Both the position numbers and the translations under genes were made by a program. From Narcine bancroftii (lineage: Eukaryota), in contig NC_091470.1 of assembly GCF_036971445.1 (NCBI RefSeq), forward strand, positions 196,230,001 to 196,294,000: DNA of 64,000 nt. The letters run 5' to 3'. The notes under the pieces were generated by a model, which saw only the letters and a list, made by a program, of their open reading frames with translations, had not been told where the DNA came from and did not search any database. Below are positions 1 through 64,000 of the stretch, piece by piece. How positions within the stretch are numbered: position 1 is the stretch's first letter; each line of letters begins with the position of its first letter.

Positions 1-1708
1 ACTCGGTCGACCAAGGGGTCGTTCTTTGAGTGCCGGACGTGGCGTCGCAAAAGGACGGTGCCAGGGACTGTGAGCCATGCCGGTACAGTGGTTCCTGATT
101 CGGATTTCCTCGGGAAAAGGAACATCCTTTCGTGGTGGGTGGCATTTGTTGCAGTACATAGGAGGGAGCGGATGGAGTGTAAGGCACTAGTGAGAACCTC
201 CTGCCAGTGAGAGGTGGGGAGACCTTTAGACTGGAGAGCCAGTGTAACCGCTCTCCATATGGTGGCATTCTCCCTCTCGACCTGGCCGTTACCGCATGGG
301 TTATAGCTCGTGGTCCTGCTTGAAGCGATACTACACTCCAGAAGGTACTGTTGCAGCTCTGCGCTCACGAATGAGGACCCCCTATCACTGCGGATGGAAT
401 TGGGGTATCTGAAGATGGCGAAAATACTATGAAGGGCCTGTATCACTGAGGTGGCAGTGGTGTCTGGGCAGGGCACAGCGAACGGGAAGCTGGAGTACTC
501 GTCGATGGCCGTACGGATGTAGGTATTACGGTTGGTCGATGGTAAAGTCTATGCTAAGACGCTCGAAGGGGCGGGTGGCTTTGATAACGTGGGAGTATAT
601 CCGGACGGAAGAAGTGGGGCTTGCATTCAGCGCACACCAAACAGGCTCGGGTCATGGAGTGGATCTCCTCAACTGTGTAGGGTAGGCTGCGCGCCTTCAC
701 AAAGTGGGCAAACCTAGTGACCCCTGGAATACAGAGCGCCTCATGGAGTTTCTGTAGTCTGTCCAGCTGTATGCTGGCGCACGTCCCCCTGGAGAGCGTG
801 TCAGGCGGGTCATTGAGCTTACCAGGCCGGTACAGGATGTCATAGTTAAAGGTGGAGAGTTCGATTCTCCATCTGGTGATTTTGTCGTTTTTTATCTTAC
901 CTCGCTGGGTGTTGCTGAACATGAAGGAGACCGCGCGTTGATCAGTCAACAGTGTAAATCACCTCCCAGCGAGGTAATATCTCCAACGACGCACCGCTTC
1001 AACTATGGCCTGGGCCTCCTTCTCGATCGAGGAGTGTCTACTCTCTGGACCCTGGAGGGTTCTGGAGAAGAAGGCTACAGGCCGACCGGCCTGGTTCAAG
1101 GTGGCTGCCCAGGGCGAAGTCGGATGCATCACTCTCGACTTGAAACGGGACAGACTCATCGATCCCATGCAGCGTCGCAGCAGCGATGTCGGATTTGATT
1201 ATACAGTTCTTTCAGTACCTTTATGGCTGCGGTGTAAGTGGTCTCATCCTGGATGTTCTCGTAGACTCTCAAGGACACCATAGACAGCAATGCTTTTAGA
1301 CGCTGGTTATCCTCCTCCACCTCAATGAATCTCAGGAAGTTTTCAAAGTTCAGCAGCCAGAAGTTAAAGGCTTTGAAGGCTGTAGCTGACTGTGGGTCGA
1401 TATCAAGCTTTTCTGGCCGAGTTAAACGCTCCATCCCTTTCAAAAAAATTCATTTTGCTAATAAAATGGTAGAGCTCGTCGAAAGAACCAAAGACTTGTT
1501 GATCCAAACCAAGGCTTTTATTAGCAAAAGACAGGAGCTCTTCATAGGTGGCTGACCAGTCCGGAATGATCCGACCTGGCTAGGGACACAACCCTTTTAA
1601 GGCCCAGACAATAGGCGTGGCTTAGCTCTCCGCCAATCACTGTAAGCACAGTCTAGATACAGTAACTATATACACTATGTACATTGGTGATAGATCTGTA
1701 TTATCACA
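1..1708 (-). mobile_element. Gypsy/Ty3 LTR retrotransposon, internally deleted (5' LTR, gag N-terminus fused to RNase H-integrase); runs off the window start
   Basis: Gag start RPEKLDIDPQS..FNFWLLNFENF (ORF 1156-1443) abuts RNase H (VPFQVESDASDFAL, GRPVAFFSRTL, EKEAQAIVEAVRRW, KIKNDKITRWRIEL) and the integrase zinc finger (H..CLVCAECKP). Protease and RT are absent; frameshifts present. Confidence 0.9.
1467..1708 (-). mobile_element. 5' LTR of the Gypsy element
   Basis: TG...CA termini on the minus strand (TGTGATAA...CTACCA), internal AATAAA near 1516-1522, directly upstream of gag. Confidence 0.7.
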
Positions 1709-1814
1709 TAAGTCTCAAGCAACCAGAAAACATATTTCTCCAGCATATACCTAGGTGCTGGATACCAGGAGCTATACTGTATTCAACTCCTACCTGATGG
1801 GTTTAACCTTTAAA

Positions 1815-2040
1815 TTTTAAATTTAGACATAGAGCACGAGCTCACGCTGCCCTGTTACACACGATGGACCTACAATGGTGGGAGAAAACCAGAGCCCACC
1901 CCCCAACACCCCAGAGAAAACTCATGCAGACACTATGGGGGAGGGGAGGTGGGTGGGGGAGAGCGTACTCCTTACAGACAGCCTGGGATTCGATCCCTGG
2001 TGGCTGGCGCTGTTACAGCATGGCGCCAACCGCGCCATAC
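1815..2040 (-). mobile_element. tRNA-derived V-SINE (HE1-like), degenerate
   Basis: tRNA-like head with box B (GGATCGAATCC) followed by a V-domain-like core; related copies near 19180-19335, 23550-23750, 24015-24200 and 48610-48800. Ends approximate. Confidence 0.6.
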
Positions 2041-2238
2041 TCTTGTGGGATGGCCGATTCCTCTCCTGAAGCCTCTCCGTTGATGTATGGCCCACCCTTT
2101 CTCCCTCCTCCCATCCAACACCATGACGCAGTTGGACTGCAACAGCAAGAGGGGCAGGATTATCATTGAAAAGGCGTGGTCTCCACCGTTGTGGCATGAT
2201 CCAAAATCTTACACACACAAACTTTAATCATGAACTTG

Positions 2239-2244
2239 TTTATT
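2239..2244 (-). terminator. Candidate poly(A) signal of the PLAC8-family gene
   Basis: AATAAA on the minus strand about 830 nt downstream of the stop codon. Confidence 0.4.
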
Positions 2245-3074
2245 AAAATCAAAACATTGACTTTGCAACCACAGTCTTAAATAAAAGATAAGCTGTGAAA
2301 ATATGCAACGTTGATTGTACTTGGATGATTGCAAAACTTGATCAATGTCAAATACATCCAGAACTAATACATCCTTTTTAACACACATAAAAAACGCAAA
2401 AATAAAATTGATTACAGATCCAAGTGGAGCTGATGAACAAACTTGAAGATTATATTTGACGCAAGAAAGTCCAAAAGGAGGAGCGGATGCGAGAAGGTGT
2501 CTGGAATCTGGGACCAAGAAAGCACTGAGAACAGTGAGGAACGTTCTGGGGAGGTGCGTAAAAAAAGCGTAAAATAAAATGCTCTGGGGAGTTTCCATGC
2601 ATGAACGGAACGACGTAACCAATATGCTTGACTTTTTCGAAATACATGACTGTTCATTCAGCCCCTGCTGTGGCTGGAGCCTGGTTGCTAGTGTGCACGT
2701 GTGAGTGTGTGTGCGTGCGTTGTTTAGCTGATATCTGAGAGGGATGGAGAGGCACTGGCCAGTGTACAGATATCCCCCTGGGAGAGAGGGACGGAGAGAC
2801 ACCAGTCAGTGAAGCAAAAGAGAAAAGAGAGTTAGAGAGATATATAGAGGAGAGACAGAAGTAGAGAGAAAAATACAGAAAGAGGAGAGAGATTTGAGAG
2901 AGAAAGAGAGGGGGAGGGGAAGTGATGAAAGGAAAAGAGAGCAAGCAGGGAAAGGGAGGGAGGGAGAGAGAGAGAGTGAGAGAGAGAGAAAAAAGGGAGA
3001 ATCAGGAACAAATCAGTGTGATTTGGGGCCACTGTTCTGCATGGATCCTCTGTACGATATGGGGACGAGGGTCC

Positions 3075-3275
3075 CTATTGAGGGTATAAGGGGGCATTTT
3101 GACCAGCTGCGGCGGGGTAGGTGGGCTGGGGTACATAGGTTGGATGTGGCAACATGGAAGTGGTGGCATTGATGATGGTCACTTGCTTCTTGCGTTCCTT
3201 CATCTCGCGGGCGATCTGGCACCAGCCGCAGGTCAGGCAGCAGTACATGATGCAGCAGTCATTGCAGATGGAGCC
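3075..3275 (-). CDS. PLAC8/cornifelin-family protein, last coding exon
   Basis: Acceptor ttcccAG, phase 0; GSICNDCCIMYCCLTCGWCQIAREMKER matches the PLAC8 C-terminal motif; stop at 3075-3077. Confidence 0.92.
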   Translation of the reverse strand, partial: GSICNDCCIMYCCLTCGWCQIAREMKERKKQVTIINATTSMLPHPTYVPQPTYPAAAGQNAPLYPQ

Positions 3276-3459
3276 CTGGGAACAGGAGCAGAGAGTCAGC
3301 CGGCTTCTCCCCATCATACACCCCCCCAACTCCCTCACTGTACAAGGGCCCTGACCCACGAGACGTCAGCAGCAAAAGAAATCCACCTAAATCATGTTAT
3401 CTTCAAAACAACAAGTTTTATTAATAATATAAAGTCTTACTCAACTCCAATATGCACAA

Positions 3460-3494
<35 letters not shown>

Positions 3495-4614
3495 GGTGGT
3501 GGGTGGGTGGGTGGGGGGGGGGGTAGTTCCAAACCATTACAGTTCAGGCATCATTCTGAAGAGATTTTAAATTTGTGTCTTAGAAATCCTTTGTGTAGAA
3601 ACTCAGAGTCTTTCAACTGCAGTTGAAAAGTTCTCAAACTCACGAATTCTTGTAGATTTGCTTTCAGAGAAATATTTCTTCATACGAACGACTGTATCCT
3701 CTCTCTTGCCTGGAGGTTTCGGAACTTGTGCTTCACAAGCCAATTTCACCCACCCAGGCAAGGGAGAAACAAAGTGACCATTACAATTGGACGTGTTGAA
3801 CCGCCCTCTCCCCTGGCAAAGAGACAGGTGAAGTGGCCCACCCCCTCGAATCTACTGACTCTGTGCTCCTCCCCTATCACAGGAAGAATGCACAGCAGGA
3901 CCTTCCTCTTCAGAGGCCACTGCAACTCCCTGATGTCAGACGAAGCGTGGCTCAATATTGAAGGGCCCCACGACACTAATGTGACACTGTTGCTGGTTTT
4001 GTTTGGCTCAATATTGAAGGGCCCCACGACACAGACGCGACACTGTTGCTGGTTTTGTTTGAAGTTCTCCACTTCCAAAGGTTTACGAGAAATTGCCTCC
4101 GATGTTTCTGCATAGCCATCTAACAAAATGGTGGCTTGTTTGACCGGGCACCTTTCTGAGTAAATGTCATTGTCTTCGGTTTCAATGGAGACAGTCATCG
4201 AACTGCTTTTAATGGTCTGAAGTCGCAGTCAGACTGTGTCTGAGTAAATGTTTGCTAGCCCCTATCACACTGGCCAACCTGTAAATTGGCCAGTCAAGAG
4301 AAGGCCCGTTCACACTGGACCACTGTTAACCAGCATTTACACCCACCACCAGACAGACAGCTCCAGGGAGAGGGTGGACCTGCCCCTCCCAGAATTCCAT
4401 GCAGCAGAGACACCCCTCCACGAGTGCTCCGTGCTTTCTACACCCCACGGAATTGTGGGAGGTCAGGTCCGCCATCATGCATTTCATTCACCCCTCCCCC
4501 CGACATTCCCACGGTCCTTTATAAGTGGTTTTATTCTGTGCTGTTACGTTAAGTTTTTTTAAATACATCGAGGGTGGGAGAGGGAGGAAAAAAGAGGGAG
4601 AGGGACGGGGGGCC

Positions 4615-7600
4615 AGCGGGGGGGAGGGGGAGAGGCGGCGGGGGGGAGGGGGAGAGGCGGCGGGGGGGAGGGGGAGAGGCGGCGGGGGGGAGGGGGAGAG
4701 GCGGCGGGGGGGAGGGGGAGAGGCGGCGGGGGGGAGGGGGAGAGGCGGCGGGGGGGAGGGGGAGAGGCGGCGGGGGGGAGGGGGAGAGGCGGCGGGGGGG
4801 AGGGGGAGAGGCGGCGGGGGGGGGGGAGAGGCGGCGGGGGGGAGGGGGAGAGGCGGCGGGGGGGAGGGGGAGAGGCGGCGGGGGGGAGGGGGAGAGGCGG
4901 CGGGGGGGAGGGGGAGAGGCGGCGGGGGGGAGGGGGAGAGGCGGCGGGGGGGAGGGGGAGAGGCGGCGGGGGGGAGGGGGAGAGGCGGCGGGGGGGAGGG
5001 GGAGAGGCGGCGGGGGGGAGGGGGAGAGGCGGCGGGGGGGAGGGGGAGAGGCGGCGGGGGGCAGGGGGAGAGGCGGCGGGGGGCAGGGGGAGAGGCGGCG
5101 GGGGGCAGGGGGAGAGGCGGCGGGGGGCAGGGGGAGAGGCGGCGGGGGGCGGGGGAGAGGCGGCGGGGGGCGGGGGAGAGGCGGCGGGGGGCGGGGGAGA
5201 GGCGGCGGGGGGCGGGGGAGAGGCGGCGGGGGGCGGGGGAGAGGCGGCGGGGGGCGGGGGAGAGGCGGCGGGGGGCAGGGGGAGAGGCGGCGGGGGGCAG
5301 GGGGAGAGGCGGCGGGGGGCAGGGGGAGAGGCGGCGGGGGGCAGGGGGAGAGGCGGCGGGGGGCAGGGGGAGAGGCGGCGGGGGGCAGGGGGAGAGGCGG
5401 CGGGGGGCAGGGGGAGAGGCGGCGGGGGGCAGGGGGAGAGGCGGCGGGGGGCAGGGGGAGAGGCGGCGGGGGGCAGGGGGAGAGGCGGCGGGGGGCAGGG
5501 GGAGAGGCGGCGGGGGGCAGGGGGAGAGGCGGCGGGGGGCAGGGGGAGAGGCGGCGGGGGGAGAGGCGGCGGGGGGGAGAGGCGGCGGGGGGGAGAGGCG
5601 GCGGGGGGGAGAGGCGGCGGGGGGGAGAGGCGGCGGGGGGGAGAGGCGGCGGGGGGGAGAGGCGGCGGGGGGGAGAGGCGGCGAGGGGGAGAGGCGGCGG
5701 GGGGGAGAGGCGGCGAGGGGGAGAGGCGGCGGGGGGGAGAGGCGGCGGGGGGGAGAGGCGGCGAGGGGGAGGGGGAGAGGCGGCGGGGGGGAGGGGGAGA
5801 GGCGGCGGGGGGGAGGGGGAGAGGCGGCGGGGGGGAGGGGGAGAGGCGGCGGGGGGGGGGGAGAGGCGGCGGGGGGGAGGGGGAGAGGCGGCGGGGGGGA
5901 GGGGGAGAGGCGGCGGGGGGGAGGGGGAGAGGCGGCGGGGGGGAGGGGGAGAGGCGGCGGGGGGGAGGGGGAGAGGCGGCGGGGGGGAGGGGGAGAGGCG
6001 GCGGGGGGGAGGGGGAGAGGCGGCGGGGGGGAGGGGGAGAGGCGGCGGGGGGGAGGGGGAGAGGCGGCGGGGGGGAGGGGGAGAGGCGGCGGGGGGGAGG
6101 GGGAGAGGCGGCGGGGGGGAGGGGGAGAGGCGGCGGGGGGGAGGGGGAGAGGCGGCGGGGGGGAGGGGGAGAGGCGGCGGGGGGGAGGGGGAGAGGCGGC
6201 GGGGGGGGGGGAGAGGCGGCGGGGGGGAGGGGGAGAGGCGGCGGGGGGGAGGGGGAGAGGCGGCGGGGGGGAGGGGGAGAGGCGGCGGGGGGGAGGGGGA
6301 GAGGCGGCGGGGGGGAGGGGGAGAGGCGGCGGGGGGGAGGGGGAGAGGCGGCGGGGGGGAGGGGGAGAGGCGGCGGGGGGGAGGGGGAGAGGCGGCGGGG
6401 GGGAGGGGGAGAGGCGGCGGGGGGGAGGGGGAGAGGCGGCGGGGGGGAGGGGGAGAGGCGGCGGGGGGGAGGGGGAGAGGCGGCGGGGGGCAGGGGGAGA
6501 GGCGGCGGGGGGCAGGGGGAGAGGCGGCGGGGGGCAGGGGGAGAGGCGGCGGGGGGCGGGGGAGAGGCGGCGGGGGGCGGGGGAGAGGCGGCGGGGGGCG
6601 GGGGAGAGGCGGCGGGGGGCGGGGGAGAGGCGGCGGGGGGCGGGGGAGAGGCGGCGGGGGGCGGGGGAGAGGCGGCGGGGGGCAGGGGGAGAGGCGGCGG
6701 GGGGCAGGGGGAGAGGCGGCGGGGGGCAGGGGGAGAGGCGGCGGGGGGCAGGGGGAGAGGCGGCGGGGGGCAGGGGGAGAGGCGGCGGGGGGCAGGGGGA
6801 GAGGCGGCGGGGGGCAGGGGGAGAGGCGGCGGGGGGCAGGGGGAGAGGCGGCGGGGGGCAGGGGGAGAGGCGGCGGGGGGCAGGGGGAGAGGCGGCGGGG
6901 GGCAGGGGGAGAGGCGGCGGGGGGCAGGGGGAGAGGCGGCGGGGGGCAGGGGGAGAGGCGGCGGGGGGCAGGGGGAGAGGCGGCGGGGGGAGAGGCGGCG
7001 GGGGGGAGAGGCGGCGGGGGGGAGAGGCGGCGGGGGGGGAGAGGCGGCGGGGGGGAGAGGCGGCGGGGGGGAGAGGCGGCGGGGGGGAGAGGCGGCGAGG
7101 GGGAGAGGCGGCGGGGGGGAGAGGCGGCGAGGGGGAGAGGCGGCGGGGGGGAGAGGCGGCGGGGGGGAGAGGCGGCGAGGGGGAGAGGCGGCGAGGGGGA
7201 GAGGCGGCGAGGGGGAGAGGCGGCGAGGGGGAGAGGCGGCGAGGGGGAGAGGCGGCGAGGGGGAGAGGCGGCGAGGGGGAGAGGCGGCGAGGGGGAGAGG
7301 CGGCGAGGGGGAGAGGCGGCGAGGGGGAGAGGCGGCGAGGGGGAGAGGCGGCGAGGGGGAGAGGCGGGGAGGGGGAGAGGCGGCGAGGGGGAGGGGGAGA
7401 GGCGGCGAGGGGGAGGGGGAGAGGCGGCGAGGGGGAGGGGGAGAGGCGGCGAGGGGGAGGGGGAGAGGCGGCGAGGGGGAGGGGGAGAGGCGGCGAGGGG
7501 GAGGGGGAGAGGCGGCGAGGGGGAGGGGGAGAGGCGGCGAGGGGGAGGGGGAGAGGCGGCGAGGGGGAGAGGCGGCGAGGGGGAGAGGCGGCGAGGGGGA

Positions 7601-9570
7601 GAGGCGGCGAGGGGGAGAGGCGGCGAGGGGGAGAGGCGGCGAGGGGGAGAGGCGGCGAGGGGGAGAGGCGGCGAGGGGGAGAGGCGGCGAGGGGGAGAGG
7701 CGGCGAGGGGGAGAGGCGGCGAGGGGGAGAGGCGGCGAGGGGGAGAGGCGGCGAGGGGGAGAGGCGGCGAGGGGGAGAGGCGGCGAGGGGGAGGGGGAGA
7801 GGCGGCGAGGGGGAGAGGCGGCGAGGGGGAGGGGGAGAGGCGGCGAGGGGGAGGGGGAGAGGCGGCGAGGGGGAGGGGGAGAGGCGGCGAGGGGGAGGGG
7901 GAGAGGCGGCGAGGGGGAGGGGGAGAGGCGGCGAGGGGGAGGGGGAGAGGCGGCGAGGGGGAGGGGGAGAGGCGGCGAGGGGGAGGGGGAGAGGCGGCGA
8001 GGGGGAGGGGGAGAGGCGGCGAGGGGGAGGGGGAGAGGCGGCGAGGGGGAGGGGGAGAGGCGGCGAGGGGGAGGGGGAGAGGCGGCGAGGGGGAGGGGGA
8101 GAGGCGGCGAGGGGGAGGGGGAGAGGCGGCGAGGGGGAGGGGGAGAGGCGGCGAGGGGGAGGGGGAGAGGCGGCGAGGGGGAGGGGGAGAGGCGGCGAGG
8201 GGGAGGGGGAGAGGCGGCGAGGGGGAGGGGGAGAGGCGGCGAGGGGGAGGGGGAGAGGCGGCGAGGGGGAGGGGGAGAGGCGGCGAGGGGGAGGGGGAGA
8301 GGCGGCGAGGGGGAGGGGGAGAGGCGGCGAGGGGGAGGGGGAGAGGCGGCGAGGGGGAGGGGGAGAGGCGGCGAGGGGGAGGGGGAGAGGCGGCGAGGGG
8401 GAGGGGGAGAGGCGGCGAGGGGGAGGGGGAGAGGCGGCGAGGGGGAGGGGGAGAGGCGGCGAGGGGGAGGGGGAGAGGCGGCGAGGGGGAGGGGGAGAGG
8501 CGGCGAGGGGGAGGGGGAGAGGCGGCGAGGGGGAGGGGGAGAGGCGGCGAGGGGGAGGGGAGAGGCGGCGAGGGGGAGGGGGAGAGGCGGCGAGGGGGAG
8601 GGGGAGAGGCGGCGAGGGGGAGGGGGAGAGGCGGCGAGGGGGAGGGGGAGAGGCGGCGAGGGGGAGGGGGAGAGGCGGCGAGGGGGAGGGGGAGAGGCGG
8701 CGAGGGGGAGGGGGAGAGGCGGCGAGGGGGAGGGGGAGAGGCGGCGAGGGGGAGGGGGAGAGGCGGCGAGGGGGAGGGGGAGAGGCGGCGAGGGGGAGGG
8801 GGAGAGGCGGCGAGGGGGAGGGGGAGAGGCGGCGAGGGGGAGGGGGAGAGGCGGCGAGGGGGAGGGGGGGAGAGGCGGCGAGGGGGAGAGGCGGCGAGGG
8901 GGAGGGGGAGAGGCGGCGAGGGGGAGGGGGAGAGGCGGCGAGGGGGAGGGGGAGAGGCGGCGAGGGGGAGGGGGAGAGGCGGCGAGGGGGAGGGGGAGAG
9001 GCGGCGAGGGGGAGGGGGAGAGGCGGCGAGGGGGAGGGGGAGAGGCGGCGAGGGGGAGGGGGAGAGGCGGCGAGGGGGAGGGGGAGAGGCGGCGAGGGGG
9101 AGGGGGAGAGGCGGCGAGGGGGAGGGGGAGAGGCGGCGAGGGGGAGGGGGAGAGGCGGCGAGGGGGAGGGGGAGAGGCGGCGAGGGGGAGGGGGAGAGGC
9201 GGCGAGGGGGAGGGGGAGAGGCGGCGAGGGGGAGGGGGAGAGGCAGCGAGGGGGAGGGGGAGAGGCAGCGAGGGGGAGGGGGAGAGGCAGCGAGGGGGAG
9301 GGGGAGAGGCAGCGAGGGGGAGGGGGAGAGGCAGCGAGGGGGAGGGGGAGAGGCAGCGAGGGGGAGGGGGAGAGGCAGCGAGGGGGAGGGGGAGAGGCAG
9401 CGAGGGGGAGGGGGAGAGGCAGCGAGGGGGAGGGGGAGAGGCAGCGAGGGGGAGGGGGAGAGGCAGCGAGGGGGAGGGGGAGAGGCAGCGAGGGGGAGGG
9501 GGAGAGGCAGCGAGGGGGAGGGGGAGAGGCAGCGAGGGGGAGGGGGGAGAGGCAGCGAGGGGGAGAGGCC
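4615..9570 (+). repeat. G-rich minisatellite (about 15-22 bp units, GGGGAGAGGCGGCG[G/A]GGGGA)
   Basis: About 5 kb tandem array essentially free of T on the + strand; intronic to the PLAC8-family gene. Confidence 0.97.
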
Positions 9571-9725
9571 GCGATGGGTAGGGGGAGAGAAGGGAGAAGG
9601 GAGAGGAGAGGGAGGGATGGGTGTTAGATGATGTAGAGGGAAATAATGTTGGCTACGTCTCTGGCCCCAGCAGTATGCCCTGGCAGACGGCGGATCCCAG
9701 CATTCAGTGGGGCGATTGGACTTAC

Positions 9726-9904
9726 CGGTATGTCATAGCGCTCACGTGTGGCCACTCTCATGGCAAGGGAGATGGGCGGGATGATCATAAAAATGCCGCC
9801 GGAACAGGTGCAGCAGATCTCCAGCAACGGCAGACAGAGGCACTCGCCGAACTCATCCGCTGTCTTACACATGAAGCAGGGGAAACACCAGAAGGCCAGG
9901 CAGC
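9726..9904 (-). CDS. PLAC8/cornifelin-family protein, middle coding exon
   Basis: cccacAG acceptor, GTAAGT donor, phase 1 to 0; CCLAFWCFPCFMCKTADEFGECLCLP...AMRVATRERYDIP. Confidence 0.93.
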
Positions 9905-10319
9905 CTGTGGGACAATGGGGACAGTCAGCAGGGGATACATGCACTCATGTGGACGGACGCACGCACGCATGCACAGCGTGTGTTAGGTACATGGATGGAA
10001 TTTAGGAAATTGGCCAAATGTAGTCTATTCGAACAAAGTCGGGTGGACAGCTGGGCTGGAATGGAGGAGTTGGGATGAATGGCCTGTGTCTGAGCGGTAA
10101 ACATCTATGATTTGACAGCCTGTGAAGAGCAGAATCTGCCCTGTTCTCCTCACCTTTTGGCCACATCATCCTCCTGCCCTGACACAACTTCCTCCAATGC
10201 ACAAGGCCTAAAATATCAAATCAGGTTCGTCCACATTTCCAACATGTTTACGGAGAGGTTTTCTGTTGTGATTCACCTCCTCGGCATCTATGTTTGGGCG
10301 GGGGAGAGTTTGTGCGTGG

Positions 10320-11200
10320 GCGGGCGGGCGGGTGTGTGGGTGTGAGTGTGTGGGTTGATGGGTTTGTGAGTGTGTATGAGTGTGTGCGAGTTAGTCTGTG
10401 AGTGTATGTGTGTGAGTGAGTGTGCATGTGAGTGGACGGTATGGGGGTGAGGGGGTTGTGGGGATGATTGTCGGTGAGGGGTATGGGGATGAGTGTGGGT
10501 GAGGGGTATGGGAGTGGACTGTGTGGGGTTGATTGGGGTGAGTGGATGGTGTGGTGATGTTGGTTGTGGGGGTGTGGGGTGTGTGGGGCAGATTAGACGA
10601 TGTGGGTGTGAGAGGGTTGTGGGGGTGAGTGGACTGTGTGGGGGTGGGGGTTGAAGGGTGTTTGGGTGAGTGGACCGTATGGGGGTGTGTGGTTGTGAGA
10701 GGGGTGTGGGGTTCAGTGGACAATGTGGGCATGAGGTGGGGTGTGTGGGTTAGTGGACAGTGTGGGGGTGAGGGTGGAGTGGGGGTGTGGCGGTGAGGTG
10801 AGAGTGGAAGTAGACGGCGTGGGGGTGAGGTGGGTCTGGGAGTAAGTGGATGGTGAGGTGTTGAGGGGGGTGTGGGAATGAGTGGTCGGTGTAGGGGTAA
10901 GTGGACAGTGTGGGGGTGAGGGGGGGTCTGGGGGTGAGTGGACTGTGTGGGTGTGTGGTGGTGAGGGTGGTGTGGAAGTGGACGGTGTGGGGGTGAGTGG
11001 ACAGTGAGTGGTTTGAGGGGGGCGTGATGGTGAGTGGACAATGTGGAGTTGAGGGGTGAGTGGATGATGTGGGGGTAGGTAGATGGTGTGGGGGTGAGGG
11101 GGATGTGGGGGTGATTTGGGGGTGAGGGAGTGGATGGATGGCATGGAGGTGAGTGGACAGTGTGGGTGAGTGTACAGTATGGGGGTGAGGGGGGACAGGG
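10320..11200 (+). repeat. Degenerate GT/G-rich low-complexity repeat (GAGTGGAC-cored units)
   Basis: Recurrent GGTGAGTGGAC..TGTGGGG motifs; intronic. Confidence 0.8.
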
Positions 11201-11214
11201 ATGCGCCCACGTAC

Positions 11215-11329
11215 AGATGCCACAGTCATCGCAGCAGTCACAGATCCCTGTGCTCCAGCCCTGGCGCTGACTCCTGACAATGGTTGTTGTCGAGGCCGTC
11301 GGTTGGGAGACCACAACGGTGGATGCCAT
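11215..11329 (-). CDS. PLAC8/cornifelin-family protein, first coding exon
   Basis: MASTVVVSQP...QGWSTGICDCCDDCGI with GTACGT donor (phase 1). Acceptor ctgcAG at 11344-11343 implies an upstream non-coding exon. Joined protein about 164 aa. Confidence 0.92.
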
Positions 11330-11589
11330 GACACGAGAGTCCCTGCAGGGAGAGGGGAGGGAGACAGTGGTTACTTAGGATGAACACGACACAACGCACA
11401 CTCACACTCACACTCTCGCACACACGTGCACACACACTTACTGTCACACACACACTCACTTTCACACTCTCACACACACACTCGCACAGGCCCCCCCCTC
11501 CCTTCATCCCCCTCAATCACAAACAGGAAGAGCGCACTCTACTCCCTCATCCTGTAACTGCATGAAAATGCCAAATACTGTGCCCAGTT

Positions 11590-11995
11590 CTGCAGGATGT
11601 GGAAACTTTGGAGAGGGTGTGGAGGGGATTGACAAGAATTGGAGAATGGCCAAGTTAGCGGAGCTGGGTCTTTTCTCTTTGTAGCAAAGGATGAGAGGAG
11701 AATTTAATAGACTTTGACAAGATTCTGGAGGTGGACAACCCAGCACCTTTATCCTATAACAAACACCAGAGGATGTCTGTCCAAAGTGAAGGGAGGGGAG
11801 ACGTCAGGGGTATGTTTATTTTACGTAGAGAGTTGTGGGGGCCTGGAATACCTTGCTGTGGATGGTGGTGGAGGCTGGAACATTAGATAATTCTTAGACA
11901 GACACATGGATGGAAGAGAATAGAGGGGAGTGGGTGTGAGGTGGGGAAGGTTTTGAGTGTTGTGTAGGTCAACATAGGGCCTATACTGTGCTGGA
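11590..11995 (+). mobile_element. CR1 LINE 3' fragment, degenerate
   Basis: Resembles the CR1 RT C-terminus and 3' UTR seen at 15850-16630; ends approximate. Confidence 0.55.
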
Positions 11996-12624
11996 ATGTT
12001 CGGCCCTACAGTATTGCAGAAGTTCTCCAAGATTATCAGGGGCTCAGGCCTCCCATCCGTTGCAGACGTCTACGTGAGGCGCTGCCTCAAGGAGGCAGCC
12101 GACACCGTTCAAGGGACCCCACTGCCCTGGCCGCAACCTTCGGGGCAGGAGGGACAGAAGCCCAAAGAACCAGCACGTCCGGGCTCAAGGTCAGTTGCTT
12201 TCCAAAAGCTGTTGGGCTCTTGAACCTCCCCTACGACACTAAACCCTGTCTCCGGGCTTCCCAGATGTGCCATCTGCAACTGTGAAGATGCGGTTATCTA
12301 TTCTTTTCAATTTAGGACATAAAAACACGAGTGGAGAGAGTGGACAACACCAGAGCCCATTTAACTAGTGACACACATCTCCTCACGCGTCAGAAAGGCC
12401 GCACTCCCTGAGAATGAGTCGGTCGCGTCAAACTTCTACAGGAGCTCAATCCGGAGCGTCCTGGCCAGCTGCATCATGGTGCAGGTACTAATGGACCAGA
12501 GGGCAATCCACGGGACTTTACCGCCAGATTGAGCTCCAACAGCCATCAAGTTCGCAGATGACACGACAGCCGTTGGCCTCGTCAGCAACAGCGAGGAGTC
12601 GCCCAAAGGGCTGGCCTATCCCAT

Positions 12625-13336
12625 TGTGACAGAGTATATGGAGGTGTTTGGGAGATAAATGGGGAAAGGTTTGTTGGAGAAGGTCACACTCAAACATTTA
12701 AAAACAGAATTTTGCTGGAGCTTTTGCAAGAGGCTCAGACAATGGACGGTTATTTGCAAAAGGCAACAAATGTAACAACAGGCAGCAGCAGCTTTGTCTG
12801 GAAAACAGAACCTACTGTCTGGAGGGTCATGTGATCTTTGCAGGCAGAGAGCAGAAAAAAAGAGGCTTTGCTCTCAGAGTGGGAGGTGGTCTCACACACA
12901 CACACAGACACACACAGACACACACACACAGGTTCCAGAGGGACAAGCTGGCAAGCTTTGGAAGATGCCCTGGTCAAAGGAGAGGACTGGCTGTCTGACG
13001 TTTCCCTTGGAATAGGTGAGACAGAAAGGAACTCTGTAGTGACCTGAAAGAGATTATCATCTGGAAAACCCTGAAAGTGGGCAAGTTTCATCAGCAAGAC
13101 ACCAGAGTGGCTGATTAAAAAGGAATCAGTTGTGGATGTCCTGGAACAAGAACAACTGTCTCTCTGAAAACTAACAAGAACCCTCCTGAGTGGTAACCAT
13201 TTATCTGTTCATCACCAAAGCCTGGTGAAATTTATTAATGCTGACTTCTGTGCACAGTACAAGAATGGCCTGTGAACCAAAGAACTTTACTGAAAATACA
13301 CACACATTACACACACCTGCGCTTAGAATTAGAAAA
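12625..13336 (+). mobile_element. LTR-like element (family A), cut by the assembly gap
   Basis: Starts TGTGAC; shares long blocks (GGAACTCT..GTGACCTGAAAG..ATCATCTGGAAAACCCTG) with 24431-25266, 48160-48585 and 56983-57955. Strand arbitrary. Confidence 0.7.
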
Positions 13337-13536
13337 NNNNNNNNNNNNNNNNNNNNNNNNNNNNNNNNNNNNNNNNNNNNNNNNNNNNNNNNNNNNNNNN
13401 NNNNNNNNNNNNNNNNNNNNNNNNNNNNNNNNNNNNNNNNNNNNNNNNNNNNNNNNNNNNNNNNNNNNNNNNNNNNNNNNNNNNNNNNNNNNNNNNNNNN
13501 NNNNNNNNNNNNNNNNNNNNNNNNNNNNNNNNNNNN
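13337..13536. other. Assembly gap (200 N)
   Basis: Run of exactly 200 N, typical of a fixed-size scaffolding gap. Confidence 1.
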
Positions 13537-14589
13537 TGGTATTGGGATGGTGGGGGCACAAGACTCACACTGCCAGGTTCAGGAACAGCCGCTCCCCCTC
13601 CACCGTCGGACTCCTCAACGACAAACTCAATCAGGGACCCGTTTAAGGACTCCTGCGATTTTTGTTCTCTCTGTAGTCAGTTTCTTTGCTTTCATTGTCT
13701 GTTTACAGTTCATTGTTTGTTTACATTTTACTCTGTGTACAGTTTATTTTTTAGTGTAATTCTGCCGCTCCCGCAAGATAAAGGAATCTCAGGGTTCTCC
13801 TTAATGGCATATATGTATTCTGCCAATAAATCTGAAATCCGATTATTGTTGGACACTGACATGAGAGGCATCAGATGCTGAGTACAAACGAAAGTCAGTA
13901 GCCAAAACATTTTTAGTTGAACTAACGCAAAATGTCACATCATTATGCGATTAAATGCGCTAAATCCAATCAAAGTTAATTTAAATGTTTCTCCAACTTC
14001 CGAAGTGATACAGCAAATCTGAAATTATCATCTTGAAGTTGCCCATGTAATCCCCAATTTTTTTTACAGCCTTCTGGAAAAAAAATCAAGGCCAGCGTGA
14101 AAGAGGCAGAGATCCACGAAATTGACGGCAGCACAAACAAAAATATACAGATCAACACAACAGATGTGATCTGGGCGCCGAACCACAGGATCTCAACTAA
14201 GATTGAGAGAGAGCAGAGAAAATTTACTAGGATGTTGCCTGGGCCTTCAGGAACTGAAATACAGGGAAAGGTTAAACAGGTTCGGACTTTAATCCTTGGA
14301 GCGTAGAAGAAGGAGAGGAGATTTGATCGGGGTTTACAAGATTACGAGTGGGTGTAATCTCCCCCAATCCACTTGGATTGGGGGAAGATAAATATGAGAG
14401 GGGGTCCGGGAATGGTTTGGGAGGGAACTTCTCCGCTCAGAGAACATCAGGAGTGCAGGACGAGTTGCCAATCTGAGCTTGAAACAGACAAGGGTTAGAG
14501 TCAATGTTATTGATCATCTGTACCAGCACTGTATGTGCAATTGTTTACAGTTACAATCTCAGGTGTGTGCTTCACTCCAATTATGTGCA

Positions 14590-15200
14590 GAGCACGCCAG
14601 TCGAACACTTCCCCACCACTGAGATTATGGAGAGGTTCTAAGTTCAATCAATCTCGGTATCTGGGGTATTACTGGTGACAATGATGTTGAGAACATCCAG
14701 CCTTAGCTGGGATTCGGCTGCCTGCTTTCCATCAGCCTCACGCTTTTCAATCTTTCCCTCTGTTGTTGGAAGGTGTGATGGTTTTACATTTCTCCCTGAT
14801 GTATCCTCATATTCTTTGGGATCAGCTTTTAAAATCTGCTAAAGAATAATCTTGTTGTTGGTTCCATATCCTCGCCCAAGCCCTTAATTTGAATCTTTCC
14901 ACTCTCTTTTTTTTAAACTTTATTTAAGATTTTATAACATGAATAACATATAGGATTACATTAAAAAAAATTAAGAAATAAAATAATAAAATTACAATAC
15001 AGTATCAGTAATCTAAATAAACTATACCCTCCCCAATAATTACTACACATTAATAACCCAACTCAAATTAGTCCAACCGCCCCTTTCCCCCCCAAAATAA
15101 AGAGTGAAGAATTAATAAAGTTAATAAATATGTGAGAAAAAAAAACCCACTTACAAAAAAGAACAAAAACATAACCGATTAAAATACTAACACACTCATC
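14590..15200 (-). mobile_element. L1 fragments (ORF2 remnant and A-rich 3' end)
   Basis: Degenerate L1 ORF2-like sequence plus a T-rich tail from about 14907 resembling the L1 3' end at 28045; ends approximate. Confidence 0.45.
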
Positions 15201-15849
15201 ATAAATTTCAATAGCTTGTGCGTGTCTGTTTGCTTATCCACGCCCCTCATGACCTCAGTGGGCTCACCCCTTAGCCTCCTACCCTTCAGGAAGTCAAGCG
15301 CCTGTATATCTGGCCGCTCCTTTATTGATCAATCCCCGATAACATCCCTCTTCCACATGAGTTAGGCCATTTCCAGAAGTTGGTTGACCTCAACTGCTCG
15401 GTCCCACCAACATCTTGCCCTTTTGCAGCAGTAAATCACCTGTCACCTCCAGATATCTGACATGATTCTTTCTTTACCTGACCGGAGCCTCAATGCTCCT
15501 CAGCTCACCAGTCCCTGTCCTTCTCTTGGACAGGAGCCTGCTGTCCGTGAACTCTACCTGTTTCATTGTCAAAGGCCTTAGCAACAGCCTCTGCTCATCG
15601 GCCTGTGAGAGTTCATGCTGAATGCCAGTGAGATATCAGCCTTGACCAGACTTTAATGTGGGCACCGGGTCCTGTCCTCTCAAAGTCACTCACACTGCAG
15701 ACATGTAGCCATAGACACACACACACACACACATGAAATCACACACACACACATGAAATCACACACACACAAATCACAGACCCACTCACAAAATCACAGA
15801 CACACATGCACATATGTCTGCTGGATGGATCATCCTCTGAAGGGGATGG

Positions 15850-16630
15850 TAAGAAGAATCAGAACAGGACATACGTGGTAAATGGGAGAGCATTGATGAA
15901 TACAAAAGAGCAGAAAGATTTAGGAGTAACGGTACATCGTTCCCTGAAGGTAGAAACTCACGTGAATAGGGTGGTGAAGAAGGCTTTTAGTATGCTGGCC
16001 TTTATCAATCATTGCATGGAATATAGGAGTTGGGAGGTGATGTTGAGACTGTATAAGATGTTGGTGCGGCCTAATTTGGAGTTTTGTGTGCAGTTCTGGT
16101 CGCCTAATTATAGGAAAGATATAAACAGAGTGGAGAGAGTGCAGAGAAGGTTTACCAGAATGTTACCTGGGTTTAAGCATCTAGAGTATAGGGAGAGATT
16201 GGACAGATTAGGTCTTTATTCTTTGGAGTGTAGAAGGTTGAGAGGGGATTTGATAGAAGTATTTAAGATTATGAAAGGGATAGACAGAGTGGATGTGGAT
16301 AGACTATTTCCGTTAAGAGGAGGAAAGATTAAAACAAGAGGACGAGTTAAGAATTAAGGGGCAGAGGTTTAGAGGTAACATGAGGGGGAACTTCTTTACT
16401 CAGAGAGTGGTAGACGTGTGGAATGAGCTTCCGGGAGAAATAGTGGCGGCGGAGTCAATTGTATTATTTAAGAAAAGGTTGGACAGGTATATGGATGAGA
16501 AGAAGATGGAGGGTTATGGGCATTGTGCAGGGAGGTGGGACTAGAGAGGGGTGTTTGGTTTGGTGCGGACTAGAAGGGCCTAATGGCCTGTTTCCGTGCT
16601 GTAAATTGTTATGTTATGTTATTATGTTAA
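15850..16630 (+). mobile_element. CR1 LINE, 5'-truncated
   Basis: KDLGV..LYKMLVRPNLEFCVQFWSP..RRLRGDLIEVFKI motifs; ends in a (TTATG)n tail. Confidence 0.9.
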
Positions 16631-16992
16631 GATGAGATATTGTGGTCACAGTTCACTTATCTGTGGTTGAAAGAAGAAATGGGTGTTGACCCATTAACTG
16701 AAGAGAATTGTGGAATGTTGCAAAACCAGATCTGGCATTTCCAGAATGAGGAGCAAAGCAAAGCCAGAATGTGGCTCCTCCAGAGAACCGCGAGGATTGT
16801 GTCATCTTGAGGGCCTCCCTTTGGTACAAGGTCCCCCGCCTCCAACAGACCTCTGAAGGCTACATCAAGGAGGCAGAACTCCGGTACCTACCCCGTGACT
16901 CCAGGAGGTGCCACACCACCATTCAGGGGCCCCAAACAGTCCTTCTAAGAGAAGCAACACTTCACTTGTGAATCTGCAGGGATCATCTACAG

Positions 16993-18167
16993 CACACATG
17001 TCAAACTCTGGCCCGCGGGCCAAATTTGGCCCGCGATATAATTATATTTGGCCCTCAAGATCATTTCAAAAATGTATTAGAGGTGGCCCGCCCTGCAGCG
17101 AGAGCCGATGCTGTTTTTTGGCAATGTCACCTCCACCATCCTCCCCCTTCATTGCACATCCTTCCCCATTGTAACACAAGAAGTCTGTCGATGTCATCAG
17201 CTGGCAAGCCAGTTGGAAGGCTCCCCGCACAACCAGTCACTTCTCCCACCTGTCGAGCAGTGCGGCGGATGGGCGAGCGCCTGTGATTTCCTGTCGGCAC
17301 GACAGGCATGGCAGGCTGCGCACGGCCCCCGGGCAGCGCGAGCCCCGCGCGACTGTCACCGGTTGGCCCTTCCACAGCGCGAGCGCACTTCTCCTGGTCG
17401 CCACGGCCTTCAGCGCTTGCACCCGCGCGGACCCCAGGGACGGCTGGTTCGGCCCTGCACGTGAAGAGAGAGATGGTGGCTGTCCGCAAAGGCTGATTGG
17501 CAGCGCGCTGGGCCTGAGTGGGTGGGTAAGCAGGGGTGGGCAGAAGGTGTAGGTGAGGAGTAATGGGCAGGAGAAGTTATGGTGGTGCGAGGGGCAGTTA
17601 GAGGGAGGGATGAGTAGAAGGAGGGGTGAATAGGGAAGAGGTAAAAGGGGAGGGGCAGGGCGAGTAGGGGAGGGGTGATTAGAGGGTGAGAGACGGGTAG
17701 AGGGAGGAACAGGTTGAGGAAAGAGGCAGTAGAGGGGCGTGTATAGGATGGGGTGGGTAGAGGGAGAGCAAGTGGTGTGAGGGGTGAGTAGAGGTTGGGT
17801 GAAGGACTGGTCAGGTAGAGGGATGGAGGGTCGAGGGTGAATAGAGGCCTAGAACCTGAGGAGTGAGCAGGAAATGCTGAGTCCTGATGCAGGCCAAAAT
17901 GGACACAGCCTGTGAATGCTGACTACATCTCCACAGGGACCAAATATGTTTCCCTCAGGTCAAGCAAAGGGTGAACTTGAGCTACCTACTCCTGACCTGT
18001 AACATTATCCTCCCAAAGTTATATCCTAAAGTTTAACATTATATATGTTGAAAGAAGAGAAAACATGCAGATGTTGTTGAAAATTTTCAATAAATATTTA
18101 GTTCGGCCCTCGACTTAGTCAAAGTTTTTAAGTTTGGCCCTCCGTGAATTTGAGTTTGACACCCCTG
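16993..18167. mobile_element. Non-autonomous hAT (Charlie-like) DNA transposon inserted in a Penelope-like remnant
   Basis: Imperfect TIRs CACACATGTCAAACTC / GAGTTTGACACCCCTG; 8-bp TSD ATCTACAG at 16985-16992 and 18168-18175. Confidence 0.85.
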
Positions 18168-18918
18168 ATCTACAGCATCCCTCTACGTCAGAGAGATCGG
18201 GTACAGACTGAGAGATCGCTTCGCCAAGCACCTCGGCTCCATCCACCGCAATAGCGTGGATCTTCCCATCGCCGCCCCTTTTAATTCCTCGTCCCGTTCC
18301 CTCGCTGACATGTCTGTCCGTGATCTCATCCACCTCCAGTCTGCGACCCCACAGCAAATTAGAGGAACAACACCTCATCCCTCCAACCAGATGACGTTAA
18401 TATCAACTTCTCCCCCCCCACTCTCTTTCTTTCCCGATCCCTCATCTTCTTTCCTCCAGCTTCCCACCCCCTCTCTCTCCATTCAGAGTGCTGCCCCCTC
18501 CCCCCAATCACCTCAACTTTTGACTCCTACCCTCCCACCTCTTTTCTGTTAGCCCCTCCCCCTCCTCTCCCCTTCCCCCACCCTTTCCTCCCTCCTCTCC
18601 CCCCTCCCCTTCCTTCCTCCTTCCTTTCCCCCTCCCCTGGCCCTTCTTCCCTCCTCTCCTCCTCCCCCTCCCTCCTCCTCCCCTGGCCCTTCCTCCCTCC
18701 CTCCTCCTCTCTCAATAACCCCCCACTCCCTGTAACCCCCGTCAGTCTAATCCCACTCCCCCCACTCCATGTAACCCCCATTAACTCACTCCCCCACTCT
18801 GTAACACACCCACTCCTTGTAACCCCCCCCCCAAGTCCCTGTAAACTACCCACTCTAATCTCCCCCCACCCAAGCCCCACTCCAATTCCACCCCCTCGCC
18901 CACCCCAATCTTCTCGCT

Positions 18919-19035
18919 ACTTACTGTGTGGAAAGGGCAGATGTGGGACTGACTCAGAATCTCTCGCCAGAACAGAAAAGCCGGTTCCTCCGGATTTTAG
19001 AAAACGAATTTATAGAAGAACTGGGAAACGAAACT
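18919..19035 (-). promoter_or_regulatory. Candidate promoter and non-coding first exon of the PLAC8-family gene
   Basis: ISRE-like GGAAACGAAACT (19024-19035), TATAAA (19014-19009), AP-1 TGACTCA (18950-18956), GTAAGT donor (18924-18919). Confidence 0.45.
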
Positions 19036-19661
19036 CAAACTCACTCCACCCTCCAGCTGGAAGTCATTAATGTCGACTTCTCCAATTTCCGTTAACCCAT
19101 CCCCATTTCCTCTGTTTCTCTTTCTGACCCATTCCCCTGCTCTCCTCTTTGTGACTGCCTGTGGCCCTAATTTAAAGGTACGTGAACAGCACCTCCGTGA
19201 GCCCAAGCCACTGAGCCTGCAACCCGCCACGCGGTTTTGAAGGGGGCTCCCAGAGGAAACACGCATCCCCTACATGCAGCGCGGGATTCGAACCTGAGTT
19301 GCTGGCGCTGTAGCAGCGTCGCGCTGACCGTTCCACCAAGAAAATAAAACATTTATCCCGTAAAGTCTACATCGAAGTGAGGTCCTCTGAGAGTCTATTA
19401 AATATGCAAACCAAATTTTGTAAATATGGGCTTCATATTTTCCAAAACACATTGCTGATGTTAAGTAATGTCCTCTCATGGTATTCAACTACGAAGCCAT
19501 CTTTCCATGCCTAGATCTGTATTAGACTTCCATGATATGGCTATATATTTCCTAGACACTGCTAAAGCCTGATTGATACACATTTAATTTTAATTTTGGC
19601 CTTACAACTTTAATATTAATAAAAATAACATTGGGTCTTTTAATACCTCCGTTTATGGAGG

Positions 19662-20094
19662 TGTGGTTCTCAACCTTTTTCTTATGATTCACGTTCCACC
19701 TCAAGCAATCCATTACTAATCACAGAGCACCGACAGCAGAGGGATTACTTAAAAGTAGTGCATGAGTGGGAAGAAAAAGGTTGAGAACCACTGTAGTAAG
19801 GGATTGCTAAAATGGGATGTGAGTTGGGAAGGGAAGGTTGAGAATCCTTGCTCTAGACCCAATTGTCACTGAAATATTTTGCTGGAGAAAAATTGTCATT
19901 GGCCCATTTCCTTTGGAGCTCTGAAACGGAGCACATAATGAACCAATGAGGGACGATTAAAACAGGGGTTTTCAAACTTTTTCTTCCCACCCACATCCCA
20001 CCTTAAGCAATCACATACTAATCACAGAGCACCAATGGCATAGGGATTACTTGAAGTGGGATGTGAGTGGAAAGAAAAAGGTTGAGAACCACCG
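19662..20094. mobile_element. hAT-type MITE (family with CAGTGGTTCTCAACC-like ends), composite
   Basis: Repeated GTGGTTCTCAACC / GGTTGAGAACCAC termini; homologous to 24241-25402. Confidence 0.65.
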
Positions 20095-20539
20095 TGTCAA
20101 AGCAAGCGACAAAATCCCAGTCTTTACTGGAATCATTTTCAACAGTGATAATTACAGTTATACCAAAGAAATTTTAGCCGCGTTCAGGTGGTCAGAATAC
20201 CTGACTGTAAAGCTGCCTATTCTACCCCAATGCGGCTGTCGGGAGGCCACCTGAAAGTGGAGAACATGGCCAGAAGGAGCACTTACCTAACCCTCCTCCT
20301 GTAGGTATAATCTCCAGCTCGGAGAATCCCCTGTTGCACCTGAAAGCAGCACCAGGCAAATCGGCTACTAGCTTTCAGGTGCCAAGCAGTCCCCACTGCT
20401 TTACAGTCCCCCGGCACTGGACGTCAGGGTTGGGGCGGCCGGCGCGGGACTACAGAGCTGAGATGGCTGGTGTGGGACTACAGGGGTGGAGTAGCCAGCG
20501 CAGGACCTCAGGGCTGGGACTTGTTGAACCAGGCTTCTC

Positions 20540-20970
20540 ATCATCTGATAACTTTATTAAATGTGGATTACAAAATAGACACAAAAAATGTTAGCAATTT
20601 ATCTAAATGTTTACCTAATTTAATTTTTATGAATCAAACAGGATTATTTAAAAAATGATATTCAGCTGATAATATTGCAAGATTAATTAATTTAATTTAA
20701 CAAAGAGGGTATGATAGTGGATGCGGAAAAAGCTTTTGATAAATTAGAATGGGATTTTTTGTTTAAAGTACTTGGGAAGTTTGGTATTGACTCTAAGTTT
20801 ATAAATTGGGTTAAAGCTTTATATAAAAATCCTATCGCAAGAGCAAATACTAGTGGACAAATATCTACTTCTTTTCCATTAATTAGATCAAGTCGACAAG
20901 GTTGTCCCTTTGTCTCCAGCTTTGTTTATTTTAGCAATTGAACCTTCAGCTGAACTTATTGGACAAGATT
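20540..20970 (+). mobile_element. L1 ORF2 RT fragment
   Basis: VDAEKAFDKLEWDFL..RSSRQGCP motifs. Confidence 0.85.
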
Positions 20971-21214
20971 AAAGGAATTAGATAATATAATTTTTTACAT
21001 TTTTAAAAAGTATAGGCATACAAGCCATTCTGGCCCACAAGAATGTGCCACCAAATTTATACTCAATTTACCAACAACCCCTGGTATGTTTCAACCTTAT
21101 TAACTGATCAAAGCAAAGAGAAAGGGGAACCCTGTGCCATTGGCTGTGGGTAGGATCTGTCTCGGGAGGCATGTTCAGTCGGCAGCAGCTGATCATGGAA
21201 CAACAATGGTTTAC

Positions 21215-21790
21215 CACCAGGCCCTTTAACCCACGATGTTGTGCAGTTCGTATACACCTACCAAAAAATCCTAGACCCTCACTACCCTCTATTTTCCTTC
21301 CATCCATGTCTAAGAGTCTCTTAAATGCCCCCAGTGTTCCACCCTCCACCATCACCCCTGATGAGGCATTCCAGGCCCCCACAACTCTCTGTGTAAAAAA
21401 CGTACTCCTGACGTCTCCCCTAAACTTCCCTCCTCTCACCCTGTATGCACATCCCCTGGTGTTCGTTACTCCCACCCCAGGAAACAGGCGCTGGCCACCC
21501 ATCCTATCTATGCCTCTCAGAATCCTGTGGACCTCTATCATCTCCTCTCATCCTTCTATGTTCCAAAGAGAAAAGTTCCAGCTCTGCCAACCTGGCCTTG
21601 TAAGATTTGTTTCTCAATCCAGGCAACATCATGGTAAATCTCTTCTGCACACTCTTCAGAACTTCCTCACCCTTCCTGCAATGAGGTGACCAAAACTGAA
21701 CACCATACTCTAAGAGTGTAGATGTGGTCACATCTTCAAAAGACCCAATCAGATTTCTGAGGCAATGACCTCCCACTTACAAAACCATAC
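21215..21790 (-). mobile_element. CR1 LINE 3' fragment
   Basis: LEYGVQFWSP, RRMRGD and FFTQRVVGAWN motifs. Confidence 0.8.
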
Positions 21791-21849
21791 TGATTTATCC
21801 CCATCCAAGTGCATGGGCATCTCTGAACGCCCTCCAGGGGCTTGGTATC

Positions 21850-22260
21850 ATTGCAAGGGGGATGTAATTCAGGGGCAGGGATGTCTCAGTACGAAGCTAT
21901 GGAGTGTTGGTAGTTAAGTAGGGGTGCATCTGTGTTGATGTAGAAAGGTTTTTTCCCCACAGTGGGAGAGTCTCGGACAAGTGAACTCAACTTTAAGATC
22001 GAAGGATGTTCACTCAAAACCGAGATGCAGAGGAATTTCTTCAGCCAGAGGGCGGTGACTCTGTGAAATTTGTTGCCACGAGTGGTTATGGAGGCTGGGT
22101 CATTGGGTGTTTTTAAGGCAGAGATCAACAGGTTCTTGATTAGCCAGGACATCGAAGTTATGGGGAGAAGGCTGGGCAGTGGGGCTGAGTGAGGAAATGG
22201 ATCAGCATATGATTGACATGATTGGGCTGAATGGCCTATTTTGGCTCCTCTTATGGAGAG
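21850..22260 (+). mobile_element. CR1 LINE 3' fragment
   Basis: RNFFSQR-coding segment and CR1-type 3' UTR (GGCTGAATGGCCTA..GCTCCT). Confidence 0.7.
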
Positions 22261-22317
22261 TGTATTGTTTAAAGAGGGGGAGACAAGTGACACTGACATG
22301 TAGGGTGTAAAAGCATA

Positions 22318-22895
22318 CAAATGCTGGAGAAACTCAGCAGGTCAAACAGGTCCTTTATGTAGCAAAGGTGAAGATACATCACCGACGTTTTGGGCTTGAG
22401 CCCTTCAGCAAGGAGTTGGGGGGTGGGAAAAGCGGCCTCCCCATAGCCAACCATTTCAATTTGGAGTCACGCTCTCAAGCTCACATGTCTGTCCATGGCC
22501 TTTCCCTCCTAACCTACCCTGACCACCTGCAAATTGGTCATTTTTCGCCTGGGCCCCCTCCAACACCACGGCATGAACATTGAGTTCACTGCCCTCCCAT
22601 AATCAGCTCGCCTTCCCCCCCAACCCCATTTAACTAGTCATTCCAGTTCCTGCTTCCCTTTCTCTCTCCATCCAGCCTAGACTCCTCCCCCCCCTCCTGT
22701 GGTCCTCCACCCCCCCTCCATCTATCATCTTCCACCCTCACCCCCCCCCCCCCCCAGCTCCCCCTTTTGCTCGGACATCTCTCCCGTTCCCCCACACCTT
22801 GATGAAGGGCTCAAGCCTGAAACGTCAGTGACGTATCTTCACCTTTGCTACATAAAGGCCTGGTTTGACCTGCTGAGTTTCTCCAGCGTCTGTGT
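22318..22895. mobile_element. Penelope-like remnant with inverted terminal repeats
   Basis: About 95-bp inverted arms (TGCTGGAGAAACTCAGCAGGTCAAAC..CCCTTCAGCAAGG versus CCTTGATGAAGGG..GCTGAGTTTCTCCAGC) around a GIY-YIG C-terminus-like remnant (PIANHFN). Confidence 0.7.
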
Positions 22896-23143
22896 GTTTT
22901 TTCACTTAACCACAAGTGTCGACAGAATCCAGTGTTTTACCCCTGCTGGAGGTATAAGATGTGAATAAAGATGTGAGCTGCAGGTCATGCACTATCTGAG
23001 AAAATCCACGGACACTCGGCAGCTCTGATGGGGTCTCTCTTTTGCTTCTCTTTCTTTCGTACTGTAAAGGTGTCCCTTTGCCTGCCTTGTGATTTTTGTG
23101 ACATATTGCGCTCAGTATCTTGGCGACCTGTGACAGGGGAAGT

Positions 23144-23275
23144 CTAGTTGGTCCTGGAGTGGAATTTCACAGCTCCGTACAGAAGCTGCTGCTCTGAGCC
23201 CACGATGTTCCGGACGTCACCTGGCCTGTCCAACAGCTGTACCATGGAGTAGACGACCTCCTCCGAACCTTGCGC
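23144..23275 (-). CDS. PILR-like inhibitory Ig receptor, terminal exon with two ITIMs
   Basis: ctcctccAG acceptor, phase 0; AQGSEEVVYSMVQLLDRPGDVRNIVGSEQQLLYGAVKFHSRTN*; VVYSMV and LLYGAV fit (I/V/L/S)xYxx(L/V). Confidence 0.85.
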   Translation of the reverse strand, partial: AQGSEEVVYSMVQLLDRPGDVRNIVGSEQQLLYGAVKFHSRTN

Positions 23276-24240
23276 CTGGAGGAGATGGGATGGCTTGAAG
23301 CGTCATCAAAGACAGGGACCTCCCCTGCCTCCCATTTCAACTCCCCGCCCCACTCCCTTGCCGGCACTCCTGTCCGTGGTCTCATGCGCTGCCGGACTGA
23401 GACCACCCGCAAATTGGAGGAACAACACCTCATCTTCCTACTGAACCCCCCCCCCCCCCACTCCACCACCCCACAAGCGGATGACACTAGCCCTTTGGAT
23501 TCTGCGTCCTGGTTTTCTGGTTTTAAATATAAATTTAAAAATTTACATTTAAAATGGCAACAGGCCCTTCTGGCTCATGAGCCCGTGCTGCCGAATTGGC
23601 CTACAACTCCGGTGGGAGGAAACCGGAACCTCTGGGGAACCCCACGCAGACACAGGGAGAATGTACAAACTCCTTACAGACAGCGCCGGATTCAAACCTT
23701 GGTCCTGATCGCTGGCTCTGTAAAGGCGTTGCACTAACCTCTAGGCCAACCTTGCCTCTCATTTTATACCCAACCACCAGCTGGTTCGCACTGTGGTTTA
23801 CCCATGGACCTAGAGCGGAGTGTACATTATGAAAGGTTGAAAATAGCGGGAGTCCAAAGGGTTAACGTTGACTTCTCCAATTTCTGCTAGGTCACTCCCC
23901 TGCCCCCCCCCCCTCCCACCCTCTCTCTCTCTCTCTCTCTTTCCCCATTCCTCTCCTTTCCTCCAGCTCTCCAACCCCTTCATTTACAGACCTACCCCCT
24001 TCCTATCACTTTAGCGCCAGATAAATCCCGGGTTGCCTGTAAGGAGTTTGCATGTTGTCCCCATATGGCATGGGTTTTCTCGGGAACTTCAGTTCCCTCC
24101 CACCGTTCAAACTGTACCGGAGGTATAGGTTAATGGGGTGTAAATTGGACAGCATGGGCTCGTGGGCCAAAATGGCCTGTTACTGTGCTGTACATCTAAA
24201 TTAATTTTTTTTTTAAAATCACCTTATTTTCCGTCTGGGC

Positions 24241-25402
24241 CAGAGGGTCTCCACCTTTTTCTTTCTACTCACATCCCATTGAAGTAACCCCAAGGCCATT
24301 GGTGCTCTGTGATTAGTAAGGGATTGCTTCAGGTGGGATGTGAGTGGGAAGGGAAGGTTGAGAACCACTGCTCTAGACCCAATATTATGCTCCATTTCCT
24401 TTGGAGCTCTGAAACAGTGCCCATAACGAGTGTGACAAGTATATAGAGGTGTTTGGGAGATAAATTGAGGAGGTTTGTTAGAGCAGATCACACTCAAACA
24501 TTTTAAAACACATAATTTTTGCAGAAGTTTTGCAGAGTGCTATTTTGCAAAAGGCAACAAAGTAGCAACATACAGCAGCAGGTATGTCTGGAAAACAGTT
24601 TACTATCTGGAAGAGCAGGTGATCTTTGCAGGCAGAAGGAGAGTAGAGAGGGAGAGAGTGAGAGAGAGGGAGAGAGGGAGGAGAGAGAGAGAGAGAGAGA
24701 GACTTTGGTTCCAGAGGGACAAGCTGGCAAGCTTTGGAAGATGGCCTGGTCAAAGGAGAGGACTTGCTGTCCGGTGTTTCCCTTGGAATAGGTGAAACAG
24801 ACAGGAACTCTATGGTGACCTGAAAGAAAGAGATTATCATCTGGAAAACCCTGAAAGGGGGCAAGTTTCATCAGCAAGACACCAGAGTGGCTGATTAAAA
24901 AGGAATCAGTTGTGGATGTCCTGGAACAAGAACAACTCTCTCTCTCTGAAAACCAACAAGAACCCTCCTGAGTGGTAACCATTTACCCGTTAAGCACCAA
25001 AGCCTGGTGAACTTTATTAATTCTAACTTCTGTGCACAGTATAAGAATTGCCTGCAACCAGTGAAATTGGACTGTGAACCAAAGAACTTTTCTAAACTTA
25101 TATATACATTACACACACGTGCACTTAGAATTAAAGGGGGGGGGGGGGTTAAGTAGGTTAAGTAAGTCAGTAGAGATAAGTAAAAGTTTAGTTCTGTTTT
25201 CATGTTCAAGGATAATTAAAAGCAACTTTTGTTTAAGTAACCCTTTGTCATGGTGGACTCGTAACAGAGGGACGATTAAAACTGTGGGTTTCAAACTTTT
25301 TCTTCCCACCCACATCTCACTTTAAGCAACCCCTTACTAATCACAGAGCCCCGATGGCCTAGGGATTACTTAAAGTGAGAAGAAAAAGGTTGAGAACCAC
25401 TG
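24241..25402. mobile_element. hAT-type MITE interrupted by an LTR-like element
   Basis: TIR-like ends CAGAGGGTCTCCACC / GGTTGAGAACCACTG; 8-bp TSD GTCTGGGC at 24233-24240 and 25403-25410. Confidence 0.8.
24431..25266 (+). mobile_element. Solo LTR-like element (family A)
   Basis: TGTGAC...GTAACA termini; homologous to three other copies in the window; no clean TSD. Confidence 0.75.
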
Positions 25403-25641
25403 GTCTGGGCGCTCTCCAGCCATATGGCACCGACAATGTCTTCTCCGGTTCCTTCCCCCTGCCAGCTTTCCACCCCCTTCCCCCTCCCTTCCATCCCTCC
25501 TCCCCCCTTGACCGCCACTGCCCCCTCCCTCCCTTCTCCCCCCATCACCCCCTGTCTTTGTGACCACCCCTCTGCCTCCTCCCCTTTAATTTGAACACCC
25601 ACCGATATTTTACTCATACCTTGATGAAACTTTGGTTGTGA

Positions 25642-25715
25642 GGCTCCAGTAGCTTAGTGGATAGAGCACTGACCTTGTAAACCAGGGGTTGGGAGTTCAA
25701 TCCTTGCTGGGGCCT
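25642..25715 (+). pseudogene. tRNA-Thr(TGT)-like sequence: pseudogene or head of a tRNA-Thr-derived SINE (to about 25835)
   Basis: GGCTCCAGTAGCTTAGTGGATAGAGCACTGACCTTGTAAACCAGGGGTTGGGAGTTCAATCCTTGCTGGGGCCT resembles vertebrate tRNA-Thr-TGT, but has an extra base near the acceptor stem, a disrupted anticodon stem and no adjacent oligo-T terminator. Confidence 0.75.
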
Positions 25716-26164
25716 CATCCTTGTGAGGGATGCTGGACAAAGTGGTAATCCTCTGTCTTCCTTATGGGTGAACAAGGTTAAAGAATTTCACGTATGTTAA
25801 GTTCCAAAATTTGTATTATGTGACAATAATTGAACTTTTTCCCTTTGTATTTTTATCTTTGCTATATAAGGAACATCAGCGTCGGGGCCGCGCGATCACT
25901 CAGCAAAAGGGAGATGTGAGGCGCTCCTTCCATCCAGTAGCCTGCAGGTCACTCTTGGGCAAAGTGCTTCACCTCCCATTTGGGGTCACGTGAAGCCGTG
26001 GAGCGCAGATGGTTTTCACAAGCAGGTACTGCAAATTGGAATTGATGGTGGTCAAACGAAAAACGCTGGACAGATGAACCTGCTGATCGGCCCGCCTGGT
26101 ATGGGCCCTGCAAACCGAAGAAGGCAACAGGAAACCCTCTTCAGTATTTTCCCCCTTGTATTAC

Positions 26165-26214
26165 CATGGAACTGAGGCTCAATGGCGGTCTCTGCTCGAA
26201 GGTGGAGCCTTCAC
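26165..26214 (-). CDS. Candidate alternative 50-nt cytoplasmic exon of the PILR-like gene
   Basis: Strong polypyrimidine acceptor (ctctccattccccttcAG), GTAATA donor; open as phase 1 to 0 (SEGSTFEQRPPLSLSSM). Confidence 0.4.
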
Positions 26215-26414
26215 CTGAAGGGGAATGGAGAGGAGGCAGCAGCTCCCGATTCCGGAGACCGTGGCGGATGGAGAAGTGTGATTGCTCGCGCGAGGCACCT
26301 GAGTGACGAGGTCATTGTATGACCTGCTGAGTTTCTCCAGCATTGCTTTTTTTCACTTCTTTGATGAGGTCCTGCCAGCGGGACTGTGCTCCTGCCACCT
26401 ACCACCATTTTGTT

Positions 26415-27660
26415 CAGCCCTGGATGTCCAGAGTGGCAGTGGGAGGGGGGCTGCTCTGCCTCACGGTGGTCGCTGTGGTCTGCAACTTCATGAGGACAGG
26501 TGAGTGGTTCACAAGGAGGTCCCTCGCTTGGGGGGAGCCCATGCTGGTAAATCCTTCACTGGGAGGCCCCTCCTCATTGGGAGATCCCTCGCTGGGAAAT
26601 CCCCTTCTGGGAGCTCCCTCAATGGGAGGTCCCTTACTTGGAAATCTTCACTGGGAGATCCCTCACTGTGAGATCCCTTGCTGGGAAGATTCATTGCTGG
26701 GAGATTCCACTAGCTAGCCGATTCCTCTCTCTGGAAGATCCCTCACTAGGAGATCCCTCACTGGAGAGATCCTTCACTGGGAGATCCCTCACTGGGAGAT
26801 CCTTCGCCTACCTACATTTTGACGGAGGCTTCAGGCCCGAGTCGTTTGTTACGGAGCCTTATCTTTGGTGCACAAGGAAGGCTGCGTGGCCTGCAGAGTT
26901 TCCCCAGCATTCTTGTGCAAACTATGACTACCGCGTCTTGTGAAACTCCACCTGAACTAAAAAAGCAAATTGAAATGTCTTACCTCAGGCGTGGACACAT
27001 CAGGAGAATAATCTGGAGACTGGCCAGCGGCAGCTGAAATAATAATGGTCAGCCTATTAGAAGGTCAGTCCCATCGTTCACCTCCTCATCACTGCACCAC
27101 AGCAGGTAGTGCCACTGCCTCAGGGGCCTGCAGTCCCAGGTCTGATCCTGTGACCTGGACATGACGACTCCACGCAGAGAGTGTCCGTGGCGGGGATCTC
27201 TAGAGAGGGATCTCCCAGGGAGAGGGATCTCCAAGGGAGAAGGATCTCCCAGTGAGGGATCTCTCCAGAGAGGGATCTCCTAGTGAGGGATCTTCCAGAG
27301 AGAGAGGAATCACCTAGCTAGTGGAATCTCTCAGCGAGGAATCTTCCCAGCAAGGGATCGCACAATGAGGAATCTCCCAGTGAAGATTTCCAAGTAACGG
27401 ATCTCCCAGGGAAGGAGCTCCCAGAAGGGGATTTCCCAGTGAGGGATCTCCCAGTGAGGAGGGCCTCCCCAGTGAGGGATCTCCCAGTGAGGAGGGGTCT
27501 CCCAGCGAAGGATTTCCCAGCGTGGGCTCCCCCCAGCGAGGGACCTCCTTGTGAACTACTCACTTGTCCGCAGTTTCCTCCTCATGAAGTTGCAGACCCC
27601 AGCGACCACCGCGAGGCAGAGCAGCCCCCCTCCCACTGCCACTCCGGACATCCAGGACTG
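26415..27660. repeat. Inverted duplication (arms about 26415-26805 and 27239-27660) containing most of the TM exon and a GGGATCTCCCAGTGA-type minisatellite
   Basis: The + strand copy encodes WMSRVAVGGGLLCLTVVAVVCNFMR followed by GTGAGT; it is the reverse-complement match of the minus-strand TM exon and its downstream intron. Confidence 0.9.
26984..27033 (-). CDS. PILR-like receptor, 50-nt cytoplasmic exon
   Basis: ttatttcAG acceptor, GTAAGA donor, phase 1 to 0; TAAGQSPDYSPDVSTPE links the TM exon in frame to the ITIM exon. Confidence 0.7.
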
Positions 27661-27701
27661 CCACGTTCTCCTCGGTGAGACTGGCGCCACTCTTCTCCTC
27701 T
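27564..27701 (-). CDS. PILR-like receptor, stalk/transmembrane exon
   Basis: ccccgttcAG acceptor, GTGAGT donor, phase 1 to 1; ERRRVAPVSPRRTWQSWMSGVAVGGGLLCLAVVAGVCNFMRRKLRT (uncharged TM plus basic stop-transfer). Confidence 0.85.
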
Positions 27702-28333
27702 CTGAACGGGGAAATGCAAAACAGAGAATTAACCAGTCCTATTCACCGTAAAATCCCTCCAAGCTCCAAGTAAGATCGCAGGATAAAGGAACAGGTCCAT
27801 CAAGTCCATTTCGTGACTCTTGTAACAATATTAATATTTGTGGAGAATTTATAAGATTTAGAGTAGGTCACATACATTCACACATTTTAAAACAGGTCTT
27901 ATTTGAAAGAATGAAGAAATACTGAAGATCTCTGGAGAATGTAAGCACCTTTCTCAAGTAGGTGTTAATTGAACTGACTTCATAAAGTGAATGAATGACC
28001 ATTGTTTGGAACTGGAGACACGGTGGCTGATGGAAGGTCTTTTCTTTTTTTAAAATTTTTTTTATTTTTCACACAATAAACCATACTGACCAAAATACAT
28101 ACAGACATTTTTCTCTTGAATATATACAGTGTCATTTTCTCCCTTTTTCCCCCTCCCTTCCCTCCCTCCCTCTCCCCCTTCCCATTTATTCAAAGTTCAA
28201 TCTATAAGATACATTAAATCCGTTAAACAATGTTGTCACTTAATAAAATAAACAAGAAATTTTTATCTTTTACTTTTATATACTGAGTCAGTTCATTTTG
28301 TTGTCTTCTTCTGTCATTTTAGGTGGTGGAGGT

Positions 28334-31300
28334 TCATGGTAGGATTTCTCTATTGTATTTCATGTATGGTTCCCATATTTGTTCGAATATTGTGATGTTA
28401 TTTCTTAAATTATATGTTATTTTTTCTAATGGAATACATTTATTTATTTCTATGTACCATTGTTGTATTCTCGAGTTGTCTTCTAATTTCCAGGTTGACA
28501 TAATACATTTTTTTGCTACAGCTAGGGCTATCATAATAAATCTATTTTGTGCTCCATCCAAATCGAGTCCAAATTCTTTATTTCTTATATTACTTAGGAG
28601 GAAGATCTCTGGGTTTTTTGGTATATTGCTTTTTGTGATTTTATTTAATATCTGGTTTAGATCTTCCCAAACTTTTTCCACTTTCTCACATGTCCAAATT
28701 GCATGTATTGTTGTTCCCATTTCCTTTTTACAGCAAAAACATCTATCTGATACTGTTGGGTCCCATTTATTTAACTTTTGGGGTGTGGTGTCTAGCCTGT
28801 GTAACCAATTATATTGTATCATGCGTAACCTCGTGTTTATTGTATTTCTCATAGTTCCGGAGCATAGCTTTTCCCATGTTTCATTCTTTATCTTTATGTT
28901 TAGATCTTGTTCCCATTTTTGTTTAGGTTTACACTTTGTTTCCTCGTTCTCATTTCCTTGCAGTTTGATGTACATGTTTGTTATAAATTTTTTAATTATC
29001 ATTGTGTCTGTAATCACATATTCAAAATTGCTTCCTTCTGGTAACCTCAGACTGTTTCCCAATTTGTCCTTCAAGTAGGTTTTCAGTTGGTGGTATGCAA
29101 ACCTTGTATCGTGAGTTATATTATATTTGTCCTTCATTTGTTCAAAAGATAATAATTTATTTCCCAAAAAACAATTTTCTATTCTTTTGATCCCTTTTCT
29201 CTCCCATTCTCTGAAGGAAAGGTTATTTATTGTGAAAGGGATTAGTTGATTTTGTGTCAATATTAATTTTGGTAGTTGATAATTTATTTTATTCCTTTCT
29301 ACGTGAATCTTGAGCAGATGGTGTAATACTGGTGAATTCCTACATTGCACTAATTTTTCATCCCTTTCATCCCACTTATAGAGTATATGCTCAGGTATCT
29401 TCTCCCCTATTTTATCTAGCTCTAATCTGGTCCAATCTGGTTTTTCCCTTGTTTGATAAAAATCTGATAGGTATCTTAATTGTGCTGCTCTATAATAATT
29501 CTTAAAGTTTGGTAGTTGTAAGCCTCCTTGTTTGTACCATTCTGTTAATTTATCTAGTGCTATCCTCGGTTTCCCCCCTTTCCATAAGAATTTCCTTATT
29601 ATTTTCTTTAGCTCCTTGAAGAATTTCTCTGTTAGGTGAATTGGTAATGATTGAAATAGGTATTGTATCCTTGGGAAGATGTTCATTTTAATACAGTTAA
29701 TCCTTTCTATCAGTGTTAGTGGTAAGTCTTTCCAGTGCTCTAAGTCATCTTGTAATTTTTTCATTAATGGCTGATAATTTAGTTTATATAGATGGCCAAG
29801 ATTATTATTTAGTTGTATACCTAGGTATCGAATTGCTTGTGTTTGCTATCTAAATGGTGATTCTTCCTTAAACTTTGTGAAATCCGCATTATTCATTGGC
29901 ATTGCTTCACTTTTAATTGTGTTGATCTTGTACCCCGATACTTCAACATATTCCTTCAATTTCTTATGTAATTCTTTTATTGACATTTCTGGTTCTGTTA
30001 AGTATATCATAACATCATCTGCAAATAGACTGATTTTATATTCCTTCTCTTTTACTTTTATCTCTCGTATTTTATTTTCTGTTCTTATCAGTTCTGCTAG
30101 TGGTTCTATAGCTAACACGAACAGTGAGGGAGATAGTGGACATCCCTGCCTTGTTGACCTGCTTAATTTAAATTAGTTTGATATATATCCATTTACTGTC
30201 TCTTTCGCCAATGGTCCCTTAAATAATGCTTTAATCCAATTAATATAATTCTCTGGTAGGTTGAATTTTTGTAGTACTTTGAATAAATAATTCCATTCTA
30301 CTCTGTCAAAGGCTTTCTCTGCATCTAAAGCAACCACTACTGTTGGAGTTTTGTTTCATTGTACTGCATGGATTAAGTTAATGAATTTACAGATATTGTC
30401 CGTTGTTCGTCTTTTTTTAATAAATCCAGTTTGGTTTAGTTTTACTATTTTTGGTACACAGTCGGCCAATCTGTTTGCTAATAGTTTAGCTATTATCTTA
30501 TAATCTGTGTTAAGTAGAGATATTGGTCTATACGATGCTGGTGTTAGTGGATCTTTCCCCGTCTGGTATTACTGTAATTATTGCTGTTTTGCATGAATCT
30601 CATTTGTTTTGTGTTTTTTCATTCTGGTTCATTACTTCCAGGAGAGGAGGAATTAATAAGTCTTTGAATGTTTTATAGAATTCTATTGGGAATCCATCCT
30701 CTCCCGGTGTTTTATCGTTCGGTAGTATTTTTAATATCTCCTGTATTTCTTCTATTTCAAATGGTTTTATTAATTTATTTTGCTCCTCTGTTGGTAATTT
30801 CAGTAGTTCAATTTTAGTTAGAAATTCATCTATTTTGTCTTCTTTCCCTTCATTTTCAGTTTGATATAGTTGTTTGTAGAATTCCCTGAAGTTTTCGTTG
30901 ATCTCCGTTGGGTTATATGTAATTTGTTTGTCCTTTTTCCTTGATGCCAATGCCGTTCTTTTAGTTTGTTCTGTCTTAAGCTGCCACACTAGTATTTTGT
31001 GCGTTTTTTTCTCCTAGCTCATAATATTTCTGTTTTGTCTTCATTATGTTCTTCTCCACCTTATATGTTTGTAGTGTTTCATTTTTTTTTCTTGTCTGTC
31101 AATTCTCTTCTTTTAGTTGTATCTTTCTTTATTGCTAATTCTTTTTCTGTATTTGTTATTTCCCTTTCCAACTGTTCTATTTCTCGATTGTAGTCCTTCT
31201 TCATCTTAGTTACATAACTTATTATCTGTCCTCTGATAAATGCTTTCATTGCGTTCCATAGTATAAATTTATTTTTCACTGATTCTGTATTTATTTCAAA

Positions 31301-32106
31301 GTACATTTTAATTTGTTGCTCAATTAATTCTCTAAAATCCTGTCTTTTAAGTAGCATGGAATTTAATCTCCATCTATACATTCTTGGTGGGATGTCCTCT
31401 AGCTCTATTGCCAATAACAGGGGTGTGATCCGATAACAATCTAGCTTTATATTCTGTTTTCTTAACTCTTCCTTGAATGTGGGCTGATAACAGGAATAGG
31501 TCTATCCTTGAGTATGTTTTATGTCTACTCGAATAATATGAATATTCCTTTTCCTTTGGGTGTTGTTTCCTCCATATATCCAAAAGTTGCATTTCCTGCA
31601 TCGATTTAATTATAAATTTGATTACTTTGTTCTTTCTGTTAGTCTTTTTTTCCAGTTTTATCTATGTTTGAGTCCAAATTAAGGTTAAAATCGCTTCCTA
31701 TTAGTATATTCCCTTGCGTATGTGCAATCTTCAAAAAGATATTGTGCATAAATTTTTGATCTTCATGAGGTGCGTAAGCATTGAGTAAATTCCAAAATTC
31801 TGAATATATCTGACATTTTATCATTACATACCTCCCTGCTGGATCTATTATTTCCTCTTCTATTTTGATTGGTACATTTTTATTGATTAATATAGCTACT
31901 CCTCTGGCTTTTGAATTATATGATGCTGCTGTTACATGTCCTATCCAATCTCTCTTTAATTTCTTGTGTTCCACTTCAGTTAGATGTGTTTCTTGTATGA
32001 ATGCTATATCAATTTTTTCTTTTTTCAGTAAATTTAACAGTTTATTCCTTTTGATTTGGTTATGTATTCCATTAATATTTAAAGTCATATAGTTCAACAT
32101 AGTCAT
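28334..32106 (-). pseudogene. L1 ORF2 (APE endonuclease, RT, C-terminal Cys domain), frameshifted
   Basis: TLNINGI..IAFIQETH, YSRIDLF, KTPGEDG, DAEKAFD, RQGCPLSP, LFADD, RC..C..GTTIHAIWTC spread over several frames. Confidence 0.93.
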
Positions 32107-32559
32107 TTCATACTTTGTTTATCTTTCCTTTCCGTTTCCTCATCACCACCTTCCCTTCTTATCCATTTCTGTTTTTTTTTTTGAACACATTGTAAGACAA
32201 CATTTCTAAAACATAAAATATTTCCACTATTCCCATATCTAAAATTCCTTTAACCCCAATAGTCCCTGCCCTCTCTGAGTTGCCCTTTGTCCCTTGTCAG
32301 GCAGCCACATCTCCCTTCTTCATTTGGATTTGCGAACCCGCTCGCAAGCGTCAACTGATTTCGCAGTGACTGTTATTTTTCCCCACCCAGCCCCCCCAGA
32401 AAAGATTTTAATCTTCATATATAACAAAGCTCACTCTCTTAATTCCCTCCTTACTTCCTTTCTTCCATTTCTTTCTCTTCTTAGTTCTTACTTATACTCT
32501 ATTCTTCTTCCATATATATAGTTTGTTGTCATTTTTGTTCTTGTTATATCTCTTCATCT

Positions 32560-33930
32560 CTCTGTCTGTTTTGTAGGTGTTCTGCAAATTTTCATGCTTT
32601 ATCTGGATCTGAGAACAGTTTGCTTTGCTGCCCTGGGATAACTATTTTAAGCACCACTGTATATTTTAACATAAATTTATAACCTTTTTTCCATAGGGTC
32701 GTTTTTGCTGCGTTAAACTCCTTCCTCTTCTTCAGGAGTTCAAAACTATATCTGGATAGAAAAAAAAATTTTGACCTTTGTATTCCAGTGGCTTTTTGTC
32801 TTCTCTTATTTTTTTCATTGCTTTCTCCAATATATTTTCTCTTGTTGTATAACTTAGGAATTTTACTAGAATGGATCTTGGTTTTTGTTGTGGTTGTGGT
32901 TTAGGGGCTAATGTTCTGTGTGCCCTTTCTATTTCCATTCCTTCCTGTAATTCTGGTCTTCCTAGGACTCTGGGGATCCATTCTTTTATAAATTCTTTCA
33001 TATTTTTGCCTTCTTCATATTCCTTAAGGCCCACTATCTTTATATTGTTTCTTCTATTATAATTTTCCATTATATCTATCTTCTGAGCTAACAGCTCCTG
33101 TGCTTCTTTAACTTTTTTATCAGATTCTTCTAATTTCTTTTTTAAGTCATCTACTTCCATATCTATGGGTGTTTCTCATTCTTCCACCTTGTCCACTCTT
33201 TTTCCTATATCTGTCATGATCATCTCTAATCTATTCACTTTTTCTTCTGTACTTTTTATTCTTCTTTTTATTTCACTGAATTCTTGTGTCTGCCATTCTT
33301 TTACTGTTTCCATATATTCTTTAAAAAAAATATATCCATGTACTTGCCCTTCCCTTCATCTTCCATTTCTCTGTGTTCTCCCTCCTCTTCTTCTGAGTCC
33401 ACTCCAGGATCTGTGTCTTTTACCTCTGTCTCTTCTGGTTTTCTTGTTGGGTTGTTTATTTTATTTTGTTGGGTATTTTTGGTCTTCTTATTTTTATTAA
33501 AATTGTCTTGGTGTTGGTCCTCTTCCTCTGGGTTGGTCATCTGTTGTTTCTTTGATTTCCTATTTTTATTCTCTTCCTTCTTGTTCCCGTTATTTTCTAT
33601 GTTTTCCTGTTGAGAGTCTTGCTGTCGTGTTATACTTGTCTGTTTCAGCTGTGGAGATTTACTCCTCAGCTGGTCCCCCCTCCTGTCAGGTGTTGTTTTT
33701 GTCTGGTGCATCGAGGATTCGTGCATGCGCAGTTGCGCACTTTTGTTTGGCTCCGTGAGCCATCTTTGTAGTCCTGCGTTCGGGGTTTCCACTGACCTCA
33801 GTGAGCGGGCTTCTCTCTCCACGGCGGGCCTCCTCATACAGGTAAGGCCTTCACCTTTCTCTTCCGATGTCTTTCTTTCTTTTCTTCCCGTTGTTTTTGG
33901 TTTTTCTTTCTTTGCTGCCATTTTCTCCAC
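32560..33930 (-). pseudogene. L1 ORF1, frameshifted
   Basis: Coiled coil plus ENYNRRNNIKIVGL..IERAHRT..PRSILVKF..FYPD (L1 ORF1 RRM-type motifs). Boundaries approximate. Confidence 0.85.
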
Positions 33931-34404
33931 ACTTTTATTTTTAATTTGTTATGGGTTTCTGTGTTTGTAGCTGTGAGAGATAATAGAATATAGGAAGTAA
34001 AGCTAGTATGAATGAGGAATACTAGACTAGATTAGAGGAAGTTAAGTAAGTGCTGAGTAGGGATGGATTACGATAAGAGTGTGAGGAATGGTTATGCAAG
34101 TATAATAGAATAAGGGTCTTATATTGATAGAAAGAATTAGCAAGTTCTGCAGTAGTAAGTCCTGGGGTTTGAGATGTGTGAATAAGAACAAAGGCAGATT
34201 CATGAATAAGGACAATGACATGATGGGACCCAGACAGGATACCCCATGGTCTTTCAAGTTTACAGACTGCACGTAGGCACACAGAATTACCAATTGCCAA
34301 ACCAATCCAGGAGGCAGAAGAATGTTAAGGGGGGGAGGGTACCTCTACACAGAAATGAACTGTATAAAAGTTGGGTGAGCCCCAGTATGTGTGTGTATTC
34401 CCAG

Positions 34405-35832
34405 AGCCCCGATCCGGGCAAGAGCGAAGGGGAGGCGGCGGCCCCGGCCTCAGTCGAGTGAGGCAGGCGGAGGCCCCGGTCCGGGCAGAAAGTAGGAGGC
34501 GGCGGCCCCAGTCCGGGCACAGGGAAAGCAGCGGCGGCCTCGGCCTCGGCCCCGGTCCGGGCAGTATGGTCCGACCTAGGAGGGGAGGCAGGCCCCTCCA
34601 GCCCGGGTAAGAAACCTGCACAGGAGAAGGCCACTCAGATATAAAACCTACGACCCAAGGACCTCGCTGCCATGTCCCAGCTTGCTTGGCCATGGCACAC
34701 GAACCATGGGTGTAAAGGGTGGGGCCAGTACTGCGCACACTACACTCCACCTAAAAGCTCCATTGCGCAGGCCCGAGGACATATCCACATACTCCCCCTC
34801 CACGTCCTCCCCCTCGAAAGATGCTCACAATCTCAAGCTAGCATGCTGGAACATCAGAACCATGCTAGACAAGGCCGACAGACACCGACCTGAACGTCGG
34901 TCTGCCCTCATTGCACATGAACTCCTCAGACTTGACATCGATATAGCCGCTCTCAGTGAAGTCCGCCTTGCAGATGTAGGCAGCCTCCAAGAACGCGGCG
35001 CAGGCTACACACTCTACTGGTCTGGCAAGCCTATGGATGAACGACGCCTATCTGGTGTAGGCTTCATGGTCAAGAACTCCATTGCCTGCAAACTCGAAAA
35101 CCTCCCAACAGGCCACTCGGACCGGATCATGTCCATGCGACTCCCCCTTCAAAACAAGCGTCGCATCACCCTCATCAGTGTCTATCCTCCAACCCTCCAG
35201 GCGGAACCAGCAGAAAAGGACAAGTTCTACACTGACCTGCGCAACCTCATTCAACGCACCCCTACAGCTGACAAGGTTGTCATCCTTGGCGACTTCAACG
35301 CTCGCATCGGCAAAGACTCAGAAACCTGGCCAGGAATCCTGGGCAAGCATGGTGTCGGCAAGTGCAACAACAATGGGTGCCTCCTGTTGGAGCTCTGCGC
35401 AGAACAGCGGCTTGTCATTACAAACACCCTTTTTCAGCAGAAGGACACCCTGAAGACTACCTGGATGCATCCCCGATCCAAACACTGGCATCTCCTGGAC
35501 TACGTCCTGGTGCGAGAAAGAGACCAATGGTCAGAACACTTCCAATCTCTTTTCAGTGCCAACGGCTCAGTCCAGGATTCTGCCCTGCTCCAGCTCCCTC
35601 AACAGCCCCTAAGGCTAGAGCTGGATGAGGTCCTCACCCGGGAAGAGACATATAAGGCAATTGAACAACTGAAAAGTGGCAAAGCAGCAGGTATGGATGG
35701 AATCCCCCCAGAGGTCTGGAAGGCTGGCGGCAAAACTCTGCATGCCAAACTGCATGAGTTTTTCAAGCTCTGCTGGGACCAAGGAAAGCTGCCTCAGGAC
35801 CTTTGTGATGCCATCATCATCACCCTGTACAA
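34405..35832 (+). mobile_element. RTE (BovB-like) LINE, 5' half only, with an internal deletion
   Basis: ACWNIRTMLD..RPERRSALIAHEL..AALSEVR..ILGDFNAR endonuclease motifs; highly similar to the copy at 41191-46361 but lacking about 630 bp and the whole RT/3' end. Confidence 0.92.
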
Positions 35833-38373
35833 CCTCCCTACTCTTGAATTCAATATTCCGATTTATGAAGGCCAACATTCCAAATGCCTTCTTCACCACA
35901 CCATCTACCTGAGTATCAGCCTTGAGGGTACTATTTACCATCACTCCTAAATCCCTTTGTTGCTCTGCACATCTCAATAGCCTACCATTTAATGCATATG
36001 ACCTATTTAGATTTGCCTTTCCAAAATGTAACACCTCACACTTATCTGTATTAAATTCCATCAGCCATTTCTCAGCCCACACCTCCAGCCTTCCTAAATC
36101 ACCTTTTAATCTACGGTAATAGAAACATAGAAACATAGAAGATAGGAGCAGGAGTAGGTCATTCGACCCTTCGAGCCTGCTCCGCCATTCAACGAGATCA
36201 TGGCTGATCTTAAAGTTCAGTACACCGTCCCCGCCTTCTCTCCGTAATCTTTAATACCCTTATACTGAAGAATTATATCTAATTCCCTCTTAAATTTATT
36301 TAATGAACCTGCCTGGACTGCCCTCTGTGGCAATGAATTCCACAGATTCACCACCCTCTGGGTAAATAAATTCTTCCTCATCTCGGTCCTAAATGGTTTG
36401 CCTATTATCCTCAAACCATGGTCCCGGATTCTGGATTTTCCCATCATTGGAAATATCCCATCTGCATCCATTCTGTCCAGTCCTGCCAGAATTTTATATG
36501 TCTCTATGAGATCCCCTCTCAATCTTCTAAACTCCAGCGAGTACAATCCCAAATTCTCAAAGAATTCCAATAGATTTGTCAAGCACGATTTACCTTTTGT
36601 AAATCCATGTTGACTCCGTCCGATCCCTTCTCTGCTAGTCATATGCTCCGCTATTACATCCTTAATAATGGATTCCATCATTTTGCCCACTACTAATCTA
36701 AGGCTCACCGGCCTATAATTCCCCGCTTTTTCTCTACCTCCCTTTTTAAATAGTGGGGTAACATTAGCTTCCCTCCAATCCATGGGTACTGATCCTGAGT
36801 CTATCGAGTTCTGGAAAATAATTCTTAAAGCACCTGCTATCTGAATGGCCACTTCCTTAAGTACCCTAGGATGTAGATTATCAGGCCCTTGGGATTTATC
36901 TGCCTTCAATCCCATCAATTTCCCCAAGACCATGTCCTTAGAGATACTGATTTCTTTCAGTTCCTCCCTTGCATTAGTCTCTATGTTTCCGAACATCCTT
37001 GGGAGGTTATTTGTAAAAACAGAACTAAAGTAAGAATTTAATTGGTCTGCCATTTCCTTATTCCCCATTATATATTCCCCTGATTCCGACTGCAAGGGAC
37101 CTACTCTGGATTTCACCAATCTTTTCCTCTTGACATATTTATAAAAGCTTTTGCAGTCGGTTTTTATATTTGCCGCAAGCTTACTTTCGTAATTTATTTT
37201 TGCTCTCTTGATTAATCCCTTTGTCCTCCTTTGGTGCATCTTGAACTGCTCCCAGTCTTCGGTTGTGGTACTTTTTTTGGCCAATTGATATGCTCTCTCT
37301 TTGGACCTAATGCTGTCTCTAATTTCCCTTGTTATCCACAGTTGAGTCACCTTTTTTGGTTTATTTTTATGCCAAACCGGTATAAACAATTTTTGCAATT
37401 TCTCCATTAGATCTGTGAATGCTTTCCATTGTCTATCCACAGTCAACTCCCCCATAAACATCACCCAATCAATCTTACTCAACTCCCGTCTCATACCATC
37501 ATAATTCCCTTTATTTAAATTCAGGACCTTAGTCTTGGTTTTAATTTCATCACTCTCCATGTCGAGTGAGAATTCGATCATATTGTGATCGCTCCTACCC
37601 AAAGGGCCTCGTACAACAAGATTGTTGATTAGCCCCTTATCATTGCATAATACCCAATCTAAAATGGCCTGCTCCCGAGTTGGTTCCTCGACATATTCCT
37701 CGACAATCTTCCTCACTGTCCACAACACCACAATCTTTGTATCATCTGCAAACTTGCTTATCCAATTCTCGACCCCGAATTCCAGATCGTTAATATATAT
37801 AACGAACAATAGTGGACCCAGGACCGATCCCTGAGGAACTCCACTAGTCACCGGCCTCCAATTGGACAAACAATTTTCCACCACTACTCTCTGACACCTC
37901 CCATCTAACCATTGCTGAATCCATTGCACTACCTCCTTATTTATACCTAATGCCTCCACCTTTTTTCCTAACCTCCTGTGGGGAACTTTGTCAAAAGCTT
38001 TAATAAAGTCTAAATAGACAACATCCACAGCTTTCCCTTCATCAACATTTTTTGTAACCCCCTCGAAAAACTCAATCAGGTTTGTCAAGCATGATCTACC
38101 CCTGACAAAACCATGCTGATTACTCCCTATCAATCCCTGTACCTCCAAATAATTGTAAATACCATCCCTCAGAACACTTTCCATCAACTTACCCACCACA
38201 GACGTCAGACTCACGGGCCTATAATTCCAAGGTTTTCATTTGGACCCTTTCTTAAACAGCGGAACCACATGCACCACTCTCCAATCCTTTGGCACTACCC
38301 CCATGACCAGTGACATCCTAAATATCTCTGTTAATGGCCCCACTATCTGTCAACAAGCCTCCCTGAGTGTCCT
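35833..38373 (-). mobile_element. Composite of CR1 LINE pieces (inner copy about 36119-37696 with (CTATGTTT)n tail)
   Basis: Two separate QHGF..SCLTNL.EFFE motifs, GVPQGSVLGP, FADDTK; microsatellite tail at 36119-36140; inner copy has an internal RT deletion near 36552. Confidence 0.9.
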
Positions 38374-38507
38374 CGGGTGACTGGTCAGTGGACGAAACGA
38401 GTGATATCCGAGAAGAGGCATTGAGAACAAATGACGGGAGAACCTTAAGGAAGCACACTAGGAATAGCTACTGGATCCCGGTAAGAGGAATTTATTTATC
38501 TGCTAGT

Positions 38508-39860
38508 ATGGGCGGAGTAAGTAGCAAGGGAAACAGTCCTGAAGAAGGACGGGAAGATCAGATACCTAAACATAGTCCGTTAGGATTAATGTTATCTGAT
38601 TGGGGTGCGGGGAAAACCCGTGGGAAAGATACACAGACCATGGTCAGGTATTGCTGTCAGGAATGGGTTATGAATCCGATAAAAGGGAGTTCGGTATATT
38701 GGCCAAAGTTCGGATCCGACGAGGACTGGATGTGTCAGGCATTGAACATCTGGCTCTACCAAAATCAAGGAGGTAATACCAAGAGCAGAGAATATGCAGC
38801 CTGTTGGCTCAGTGGATCGTTTGATCAAATGATTTTGAGCGAAAGGGAATGTAAAAACAAGAAGGATGAGGAACCTTCTGCCCATGAAATACAAGGATGG
38901 GATGTGTTACATTCCCTTCCTCCACCTTATGTTCCCCTTGTGCCAGCTCCTATCTCCCCCCTCTCACCTACGCTTTACCCTTCTTTACCTTCCCCTCCTC
39001 CTCCACAGTTAGAGAAAGAAAAAGAAAGTAAGGGTGGTATGATGACCCGCTAACAAGTACAAGATTACTGCCTCAATTGACACGAGAGGGAGGAGACTTT
39101 GATTATGAGGGTCATTCAGAACAGTGTGAGACCCTTCAGGAGGGAAGGGCAGAACCCTTTGATTTGTCTCCCGGAAGGCAGGAACCTAAACATCATAGAG
39201 GAGGGGATAAGCCAGAAATTAACTGGATGAGACCTTTACGAGAGGTTCCCTTGGGAGGGGATGTGGGGGGTCTAGGGTTTGTAAATGTGCCTCTGACTAG
39301 TACGGAGGTGCGCAAATTTAAGCTGAATAGATTGTGTGCGGTCATGCAGCAATATGGGGGGGTTGGACATAGAATCCCCAGCAGGTGAACAGTTGGTATT
39401 GACGGGCTTTGTTACTAATTCAGCCCCAGATATCAGGAAGAAATTACAAAAGACAGAGAATTGGCATGAACAGGGAATAACACAGCTTTTACAGATCGCA
39501 CAAAGGACATACGTCCAGAGGTCTGAAGATAAACAGAAAGGAAAGGCAAAGATTTTGATGCAGACAGTCAAGGAAGTTGTGGAGGGACAGCAGGGAAATG
39601 TTAGGAGCTGTGTGCCAGCTCCTGGATGTTGGGAGGAGTGCCAGAAGTGGGGAAGTAGAGACCAGAGCAGAGGCAGGGGTAGAGGAGAATTCCGGGGACG
39701 ACGTCCATTCCCGGGAACCCGTGGAGACCCTGGTAGAAATTAGGAAACAGGAGCATTAGTTTGCTATTATTGTAAAAATGAGGGACACTTTAAGAGGGAA
39801 TGCCCAATGTGAGCCAGGGAGACACGATCTTACGCATTGATGGAGGAAGATTTTGAATAG
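38508..39860 (+). pseudogene. ERV-A gag (MA, PPPY late domain, partial CA, CCHC NC)
   Basis: MG start, WPKFGS, PPPY, CYYCKNEGHFKREC; ends TAG-GGG (readthrough-type junction); internal stops and a CA deletion. Confidence 0.88.
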
Positions 39861-41190
39861 GGGGGGTCACGGTTCTCAGTCAATACACACCGTGGGCCTG
39901 CAAAGAAAACCATTGGTAAATTTAAGCATAGGACCCCACAGTGACAAAATGACCTTTTTAGTAGATTCTGGGGCAGGCCAGTCTAGTATTTTACAACGGC
40001 CCGAGGGTGTAAAAACAGACAGGCAGATTAAGCTGCCAAACAGGCTGCACTCACAGAAAAAAATAGACATGCAGCTGTTACTCCCCACCCCACATGAGGT
40101 TAAAAAGACTCCCATCTTCTCACGGGAAGAGGAGGTTTATATGAAAGACCAGGGAATATGTCAAACTGCCGATGGGTTGTGGTGGACGGCAGGGGACGCC
40201 AAGTACTGAACAAAGCCTTGGCTCGTCAGATTATTGATCAGCTCCACCAGCAGACACGTTGGGGAACACAGGCACTTGTTGATGCTTTTGTACGGTCCTT
40301 TAATTGCTCAGTTATATACACCATAGCCAAGCAAAGTACTCGGGGGTGCCCAATCTGTCAGTGAGTGAATAAAAAAGTCATGCGCCAGGTAATGCCTGGC
40401 GGTCGCAATATAGCCATATGCCCGTTTCAACGAATACAGATTGACTTCACGGAATTACCTAAGATAGGGGTTTATAAATACCTCCTGGTGATGGTGGATC
40501 ATTTTACTCGATGGGTTGAGGCTTTCCCGACCCCTAATGATCGTACTAGCACCGTTATCTGGATATTACTAGAGTCTGTTATTCCGCGTTATGGCATTAT
40601 TCAAACCATTGACAGATCGAGGTACACATTTTACCTCTCAGGTACTCCAGGGTGTGTGTAAAATCCTGGGAATAGATTGGCAGTTACATACCCCATGGCA
40701 CCCCCAGAGTTCAGGCTGTGTTGAACAGGACCCTGAAAAATCAACTCACTCGACTGGCCTCTCCTGGATTAAATGCTTACCCTTAGCTTTAATCAGGACT
40801 CGCAGAGCTCCTCGTAAGGACCTTGCTGTCTCACCATAGGAAATGATGTTTGGTCTTCCTTACATGGGATTCCACACTGATACCCCTACCCTTGAGGCTA
40901 ATGACCAGTACATATCTAAATATTTACAGGGACTTTCTACTTCTCTATATGACTTAAGACAGACTTAAGACTTAAGTCTCTATATGACTTAAGACACTTA
41001 AGCTCAAAACCCACCCCTGGACTATCCTATTCATTCTATTAAACGTGGTGTTTGGGTATATGTAAAAGCGTGGCAAGACCATAAACTAAAATCGATATGG
41101 GACGGCCCTTATTGTGTACTTCTGATTACAGACACTGCAGTGCGAACAAAAGAAAAGGGGTGGACTCACATACAACGCATTAAACAAGCT
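39861..41190 (+). pseudogene. ERV-A pol remnant (protease N-terminus and integrase; RT deleted)
   Basis: FLVDSGA; GCPICQ; IQIDFTELP..VDHFTRWVEAFP; DRGTHF; HTPWHPQSSG; WDGPY..GWTH. The last IN codons resume at 46370. Confidence 0.88.
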
Positions 41191-42463
41191 TTTTTCTTTT
41201 TCTTTGGCCTGGCTTCGCGGACGAAGATTTATGGAGGGGGTAAATGTCCACGTCAGCTGCAGGCTCGTTGGTGGCTGACAAGTCCGATGCGGGACAGGCA
41301 GACACGGTTGCAGCGGTTGCAGGGGAAAATTTGTTGGGTGGGGTTGTGTGTTGGGTTTTTCCTCCTTTGTCTTTAGTCAGTGAGGTGGGCTCTGCGGTCT
41401 TCTTCAAAGGAGGTTGCTGCCTGCTGAACAGAGAGGCGCCAAGATGCACGGTTTGAGGCGATATCAGCCCACTGGCGGTGGTCAATGTGGCAGGCACCAA
41501 GAGATTTCTTTAGGTAGTCCTTGTACCTCTTCTTTGGTGCACCTCTGAAATGATGGCCAGTGGAGAGCTCACCATATAACACGATCTTGGGAAGGCGATG
41601 GACCTCCATTCTGGAGACGGGACCTACCCAGCGGAGTTGGATCTTTAACAGCGTGGATTCGATGCTGTCGGCCTCTGCCATCTCGAGTACTTCGATGTTA
41701 GGGATGAAGTCGCTCCAATGAATGTTGAGGATGGAGCGGACACAACGCTGGTGGAAGCGTTCTAGGAGCCGTGATGCCGGTAGAGGACCCATGATTCAGA
41801 TCCGAACAGGAGTGTGGGTATGACAACGGCTCTGTATACGCTTATCTTTGTGAGGTTTTTCAGTTTGTTGTTTTTCCAGACTCTTTTGTGTAGTCTTCCA
41901 AAGGCGCTATTTGCCTTGGCGAGTCTGTTGTCTATCTCGTTGTTGATCCTTGCATCTGATGAAATGGTGCAGCCGAGATAGGTAAACTGGTTGACCGTTT
42001 TGAGTTTTGTGTGCCCGATGGAAATGTGGGGGGGCTGGTAGTCATGGTGGGGAGCTGGCTGATGGAGGACCTCAGTTTTCTTCAGGCTGACTTCCAGGCC
42101 AAACATTTTGGCAGTTTCCGCAAAACAGGACGTCAAGCGCTGAAGAGCTGGCTCTGAATGGGCAACTAAAGTGGCATCGTCTGCAAAGAGTAGTTCACGG
42201 ACAAGTTTCTCTTGTGTCTTGGTGTGAGCTTGCAGGTGCCTCAGATTGAAGAGACTGCCATCCGTGCGGTACCAGATGTAAACAGCGTCTTCATTGTTGA
42301 GGTCTTTCAAGGCTTGGTTCAGCATCATGCTGAAGAAGATTGAAAAGAGGGTTGGTGCGAGAACGCAGCCTTGCTTCATGCCATTGTAAATGGAGAAGGG
42401 TTCAGAGAGCTCATTGCTGTATCTGACCCGACCTTGTTGGTTTTTGTGCAGTTGGATAACCAT

Positions 42464-42564
42464 TTTTTTTTTTTTTTTTTTTTTAATTTTTTTTTTTTTC
42501 ACACCATAAATCACAATAGCCATGATATACACTTTTTCTTTTCCACACATTTACAGTGACTTTT
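42464..42564 (-). mobile_element. Extremely 5'-truncated L1 (101-bp 3' tail) inside the RTE
   Basis: Perfect 15-bp TSD CAGTTGGATAACCAT (42449-42463, 42565-42579); long poly(A); similar to the L1 3' end at 28045-28140. Confidence 0.9.
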
Positions 42565-44799
42565 CAGTTGGATAACCATGTTGAGGAACTTTGGGGGGCA
42601 TCCGATGCGCTCTAGTATTTGCCAAAGCCCTTTCCTGTTCACGGTATCGAAGGCTTTGGTGAGGTCAACAAAGGTGATGTAGAGTCCTTTGTTTTGTTCT
42701 CTGCACTTTTCTTGGAGCTGTCTGAGGGCAAAGACCATGTCAGTAGTTCCTCTGTTTGCGTGAAAGCCGCACTGTGAATCTGGGAGAACATTCTCGGCGA
42801 CACTAGGTATTATTCTATTTAGGAGAATCCTAGCAAAGATTTTGCCTGCAATGGAGAGCAGCGTGATTCCCCTGTAGTTTGAGCAGTCTGATTTCTCGCC
42901 TTTGTTTTTGTACAGGGTGATGATAATGGCATCACGAAGGTCCTGAGGCAGGTTTCCTTGGTCCCAACAAAGCTTGAAAAACTCATGCAGTTTGGCATGC
43001 AGAGTTTTGCCGCCAGCCTTCCAGACCTCTGGGGGGATTCCATCCATACCTGCTGCTTTGCCACTTTTCAGTTGTTCAATTGCCTTATATGTCTCTTCCC
43101 GGGTGAGGACCTCATCCAGCTCTAGCCTTAGGGGCTGTTGAGGGAGCTGGAGCAGGGCAGAATCTTGGACTGAGCGGTTGGCACTGAAAAGAGATTGGAA
43201 GTGTTCTGACCATTGGTTGAGGATGGAGATCTTGTCGCTGAGGAGGACTTTGCCGTCTGAGCTGCGCAGCGGGCTTTGGACTTGGGGTGAGGGGCTGTAC
43301 ACAGCCTTCAGAGCCTCGTAAAAACCCCTGAAGTCGCCAATGTCTGCACTGAGCTGGTTTCGTTTGGCGAGGCTAGTCCACCACTCATTTTGGATCTCCC
43401 GGAGTTTGCGCTGAAGATGGCTGCATGCACGACGGAGGGCTTGTTTCTTCTCTGGCCAGGACGGCTTTGTAAGGTGAGCCTGGTGGGCAGCTCGCTTCTT
43501 TGCCAGCAGCTCCTGGATTTCCTGGCTGTTTTCATCGAACCAGTCCTTGTTTTTCCTGGAGGTGAAGCCCAGTACCTCTTCAGTGGATTGCAGTATGGTA
43601 GTCTTCAGCTGATCCCAGAGGGTTTCAGGGGACGAGTCCGTGAGGCGGATTGCATCCTCGAGCTTTGCTTTGAAGTTTGCCTGGAAGTTTCCTCTCACTT
43701 CGTCTGACTGCAGGTTTCCAACATTGAACCTCTTTCTGGGGGTTTTACTGTTGGCTTGAAGTGAAGGTTGAGCTTGCAGCGAACCAGCCGGTGGTCAGTG
43801 TGGCATTCCGCGCTGGGCATGACCTTGGTGTGGAGCACATCTCGTTTGTCTCTTTCTCGCACCAGGACGTAGTCCAGGACATGCCAGTGTTTGGATCGGG
43901 GATGCATCCAGGTAGTCTTCAGGCTGTCCCTCTGCTGAAAAAGGGTGTTTGTAATGACAAGCCGCTGTTCTGCGCAGAGCTCCAACAGGAGGCGCCCATT
44001 GTTGTTGCACTTGCCGACACCATGCTTGCCCAGGATTCCTGGCCAGGTTTCTGAGTCTTTGCCGATGCGAGCGTTGAAGTCGCCAAGGATGACAACCTTG
44101 TCGGCTGTAGGGGTGCATTGAATGAGGTTGCACAGGTCAGAACTTGTCCTTTTCTGCTGGTTCCGCCTGGAGGGTTGAAACATAGACACTGATGAGGGTG
44201 ATGCGACGCTTGTTTTGAAGGGGGAGTCGCATGGACATGATCCGGTCCGAGTGGCCTGTCGGGAGGTTTTCGAGTTTGGAAGCAATGGAGTTCTTGACCA
44301 TGAAGCCTACACCAGATAGGTGTCGTTCATCCATAGACTTGCCAGACCAGTAGAGTGTGTAGCCCGCGCTGCGTTCTTGGAGGCTGCCTACATCTGCAAG
44401 GCGGACTTCACTGAGAGCGGCTATGTCGATGTCAAGTCTGAGGAGTTCATGTGCAATGAGGGCAGACCGACGTTCAGGTCTGTCGGCCTTGTCTAGCATG
44501 GTTCTGATGTTCCAGCATGCTAGCTTGAGTTTGTGAGCATCTTTTGAGGGGGAGGATGTGGAGGGGGAGGACGTGGAGGGGGAGGACGTGGACCTGTCGT
44601 CGGGCCTGCGCAAAGGAGCTTTAAGGTGGAGTGCAGTGCGCGCAGTACTGGCTGCACCCTTTACACCCATGGTTCGTGGCCAAGCAAGCTGGGATGTGGC
44701 AGCGAGGTCCTTGGGTCGTAGGTTTTATATCGGAGTGGCCTTCTCCTATGCAGGTTTCTTACCCGGGCTGGAGGGGCCTGCCTCCCCTCCTAGGTCGGA

Positions 44800-46032
44800 C
44801 CATACTGCCCAGTCCGGGGCCGAGGCCGCCGCTGCTTTTCCTGTGCCCGGACTGGGGCCGCCGCCTCCTACTTTCTGCCCGGACCGGGGCCTCTGCCTGC
44901 CTCACTCGACCGAGGCTGGAGCTGCCGCCTCCCCTTTCACTCTTGCCCAGATCGGGGCCGCTGCCGCCTACCCTCTGCCCGGACCGGGTCGGGGCCGCCA
45001 CTGCTTTCCCTGTGCCCGGACTGGGGCCGCCGCCTCCTACTTTCTGCCCGGACCAGGGCCTCCGCCTGTCTCACTCGACCGAGGCCGGAGCTGCCGCCTC
45101 CCCTTTCGCTCTTGCCCGGATCGGGGCCGCCACTGCTTTTCCTGTGCCCGGACTGGGACCGCCGCCTCCTACTTTCTGCCCGGACCAGGGCCTCCGCCTG
45201 TCTCACTCGACTGAGGCCGGAGCTGCCGCCTCCCCTTTCGCTCTTGCCCGGATCGGGGCCGCCGCCGCCTACCCTCTGCCCGGACCGGGTCGGGGCCGCC
45301 ACTGCTTTCCCTGTACCCGGACCGGGGCCGCCGCCTCCTTCTTTCTACCCGGACCGGGGCCTCCGCCTGCCTCACTCAACCGAGGCCGGGGCCGCCGCTT
45401 CCCCTTCGCTCTTGCCTGGATTGGGGCCGCCGCCTCCCCTTTCACTCTTGCCCAGATCGGGGCCGCTGCCGCCTACCCTCTGCCCGGACCGGGTCGGGGC
45501 CGCCACTGCTTTCCCTGTGCCCGGACTGGGGCCGCCGCCTCCTACTTTCTGCCCGGACCAGGGCCTCCGCCTGTCTCACTCGACCGAGGCCGGAGCTGCC
45601 GCCTCCCCTTTCGCTCTTGCCCGGATCGGGGCCGCCACTGCTTTCCCTGTGCCCGGACTGGGACCGCCGCCTCCTACTTTCTGCCCGGACCAGGGCCTCC
45701 GCCTGTCTCACTCGACTGAGGCCGGAGCTGCCGCCTCCCCTTTCGCTCTTGCCCGGATCGGGGCCGCCGTCGCCTACCCTCTGCCCGGACCGGGTCGGGG
45801 CCGCCACTGCTTTCCCTGTACCCGGACCGGGGCCGCCGCCTCCTTCTTTCTACCCGGACCGGGGCCTCCGCCTGCCTCACTCAACCGAGGCCGGGGCCGC
45901 CGCTTCCCCTTCGCTCTTGCCTGGATTGGGGCCGCCGTCTGCCTCACTCGACCAAGGCCGGGGCCGCCGCCTCCCCTTCACTCTTGCCCTGATCGGGGCT
46001 GACACCGCCTACCCTCTGCCCGGACCGGGGCA
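44800..46032. repeat. GC-rich tandem array in the RTE 5' UTR with a 505-bp higher-order duplication
   Basis: About 30-40 bp units cored on GGGGCCGCC; near-identical translations at 44937-45302 and 45442-45807. Confidence 0.92.
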
Positions 46033-46035
46033 CTA

Positions 46036-46361
46036 TCCTTAAACAAATACTTATTATACACTACTATGATACACGATCCTTAAACAAATACTTATTATAC
46101 ACTACTATGATACACGATCCTTAAACAAATACTTATTATACACTACTAAAGCAAATAACTATAACACAATGTACCCTATTCTATTTGGCCAAGTGTCTAC
46201 ACTAGTATCTTGAGATCTCTACTAGGGGCCTCTAACCCCGTTTTCTACAGGGGACTCTAATCCCCGTTTCTACAGGGGACTCTAACCCCCGTTACCTACA
46301 GGGGACTCTAACCCCCGTTCCTTAAAGGGGACTCTAACCCCCGTTACCTACAGGGGACTCT
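46036..46361. repeat. 41-bp AT-rich tandem repeat (about 2.7 copies) plus about 26-27 bp ACAGGGGACTCTAACCCCCGTT repeat (about 6 copies)
   Basis: Direct inspection; both arrays lie inside the RTE TSD. Confidence 0.88.
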
Positions 46362-46470
46362 AACAAGCTAATCCACGGACTAAAGACGTTGACAATATAC
46401 CCTCCACCTGGCGTCCAGTCTCGCATCCTTCTGGTCTGAAAGTTACGCTACGCCGGGAAAACGTGCTGTA

Positions 46471-47495
46471 ATGTTATTTTTATTATTTGCTGTATTGTTT
46501 TTCTGCTGGTTCCCAATTTTTGTGAAACCACCCAATTGTACACAATGTATTAAGTCCTCCTGGAATAGGGACAGCAGAGGTGATAATTACTTTGAGGAAT
46601 GGACAAGTTTACCTTTAGAATGCAGACAGGCCACAGGTATAGAGTGTATTCATAGTGGGGTACCTTATTTAATATGGTTTAATTTAGGATCCCAACATGG
46701 ACCAGGGAAACAGAACTGCCCTAGGGGAGTGGATTGGGTTTGCGTCCCGGCCTCTACAGATATTAAAGAGATGAGTGCTAAAATTATTGTACAAAGAAGA
46801 TGGTGGGAAAATGATAGGTAGAACATTAGTCAGGGCTATACCTGGAGTAGGGATAAAGGGGGTATATATGCTAATGCTCACAGACAAGCTGCTACTCACA
46901 GGTTAGGTAACAATAAACGCTCCCCCCAACTTGGCATCTTGTAAATCATCCTTTGGGTCACGAATACATTCGGAAGGCTAAAGGCCATCACCATAAGGAG
47001 GATTCTAGTTGTAAACGGCTCAAGCTGCTCCAGAATACCACAGCTGTTTGGCATTTAAATCGTTTAATCAGACTCCAGGCAGTTTTAGAGATTATAACCA
47101 AACAGACAGCGACAGCCTTGGATTTATTGGCTGAAGAACAACGACAGATACAAGCTACTGCTTATCAAAACTGCCTGGCTCTCGATTACTTGTTGGCTCC
47201 TGAGGGTGGCGTTTGTGCAAGATCGATTGATGACAACGGTCACAATGGTCAGGCGTTTGAACTTTTTACTGGTGACTGGAGGTGGATACACACAGCCCTT
47301 ATAGCAGTTGGACTCGTTATTTTAGCCATCATGATACTTCCCTGCCTAATGACTTGTGTGCAGTGTTTAATTCAACGGACCCTTCATCAGATCACTACAA
47401 CCCAAAGGATGTCTGTTTCCCAAACTCCATCTGATGATGCTGAGATTGCAGTTCGTTTGCTGACTCGCTGGGAAAAAGACCAAGCTTCCAGTTGA
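46471..47495 (+). pseudogene. ERV-A env remnant (signal peptide/SU start and TM with immunosuppressive domain)
   Basis: Hydrophobic leader plus CTQC; [33 protein letters not shown] and membrane anchor; large internal deletions. Confidence 0.88.
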
Positions 47496-48836
47496 GAATT
47501 TACTAAGTGTAGCTAAAGAAAAAGTGTGGATTGTGAGAGATAATAGAATATAGGAAGTAAAGCTAGTATGAATGAAATAACGAATACTAGACTAGTTAAA
47601 TAAGTGCTGAGTCGGGATGAATTCCGATAAGAGTGTGAGGAAGGGTTACGCAAGTATAATAGAATAAGGGTCATATAGTGATAGAAAAAATTAGCAAGTT
47701 CTGATATAGAATTAGTAAGTCCTGGGGGTTGAGATGTGTGAATAAGGACAAAGGCAGATTCATGAATAAGGACAATGACATGATGGGACAGGATACCCCA
47801 TGGTCTTTCAAGTTTAGAAACTGCATGTAGGCAGACAAAAATTACCAAATACCAAACCAATCCAGAAAGCAGAAGAATGTTAGGGGGGAAAGGGTACCTC
47901 TACACTGAAATGAACTGTATAAAAGTTGGGTGAGCCCCAGTATGTGTGTGCATTCCCATGGTAAGGGGAAGCACCCAACTTTGCACTGTTGTACAATAAA
48001 TGTTCTTTGTTCTCAATTTTTGTCTCGAGCGAAATCTGTGAAGGTACTTCTGTTTCTCACATAGCTTTGCTTTTTCTTTACTTTTTAAAAACTTTTCTGG
48101 AGTATGTTTTTACCGGTCACTACTCCATCATGTGACTGACCTCGATGGAAGCTCTTTTCAAGAGTTTTGCCAGAGAGCACAGAAAGGTCACTCCTGGATT
48201 GTTTACCTCCAATAACAACAGATGGGAGAAGAAGAAAGAACTCTGCCGTTTGTTGGAGAAGGTGGGGGTTTTGCAAGACATGGGTCATATGCTCTCTTTG
48301 GAGTTTCAGTTGGAAGAGAGAGAGAGTGTTGAGTTAACAGCTCAGTTAGTCAGTCAGTGTATGGGACACTGACAAGTAACTGAAAAGTGCAATCCAGGGA
48401 AAACTGTTTGAAACTGATAAAAGCAAGTTTCAGAGCAGTAGATGGCTGGAAGGGCTATCTGTCTGATGTTTCTCTTGAAATAGAGGAAGGAATGGAACTC
48501 TGTGGTAGCTTGAAGAAAGAGGTTACCATCTAGAAAACCCTGATGGGGCAAGTTTTATCAACGAGACCCTGAGGTGACTAGTGGGTTAAATTAATTTAAC
48601 CCTGTTAGAGCACCAGCCCGCTGGGTTCGAATCCGGCCCTGTCTGTACATTCTCCCCCGTGCCTGCATGAATTCCCCCGCCCCCCCAGGACAGGGGCTCC
48701 AGTTTCCTCCCACCTTTCAAAATCGTTCAGGGGTTGTAGGCCAATTGGGTGCAATTGAGCGGCAAGGGCTCGCGGGCCGGAAGGTGCTGTCACCACGCTG
48801 TACATCTTTGGACAGAAGTGGGGATACAGGGCTCAC

Positions 48837-48848
48837 CTCTCACTGTCA
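48837..48848 (-). CDS. Displaced 3' end of the PILR-like V exon (..L-T-V-R, phase 1)
   Basis: Removing ERV-B and one TSD copy restores ACC CAT CTG ACA GTG AGA G/GTGAGC, i.e. GTHLTVR plus a donor site. Confidence 0.88.
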
Positions 48849-49917
48849 GATGTGTTAGAAATTAAAGTACCTTTAAAGAAATTGCTCGAGACAAAAATTG
48901 AGAACAAAGAACATTTATTACTACAACAATGCAAAGTTGGGTGCTTCCCCTTACCCTGGGAATACACACACATACTGGGGCTCACCCAACTTTTATACAG
49001 TCAATTTCAGTATCAGAATGCCCTCCCCCTTACATTCTTCTGCCCCCCTGGATGGGTTTGGCATAGGTAATCCTTCCTGCCTACGTGCAGTTTCAGTACA
49101 CTTGGAGGACCAGGGGGTATCCTGTGGGTGCCCCATCATGTCATTGTCCTTATTCACACCTTCCTGATTCTCTGGGCTACAGTCTCTTAATATGCAGAGT
49201 TGACTCATTCTATCTAGGGTTGGCTAATTTCATATGTATAAATCTGTGTATGGTTAGCTAATTAGAAATGTATGACTTGGTACTTCTGTCCAGGGCTAGG
49301 AGACCCTTATCTGATCCAGACTACCTCAACTTCCTACATTCTATTGTACCTTACCATTCCTTATCTTAGTGCTATGGTCTTGTCACAAAGACTAGAAGAT
49401 TCTTATGTTAATCGTGCTGACTCTGCTTTCCTGCATCCTAAGCCCCAAGCTTATCCTGTTTGAACTGGTTACAGCCATTTTACTGATGAACTTTAGTTTC
49501 TTCCATGTTCATAATTTTAGATCAATTTTCCCATCTCTCACAATCCTCACTTTTCTTTTAGATCAGTAATATTGATCTTTCACCATGATCAGTGTTACTG
49601 ATCTTTGGTTACTAGTGTCAGTGTGACTGATCCCCCCCCCCCTTTCCTCACTTTTCTTTTAGATCAGTAACACTGATCTTTCAAGTGTAAGGTGTAGTTT
49701 TACCCAGCTGGTCAATAACCGAATTGTAATGTCTGTGTAAAGTCTTTAGGTAGGGGAGCACCATGAAGGTCAGGGGAGTGAGTCCAGCTGCTTATTAGGG
49801 TTTGGAGTATCAGGCTCCAGTTCTCAGTAAAGAGTCTAGTCCATCCCATACGTTGAAATATTGAAGCAGTGTCTTTGAAGCACACGACCTTTGTAAGTGT
49901 TGTCCCGACGAAGTCTG

Positions 49918-50034
49918 TGAGAAGCGCTGCCTTCAGCAGCGAACGAGTAGCAGTCTATGAGAAGCGCTGCCTTCAGCAGCGAACGAGTAGCAGTCTATGA
50001 GAAGCGCTGCCTTCAGCAGCGAACGAGTAGCAGT
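49918..50034. repeat. 40-bp tandem repeat (about 3 copies) in the ERV-B env region
   Basis: GAAGCGCTGCCTTCAGCAGCGAACGAGTAGCAGTCTATGA repeated. Confidence 0.9.
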
Positions 50035-50624
50035 AGTCAGGCGATTCCGTTTGATTGTGGCTCGTATCTGATGTCCTCTTCAGCCCCGAACCCTAGGGCC
50101 ACCGATCTCCGAAGGCTGTTTGGAGCCTGATATTAAAGTGTCAAGCAGCTCACGTTGTTGGAAACTGGTGCTCCCTTTCATGGGGTGATGAAAAGTGACC
50201 AAGCAGGGGGGGATTGTTTCTTGTGATTTAACTGTGTGTTGCAGCTTGTCTGCTAACATTAGCATATATATCATTGAACTTGTGAGTTGCAGCCTGTCTG
50301 TGTACATTAGCATATGTATTAACTCTCTCTCTCTCTGTTACATGTACAATCCTGACTACCATTCTGTCTGTCTTTGTCCCACCATGTCCTTTGTGCTATC
50401 GCTTCAAAACTCCTGTCTTTAATACCTGTGTAGGCTATGATACAAATTAGATGTACTCCACTAAAGCTGTTTAATTCCCCTGGTCCGTATTGGGATCCCT
50501 TATATCCCATTATGACTATACATTAAATCTATGCCCTGTCTACATTCTAAAGGAGCTGAATTGTAACCTCTGCTGCCCCTATTCCAGGGGGTCTTAAAAC
50601 ATTAACGAACAATATTCCAAAGAA

Positions 50625-50870
50625 ATTAGTAAACAACAATGAACAATACATGTAAAGCTCATTAAAAACTGCAATAAAATACAATAAGAACTGAATAAAA
50701 CACAATAAATGTAAAGCTCATTGAAAACTGCAATAAAATACAATAAGAACTGAATAAAACCACAATAAATGTCAAGCTCATTGAAAACTGCAATAAAATA
50801 CAACAATAACTGAATAATCAAAAGACAAGTAAAATACAACAATAACTGAATAATCATAAAAAAAAACAAG
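50625..50870. repeat. About 60-bp AT-rich tandem repeat at the ERV-B env leader
   Basis: AAAGCTCATT.AAAACTGCAATAAAATACAA.AA.AACTGAATAA repeated about 3-4 times. Confidence 0.8.
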
Positions 50871-50875
50871 TAACA

Positions 50876-51135
50876 CTACGGCACTTTGTCACGGCGCAGT
50901 GTAAGTTTCAGGTCTGATGGATGAGGAACTGCACGCCAGGTTGGGGTTTGAATCTGTGTGTCGTGGTGTTGTGGTTCAGAAGCTGGTTTAACCCTTTGAA
51001 TGTGGGTCCAGCCTTTCTCTCTTGTTCTTACTGCGGTGTCTGTAATTAAAAGTACACAGAAGGGACCATCCCAGGCAGGTTTTAGTTGATCCTCTTGCCA
51101 TGCTTTTACATAAACCCAATCGCCAGGTTTTAATA
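50876..51135 (-). pseudogene. ERV-B integrase C-terminal remnant
   Basis: KPGDWVYVKAW..LKPAWDGPFCVLLITDTAV..GWTHIQRVK. Confidence 0.85.
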
Positions 51136-52499
51136 AAATGAATAACAATCTGACTTTCCTTTGTGTTAGTGTAAAAATTGTAAAATGAAACACAAACCAT
51201 ATTTGCATGGGTTTTGAATATGTTAGACCTTATTAAAATGCAGTTGGAGCTGCTTGTCTGTATGGGGCACAACCCTCCAATTTGTTAGAGTGAGTACATA
51301 ACAGACATTGCAGCAACAAGAGCCCCTGCAAGAGAACTTGAAACATATTCAACCTTTAGTTCTGCCTTAAGTAAAATGCCTTGTGCCACAGCTCACAGGA
51401 GCTGGCCTTATTTAAAACAGTCTGTAAAACAGGCACCAAAAAAAGTTAAAAGATGTTCTTATGAAGATTGCACACACAATAATTTAAGTACAGGCTAGTT
51501 TCTATTATATTCCACTTAAAAGTTCTGCTGCATGAATCCTGGAGCTTGTGGAGTCATTATTGAATCAAGAAATATTGGTGCCATGCCAATCTCATTCTAA
51601 CATGCCAATTTCTCCAGTCCTTAAGTCAAGATGTACTGAATAGCATCTGGTACAAGATCTGTGAGTTCTTAATGATATTATTCTTATGCACCCAATTGTT
51701 CTGAACTATGCCACCAATTTAAATCATATTCCACCTATTGTAGTACTCACACAGCACCATAGACCAGTTCGCAGGTTTATTTCTCCATTAAGCTGAATCC
51801 AGTTGCGCAGGGTTTACCTCCGTGATTATTTACAATGTAACTTCCGCACTACTGGATTTAAATATAAACCTGATGAATGGGGGAAAGTTATCATGAATTA
51901 AATAACAGCGGCAATACAGAGAAATTGTGCTGAGGCATTAATTTCACTCCAGAGGAAAATGCACCAGAGAAATGAATGATTAAACTTATAGGAATCCCCA
52001 GAGGTATCTTTATTCTCCAGAGGTGGGTGATCTTTAAACTCACGGACCTTGACTGCTGAATGTGTAGAAGAAATGTATTTGATAGGGCTCCATACCTCTA
52101 ACTGCAAGACAAGAGCCTGAAGCCTCAATTTCAAGTGCCACAGTGCACTTAAAGGGACATGCACACTCCCCCTTCAACTGGCTGATCCAGCCACTTTACA
52201 CATCAGATCCTTTCTTTATCTCACATACACTTAAAGTTAAGATGTATAGAACTCACCCTATTTGCGCAAACATTTCTCCCTGCAAATGTTATAACATCAC
52301 TCAACTCTCAGGTACTCCCTGTGCAAAATCACTTTTAAATACAATTTATTTCATAAATTGGAATTAACTGGTAGTTAAATTCGCTAATTCTACAGTATTG
52401 AAAAACGATCATTTATGACATTTAATTTTTAGCATGAATTTTAATCAATATTGGTCAGTGACTGAAGTGGGAAGTCATGATTTATGAAATTATCTCTGG

Positions 52500-53678
52500 T
52501 CTCTACTCTCCCACTCCCTGCACTTCTCCCAACATTCAGGAGCTGGCACACAGTCCCTGCCTTTTTTTCCATGTTACTCATCTACTATTCCTTTAACTGC
52601 TTGCATCAAAATGTTAGCCTTTGCTTTCTGCTTATCCTCAGATGTCTGGACAAATGCTTTTTGTGTGATCTGTAGAAGCTGGGTTATTCCCTGCTCATGC
52701 CAATTTTCTGTCTTTTGTAATTTTCTCTTAATGTCTGGGGCTGAGTTGGTAACAAAACCTGTTAGTACCAATTGTTCCCCTGCTGGGGATTCTATGTCGA
52801 GACCCCCATATTGTATATATATATGGTCCCAAAAATTGGTCTAACTGTTCAGCACATCCCTGGGGATCTTCTATCAGGGAGGTCAGTTCTTTCTTAAAGT
52901 TACACACTTCAGTACTGGTCAGGGGCACATTTACGAACCCAAGACCTTCTCCTACGGGAACCTCCCGTAGGGGTCGCATCCAGCTAATTTCTGGTTTCTT
53001 TGATTTGTTTTCCTGTTCCCTGAGGAATACATCTCAAGGTTCTGCCACTTCTTCCTGAGGGATCTCACGCTGTTCGGAGTAACAATGCTCTACCTCTACT
53101 GTTAACGGGGGTGGTAATCGAGCGCTTTGTGAGCGAGTCACCATACCACTCCGGTTCTCCTCTCTCTTCTCTAGTGGTATGGGAGGAGGAGGGGGAGGTG
53201 CAGAAGGGTAGGCAATAGGAGGGGAAGGAAAGATAGGAGCCGGCATAGGAGGAACATAAGGTGGAGGGAGGGAATGTAACACATCCCAACCCTGTGGTTC
53301 AGGGACAAGAGGTTCCTCCTCTCTCTTATTCCTGAATTCTTTCTCATTCAAAACCAGCTGTTCAATGGATCCCTTGAGCCAGCAGGCTGCATATTCCCTG
53401 CTCTCAACATTGTCTGGCTGGTTTTGATAGAGCCATAAGTTCAAAGCTTCACACATCCATTCATCCTCGGATCCGAATTTTGGCCAGTACACGGAGCTCC
53501 CTTTAACCGGGCATCTCACCCATTCATTACAACAATACCTGACCATCGTCAGTTTGTCTTTACCGCGGGTCTTTCCTGTGCCCCACTCAGATAACATCAT
53601 CCCAAGCGGGCTGTACGTAGCTATCTGGTGGTCACGTCCTGTGTCAGGACTCTCATCTCTACTGCCCGCTATTCCCAT
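52500..53678 (-). pseudogene. ERV-B gag (open 214-aa MA/PPPY ORF at 53034-53678, then deleted and frameshifted CA)
   Basis: MGIAGS..WPKFGS..PPPY; MRPLREVP..VPLTSTEV; GFVTNSAPDIKRKLQK; homologous to ERV-A gag. Confidence 0.9.
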
Positions 53679-53882
53679 ACTTAGGAACAAGTAAAATACT
53701 CTTACCGAGTTCTGGCAGTACTGCTCTAGCGCGCGTCCTTCCGCCGTTTGTTCTCAATGCCTCTTCTCGGATATCACTCGCTTCTTCCACTGACCAGCCA
53801 CCCGTCGCCCGTGAGTCCAGCTGAATCAGCCGGGGTGCACCTACTCTCGTCGTCGGGGTACTCTGTCAGTGGAGGGAGTGTG

Positions 53883-53900
53883 ATCCCGGACGAGTCCCCA
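53883..53900 (-). promoter_or_regulatory. Primer-binding site, tRNA-Pro
   Basis: TGGGGACTCGTCCGGGAT, 17/18 match to the MLV-type Pro PBS TGGGGGCTCGTCCGGGAT, 2 nt from the LTR end. Confidence 0.92.
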
Positions 53901-54587
53901 TTTGTTAGAAATTAAAGTACCTTTAAAGAAATTGCTCGAGACAAAAATTGAGAACAAAGAACATTTATTACTACAACAATGCAAAGTTGGGTGCTTCCCC
54001 TTACCCTGGGAATACACACACATACTGGGGCTCACCCAACTTTTATACAGTCAATTTCAGTATCAGAATGCCCTCCCCCTTACATTCTTCTGCCCCCCTG
54101 GATGGGTTTGGCATAGGTAATCCTTCCTGCCTACGTGCAGTTTCAGTACACTTGGAGGACCAGGGGGTATCCTGTGGGTGCCCCATCATGTCATTGTCCT
54201 TATTCACACCTTCCTGATTCTCTGGGCTACAGTCTCTTAATATGCAGAGTTGACTCATTCTATCTAGGGTTGGCTAATTTCATATGTATAAATCTGTGTA
54301 TGGTTAGCTAATTAGAAATGTATGACTTGGTACTTCTGTCCAGGGCTAGGAGACCCTTATCTGATCCAGACTACCTCAACTTCCTACATTCTATTGTACC
54401 TTACCATTCCTTATCTTAGTGCTATGGTCTTGTCACAAAGACTAGAAGATTCTTATGTTAATCGTGCTGACTCTGCTTTCCTGCATCCTAAGCCCCAAGC
54501 TTATCCTGTTTGAACTGGTTACAGCCATTTTACTGATGAACTTTAGTTTCTTCCATGTTCATAATTTTAGATCAATTTTCCCATCTC

Positions 54588-54952
54588 TCACAGATGGGTT
54601 CCGGGGATGTTCTGCCAAGCCTTTATCCTCCGTCCATTGATTATTATCACCCTGCAGAAGTATTTGCTGGAATCTCTCTTCAGGAGCCTGTTTAGCTGGA
54701 TGGTGCCTGTCTTTTCTTGGAGCGGGGATCCCAAGAACTTGATCCGACCTTGGTAGTCACGGTGTGTGAGGTTATTTGAAGAATCGAATATAAATTCCCC
54801 ATGAAAATTATGAACTCTCCAAATGATGGTGATTGTCTGAGGTCTGTAGGTGTTTGGGAAGGTGAAGGAGCAGGGTATGGTGACCAACCCACCCACCTCG
54901 CCCTCCAGGGTTGCAGTCTGCTCCACCAGAAACCGGCCGTCCTTGGCGCCTG
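54588..54952 (-). CDS. PILR-like Ig V-set domain exon, now ending at an LTR-derived TGA
   Basis: NAGNAG acceptor (ccctcAG cAG); VTIPC, W, FHG, H.DY..R, D..KYFCRV, WQNIPGTHL motifs resemble PILR/Siglec-type V domains. Confidence 0.92.
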
Positions 54953-55402
54953 CTGAGGGAAGAGTAAAGGTGAAAATCAGCAGATCTCAACGCGTGTCTG
55001 TCATATAATAACTCCCGACCCCTCCCTGTGGGTGAGGGGCTAATAGCCATCATCTCCCTCTCTCCCTCCGCTCCACTCACAGTCCCACACCCCACCCATC
55101 AGCTCCTCAACGATTCCCAGCATTGAAGGGGGGCATGCGGGGATTTGCCATTCCAAATATAAACCCCCTGAATGCCCCGGGATTAGACCCCCGGCCTCTA
55201 ACTCTGTTGTTTTATCTATAAAATCCTTGAATCCTGGGATTAGGTCTGAGTCTGTAACCCGCTCCCAGGGATCAGTTACTCCATCTATACACCCCCTTGG
55301 ATTAGATCCCAGGAGGATTCCCACTCCCTGAGATCAGCTCAGGCCGTTCCCCACTTCCCGGATGCCTGTTTGAGGTGCCCATTTGAAGAAGTGTTCACTC
55401 AC

Positions 55403-55505
55403 TGGTGGTGAGCGGCAGCAGAACGAGGAGCAGGGCGAGGTGCAGCGGCAGGGTCCATGGCAGGTCGTAGACAGACGCCAGGATGGATCCCATCCCTGCT
55501 GACAT
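55403..55505 (-). CDS. PILR-like receptor, leader (signal peptide) exon
   Basis: MSAGMGSILASVYDLPWTLPLHLALLLVLLPLTT with GTGAGT donor, phase 1, in frame with the V exon. The true start may be the second Met (55493). Confidence 0.85.
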
Positions 55506-55507
55506 GC

Positions 55508-55596
55508 TGAGTCACCGCTTCTGATTTCTTCCTTCGCCTGTGATCATTTCCTTCCTCTTGACCCTGATTGCAGACTTGGGATTGCGTATTATGTAA
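55508..55596 (-). promoter_or_regulatory. Candidate TATA-less proximal promoter of the PILR-like gene
   Basis: AP-1 TGAGTCA (55508-55514), ETS/PU.1-like GAGGAA (55557-55552), C/EBP-like ATTGCGTA (55581-55588). Short motifs only. Confidence 0.3.
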
Positions 55597-56706
55597 ACCA
55601 CTGTAATGTTGGTCGAGCGTGCCTATTGGCCAGCTGTTCCCGTGGCCCAATCCCACAGGCTCATGTATAAAGGTGACTGTTCCACACCCCCCTGCAACTC
55701 AGTGCAGGATAGCCGAGCAGTGGGGGGGGGGGGGGGGATGTGCTATGTTCTCAAGTGAATTAAAACCTATTGGTTTCTCCACAATAGTCTCCTGCATCAG
55801 TTTAATTCACGACGTTTTCGACAGCCTCACCTGAGGCATCTACCAGCTTCGAACTCTGGCCGCGCTGTTTTGAGGCAGACCTCCTCGACTGTTGTGCGAT
55901 CCTAGACCCTGACAAACTGCAAGTGCTGCCCTCCCGGGTCCACATCTGACAAACTCATGATCAGGGGCACCACAACGTGCCAGGAGGCCATGGACATCCC
56001 TGTAAAAATCAACGTTGTCTCTGCCCAGCACCTCCTTGTGACTTGAAAATGGCGACCTGGTGAACCTGACATCTCGGCAGGGCCCGTGAAGGCAAAGCTG
56101 CATCCATCGCGGAGGACCTGATCCAGGGGTTGCGGGGCATCAAGTTGAATTACATCCAACAGAAGCTTTTGGTGTAGGGGGAGCTCAGGCTGCAGAGAGC
56201 AGTTGAGCTGGTAGGTACGCTGAAGGTGGGTTTCCAGAATGTGGAGGCCTATCCAACTGACAATGCGGTTACCCCAGTCACAGGATGCGCCACCATCCAC
56301 CCCCTCTCACTCCGCTCCACCAATGACTGGACTACAACAGCAGGGCTCGGCAAAAGCCTCCTGACCCTCTCGGCCAGCCGCAGTGATGACCCGGCCGCAG
56401 CATTCCGGGAACCCCCAAAGTGTGACCCGGATGAGCATCCAAGGAAAGGCGCCCACCCCCACCTGTCAAAGGATTCGGCCTGCTCCAGCTGCAGGAAGAA
56501 GGGACACTGCCACCAAAGTGTATTTAAAGTTCAAACCCCTTCCCAGCAGCGCCGCATGCGGACCATGGGGGGGGGCCATCTTCCGCAACACTGCCATCAG
56601 CTGGGGGCTGGCAGTGCCACGTGCGATCCAGGAAGGGGGCAGCCATCTTGGATGCCACATTCAGGACCCAGCTGCGGCACGTGCGTGCCATGGAGACCGC
56701 CATCTT
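55592..56706 (+). mobile_element. Second Gypsy element, part 1: LTR (about 55592-55799) and degenerate gag
   Basis: TATAAA 55666-55671, ATTAAA 55759-55764, CA end at 55799; gag-like FELW..CFE, ELRLQRAVEL and knuckle CSSCRKKGH. LTR start uncertain. Confidence 0.65.
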
Positions 56707-58840
56707 TTATTTTGAATATTTTATTTATGATTTTCCAGACTCAAATTTAAACAGTTGTCAACAATATCAGTATCAATGTTAACATGGTCAGCACTGATGA
56801 CAATTTACAATTGTCCATTTTATACAGTTTCTGCAGAGTTTATCTCCCTGCCTCCCCAGCGCCCATATTCAACACTGGATGTTTGACTGATCACAATTAC
56901 ACAGGACAGTGAAGACGTTCACAACAAAGGGATGGAAGATGTCAGAATTTTGTGTGTTTGCCATGGGACGACGGCGATAGCCTGTGATGGATTATGCTAT
57001 ATTTTAGATATATTTTATGGCAGGTTTTTTTAGTGCAGGTCACATACAAACACTTCCAAACACAGATCTCATTTACAATGCCAGAGCTTGGCTCAAGCCA
57101 GACAGTCCCAGTGCCTTTGCAAACACTTTGAAGAACACCTATAAAGACTTCACAAGTCAGTGTTAATTAGGCATGCTGTGGAGTAATAGGTTATTGTTTT
57201 GGAAAGTGACAGATGAACAGACTCAGAGGATTGGGCCTGGGGCCACAGTCTGTCTAAATGCAGTTTGCTGTTTTTAAGAGGGTCATGTGGTTTTCTCTGA
57301 GAGAAAATGAGAGAGAGAGAGAACTCAGTTCTACAGTTCAGCAGAAGCAGCGGAGACTGGAAGAGGACAAGCTGGTAAGCTTGTGGAAAACCCCCATTTG
57401 GAAGATGAGTCAGGAGTGCTCAGTTCAACCTGGTCAAAGCCCTGCAAGAGGAGAGGACTGGCTGTCTAATGTTTCACTTGAAATAAGGGAAAAGAAAAAT
57501 GAACTCTGTGGTGACCTGAAAGAAAGAGGTTATCATCTGGAAAACCCTGATGGGGCAAGTTTCTTCGGCAAGACTCAAAAGTGGGATCCGTTTGTGTCCA
57601 ACGAGCAACAAATCTCTGCCTGAAAACCGACAACAACCTTCCTGAGCTGTAACCATTTACCATTCAAGCGCCAAAGCTTGTTGAACTTCATGAATATTAA
57701 ATTCTGTGCACAGTATGAGAATTGCCTGCAACCAGTGAACTTGGAGGAATGAGAAATGAGATTGAACTGTGAACCAAAGAACTTTTTTGAATTTACACAC
57801 ACATTACATACACGTGCACTTAGAATTAGAAGGGGGTTAAGTTAGGTTAGTTAATAGTGATGTTAAAGTGTGATTCTGTTTTGATGTTTGAAGATAATTA
57901 AAAGCAACTTTTGTTTAAGTAACTGTTGCTGCTGGGTTTTGGGGTCCTCATAACAAGCACAGGCTGCTTCATTTTCTTGACTTTACCTGGTTGGGATGAA
58001 TTGGGCCCCCCATGCTCCCCCCCAAAACGGTTGAGGAGTAGGCGGGGCATGATGGTCTACCTATAGTCGCGCTCCCGCAAAATTTAAATGTGGTCGCCAA
58101 AATCTCTTTGAAAGTGTCGTATTTTTTTTCCTCAAGTTGTAACTGATTCTCTCTGATGGGGGGGGGGGGGGGGGGGGGACCAGGCTTGCGTTTCTGTGTT
58201 CTAGTGCATGACATTCAGACAGGAATCCGATTTCCAGGGAACTGCTAGGCACTTCCTGGCCGCTGCCAATACGATCATTACAAATTGGATTTGGAATTTG
58301 GACGGCTTCATTGTAAGCCATAAGTCCATTATATTCCCCAACAGGAACAACTCAGGGTCCTGTGGAAATTCTTTACTCTGATTTTCCCTAGGGCTTGGCC
58401 TAGCTCCACCCAAATAGGCCTCACCTTGGTACATGTCCAGGTCACCTGCACAAAGGTTCCTGTATCAGCGCTGCATCTAAAACATTGATCTGATAATTCT
58501 GATTGAGATCTGCTCAATATTTGTGGCATCAGGTTCACCTGGTGCAGAAAGTTATACTGCACCAGCCTGAACTGTGCACTGATGGTTGTAGTCATGCTGG
58601 TCTGACATAGGTCCGCTCATCAATTGCTATTGGTAAGTCCAAGTCCATCCTCTGTCTCAATTTGTGAAGACCTGGTTTGGGTGCTTGGAGCAGGAAATGC
58701 ATTGCTAAGATGAACTTCCATGTGTTTCCAATAACGGTCTCTATGTCGCTGCACTCTGACTGGGCCGTAATTGGACCAAATTTGTCCTGTAAGAAAAATA
58801 TGAGCAGCGGAATGTCTTGTTTGATAAACCATACTTGTCT
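56707..58840 (-). mobile_element. Degenerate 5'-truncated L1 inside the Gypsy, itself split by an LTR-like element
   Basis: T-rich tail at about 56705; LVQYNFLH..CFRC..GTFVQVTWTC (L1 C-terminal domain). Confidence 0.75.
56983..57955 (+). mobile_element. Solo LTR-like element (family A)
   Basis: TGTGA...TAACA termini; homologous to 24431-25266; flanks AGCC/AGCA (imperfect TSD). Confidence 0.75.
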
Positions 58841-58844
58841 GAGT

Positions 58845-59555
58845 TGTTAGAATGGCACAAGTTGCCCCTGCTTGTAACAGTCCTCTATGTACTCATCCAC
58901 CCAGAGGACCGCCAGCACATGGCGTTCAAGGCGGATAGCCACCTCTTCTACTTCCTGTGGGTCCCTTTTGGTATCACGCACAGCGTCCCGGTCTTCCAGT
59001 GGGAGAAGGCCGGTATGGTGCATCAGTATGAGTTGCGGGCCACGTTCCCGTATCTCGGCAATGTCACCATCTGCGGCCACGACCTGCAGGACCATGATCC
59101 CAATCTCCAGAGATTTGTCGAGGCAGCCAAGATCCTGAAGCTGACTTACAACAAGGCCAAGTCCGGGTTCTGCCTGGTTGTGACGTGGAGAATGGCATAA
59201 TTGGCCAGGACCCAGACCACATGGGATCTGGAACTTCTCCTCCCACACAGCCTCAAGGCCCTGAAGAGGTGCCTTGGGATTTTCTCCTATTATGCTCAGT
59301 GGGACCCTGACTATGCAGACAAAGCCCAGCCCCCTTATCAAAGCTACATCCTTCCCCAGGTGGAGGAGGCTTGCGCAGCCCCTGACCGCAGAGTCCGAAA
59401 TTGCCAAGGCCACGATGCACGCGGTGGACGTATCCACCCCTTTTCAGGTGGAAAGCGAAGCGTCAGACTTTGCCCTGGCAGCCACCGTCAACCAGGCCAG
59501 CCAGTTGCATTCTTTACACGTACTCCTCAGGGCCCCGAGATTCGACACTCCTTTA
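58845..59555 (+). mobile_element. Second Gypsy element, part 2: degenerate RT/RNase H
   Basis: VPFGITHSVPVFQ, FPYLGNVTICG (decayed YLDN), LKRCLGIFSYYAQW, PFQVESEASDFALAAT, PVAFFTRT. Confidence 0.85.
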
Positions 59556-62500
59556 CACCTCACGGGTCCCCAACTATCTTTAACATTCCTGGGACCCCAT
59601 ATCCCTTTACACCTCCCAGAACCCCTTCTCCCTTTACACGCCCGGGACCCCATTTCCTTTTTCACTCCAGGGACCCCATCTCCTTTTACACCTACCCTAC
59701 CCCCAGGACCCTGTATCCCTTTACACCTCCTGGGATACCGTCTCCCTTTACACCTCCCGCGATCCCATCTTCCTTAACAGTTCCCAGGACCCCATATCCC
59801 ATTACAATCCCTGGGACTCCGTCTCCCATTACACCCCGGGAACCACCATCTTCCTTTATAACCCCCAGGATCCCATCTCCCTTTACACCTACCTTACCCC
59901 CAGGACCCTGTATCCCTTTACACCTCCTGGGATACCGTCTCCCTTTACACCTCCTGTGATCCCATCTCCCTTAACAGTTCCCAGGACCCCATATCCCGTT
60001 ACAACCCCTGGGACTCCGTCTCCCATTACACCCCGGGAACCCCCATCTTCCTTTATAACCCCCAGGATCCTATATCCCTTTACACCCCCTGGGATCCTGT
60101 CTCCCTTTACACCCCCGAGACCCGTCTCACTTTACACACACTGGGGCATCATCTCCCTTTGCACTCCCCAGGAAACCGTCTCCCTTTACACCACCTGAGA
60201 CACCATCTCCCCTTACACTCCCGGGACCCCGTCTCCCTTTACACCGCCCAGGACCCCGTCTCGCCTTATACTCCCGGGACCCCATCTCCATTTACAATCC
60301 TGCAACCCCGTCTCACTGTACAATCTACAGGACCCCGTCTCCACTTGCACTCCCGGGACTCAATCTCCATTTACACCCCGAGACCCCATCACCGTTTACA
60401 TTCCCAAGACCCTTTACACTCCCGAGACCCCATCTCCCTTTAGACTCTCGAGACCTTGTCTCCCTTTACACTCCTGGTGTCCCATCTCCTTTTACAACCC
60501 CCCCCCCCCCCGAAACCTCGTCTCCCTTTATAACACCTGGGATCCCGTCTCCTTTTACACACCTGGGACCCCATCTCCCTTTACACTACTGGAACCCCTC
60601 TCACTTTACACTCCCGGGACCCCGTCTCGCTTTTCATCCACCTGGACACCATCTACATTTATGCTCCCCAACATCCAGTCTCCCTTTATACTCCCCAGGA
60701 CCCCATCTCCCTTTTAAAAAAACCCAGGACCCTGTGTCTTTTTACACTCCCAGAATCCCATCTCCCTTTACACTGCCTGCCAGGACCCCATCTCCCTTTA
60801 CACTCCCAGGACCCCATCTCCCTTTATCCTCCTCAGGACCTGGTCACCCTTTACACACCCGGGATCCTATCACCTTTTACACTCCTGGAACCCCGACTCT
60901 CTTTACACTTCCCGGACCCCATCTCCCTTTACACCACCCGGGATACTATCTCTCTTTACACCCACCCCGAGACCTCGTCTCCCTTCACACCACCCGGGAC
61001 CCCGTCTCCTTTTACACACCCGGAGTCCATCTCCCTTTACACTGCCGGAACCCCATCTCCCTTTACACTCCTGGGAGCCCGTCACCCTTTACACCACCCG
61101 GAACCCGTCTCCCTTTACACTCCTGGCACCCCATCTCCATTTACACTCCCCGGGACCCCATCTAAATTTAAACTCCCGGGACGCCATTTCCCTTTACACT
61201 ACGGGAATCCCGTCTCCCTTTACACCACCCGGGACACCGTTTTCCTTCACACTCCTGGCACCCCGTGTCCATTTACACTCCCGGACCCCGTTTCCCTATA
61301 CACCACCTGGGACTCCATCTCTCTTTTCAGTACCTTGACCCTGTCTCTCTTCACATTCCCGAGACCCCGTCTCCCTTTATACTCCCCAGGAGCCCGTCTT
61401 TCTTTCAAAAAACCCAGGACCCTGTCTTCCTTTACACTATCGGGATCCCTTTACACCACTCAGGACTCCATCTCCCTTAACACCACCCAGGTTCGTCTAC
61501 CTTTACACTCCCAGGATCCTGTCTCCCTTTACCCCCCCCCTCCCCCCCCCCCGAGACTTTACACTATGGGAACCCTTCTCCCTTTACATTCCCGGGACCC
61601 CGACTGCATTAACAGCACCCGGGACCCCGTTTCCCTTTACACTCCTGGCACACTTTACACTCCCGGGATCCCATCTCCATGTACGCTTCCCAGCATCCCG
61701 TCTCCCTTTACACTCCCGAGACCCCGTCTTCCTTTACACCCCGTGGGACCCCATCTCCCTTTATGCCACCCGGGACCCCATCTGTTTTTACACTCCTGGG
61801 ACCCCTTCTCCCTTTATACTCCCTAGGACCCCATCTCCCTTTCAAAAAACCCAGGACCCCGTGTCCTTTTTTCACTCCTGGGACCCCATCTCCCTTTTCA
61901 CTCTCGGGACTCCGTCTCCCTTTACACTCCCAGGACCCCCATCTCCCTTTACAATCCCGCGACCCCATCTCCCTTTATCCTCCCCAGGACCTGGTCTCCC
62001 TTTACACGCCCAAGACCCCATCACCTTTTACATTCCCGGGACTCTATCTCTCTTTACACTCACTCCCCGGACCCCATCTCCCTTTACACTCCCGGGATCC
62101 TGTCTCTCGTTACACACCCCCCGAGAACTCGTCTCCCTTTACACCACCCGGAGCCCGTTTCCCTTTACACTGCCGGAACCCCATCTCCCTTTACAATCCC
62201 GCGACCCCATCTCCCTTTATCCTCCCCAGGACCTGGTCTCCCTTTACACGCCCAAGACCCCATCACCTTTTACATTCCCGGGACTCTATCTCTCTTTACA
62301 CTCACTCCCCGGACCCCATCTCCCTTTACACTCCCGGGATCCTGTCTCTCGTTACACTCCCCCCGAGAACTCGTCTCCCTTTACACCACCCGGAGCCCGT
62401 TTCCCTTTACACTGCCGGAACCCCATCTCCCTTTACACTCCTGGGAGCCCGATACACTTTACTTTACGGAACCCGTCTCCCTTTACACTCCCCGGGACCC

Positions 62501-63002
62501 CATCTAACTTTACACTCCCGGAACGCCATCTGCCTTTTCACCGCCTGGGACCCCCGCCTCACCTTACACTCCCACGTTCCCCTCTCCCTTTACTCTCCAA
62601 TGGACCCCGTCTCCCTTTAGACTCCCGATACTCTGTCACCTTTTACAATCCCGGGACCCCACCTCCCTTTACATCCCTGAGACCCCATCTCCCTTTACAC
62701 ACCTCAGGACCCTGTCTCCCTTTACACTCCCGGGACCCCATCTCCCTTTGTACTCCCCAGGATCTTGTCTCCCTTTACACTCCCGAGACTCCGTCACCCT
62801 GTACACTCCTGGGTCCCCATCTCCTTTTACACTCCCAAGACTACTCTCCCTTTTCAACACCCTGGACATCGTTTCCCTTTACACTCCCGGGACCCCGTCT
62901 TCCTTGACACTCCCAGGACCCCGTCTCCCTTTACAATCGCGGGACCCCGTCTCCCTTTAACACTCCCCGGGATCCCTTCTCCCTTTACACTCCCCAGGAC
63001 TT
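59555..63002 (+). repeat. Degenerate about 27-28 bp C-rich minisatellite (CCCCATCTCCCTTTACACTCCCGGGA) with internal block duplications
   Basis: Well over 100 diverged units; a 242-bp block is duplicated at 61951/62193. Confidence 0.95.
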
Positions 63003-63599
63003 CAATCTTGTCTCTGAACTGGGAAACATGATCAGAGCATCTGATTGCAAAATATAAACAATAATTAAAGGCTCATGGTGTATGATTCAATAGGGACCAT
63101 TAAATCTGTGAGACCAACACTTCTGTCCATATTGGGGTCACAGTTTCATCCACCCTCTGTCGTTTACTCCTATTTGTGTCAACAGAGATAGACAACTCCA
63201 AAACCTTTCCGTTAGCAACATCAAAACCAAGAATATATTGAATGTTCAATGTGAGTTTATTGTGATATATGTAAGTACAACGTACAGGTGCACTGGAATT
63301 CCGATGTGCTGCGGCCACGGGTACATAGGATACAGTCAAAGTTTAAATTACCACACGATGCAAGACAGAACAAAGGAGATTCAAATGTTCGGCGAGAGGT
63401 ATATTCTGCAGGTGGACAGCAGGACACGGGGAAATGGGAACATGTCGATAAAGGCCTTTTTCTCAAATTACGTGCACGTTCAGTCTGGGACCAAGGATCA
63501 CGGATGGATGGGTGAAAAGGGTCAAGGAGGGACGCACACAGTGGACCCACGGAGTCCCTCCACTCTCCCATTGTAAACTCCGGACCATGCATCCCGTGG

Positions 63600-63940
63600 G
63601 CTCATCTCTCCCTTCCCCTCTCTCTCTTACCATCTACTCTCGCGCTCTCTCTCTCTCATCCCCTCTCCCCATCTTGCTTTCTAACTATTTATTCTCTCCC
63701 CTCCCTCTCTGTCCCCTGACTCTCTCACTGTCCCCTCTCCCCCGTTCTGTCACCCTCTCACCATTTACCCTCTCGTCTCCTCTCTCCCTGCTCTCTCTCT
63801 GTCCCCTCTCCCCCATTCTGTCACCCTTCTCCCCACTCTCCCCTCCTCGCTCTCTCACCTCTCACCTACTCTCTCCATCTCTTTCTTTCCCTCTGTCTCC
63901 TCTCCCCTTTCTCTCCCTCTTCCTTCTCTTTCCCTCCCGC
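63600..63940 (+). repeat. CT-rich low-complexity tract
   Basis: Polypyrimidine simple sequence. Confidence 0.8.
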
Positions 63941-64000
63941 TACTGGTTTACTTCCAACAACACTGTCGAAGGCCCTTCCAGCCGGTAAAACCTGCCCTGC

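Follow-up and report, generated by a model that had tools for sequence, protein, structure and literature searches.

How does a Ty3/gypsy element begin reverse transcription when the sequence just past its 5' LTR resembles no tRNA primer site and is instead complementary to the LTR itself? The question was raised by a copy lying on the minus strand of the window, a 64,000-nucleotide stretch of the Narcine bancroftii genome (G000:C5:196230001-196294000). The initial annotation had noticed a perfect 14-nt self-complement there and had proposed that it serves self-priming and, in addition, conceals the poly(A) signal of the 5' LTR alone.

The window copy and its matched arms

In a comparison of 20 copies the LTR proved to be 240 nt long and bounded by TG...CA, a purine tract precedes the 3' LTR, and one base separates the LTR end from the second arm. 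Target duplications of 5 bp were found in most two-LTR copies of this set, and the window copy has ACTTA at both ends. The LTR of the window copy spans 1708-1468 and ends TACC, not TACA; with this span, one spacer base (1467) precedes the second arm. The two LTRs of this copy differ at nine positions, and the copy is dead, with about 2.5 kb deleted and broken reading frames (Table 1). Intact sister copies carry a single ORF of 1414-1449 amino acids, and the ORF of copy L048, whose LTR numbering is used below (arm 179-192, GCC at 193, initiator A at 141), encodes a zinc knuckle, protease, RT, RNase H and integrase. The TG...CA LTRs, target duplication, polypurine tract and PR-RT-RH-IN order identify the element as Ty3/gypsy. 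The genome contains at least 2140 matches to the LTR-end/primer-site pattern, counting all subfamilies and mis-copies; the family is young and large in this vertebrate genome, and protein searches of the same genome recovered this young family alone.

Table 1. Features of the element copy, in window positions unless stated otherwise.
Feature	Position	Strand	Remarks
5' LTR, 241 nt here	1468..1708	-	Sister copies 240 nt; terminal CA reads CC here
3' LTR	outside window, ~G000:C5:196229361-196229600		~400 nt beyond the window start
gag start, truncated by ~2.5-kb internal deletion	1195..1434	-	Window 1708-1195 = element nt 1-513
RNase H and integrase remnant, frameshifted	1..1200	-	Element nt 2985 onward; domains from intact sister ORF
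LTR arm TTTTGCTAATAAAA	1516..1529	-	Includes poly(A) signal AATAAA (1522-1517); putative cut at or near 1516/1515 (AAAA/GCC)
Primer-binding position TTTTATTAGCAAAA	1453..1466	-	One base past the LTR
TATA-like TTAAA(A)GG, predicted	1593..1600	-	30-32 nt before the initiator in intact subfamily A and B copies
Initiator-like TCATTCC	1563..1569	-	Putative transcription start at A 1567 (LTR nt 141, L048 numbering)
Candidate capped self-primer, ~52 nt	1516..1567	-	Deduced from junction clusters, palindromes and tailed copies
R remainder past the putative cut, 15-18 nt	1498..1515	-	Poly(A) tails after 1501 and 1498

Some further features of the locus and the family were recorded in passing. The ORFs of L038 and L048 have an Ala/Thr-rich repeat of variable copy number between gag and protease, which enlarges this spacer and is missing in most distant relatives. 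The gene model P0002, annotated as an isoform of a BRCA1 homolog, holds the start of the element's gag at 100% identity and is probably an annotation chimera or an exonised insertion. Elsewhere (L022, L023; G000:C21:6250769-6251549), LTR and gag start form 562-bp units arranged head-to-tail. The window also contains a G-rich satellite of about 5 kb with a 22-bp period (14+8) at 4450-9730, and long inverted repeats at 34400-35830 and 42900-46000, 87-98% complementary and flanking several long ORFs, which are probably other mobile elements.

Read on the minus strand, the two arms are exact reverse complements over 14 nt and the first overlaps the poly(A) signal, exactly as annotated. No inverted match of this length arose in the region in 1000 dinucleotide shuffles (mean 6.6, maximum 11), although the folding energy of the whole 121-nt region was unexceptional (z 0.30). 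Across the family the arms change together, each of three subfamilies having its own matched pair. Both arms were exact in 75 of 78 5' junctions from the top-scoring copies of subfamily A, the other three having one change in one arm. The complementarity breaks off sharply at 14 nt, and bases further out vary. The LTR of subfamily B is about 75% identical to that of subfamily A and carries the arm TTTTAGTTAATAAAA; the corresponding primer site, predicted from this arm before the search, was found 195 times in the genome. Among 30 subfamily B loci that were read, 17 had the exact B arm (13 by script, four by eye) and none the A arm; in four subfamily B copies a shared arm variant is not matched by a change in the primer site. 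A third matched pair belongs to subfamily C (L243).

The same arrangement was found well beyond this genome. Of 80 metagenome loci, 38 included the gag start and at least 100 nt upstream of it, and a perfect match of 11-19 nt was present in 30 of these 38, against a shuffle mean of 6-7, and an 11-nt match was missing in the remaining eight. Grouped by eye into 19 families, the distant loci had matches of at least 11 nt in 15 families, of 9 nt in two and none in two. When arms were exchanged in silico among 16 positive families and subfamilies A, B and C, a set selected for having the match, a family's own arm paired at 6.95 of the 7 positions 5-11 and the arms of other families at 3.06; up to four pair types occurred per arm position, with two G-U pairs in total. 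Most arms close with an A run that leads into GCC or ACC, and most primer sites start with TTT, one base past the LTR. Of the 18 families displayed, 11 have AATAAA or ATTAAA at the end of the arm, and most others have a near variant there. In several distant families (L133, L136, L161, L163, L170, L175, L177) a pyrimidine tract ending in CAG, which looks like a splice acceptor or an initiator, lies 2-25 nt upstream of the arm.

Aberrant insertions and tailed copies

At 243 places in the genome, the LTR end, spacer and primer site run directly into the LTR sequence upstream of the arm in reverse-complement orientation. As a source of these junctions, a simple inversion of the loop that separates the arms was considered and rejected, its reciprocal product having been found once against 243. 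One hundred junctions were read in detail. Of 20 full palindromes, bounded by a U3 end at either side, 16 had perfect 5-bp target duplications and thus were integrated in palindromic form. Across the 100 junctions the left LTR was broken inside in 54, full length in 42 and unassigned in four. The 54 breaks were concentrated at nt 181-202 (35 breaks, nine of them at 192-193), with a single one at 137. Broken left LTRs were mostly joined to antisense internal sequence, with overlaps of 0-2 nt where measurable; our strict ungapped junction script was used for these overlap lengths only, because clustered substitutions confound it. All six left-broken loci for which both ends were found carry target duplications. 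On the opposite strand, left-broken junctions read as the arm followed by U5 copied back to GCC, the sequence that primer plus strong-stop DNA would have.

Right-arm stops were located in 20 cases, ten at nt 135-143, seven at 148-171 and three lower. Three of the stops share one junction and, once these were merged, eight of 18 fell at 135-143 (p ~3e-6 versus uniform); the initiator at 141 had been recorded before the junction data were obtained. Subfamily B provided 109 junctions of the same kind, several of them in tandem arrays, and 78 were read. Its left breaks fell within -12 to +9 of GCC in 18 of 41 cases, with no sharp peak, and its right-hand stops were less clustered, 15 loci having the same junction at +2, with further stops at -3, +4, +9, +14, +14 and +15 and nine more lying upstream of these. 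Because the breakpoints spread over about 20 nt, they locate a cut to this neighbourhood and not to one base. The left-broken and right-stopped classes may also be post-insertion rearrangements, which the target duplications alone allow, and stops at the cap could stem from the plus strand jumping onto uncut RNA.

Three observations on individual loci accompany these counts. A single fold-back junction of subfamily B now forms 278-bp tandem repeats in several places, with up to 11 units per array (L467, L445, L459, L422-L424; G000 C11, C9 and C1). At L320 and L355, one copy is without LTR nt 142-190, almost exactly the candidate primer, and another joins the LTR end to nt 137. Four sequencing runs, all consisting of contigs, were aligned to the element; in runs X2 and X3, which are only guessed to be RNA, loose ends over L048:6925-7045 match the fold-back junction, and their primer site shows several A-to-G changes of the kind expected if ADAR had edited a long hairpin.

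Four tailed genomic copies, with A tails within 30 nt of the signal, provide a second set of coordinates, the tail following nt 207 in two of them and nt 210 in the other two. One of these copies (L491) covers nt 141 to 207 and lies within a 17-bp duplication. A single additional G precedes its nt 141, which is what reverse transcription of a cap should leave, but a start at nt 137 followed by the loss of 3 nt is an alternative reading. Taken together, junctions and tailed copies would place the RNA start near nt 141, from this one processed copy and the junction clusters, a strand end near 192/193, and polyadenylation at 207/210. The stop cluster and L491 thus suggest that the arm is probably not the 5' end of the RNA, as it is in the Tf1-type arrangement invoked by the initial annotation, and that it lies about 38 nt inside R. 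In predicted folds of the 5' leader, AAUAAA was 97-99% paired, while in the LTR alone it was 46-83% unpaired. These models lend in silico support to the proposal that the signal is masked in the 5' LTR only, and the duplex of arm and primer site likely hides it there.

Candidate primers

Arm covariation and the junctions both speak for the self-priming proposed at the outset, which in one form or another we regard as very probable. The version that we favour, with a probability of roughly 0.6, has as its primer a capped piece of about 52 nt that would be cut from the 5' end of the element's own RNA and pair by its last 14 nt. Transcription would start at window position 1567, and RNA nt +39 to +52 would pair with the primer site, thereby hiding AAUAAA in the 5' LTR so that transcription reads through; the 3' LTR, having no pairing partner, would be polyadenylated 16-19 nt past the signal. 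The RNA would be cut at the 3' end of the arm (at or near AAAA/GCC), by RNase H if the analogy with Tf1 holds. RT would then copy about 49 nt to the cut end, yielding strong-stop DNA whose first transfer would use 15-18 nt of R. The plus strand would copy the primer, and normal products would retain only the 14 nt that are also on the minus strand; run-on copying towards the cap would produce the palindromic and rearranged insertions. Within this scheme, we infer the cleavage, the enzyme and the masking.

The most serious competitor, to which we would give rather long odds, is priming in trans or from the 3' end, where the arm would be supplied by the 3' copy of the LTR in genomic RNA or by short LTR transcripts of ~67 nt (start to poly(A)), with the cut falling after the A run. 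The arm is present at both RNA ends because it lies in R, L491 is evidence that a short R-only transcript existed, and a U3-bearing primer would also yield palindromes with U3 at both ends. An uncut 5' template, however, would give strong-stop DNA reaching nt 141, yet the left junctions cluster at 181-202, with only one of 54 at 137, and a primer or template ending at the cap would account for the right-hand stops at 135-143.

Somewhat less probable again is the plain Tf1 geometry, with a second, replication-competent start at the first base of the arm, a 14-nt primer and an upstream start that makes other RNAs. The sharp end of complementarity, with variable bases beyond, is what such a primer would leave, and alternative start sites occur in Tf2 (accessible text of PMC5341516). 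Against it, no TATA-like motif is seen about 30 nt before the arm, and the TATA-like and initiator-like motifs kept in subfamilies A and B indicate nt 141, with which L491 and the stop cluster concur.

We consider it quite unlikely that concealing the 5' poly(A) signal is the sole role of the duplex and that some host RNA acts as primer. The frequent poly(A) hexamer at the end of the arm, folded away in the 5' leader only, would suit that role, but the breakpoints at AAAA/GCC, the fixed one-base spacer and the near-absence of G-U pairs are not predicted by it, and a host primer would need to fit three sites that differ within a single genome. The last candidate is a tRNA or a fragment of one, in which case the inverted repeat would be incidental. 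Ty3/gypsy elements normally use tRNA primers, and the site was compared here with an incomplete set of 27 distinct tRNA genes (13 anticodons), but this reading deserves hardly any credence, being already largely refuted by the covariation, in which the primer site tracks each family's own LTR. In addition, TGG is missing from the 12 nt after the LTR, as had been noted at first, the best tRNA match in that set was 7 nt (1 nt at the 3' end), and Rfam gave no match for 1300-1900.

Relatives and known systems

The closest named protein, 99% identical, is from Narcine bancroftii itself, and a profile search retrieved 751 proteins at E <= 1e-150, with ray, catshark, anemone, isopod, damselfly and nematode among the named relatives. 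Relatives have ORFs of about 1120-1280 amino acids, with Mag-like gag neighbours. No chromodomain (PF00385, PF24626) was found in the L048 ORF or in 120 listed relatives, and the RT-RNase H of one relative (P0003) is about 28-33% identical to that of fish chromoviruses. A quick tree was built from 24 rows of RT-RNase H, its chromoviruses being proteins related to one sushi-like locus of this genome, with fungal Tf1 left out; in it, eight relatives formed one branch (100) and eight chromodomain-bearing proteins another (100); two Gmr1-like rows and the gag neighbours also stood apart from the eight relatives. The missing chromodomain and this separation from the chromoviruses included speak against a Tf1/sushi-type label for the element. 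Decayed sushi-like chromoviruses (L391, L395) and Gmr1-like elements with integrase before RT (L399, L403) are present in the same genome. The gag has two zinc-knuckle arrays, as Mag elements usually do (accessible text of PMC2577118), but the four distant gag neighbours, none of them a named Mag element, fell on a separate tree branch. Two scans of viral contigs found no relatives, the ESM Atlas returned generic names only, and the nearest solved RT in the PDB, that of Ty3, was uninformative for the clade.

Self-priming in animals has so far been tied to Tf1/sushi chromoviruses, and the present element would add a second lineage, broad in range and differing in the geometry of its primer; it probably works like Tf1 from outside Tf1's group. 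The evenly balanced question for us is whether self-priming arose independently of Tf1 in gypsy elements other than chromoviruses that form a clade widespread in animals, one 9-19-bp duplex serving both a long capped primer and 5' poly(A) silencing, with start, cut and poly(A) site readable from integrated mis-copies. What is new here are the aberrant insertions that join primer site to reversed LTR, with their breakpoint clusters; such mis-copies are a natural record of reverse-transcription intermediates and allow base-level predictions (a start at 1567, cleavage near 1516/1515 and a poly(A) site after 1501 or 1498). Elements of this kind would be expected to escape control by tRNA fragments, and annotation tools based on the PBS would miss them. 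Our search of the literature outside subscription journals and Repbase found no description of self-priming in a non-chromovirus animal gypsy clade or of such palindromes, and the accessible portions of PMC6238403, PMC8556966, PMC3670739, PMC2577118, PMC3601003, PMC2774666 and PMC5445492 describe no such self-priming clade.

The nearest known counterparts, going by the accessible text of PMC10085805, PMC7175516 and PMC4600332, are Tf1/Tf2 of Schizosaccharomyces pombe, Tj1, Tosmo and the Tf1/sushi group, Ty3/gypsy elements that likewise are without a tRNA site and have a primer site pairing with a segment of R; the single gag-pol ORF is also as in Tf1. That group is a chromovirus lineage defined by self-priming and a three-duplex "pretzel" structure (PMC10085805, PMC4600332); the folds predicted here contain a hairpin in U5 and additional short helices. 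Unlike its members, the element described here has no chromodomain, belongs to a separate clade and has a short U5. Tf1 primes with the first 11 bases after an RNase H cut (PMC7175516), whereas the candidate primer would pair by its last 14 nt, from a start placed 38 nt upstream of the arm. Tf1 cDNA often retains a single-stranded copy of the primer site (accessible text of PMC11042837). Self-priming has also been predicted from complementarity between primer site and LTR for the plant elements Tcn1 (gypsy) and TAR/Houba/Osr-1 (copia), which belong to other lineages and hosts and for which the accessible part of that report describes neither overlap with a poly(A) signal nor mapping of primer ends (PMC6317226).

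Two further likenesses concern the relatives and the masking. The size and gag type of the relatives are reminiscent of Cigr-1 of Ciona intestinalis, reportedly presented by Simmen and Bird in 2000 as an element of about 4.2 kb with 245-nt LTRs, one ORF of about 1210 amino acids and a SURL-like gag. The Cigr-1 clade also occurs in molluscs and annelids. In retroviruses, the 5' poly(A) signal is occluded by the polyA hairpin of HIV-1, in which the AAUAAA of the 5' R is held in a duplex, as it likely is here. The name of the Cigr-1 clade is in use (accessible text of PMC6238403 and PMC8556966). Unlike in the HIV-1 hairpin, the partner strand of the duplex in the present element is provided by the primer site, beyond the end of the LTR.

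Follow-up and report, generated by a model that had tools for sequence, protein, structure and literature searches.

The V exon of a PILR-like inhibitory receptor gene in the electric ray Narcine bancroftii is interrupted by a retroviral insertion, and the predicted product of this allele is a 155-residue protein that lacks the transmembrane segment (TM) and the ITIMs. We consider it probable (roughly 0.6) that the insertion allele is a loss of function of the kind known from the bovine APOB-ERV allele, through the likely destabilisation of its product. That the V domain is stable and secreted is possible but is not what we expect. The case belongs to a known class and is unusual for a cartilaginous fish. 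Coordinates are positions in the window, the whole 64,000-nucleotide stretch of the genome that we analysed (Table 1).

The host gene is identified by the resemblance of its predicted V domain to PILR. PILRA or PILRB were the top five of 18 PDB sequence matches (best E 8e-15), and PILR took the top six Foldseek places for the V-domain model (8e-11). When compared with human PILRA structures (PDB 3wuz, 3wv0, 9pd2, and 4nfb), R80, F84, G86, R135, and Q148 of the ray domain align with PILRA R72, F76, G78, R126, and Q140. (Roles with sialic acid are reported for R126, the F-strand Arg, and Q140, the G-strand Gln; PMC6235402.) Without the insert, six exon pieces with canonical splice sites translate as a single open frame of 264 amino acids: leader, V domain, TM, and two ITIM-type motifs. 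Human PILRA and the chondrichthyan PILR-like proteins share this plan of one V domain, a TM, two ITIM-type motifs, and the sialic-acid Arg. The ray differs from human PILR in having a B-strand Cys where the human proteins have Phe, in its truncated allele, and in that two hallmarks of inhibitory PILR, the binding of sialylated O-glycans and the recruitment of SHP-1/2, are predictions in its case. Also, no second or paired activating PILR gene was found with two protein queries against the one assembly, which may be incomplete; this is why we say PILR-like. As the same two queries gave one strong PILR match, the gene is apparently single-copy. Our literature search returned nothing pairing PILR with cartilaginous fish. 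The 5' UTR reaches at least 55604, and the leader is encoded from 55505 to 55403, with in-frame ATGs at 55505 and 55493. Intron 2 contains several elements and, in inverted orientation, a copy of part of the TM exon.

Table 1. Features of the receptor gene and the inserted element, in the direction of transcription.
Feature	Position	Strand	Basis or remark
Exon 1 (5' UTR and leader)	55403..55604	-	RNA-type contigs X5 (55604-55403) and X6 (55510-55403); translation
Upstream ORF, 11 codons, within the transcribed 5' UTR	55512..55547	-	
Intron 1, 450 nt, GT-AG	54953..55402	-	Splice joint 54952/55403 seen in X5 and X6 but not in DNA run X4
V exon as far as the insertion, PILR-like V-set	54593..54952	-	Sequence and structure matches
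Target site duplication CATC, first copy	54593..54596	-	
5' LTR, 690 nt	53903..54592	-	First bases finish Leu155, then stop
LTR-derived TGA stop	54588..54590	-	
TATA-like box, 5' LTR	54042..54047	-	
AATAAA	53964..53969	-	Predicted cleavage past the CA ending at 53949, then a T/GT-rich tract; use of the site inferred
Primer-binding-site-like sequence	53883..53902	-	
Internal region, defective	49543..53902	-	gag fragments, integrase C-terminal piece
3' LTR, same sequence as 5' LTR	48853..49542	-	
Target site duplication CATC, second copy	48849..48852	-	
Stranded last 12 nt of V exon (Thr-Val-Arg and one base), then native GT donor	48837..48848	-	
Stalk and TM exon, cut off from V exon	27564..27701	-	Predicted; hydropathy peak 2.1; outside the read coverage examined
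First cytoplasmic exon	26984..27033	-	Predicted
Last coding exon, VVYSMV and LLYGAV ITIM-type motifs	23144..23275	-	Like the tails of homologues P0007, P0015, and P0016

The insertion is real and not a chance match. It is a provirus-like element of 5,740 nt (54592-48853, minus strand) with CATC on both sides, LTRs with TG...CA ends, a primer-binding-site-like sequence downstream of the 5' LTR, and a polypurine tract upstream of the 3' LTR. The placement of these two sites puts the element in the sense of the gene, as the initial annotation had it, and 12 nt before the splice donor. A 4-bp target duplication was present in six of six paired copies. A domain scan of four ORF pieces of the element matched two of them, to Gag_p30 (52577-52840, E 1.7e-6) and MLVIN_C (50879-51229, E 3e-11). 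In the internal region, the longest of 25 ORFs listed has 239 amino acids, and none is the size of a reverse transcriptase or env. The element is gammaretrovirus-like and defective, without an open gag/pol/env set. Its primer-binding-site-like sequence is presumably of the tRNA-Pro type; a pattern search near the site identified no primer tRNA and an Rfam scan gave no matches. A literature search found nothing joining Narcine and endogenous retroviruses.

The two LTRs are identical over 690 of 690 nt. The initial annotation took this identity as a sign that the allele may still be polymorphic, and we give that argument little weight: at the shark rate of 7e-10 per site per generation, identical LTRs permit an age of up to about 3.1 million generations. 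An intact allele may coexist with the insertion allele. By sequence, the LTRs belong to a large, young family (1,812 candidates; all 40 that were scored were near full length at 99-100%), and in such a family an occasional exonic insertion would require no selection.

At the junction, the LTR begins with T behind the host C, so C plus TG forms a Leu codon, and the next codon is TGA. The leader (55505-55403), the V exon (54952-54593), and this TG together encode exactly 155 amino acids ending in GTHL. The open leader and V domain, the ending, and the stop had all been read correctly from the DNA, and the public protein XP_069771468.1, which is the sole RefSeq form (a cluster of 1), is the same product. 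Searches for a longer Narcine protein found none with the V domain among 121 candidates and none with the ITIM exon among three, both weak negatives. The exons for the TM and the cytoplasmic ITIMs are intact, lie downstream of the stop, and are missing from the product. Splicing from a cryptic donor ahead of the stop would not rescue the receptor. Of the 12 GT or GC sites listed from the V acceptor to the stop, three (54892, 54760, and 54748) keep the phase of the TM exon, and use of any of these would remove at least 60 V residues; so none restores a membrane form with the whole V domain. At the junction itself, splicing from a donor-like site (54591, 5 of 9 matches) would be out of phase and lead to a 211-residue product without a TM, and the RNA contigs read through this site.

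The allele is transcribed. We examined four of nine sequencing runs, and we take X5 and X6 to be RNA because both skip the intron that the DNA run X4 covers; their type comes from this skipping and not from an RNA record. Contigs in both RNA-type runs join the leader to V and continue into the LTR with no other letters, for 30 nt in X5 (record 15, 592 nt, depth 5.11) and for 28 nt in X6 (record 22, 497 nt, depth 7.55), lengths that fall below our 31-letter bridging rule. Thus, spliced leader-V RNA that enters the LTR, one part of what the initial annotation had proposed, does exist, and the gene is still transcribed and spliced. Among the contigs listed, which are of low depth, neither run forks at the LTR junction. 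In X4, an unforked contig reaches 26 nt into the LTR at a depth of 2.9, which is too low for zygosity. Pieces from organism B (X9) match the V exon and the UTR with no differences, in coverage that excludes the junction. The contigs carry no information on the 3' ends of the transcripts. We tried the ratio of RNA to DNA depth over the LTR as a marker of polyadenylation and rejected it, as the drop begins at about 54075, upstream of the AATAAA, and the depth pools all copies of the LTR. Several donor-like sites lie in U3 between the stop and the AATAAA (54404, 54209, 54083, and 54004, each with 7 of 9 matches), and U1 binding is reported to be able to repress polyadenylation at the 5' LTR of HIV-1 and foamy viruses but not of MoMLV (PMC3694450).

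Would the 155-residue product fold? The description of it as lacking only Thr-Val-Arg is right in that three residues are absent, but it understates the loss. The ligand-binding domain is incomplete, as the last three residues of the G strand are gone. The residue two past the GTxL motif, which is the lost Val, is V, I, F, or M in 91 of 93 homologue matches. Of the five PILR chains in the PDB, four stop three residues beyond the equivalent Leu. In AlphaFold models, the A' strand has five residues and the final strand six in the intact homologue P0016; in the truncated product these shrink to one and two, and the A'-G pairing disappears, leaving the A' strand without a partner. In the filamin domain FLN5, the last six residues reportedly carry nearly all of the stability, and yet truncations of two or four residues remained folded (PMC6166796); the ray product lacks about three. 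On balance, the models and the comparison suggest that the product is likely destabilised.

A different reading of the same protein is that it folds, is secreted, and binds sialylated ligands, so that a receptor has been converted to a soluble lectin as an unselected by-product. The leader is open with a hydrophobic core, spliced RNA runs into the LTR, the equivalents of R72, F76, G78, R126, and Q140 are kept and are distant from the lost end, and cysteines C62 and C134 on the B and F strands may hold the domain together. The short FLN5 truncations and the confident model of the truncated V domain (block means 95-98) favor this reading as well, but we dropped AlphaFold confidence as evidence on stability because AlphaFold does not measure it. 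Given the lost hydrophobic residue and the lost A'-G pairing, and given that the upstream ORF and an out-of-frame ATG in strong context may reduce output, we regard this conversion as doubtful. A stronger version, in which the allele is common or fixed and the ray's only PILR-like receptor has become a secreted domain that folds and binds sialic acid, seems unlikely.

The initial annotation had offered a choice between a decoy and a null allele, and null is the likelier of the two. In the selected form of the decoy idea, the soluble protein would antagonize intact PILR alleles or mask ligands or pathogen glycans. Antagonists made by retroelements are known, for example soluble PD-L1 (PMC6877088; PMC13709765); the domain is cut almost exactly at its end; and the contigs listed from the two RNA-type samples show no fork toward an empty allele. 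However, with a single PILR match in the assembly for the two queries, a homozygote would have no membrane receptor to antagonize, whereas known decoys coexist with a full-length form. Also, the neat stop is less special than it appears, because the LTR stops after 0, 6, or 10 residues in its three sense phases. We think that a selected decoy is highly improbable.

In soluble PD-L1 (CD274-L2A), as in the ray, a retroelement strips the TM and tail from an immune regulator of the Ig family, and in that case a soluble ectodomain remains (PMC6877088). But that element is an old intronic LINE; the isoform is an alternative one beside the membrane form, is conserved in hominids, keeps whole Ig domains, and has a tested function, while in the ray a young insertion within an exon does away with the membrane form of its allele and clips the domain. 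In IL18R1-Short, IFNAR2-S, and IL13RA1-LOR1a, termination derived from an element also shortens an immune receptor (PMC13709765). As that review presents them, these are alternative isoforms without cytoplasmic signaling domains, their decoy activity was tested, and all are mammalian.

Another possibility is that the gene was already decaying, and that the element is only the latest damage to it and truncates it without a phenotype. An ATG in strong context at 55458 does not share the reading frame: it precedes the LHL codons by 13 nt, and in 14 of 14 pattern-matched homologues a Met precedes them by 12 nt; but the MGSIL at 55493 also resembles the starts of homologues. Of 42 columns without variation among seven homologues from sharks and chimaeras, six differ in the ray (leave-one-out controls gave 0-4), although the ray is the one batoid in this comparison, and some of the six columns vary in batoid homologues as well. 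The state of intron 2 would fit decay, too. Nevertheless, the six exon pieces still form one open frame with canonical splice sites, and transcription and splicing persist, so we judge prior decay to be highly improbable.

To explain a loss of function, we propose the following. The element lies in the V exon's last codons, and its stop precedes the exons for the TM and the ITIMs. The spliced leader-V RNA enters the LTR, and its likely end is at the poly(A) signal there, the AATAAA that the initial annotation had pointed out. Cleavage near 53949 would produce an mRNA of two exons and about 1.2 kb whose stop lies in the last exon, so that junction-dependent decay would not act on it. In any transcripts that splice from LTR donors, this stop would stand a long way upstream of a junction, which would make them substrates for decay. 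The leader would route the chain into the ER. Without the end of the G strand, the A' strand would be unpaired and the core exposed, and we would therefore expect much of the product to be degraded or to fold only marginally. A secreted fraction, if there is one, would consist of monomeric lectin domains that have little to oppose.

In favor of loss of function we count the anatomy, the leader-V-LTR RNA, the 155-residue protein as the only RefSeq entry, the lost conserved residue and A'-G pairing, the PDB chain ends, the result for the last six residues of FLN5, and the large young LTR family. Against it are the kept binding residues, the B-F cysteines, the confident model, the folded short truncations of FLN5, contigs that extend only 28-30 nt into the LTR, the donor-like sites in U3, and a possible intact allele. 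The closest parallel is bovine APOB, where an ERV-K insertion in exon 5 causes cholesterol deficiency (PMC9355974). In both cases a young ERV in a coding exon brings a premature stop while upstream exons are still transcribed, and a poly(A) signal is reported in the bovine 5' LTR (PMC9355974) as there is an AATAAA in the ray's. The bovine allele loses 97% of the protein and has a known phenotype (PMC9355974), while the ray allele keeps nearly the whole ligand-binding domain. Also, the ray element is gammaretrovirus-like and defective, and its transcript's 3' end at the LTR is a prediction.

Soluble or decoy immune receptors made by elements have been tested nearly only in mammals and mostly for old insertions, and the review describes such decoys in other vertebrates as untested (PMC13709765). 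The ray case is young, exonic, and transcribed, and it comes from a cartilaginous fish. Should its product prove to fold and to be secreted, it would show the first step of such an innovation being made by one mutation. If the stronger soluble-lectin reading, with a common or fixed allele, is true, the conversion of a receptor would have been caught at its birth, with both alleles perhaps available for comparison. If the allele is null, then an ancient inhibitory receptor of the sialic-acid type can be lost, and coding exons of the ray genome are among the targets of an ERV family that has spread recently.

The retroviral insertion (ERV-B) in the V exon of the PILR-like receptor gene is real and is transcribed. 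The element lies on the minus strand (54592-48853; 5,740 nt), sense to its host gene, and its two LTRs of 690 nt each differ at 0 of 690 sites. It is flanked by a 4-bp target duplication, CATC, and 12 nt separate the second copy from a GT donor at 48836. The upstream LTR is followed by primer-site-like sequence, and a purine tract precedes the downstream LTR. (In a comparison with 11 other 5' LTR copies, the primer-site-like sequence showed a single-base difference at 53900-53895, minus strand.) The host/LTR junction reads C+TG and then TGA (54590-54588), and leader, V, and TG make 155 codons. AATAAA lies at 53969-53964, 618 nt 3' of the stop; beyond it come a CA whose last base is 53949 and a T-rich tract. 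When we rechecked the junction, the stop, AATAAA, the distance to the donor, and the 155-codon frame, all of the coordinates in the initial annotation held. The tidy stop is not rare, because in every sense phase this LTR soon reaches a stop (after 0, 6, or 10 residues).

Nine sequencing runs, none of them on record as RNA, contain the stretch, and four of these were examined. In each of X5 and X6, one contig skips intron 1 (joint 54952/55403), spans V with 0 other letters, and reaches into the LTR (30 and 28 nt). These contigs behave as RNA, because in the DNA run X4 intron 1 is covered and the joint is absent. Also, they derive from the filled allele, because the empty allele would have only two bases in common with the LTR. 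Their reach of 28-30 nt falls slightly short of the 31-letter bridging rule, and they probably end where a 31-letter word graph would meet a high-copy repeat. Neither contig forks at the junction (at a depth of 5-8, and contigs lose rare forms), which fits homozygosity or dominance of filled-allele RNA. Such dominance is possible in the ray, because bovine APOB carriers are reported to express exons upstream of the insertion over tenfold more (PMC9355974). The predicted leader-V-LTR transcript is thus seen as spliced RNA 28-30 nt into the LTR in X5 and X6, and we infer the remaining part, cleavage near 53949. Run X9, whose label gives a different organism, has 0 differences at 54745-54948 and 55527-55677 and contains the same LTR family; its coverage does not include the junction.

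The stop, the loss of TM and ITIMs, and the entry of spliced RNA into the LTR are demonstrated. Cleavage near 53949 would yield an mRNA of two exons that carries its stop in the last one and would be spared junction-dependent decay. Four donor-like sites between the stop and AATAAA (7/9 matches) count against such cleavage, as does the repression of 5' LTR polyadenylation by U1 that is reported for HIV-1 and for foamy viruses, but not for MoMLV (PMC3694450). Splicing from these sites would give the identical protein but a decay-prone RNA. Among V exon and LTR donor sites, we found none that restores the membrane form with the whole V domain.

Against the PDB, the V domain matches PILRA and PILRB best (the first 5 of 18 matches, lowest E 8e-15; Siglec-15, E 5e-7), and the top six fold matches of its model are PILR. 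It retains the residues aligned to PILRA R72, F76, G78, R126, and Q140, whose roles we take from PMC6235402. It has the sialic-acid Arg, which is absent from a number of homologous domains, most of them from named batoids (proteins P0006, P0007, P0009, P0033, and P0050, some with two V domains). Two protein queries against the Narcine assembly gave one strong match (48/48 and 31/31 candidates scored; other matches 29-33% identical), so the gene looks single-copy. Without the insert, leader, V, and the three exons tabulated form a single open 264-aa frame, and the tail matches sawfish and shark homologues.

Receptor exons and surrounding features
Feature	Position	Strand	Basis
Short stalk + TM exon	27701-27564	minus	translation
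Cytoplasmic exon	27033-26984	minus	translation
Last exon with VVYSMV and LLYGAV	23275-23144	minus	translation
Inverted partial copy of TM exon and following intron repeats	~26415-26808	plus	
Broken LINE, presumably L1-like	~28300-33900	minus	
Older related ERV	~33972-48061	plus	
Exons of cysteine-rich gene, presumably PLAC8/cornifelin-like	11341-9724	minus	
Assembly gap, 200 N	13336-13535		
Long G/C-skewed tandem arrays, units 22 nt and ~26 nt	4616-9565 and 59550-62995		

The V-TM intron holds the broken LINE (sense to the receptor gene) and, antisense, the older ERV, whose LTR pieces are 88% alike and 84% to the young LTR; LINE-like pieces, two of them a long inverted pair, break it up. With the first cytoplasmic exon between the two, the inverted TM-exon copy faces the original and could pair in pre-mRNA and alter splicing. 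The cysteine-rich gene is downstream of the receptor, with the gap between them.

The gene could have been decaying before the insertion. An out-of-frame ATG at 55458 (minus strand, strong context), 13 nt 5' of the LHL codons, may be the trace of an earlier 1-nt indel that upstream ATGs bypass; Met lies 12 nt before these codons in 14/14 pattern-matched homologues. Alternatively, the true start may be MGSIL at 55493, with a 12-residue insertion. We consider earlier decay very unlikely. An upstream ORF of 11 codons begins at 55547 (minus strand).

This is a defective element, in which the longest ORF of 25 reaches 239 aa, gag is fragmented, and pol is reduced to an integrase C-terminal piece. 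Matches to Gag_p30 and MLVIN_C suggest a gamma-like affiliation. Its LTR family is large and young (40 near-full-length matches at 99-100% plus 2 partial; 40 of 1,812 candidates scored). Among 30 fetched loci, which are the best-scoring copies and hence biased toward young ones, the 28 outside the element carry 1-3 differences from its LTR, 30/30 keep AATAAA, and the paired copies have 4-bp duplications (6/6) and often identical LTRs (4/6). At the rate reported for the epaulette shark (7e-10 per site per generation; PMC10587355), one LTR-LTR difference corresponds to ~1.0 million generations and zero differences are compatible with ≤3.1 million. Thus LTR identity, which had been read as suggesting a polymorphic allele, is no proof of polymorphism.

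When 1.84 billion representatives were searched without a profile, 363 matched at E ≤ 0.001, and the 150 listed include an identical 155-aa protein, XP_069771468.1 from Narcine bancroftii, the sole member of its cluster. The truncated product is already in RefSeq; this entry comes from the same genome and therefore is not independent support.

Would the product fold? The lost Val position is V, I, F, or M in 91/93 homologue matches. In the model of the intact homologue, residues 29-33 form the A' strand and residues 132-137 the final strand; in the truncated-product model, these strands comprise one and two residues, respectively. In FLN5, removal of 2 or 4 C-terminal residues is reported to leave the protein folded, and removal of 6 to take away nearly all of its stability (PMC6166796), so a three-residue loss would be borderline; two core cysteines may help hold the domain. 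Overall, a folded, secreted product is doubtful, and its release as a by-product is an unlikely account of the allele. Even if folded and secreted, a decoy would need a receptor to oppose, and the two queries found none in the assembly beside a possible intact allele; a selected decoy is the least likely reading.

Our literature search, with most subscription journals outside its coverage, returned no paper pairing PILR with cartilaginous fish or Narcine with endogenous retrovirus. The ray product resembles sPD-L1 (PMC6877088) and other element-made decoys (PMC13709765) in kind. Unlike these, it is not a complete domain and its truncation is not an alternative isoform. In its action the ray allele instead matches the exonic ERV allele of bovine APOB (PMC9355974), and it is likely (probability roughly 0.6) a young loss-of-function allele.
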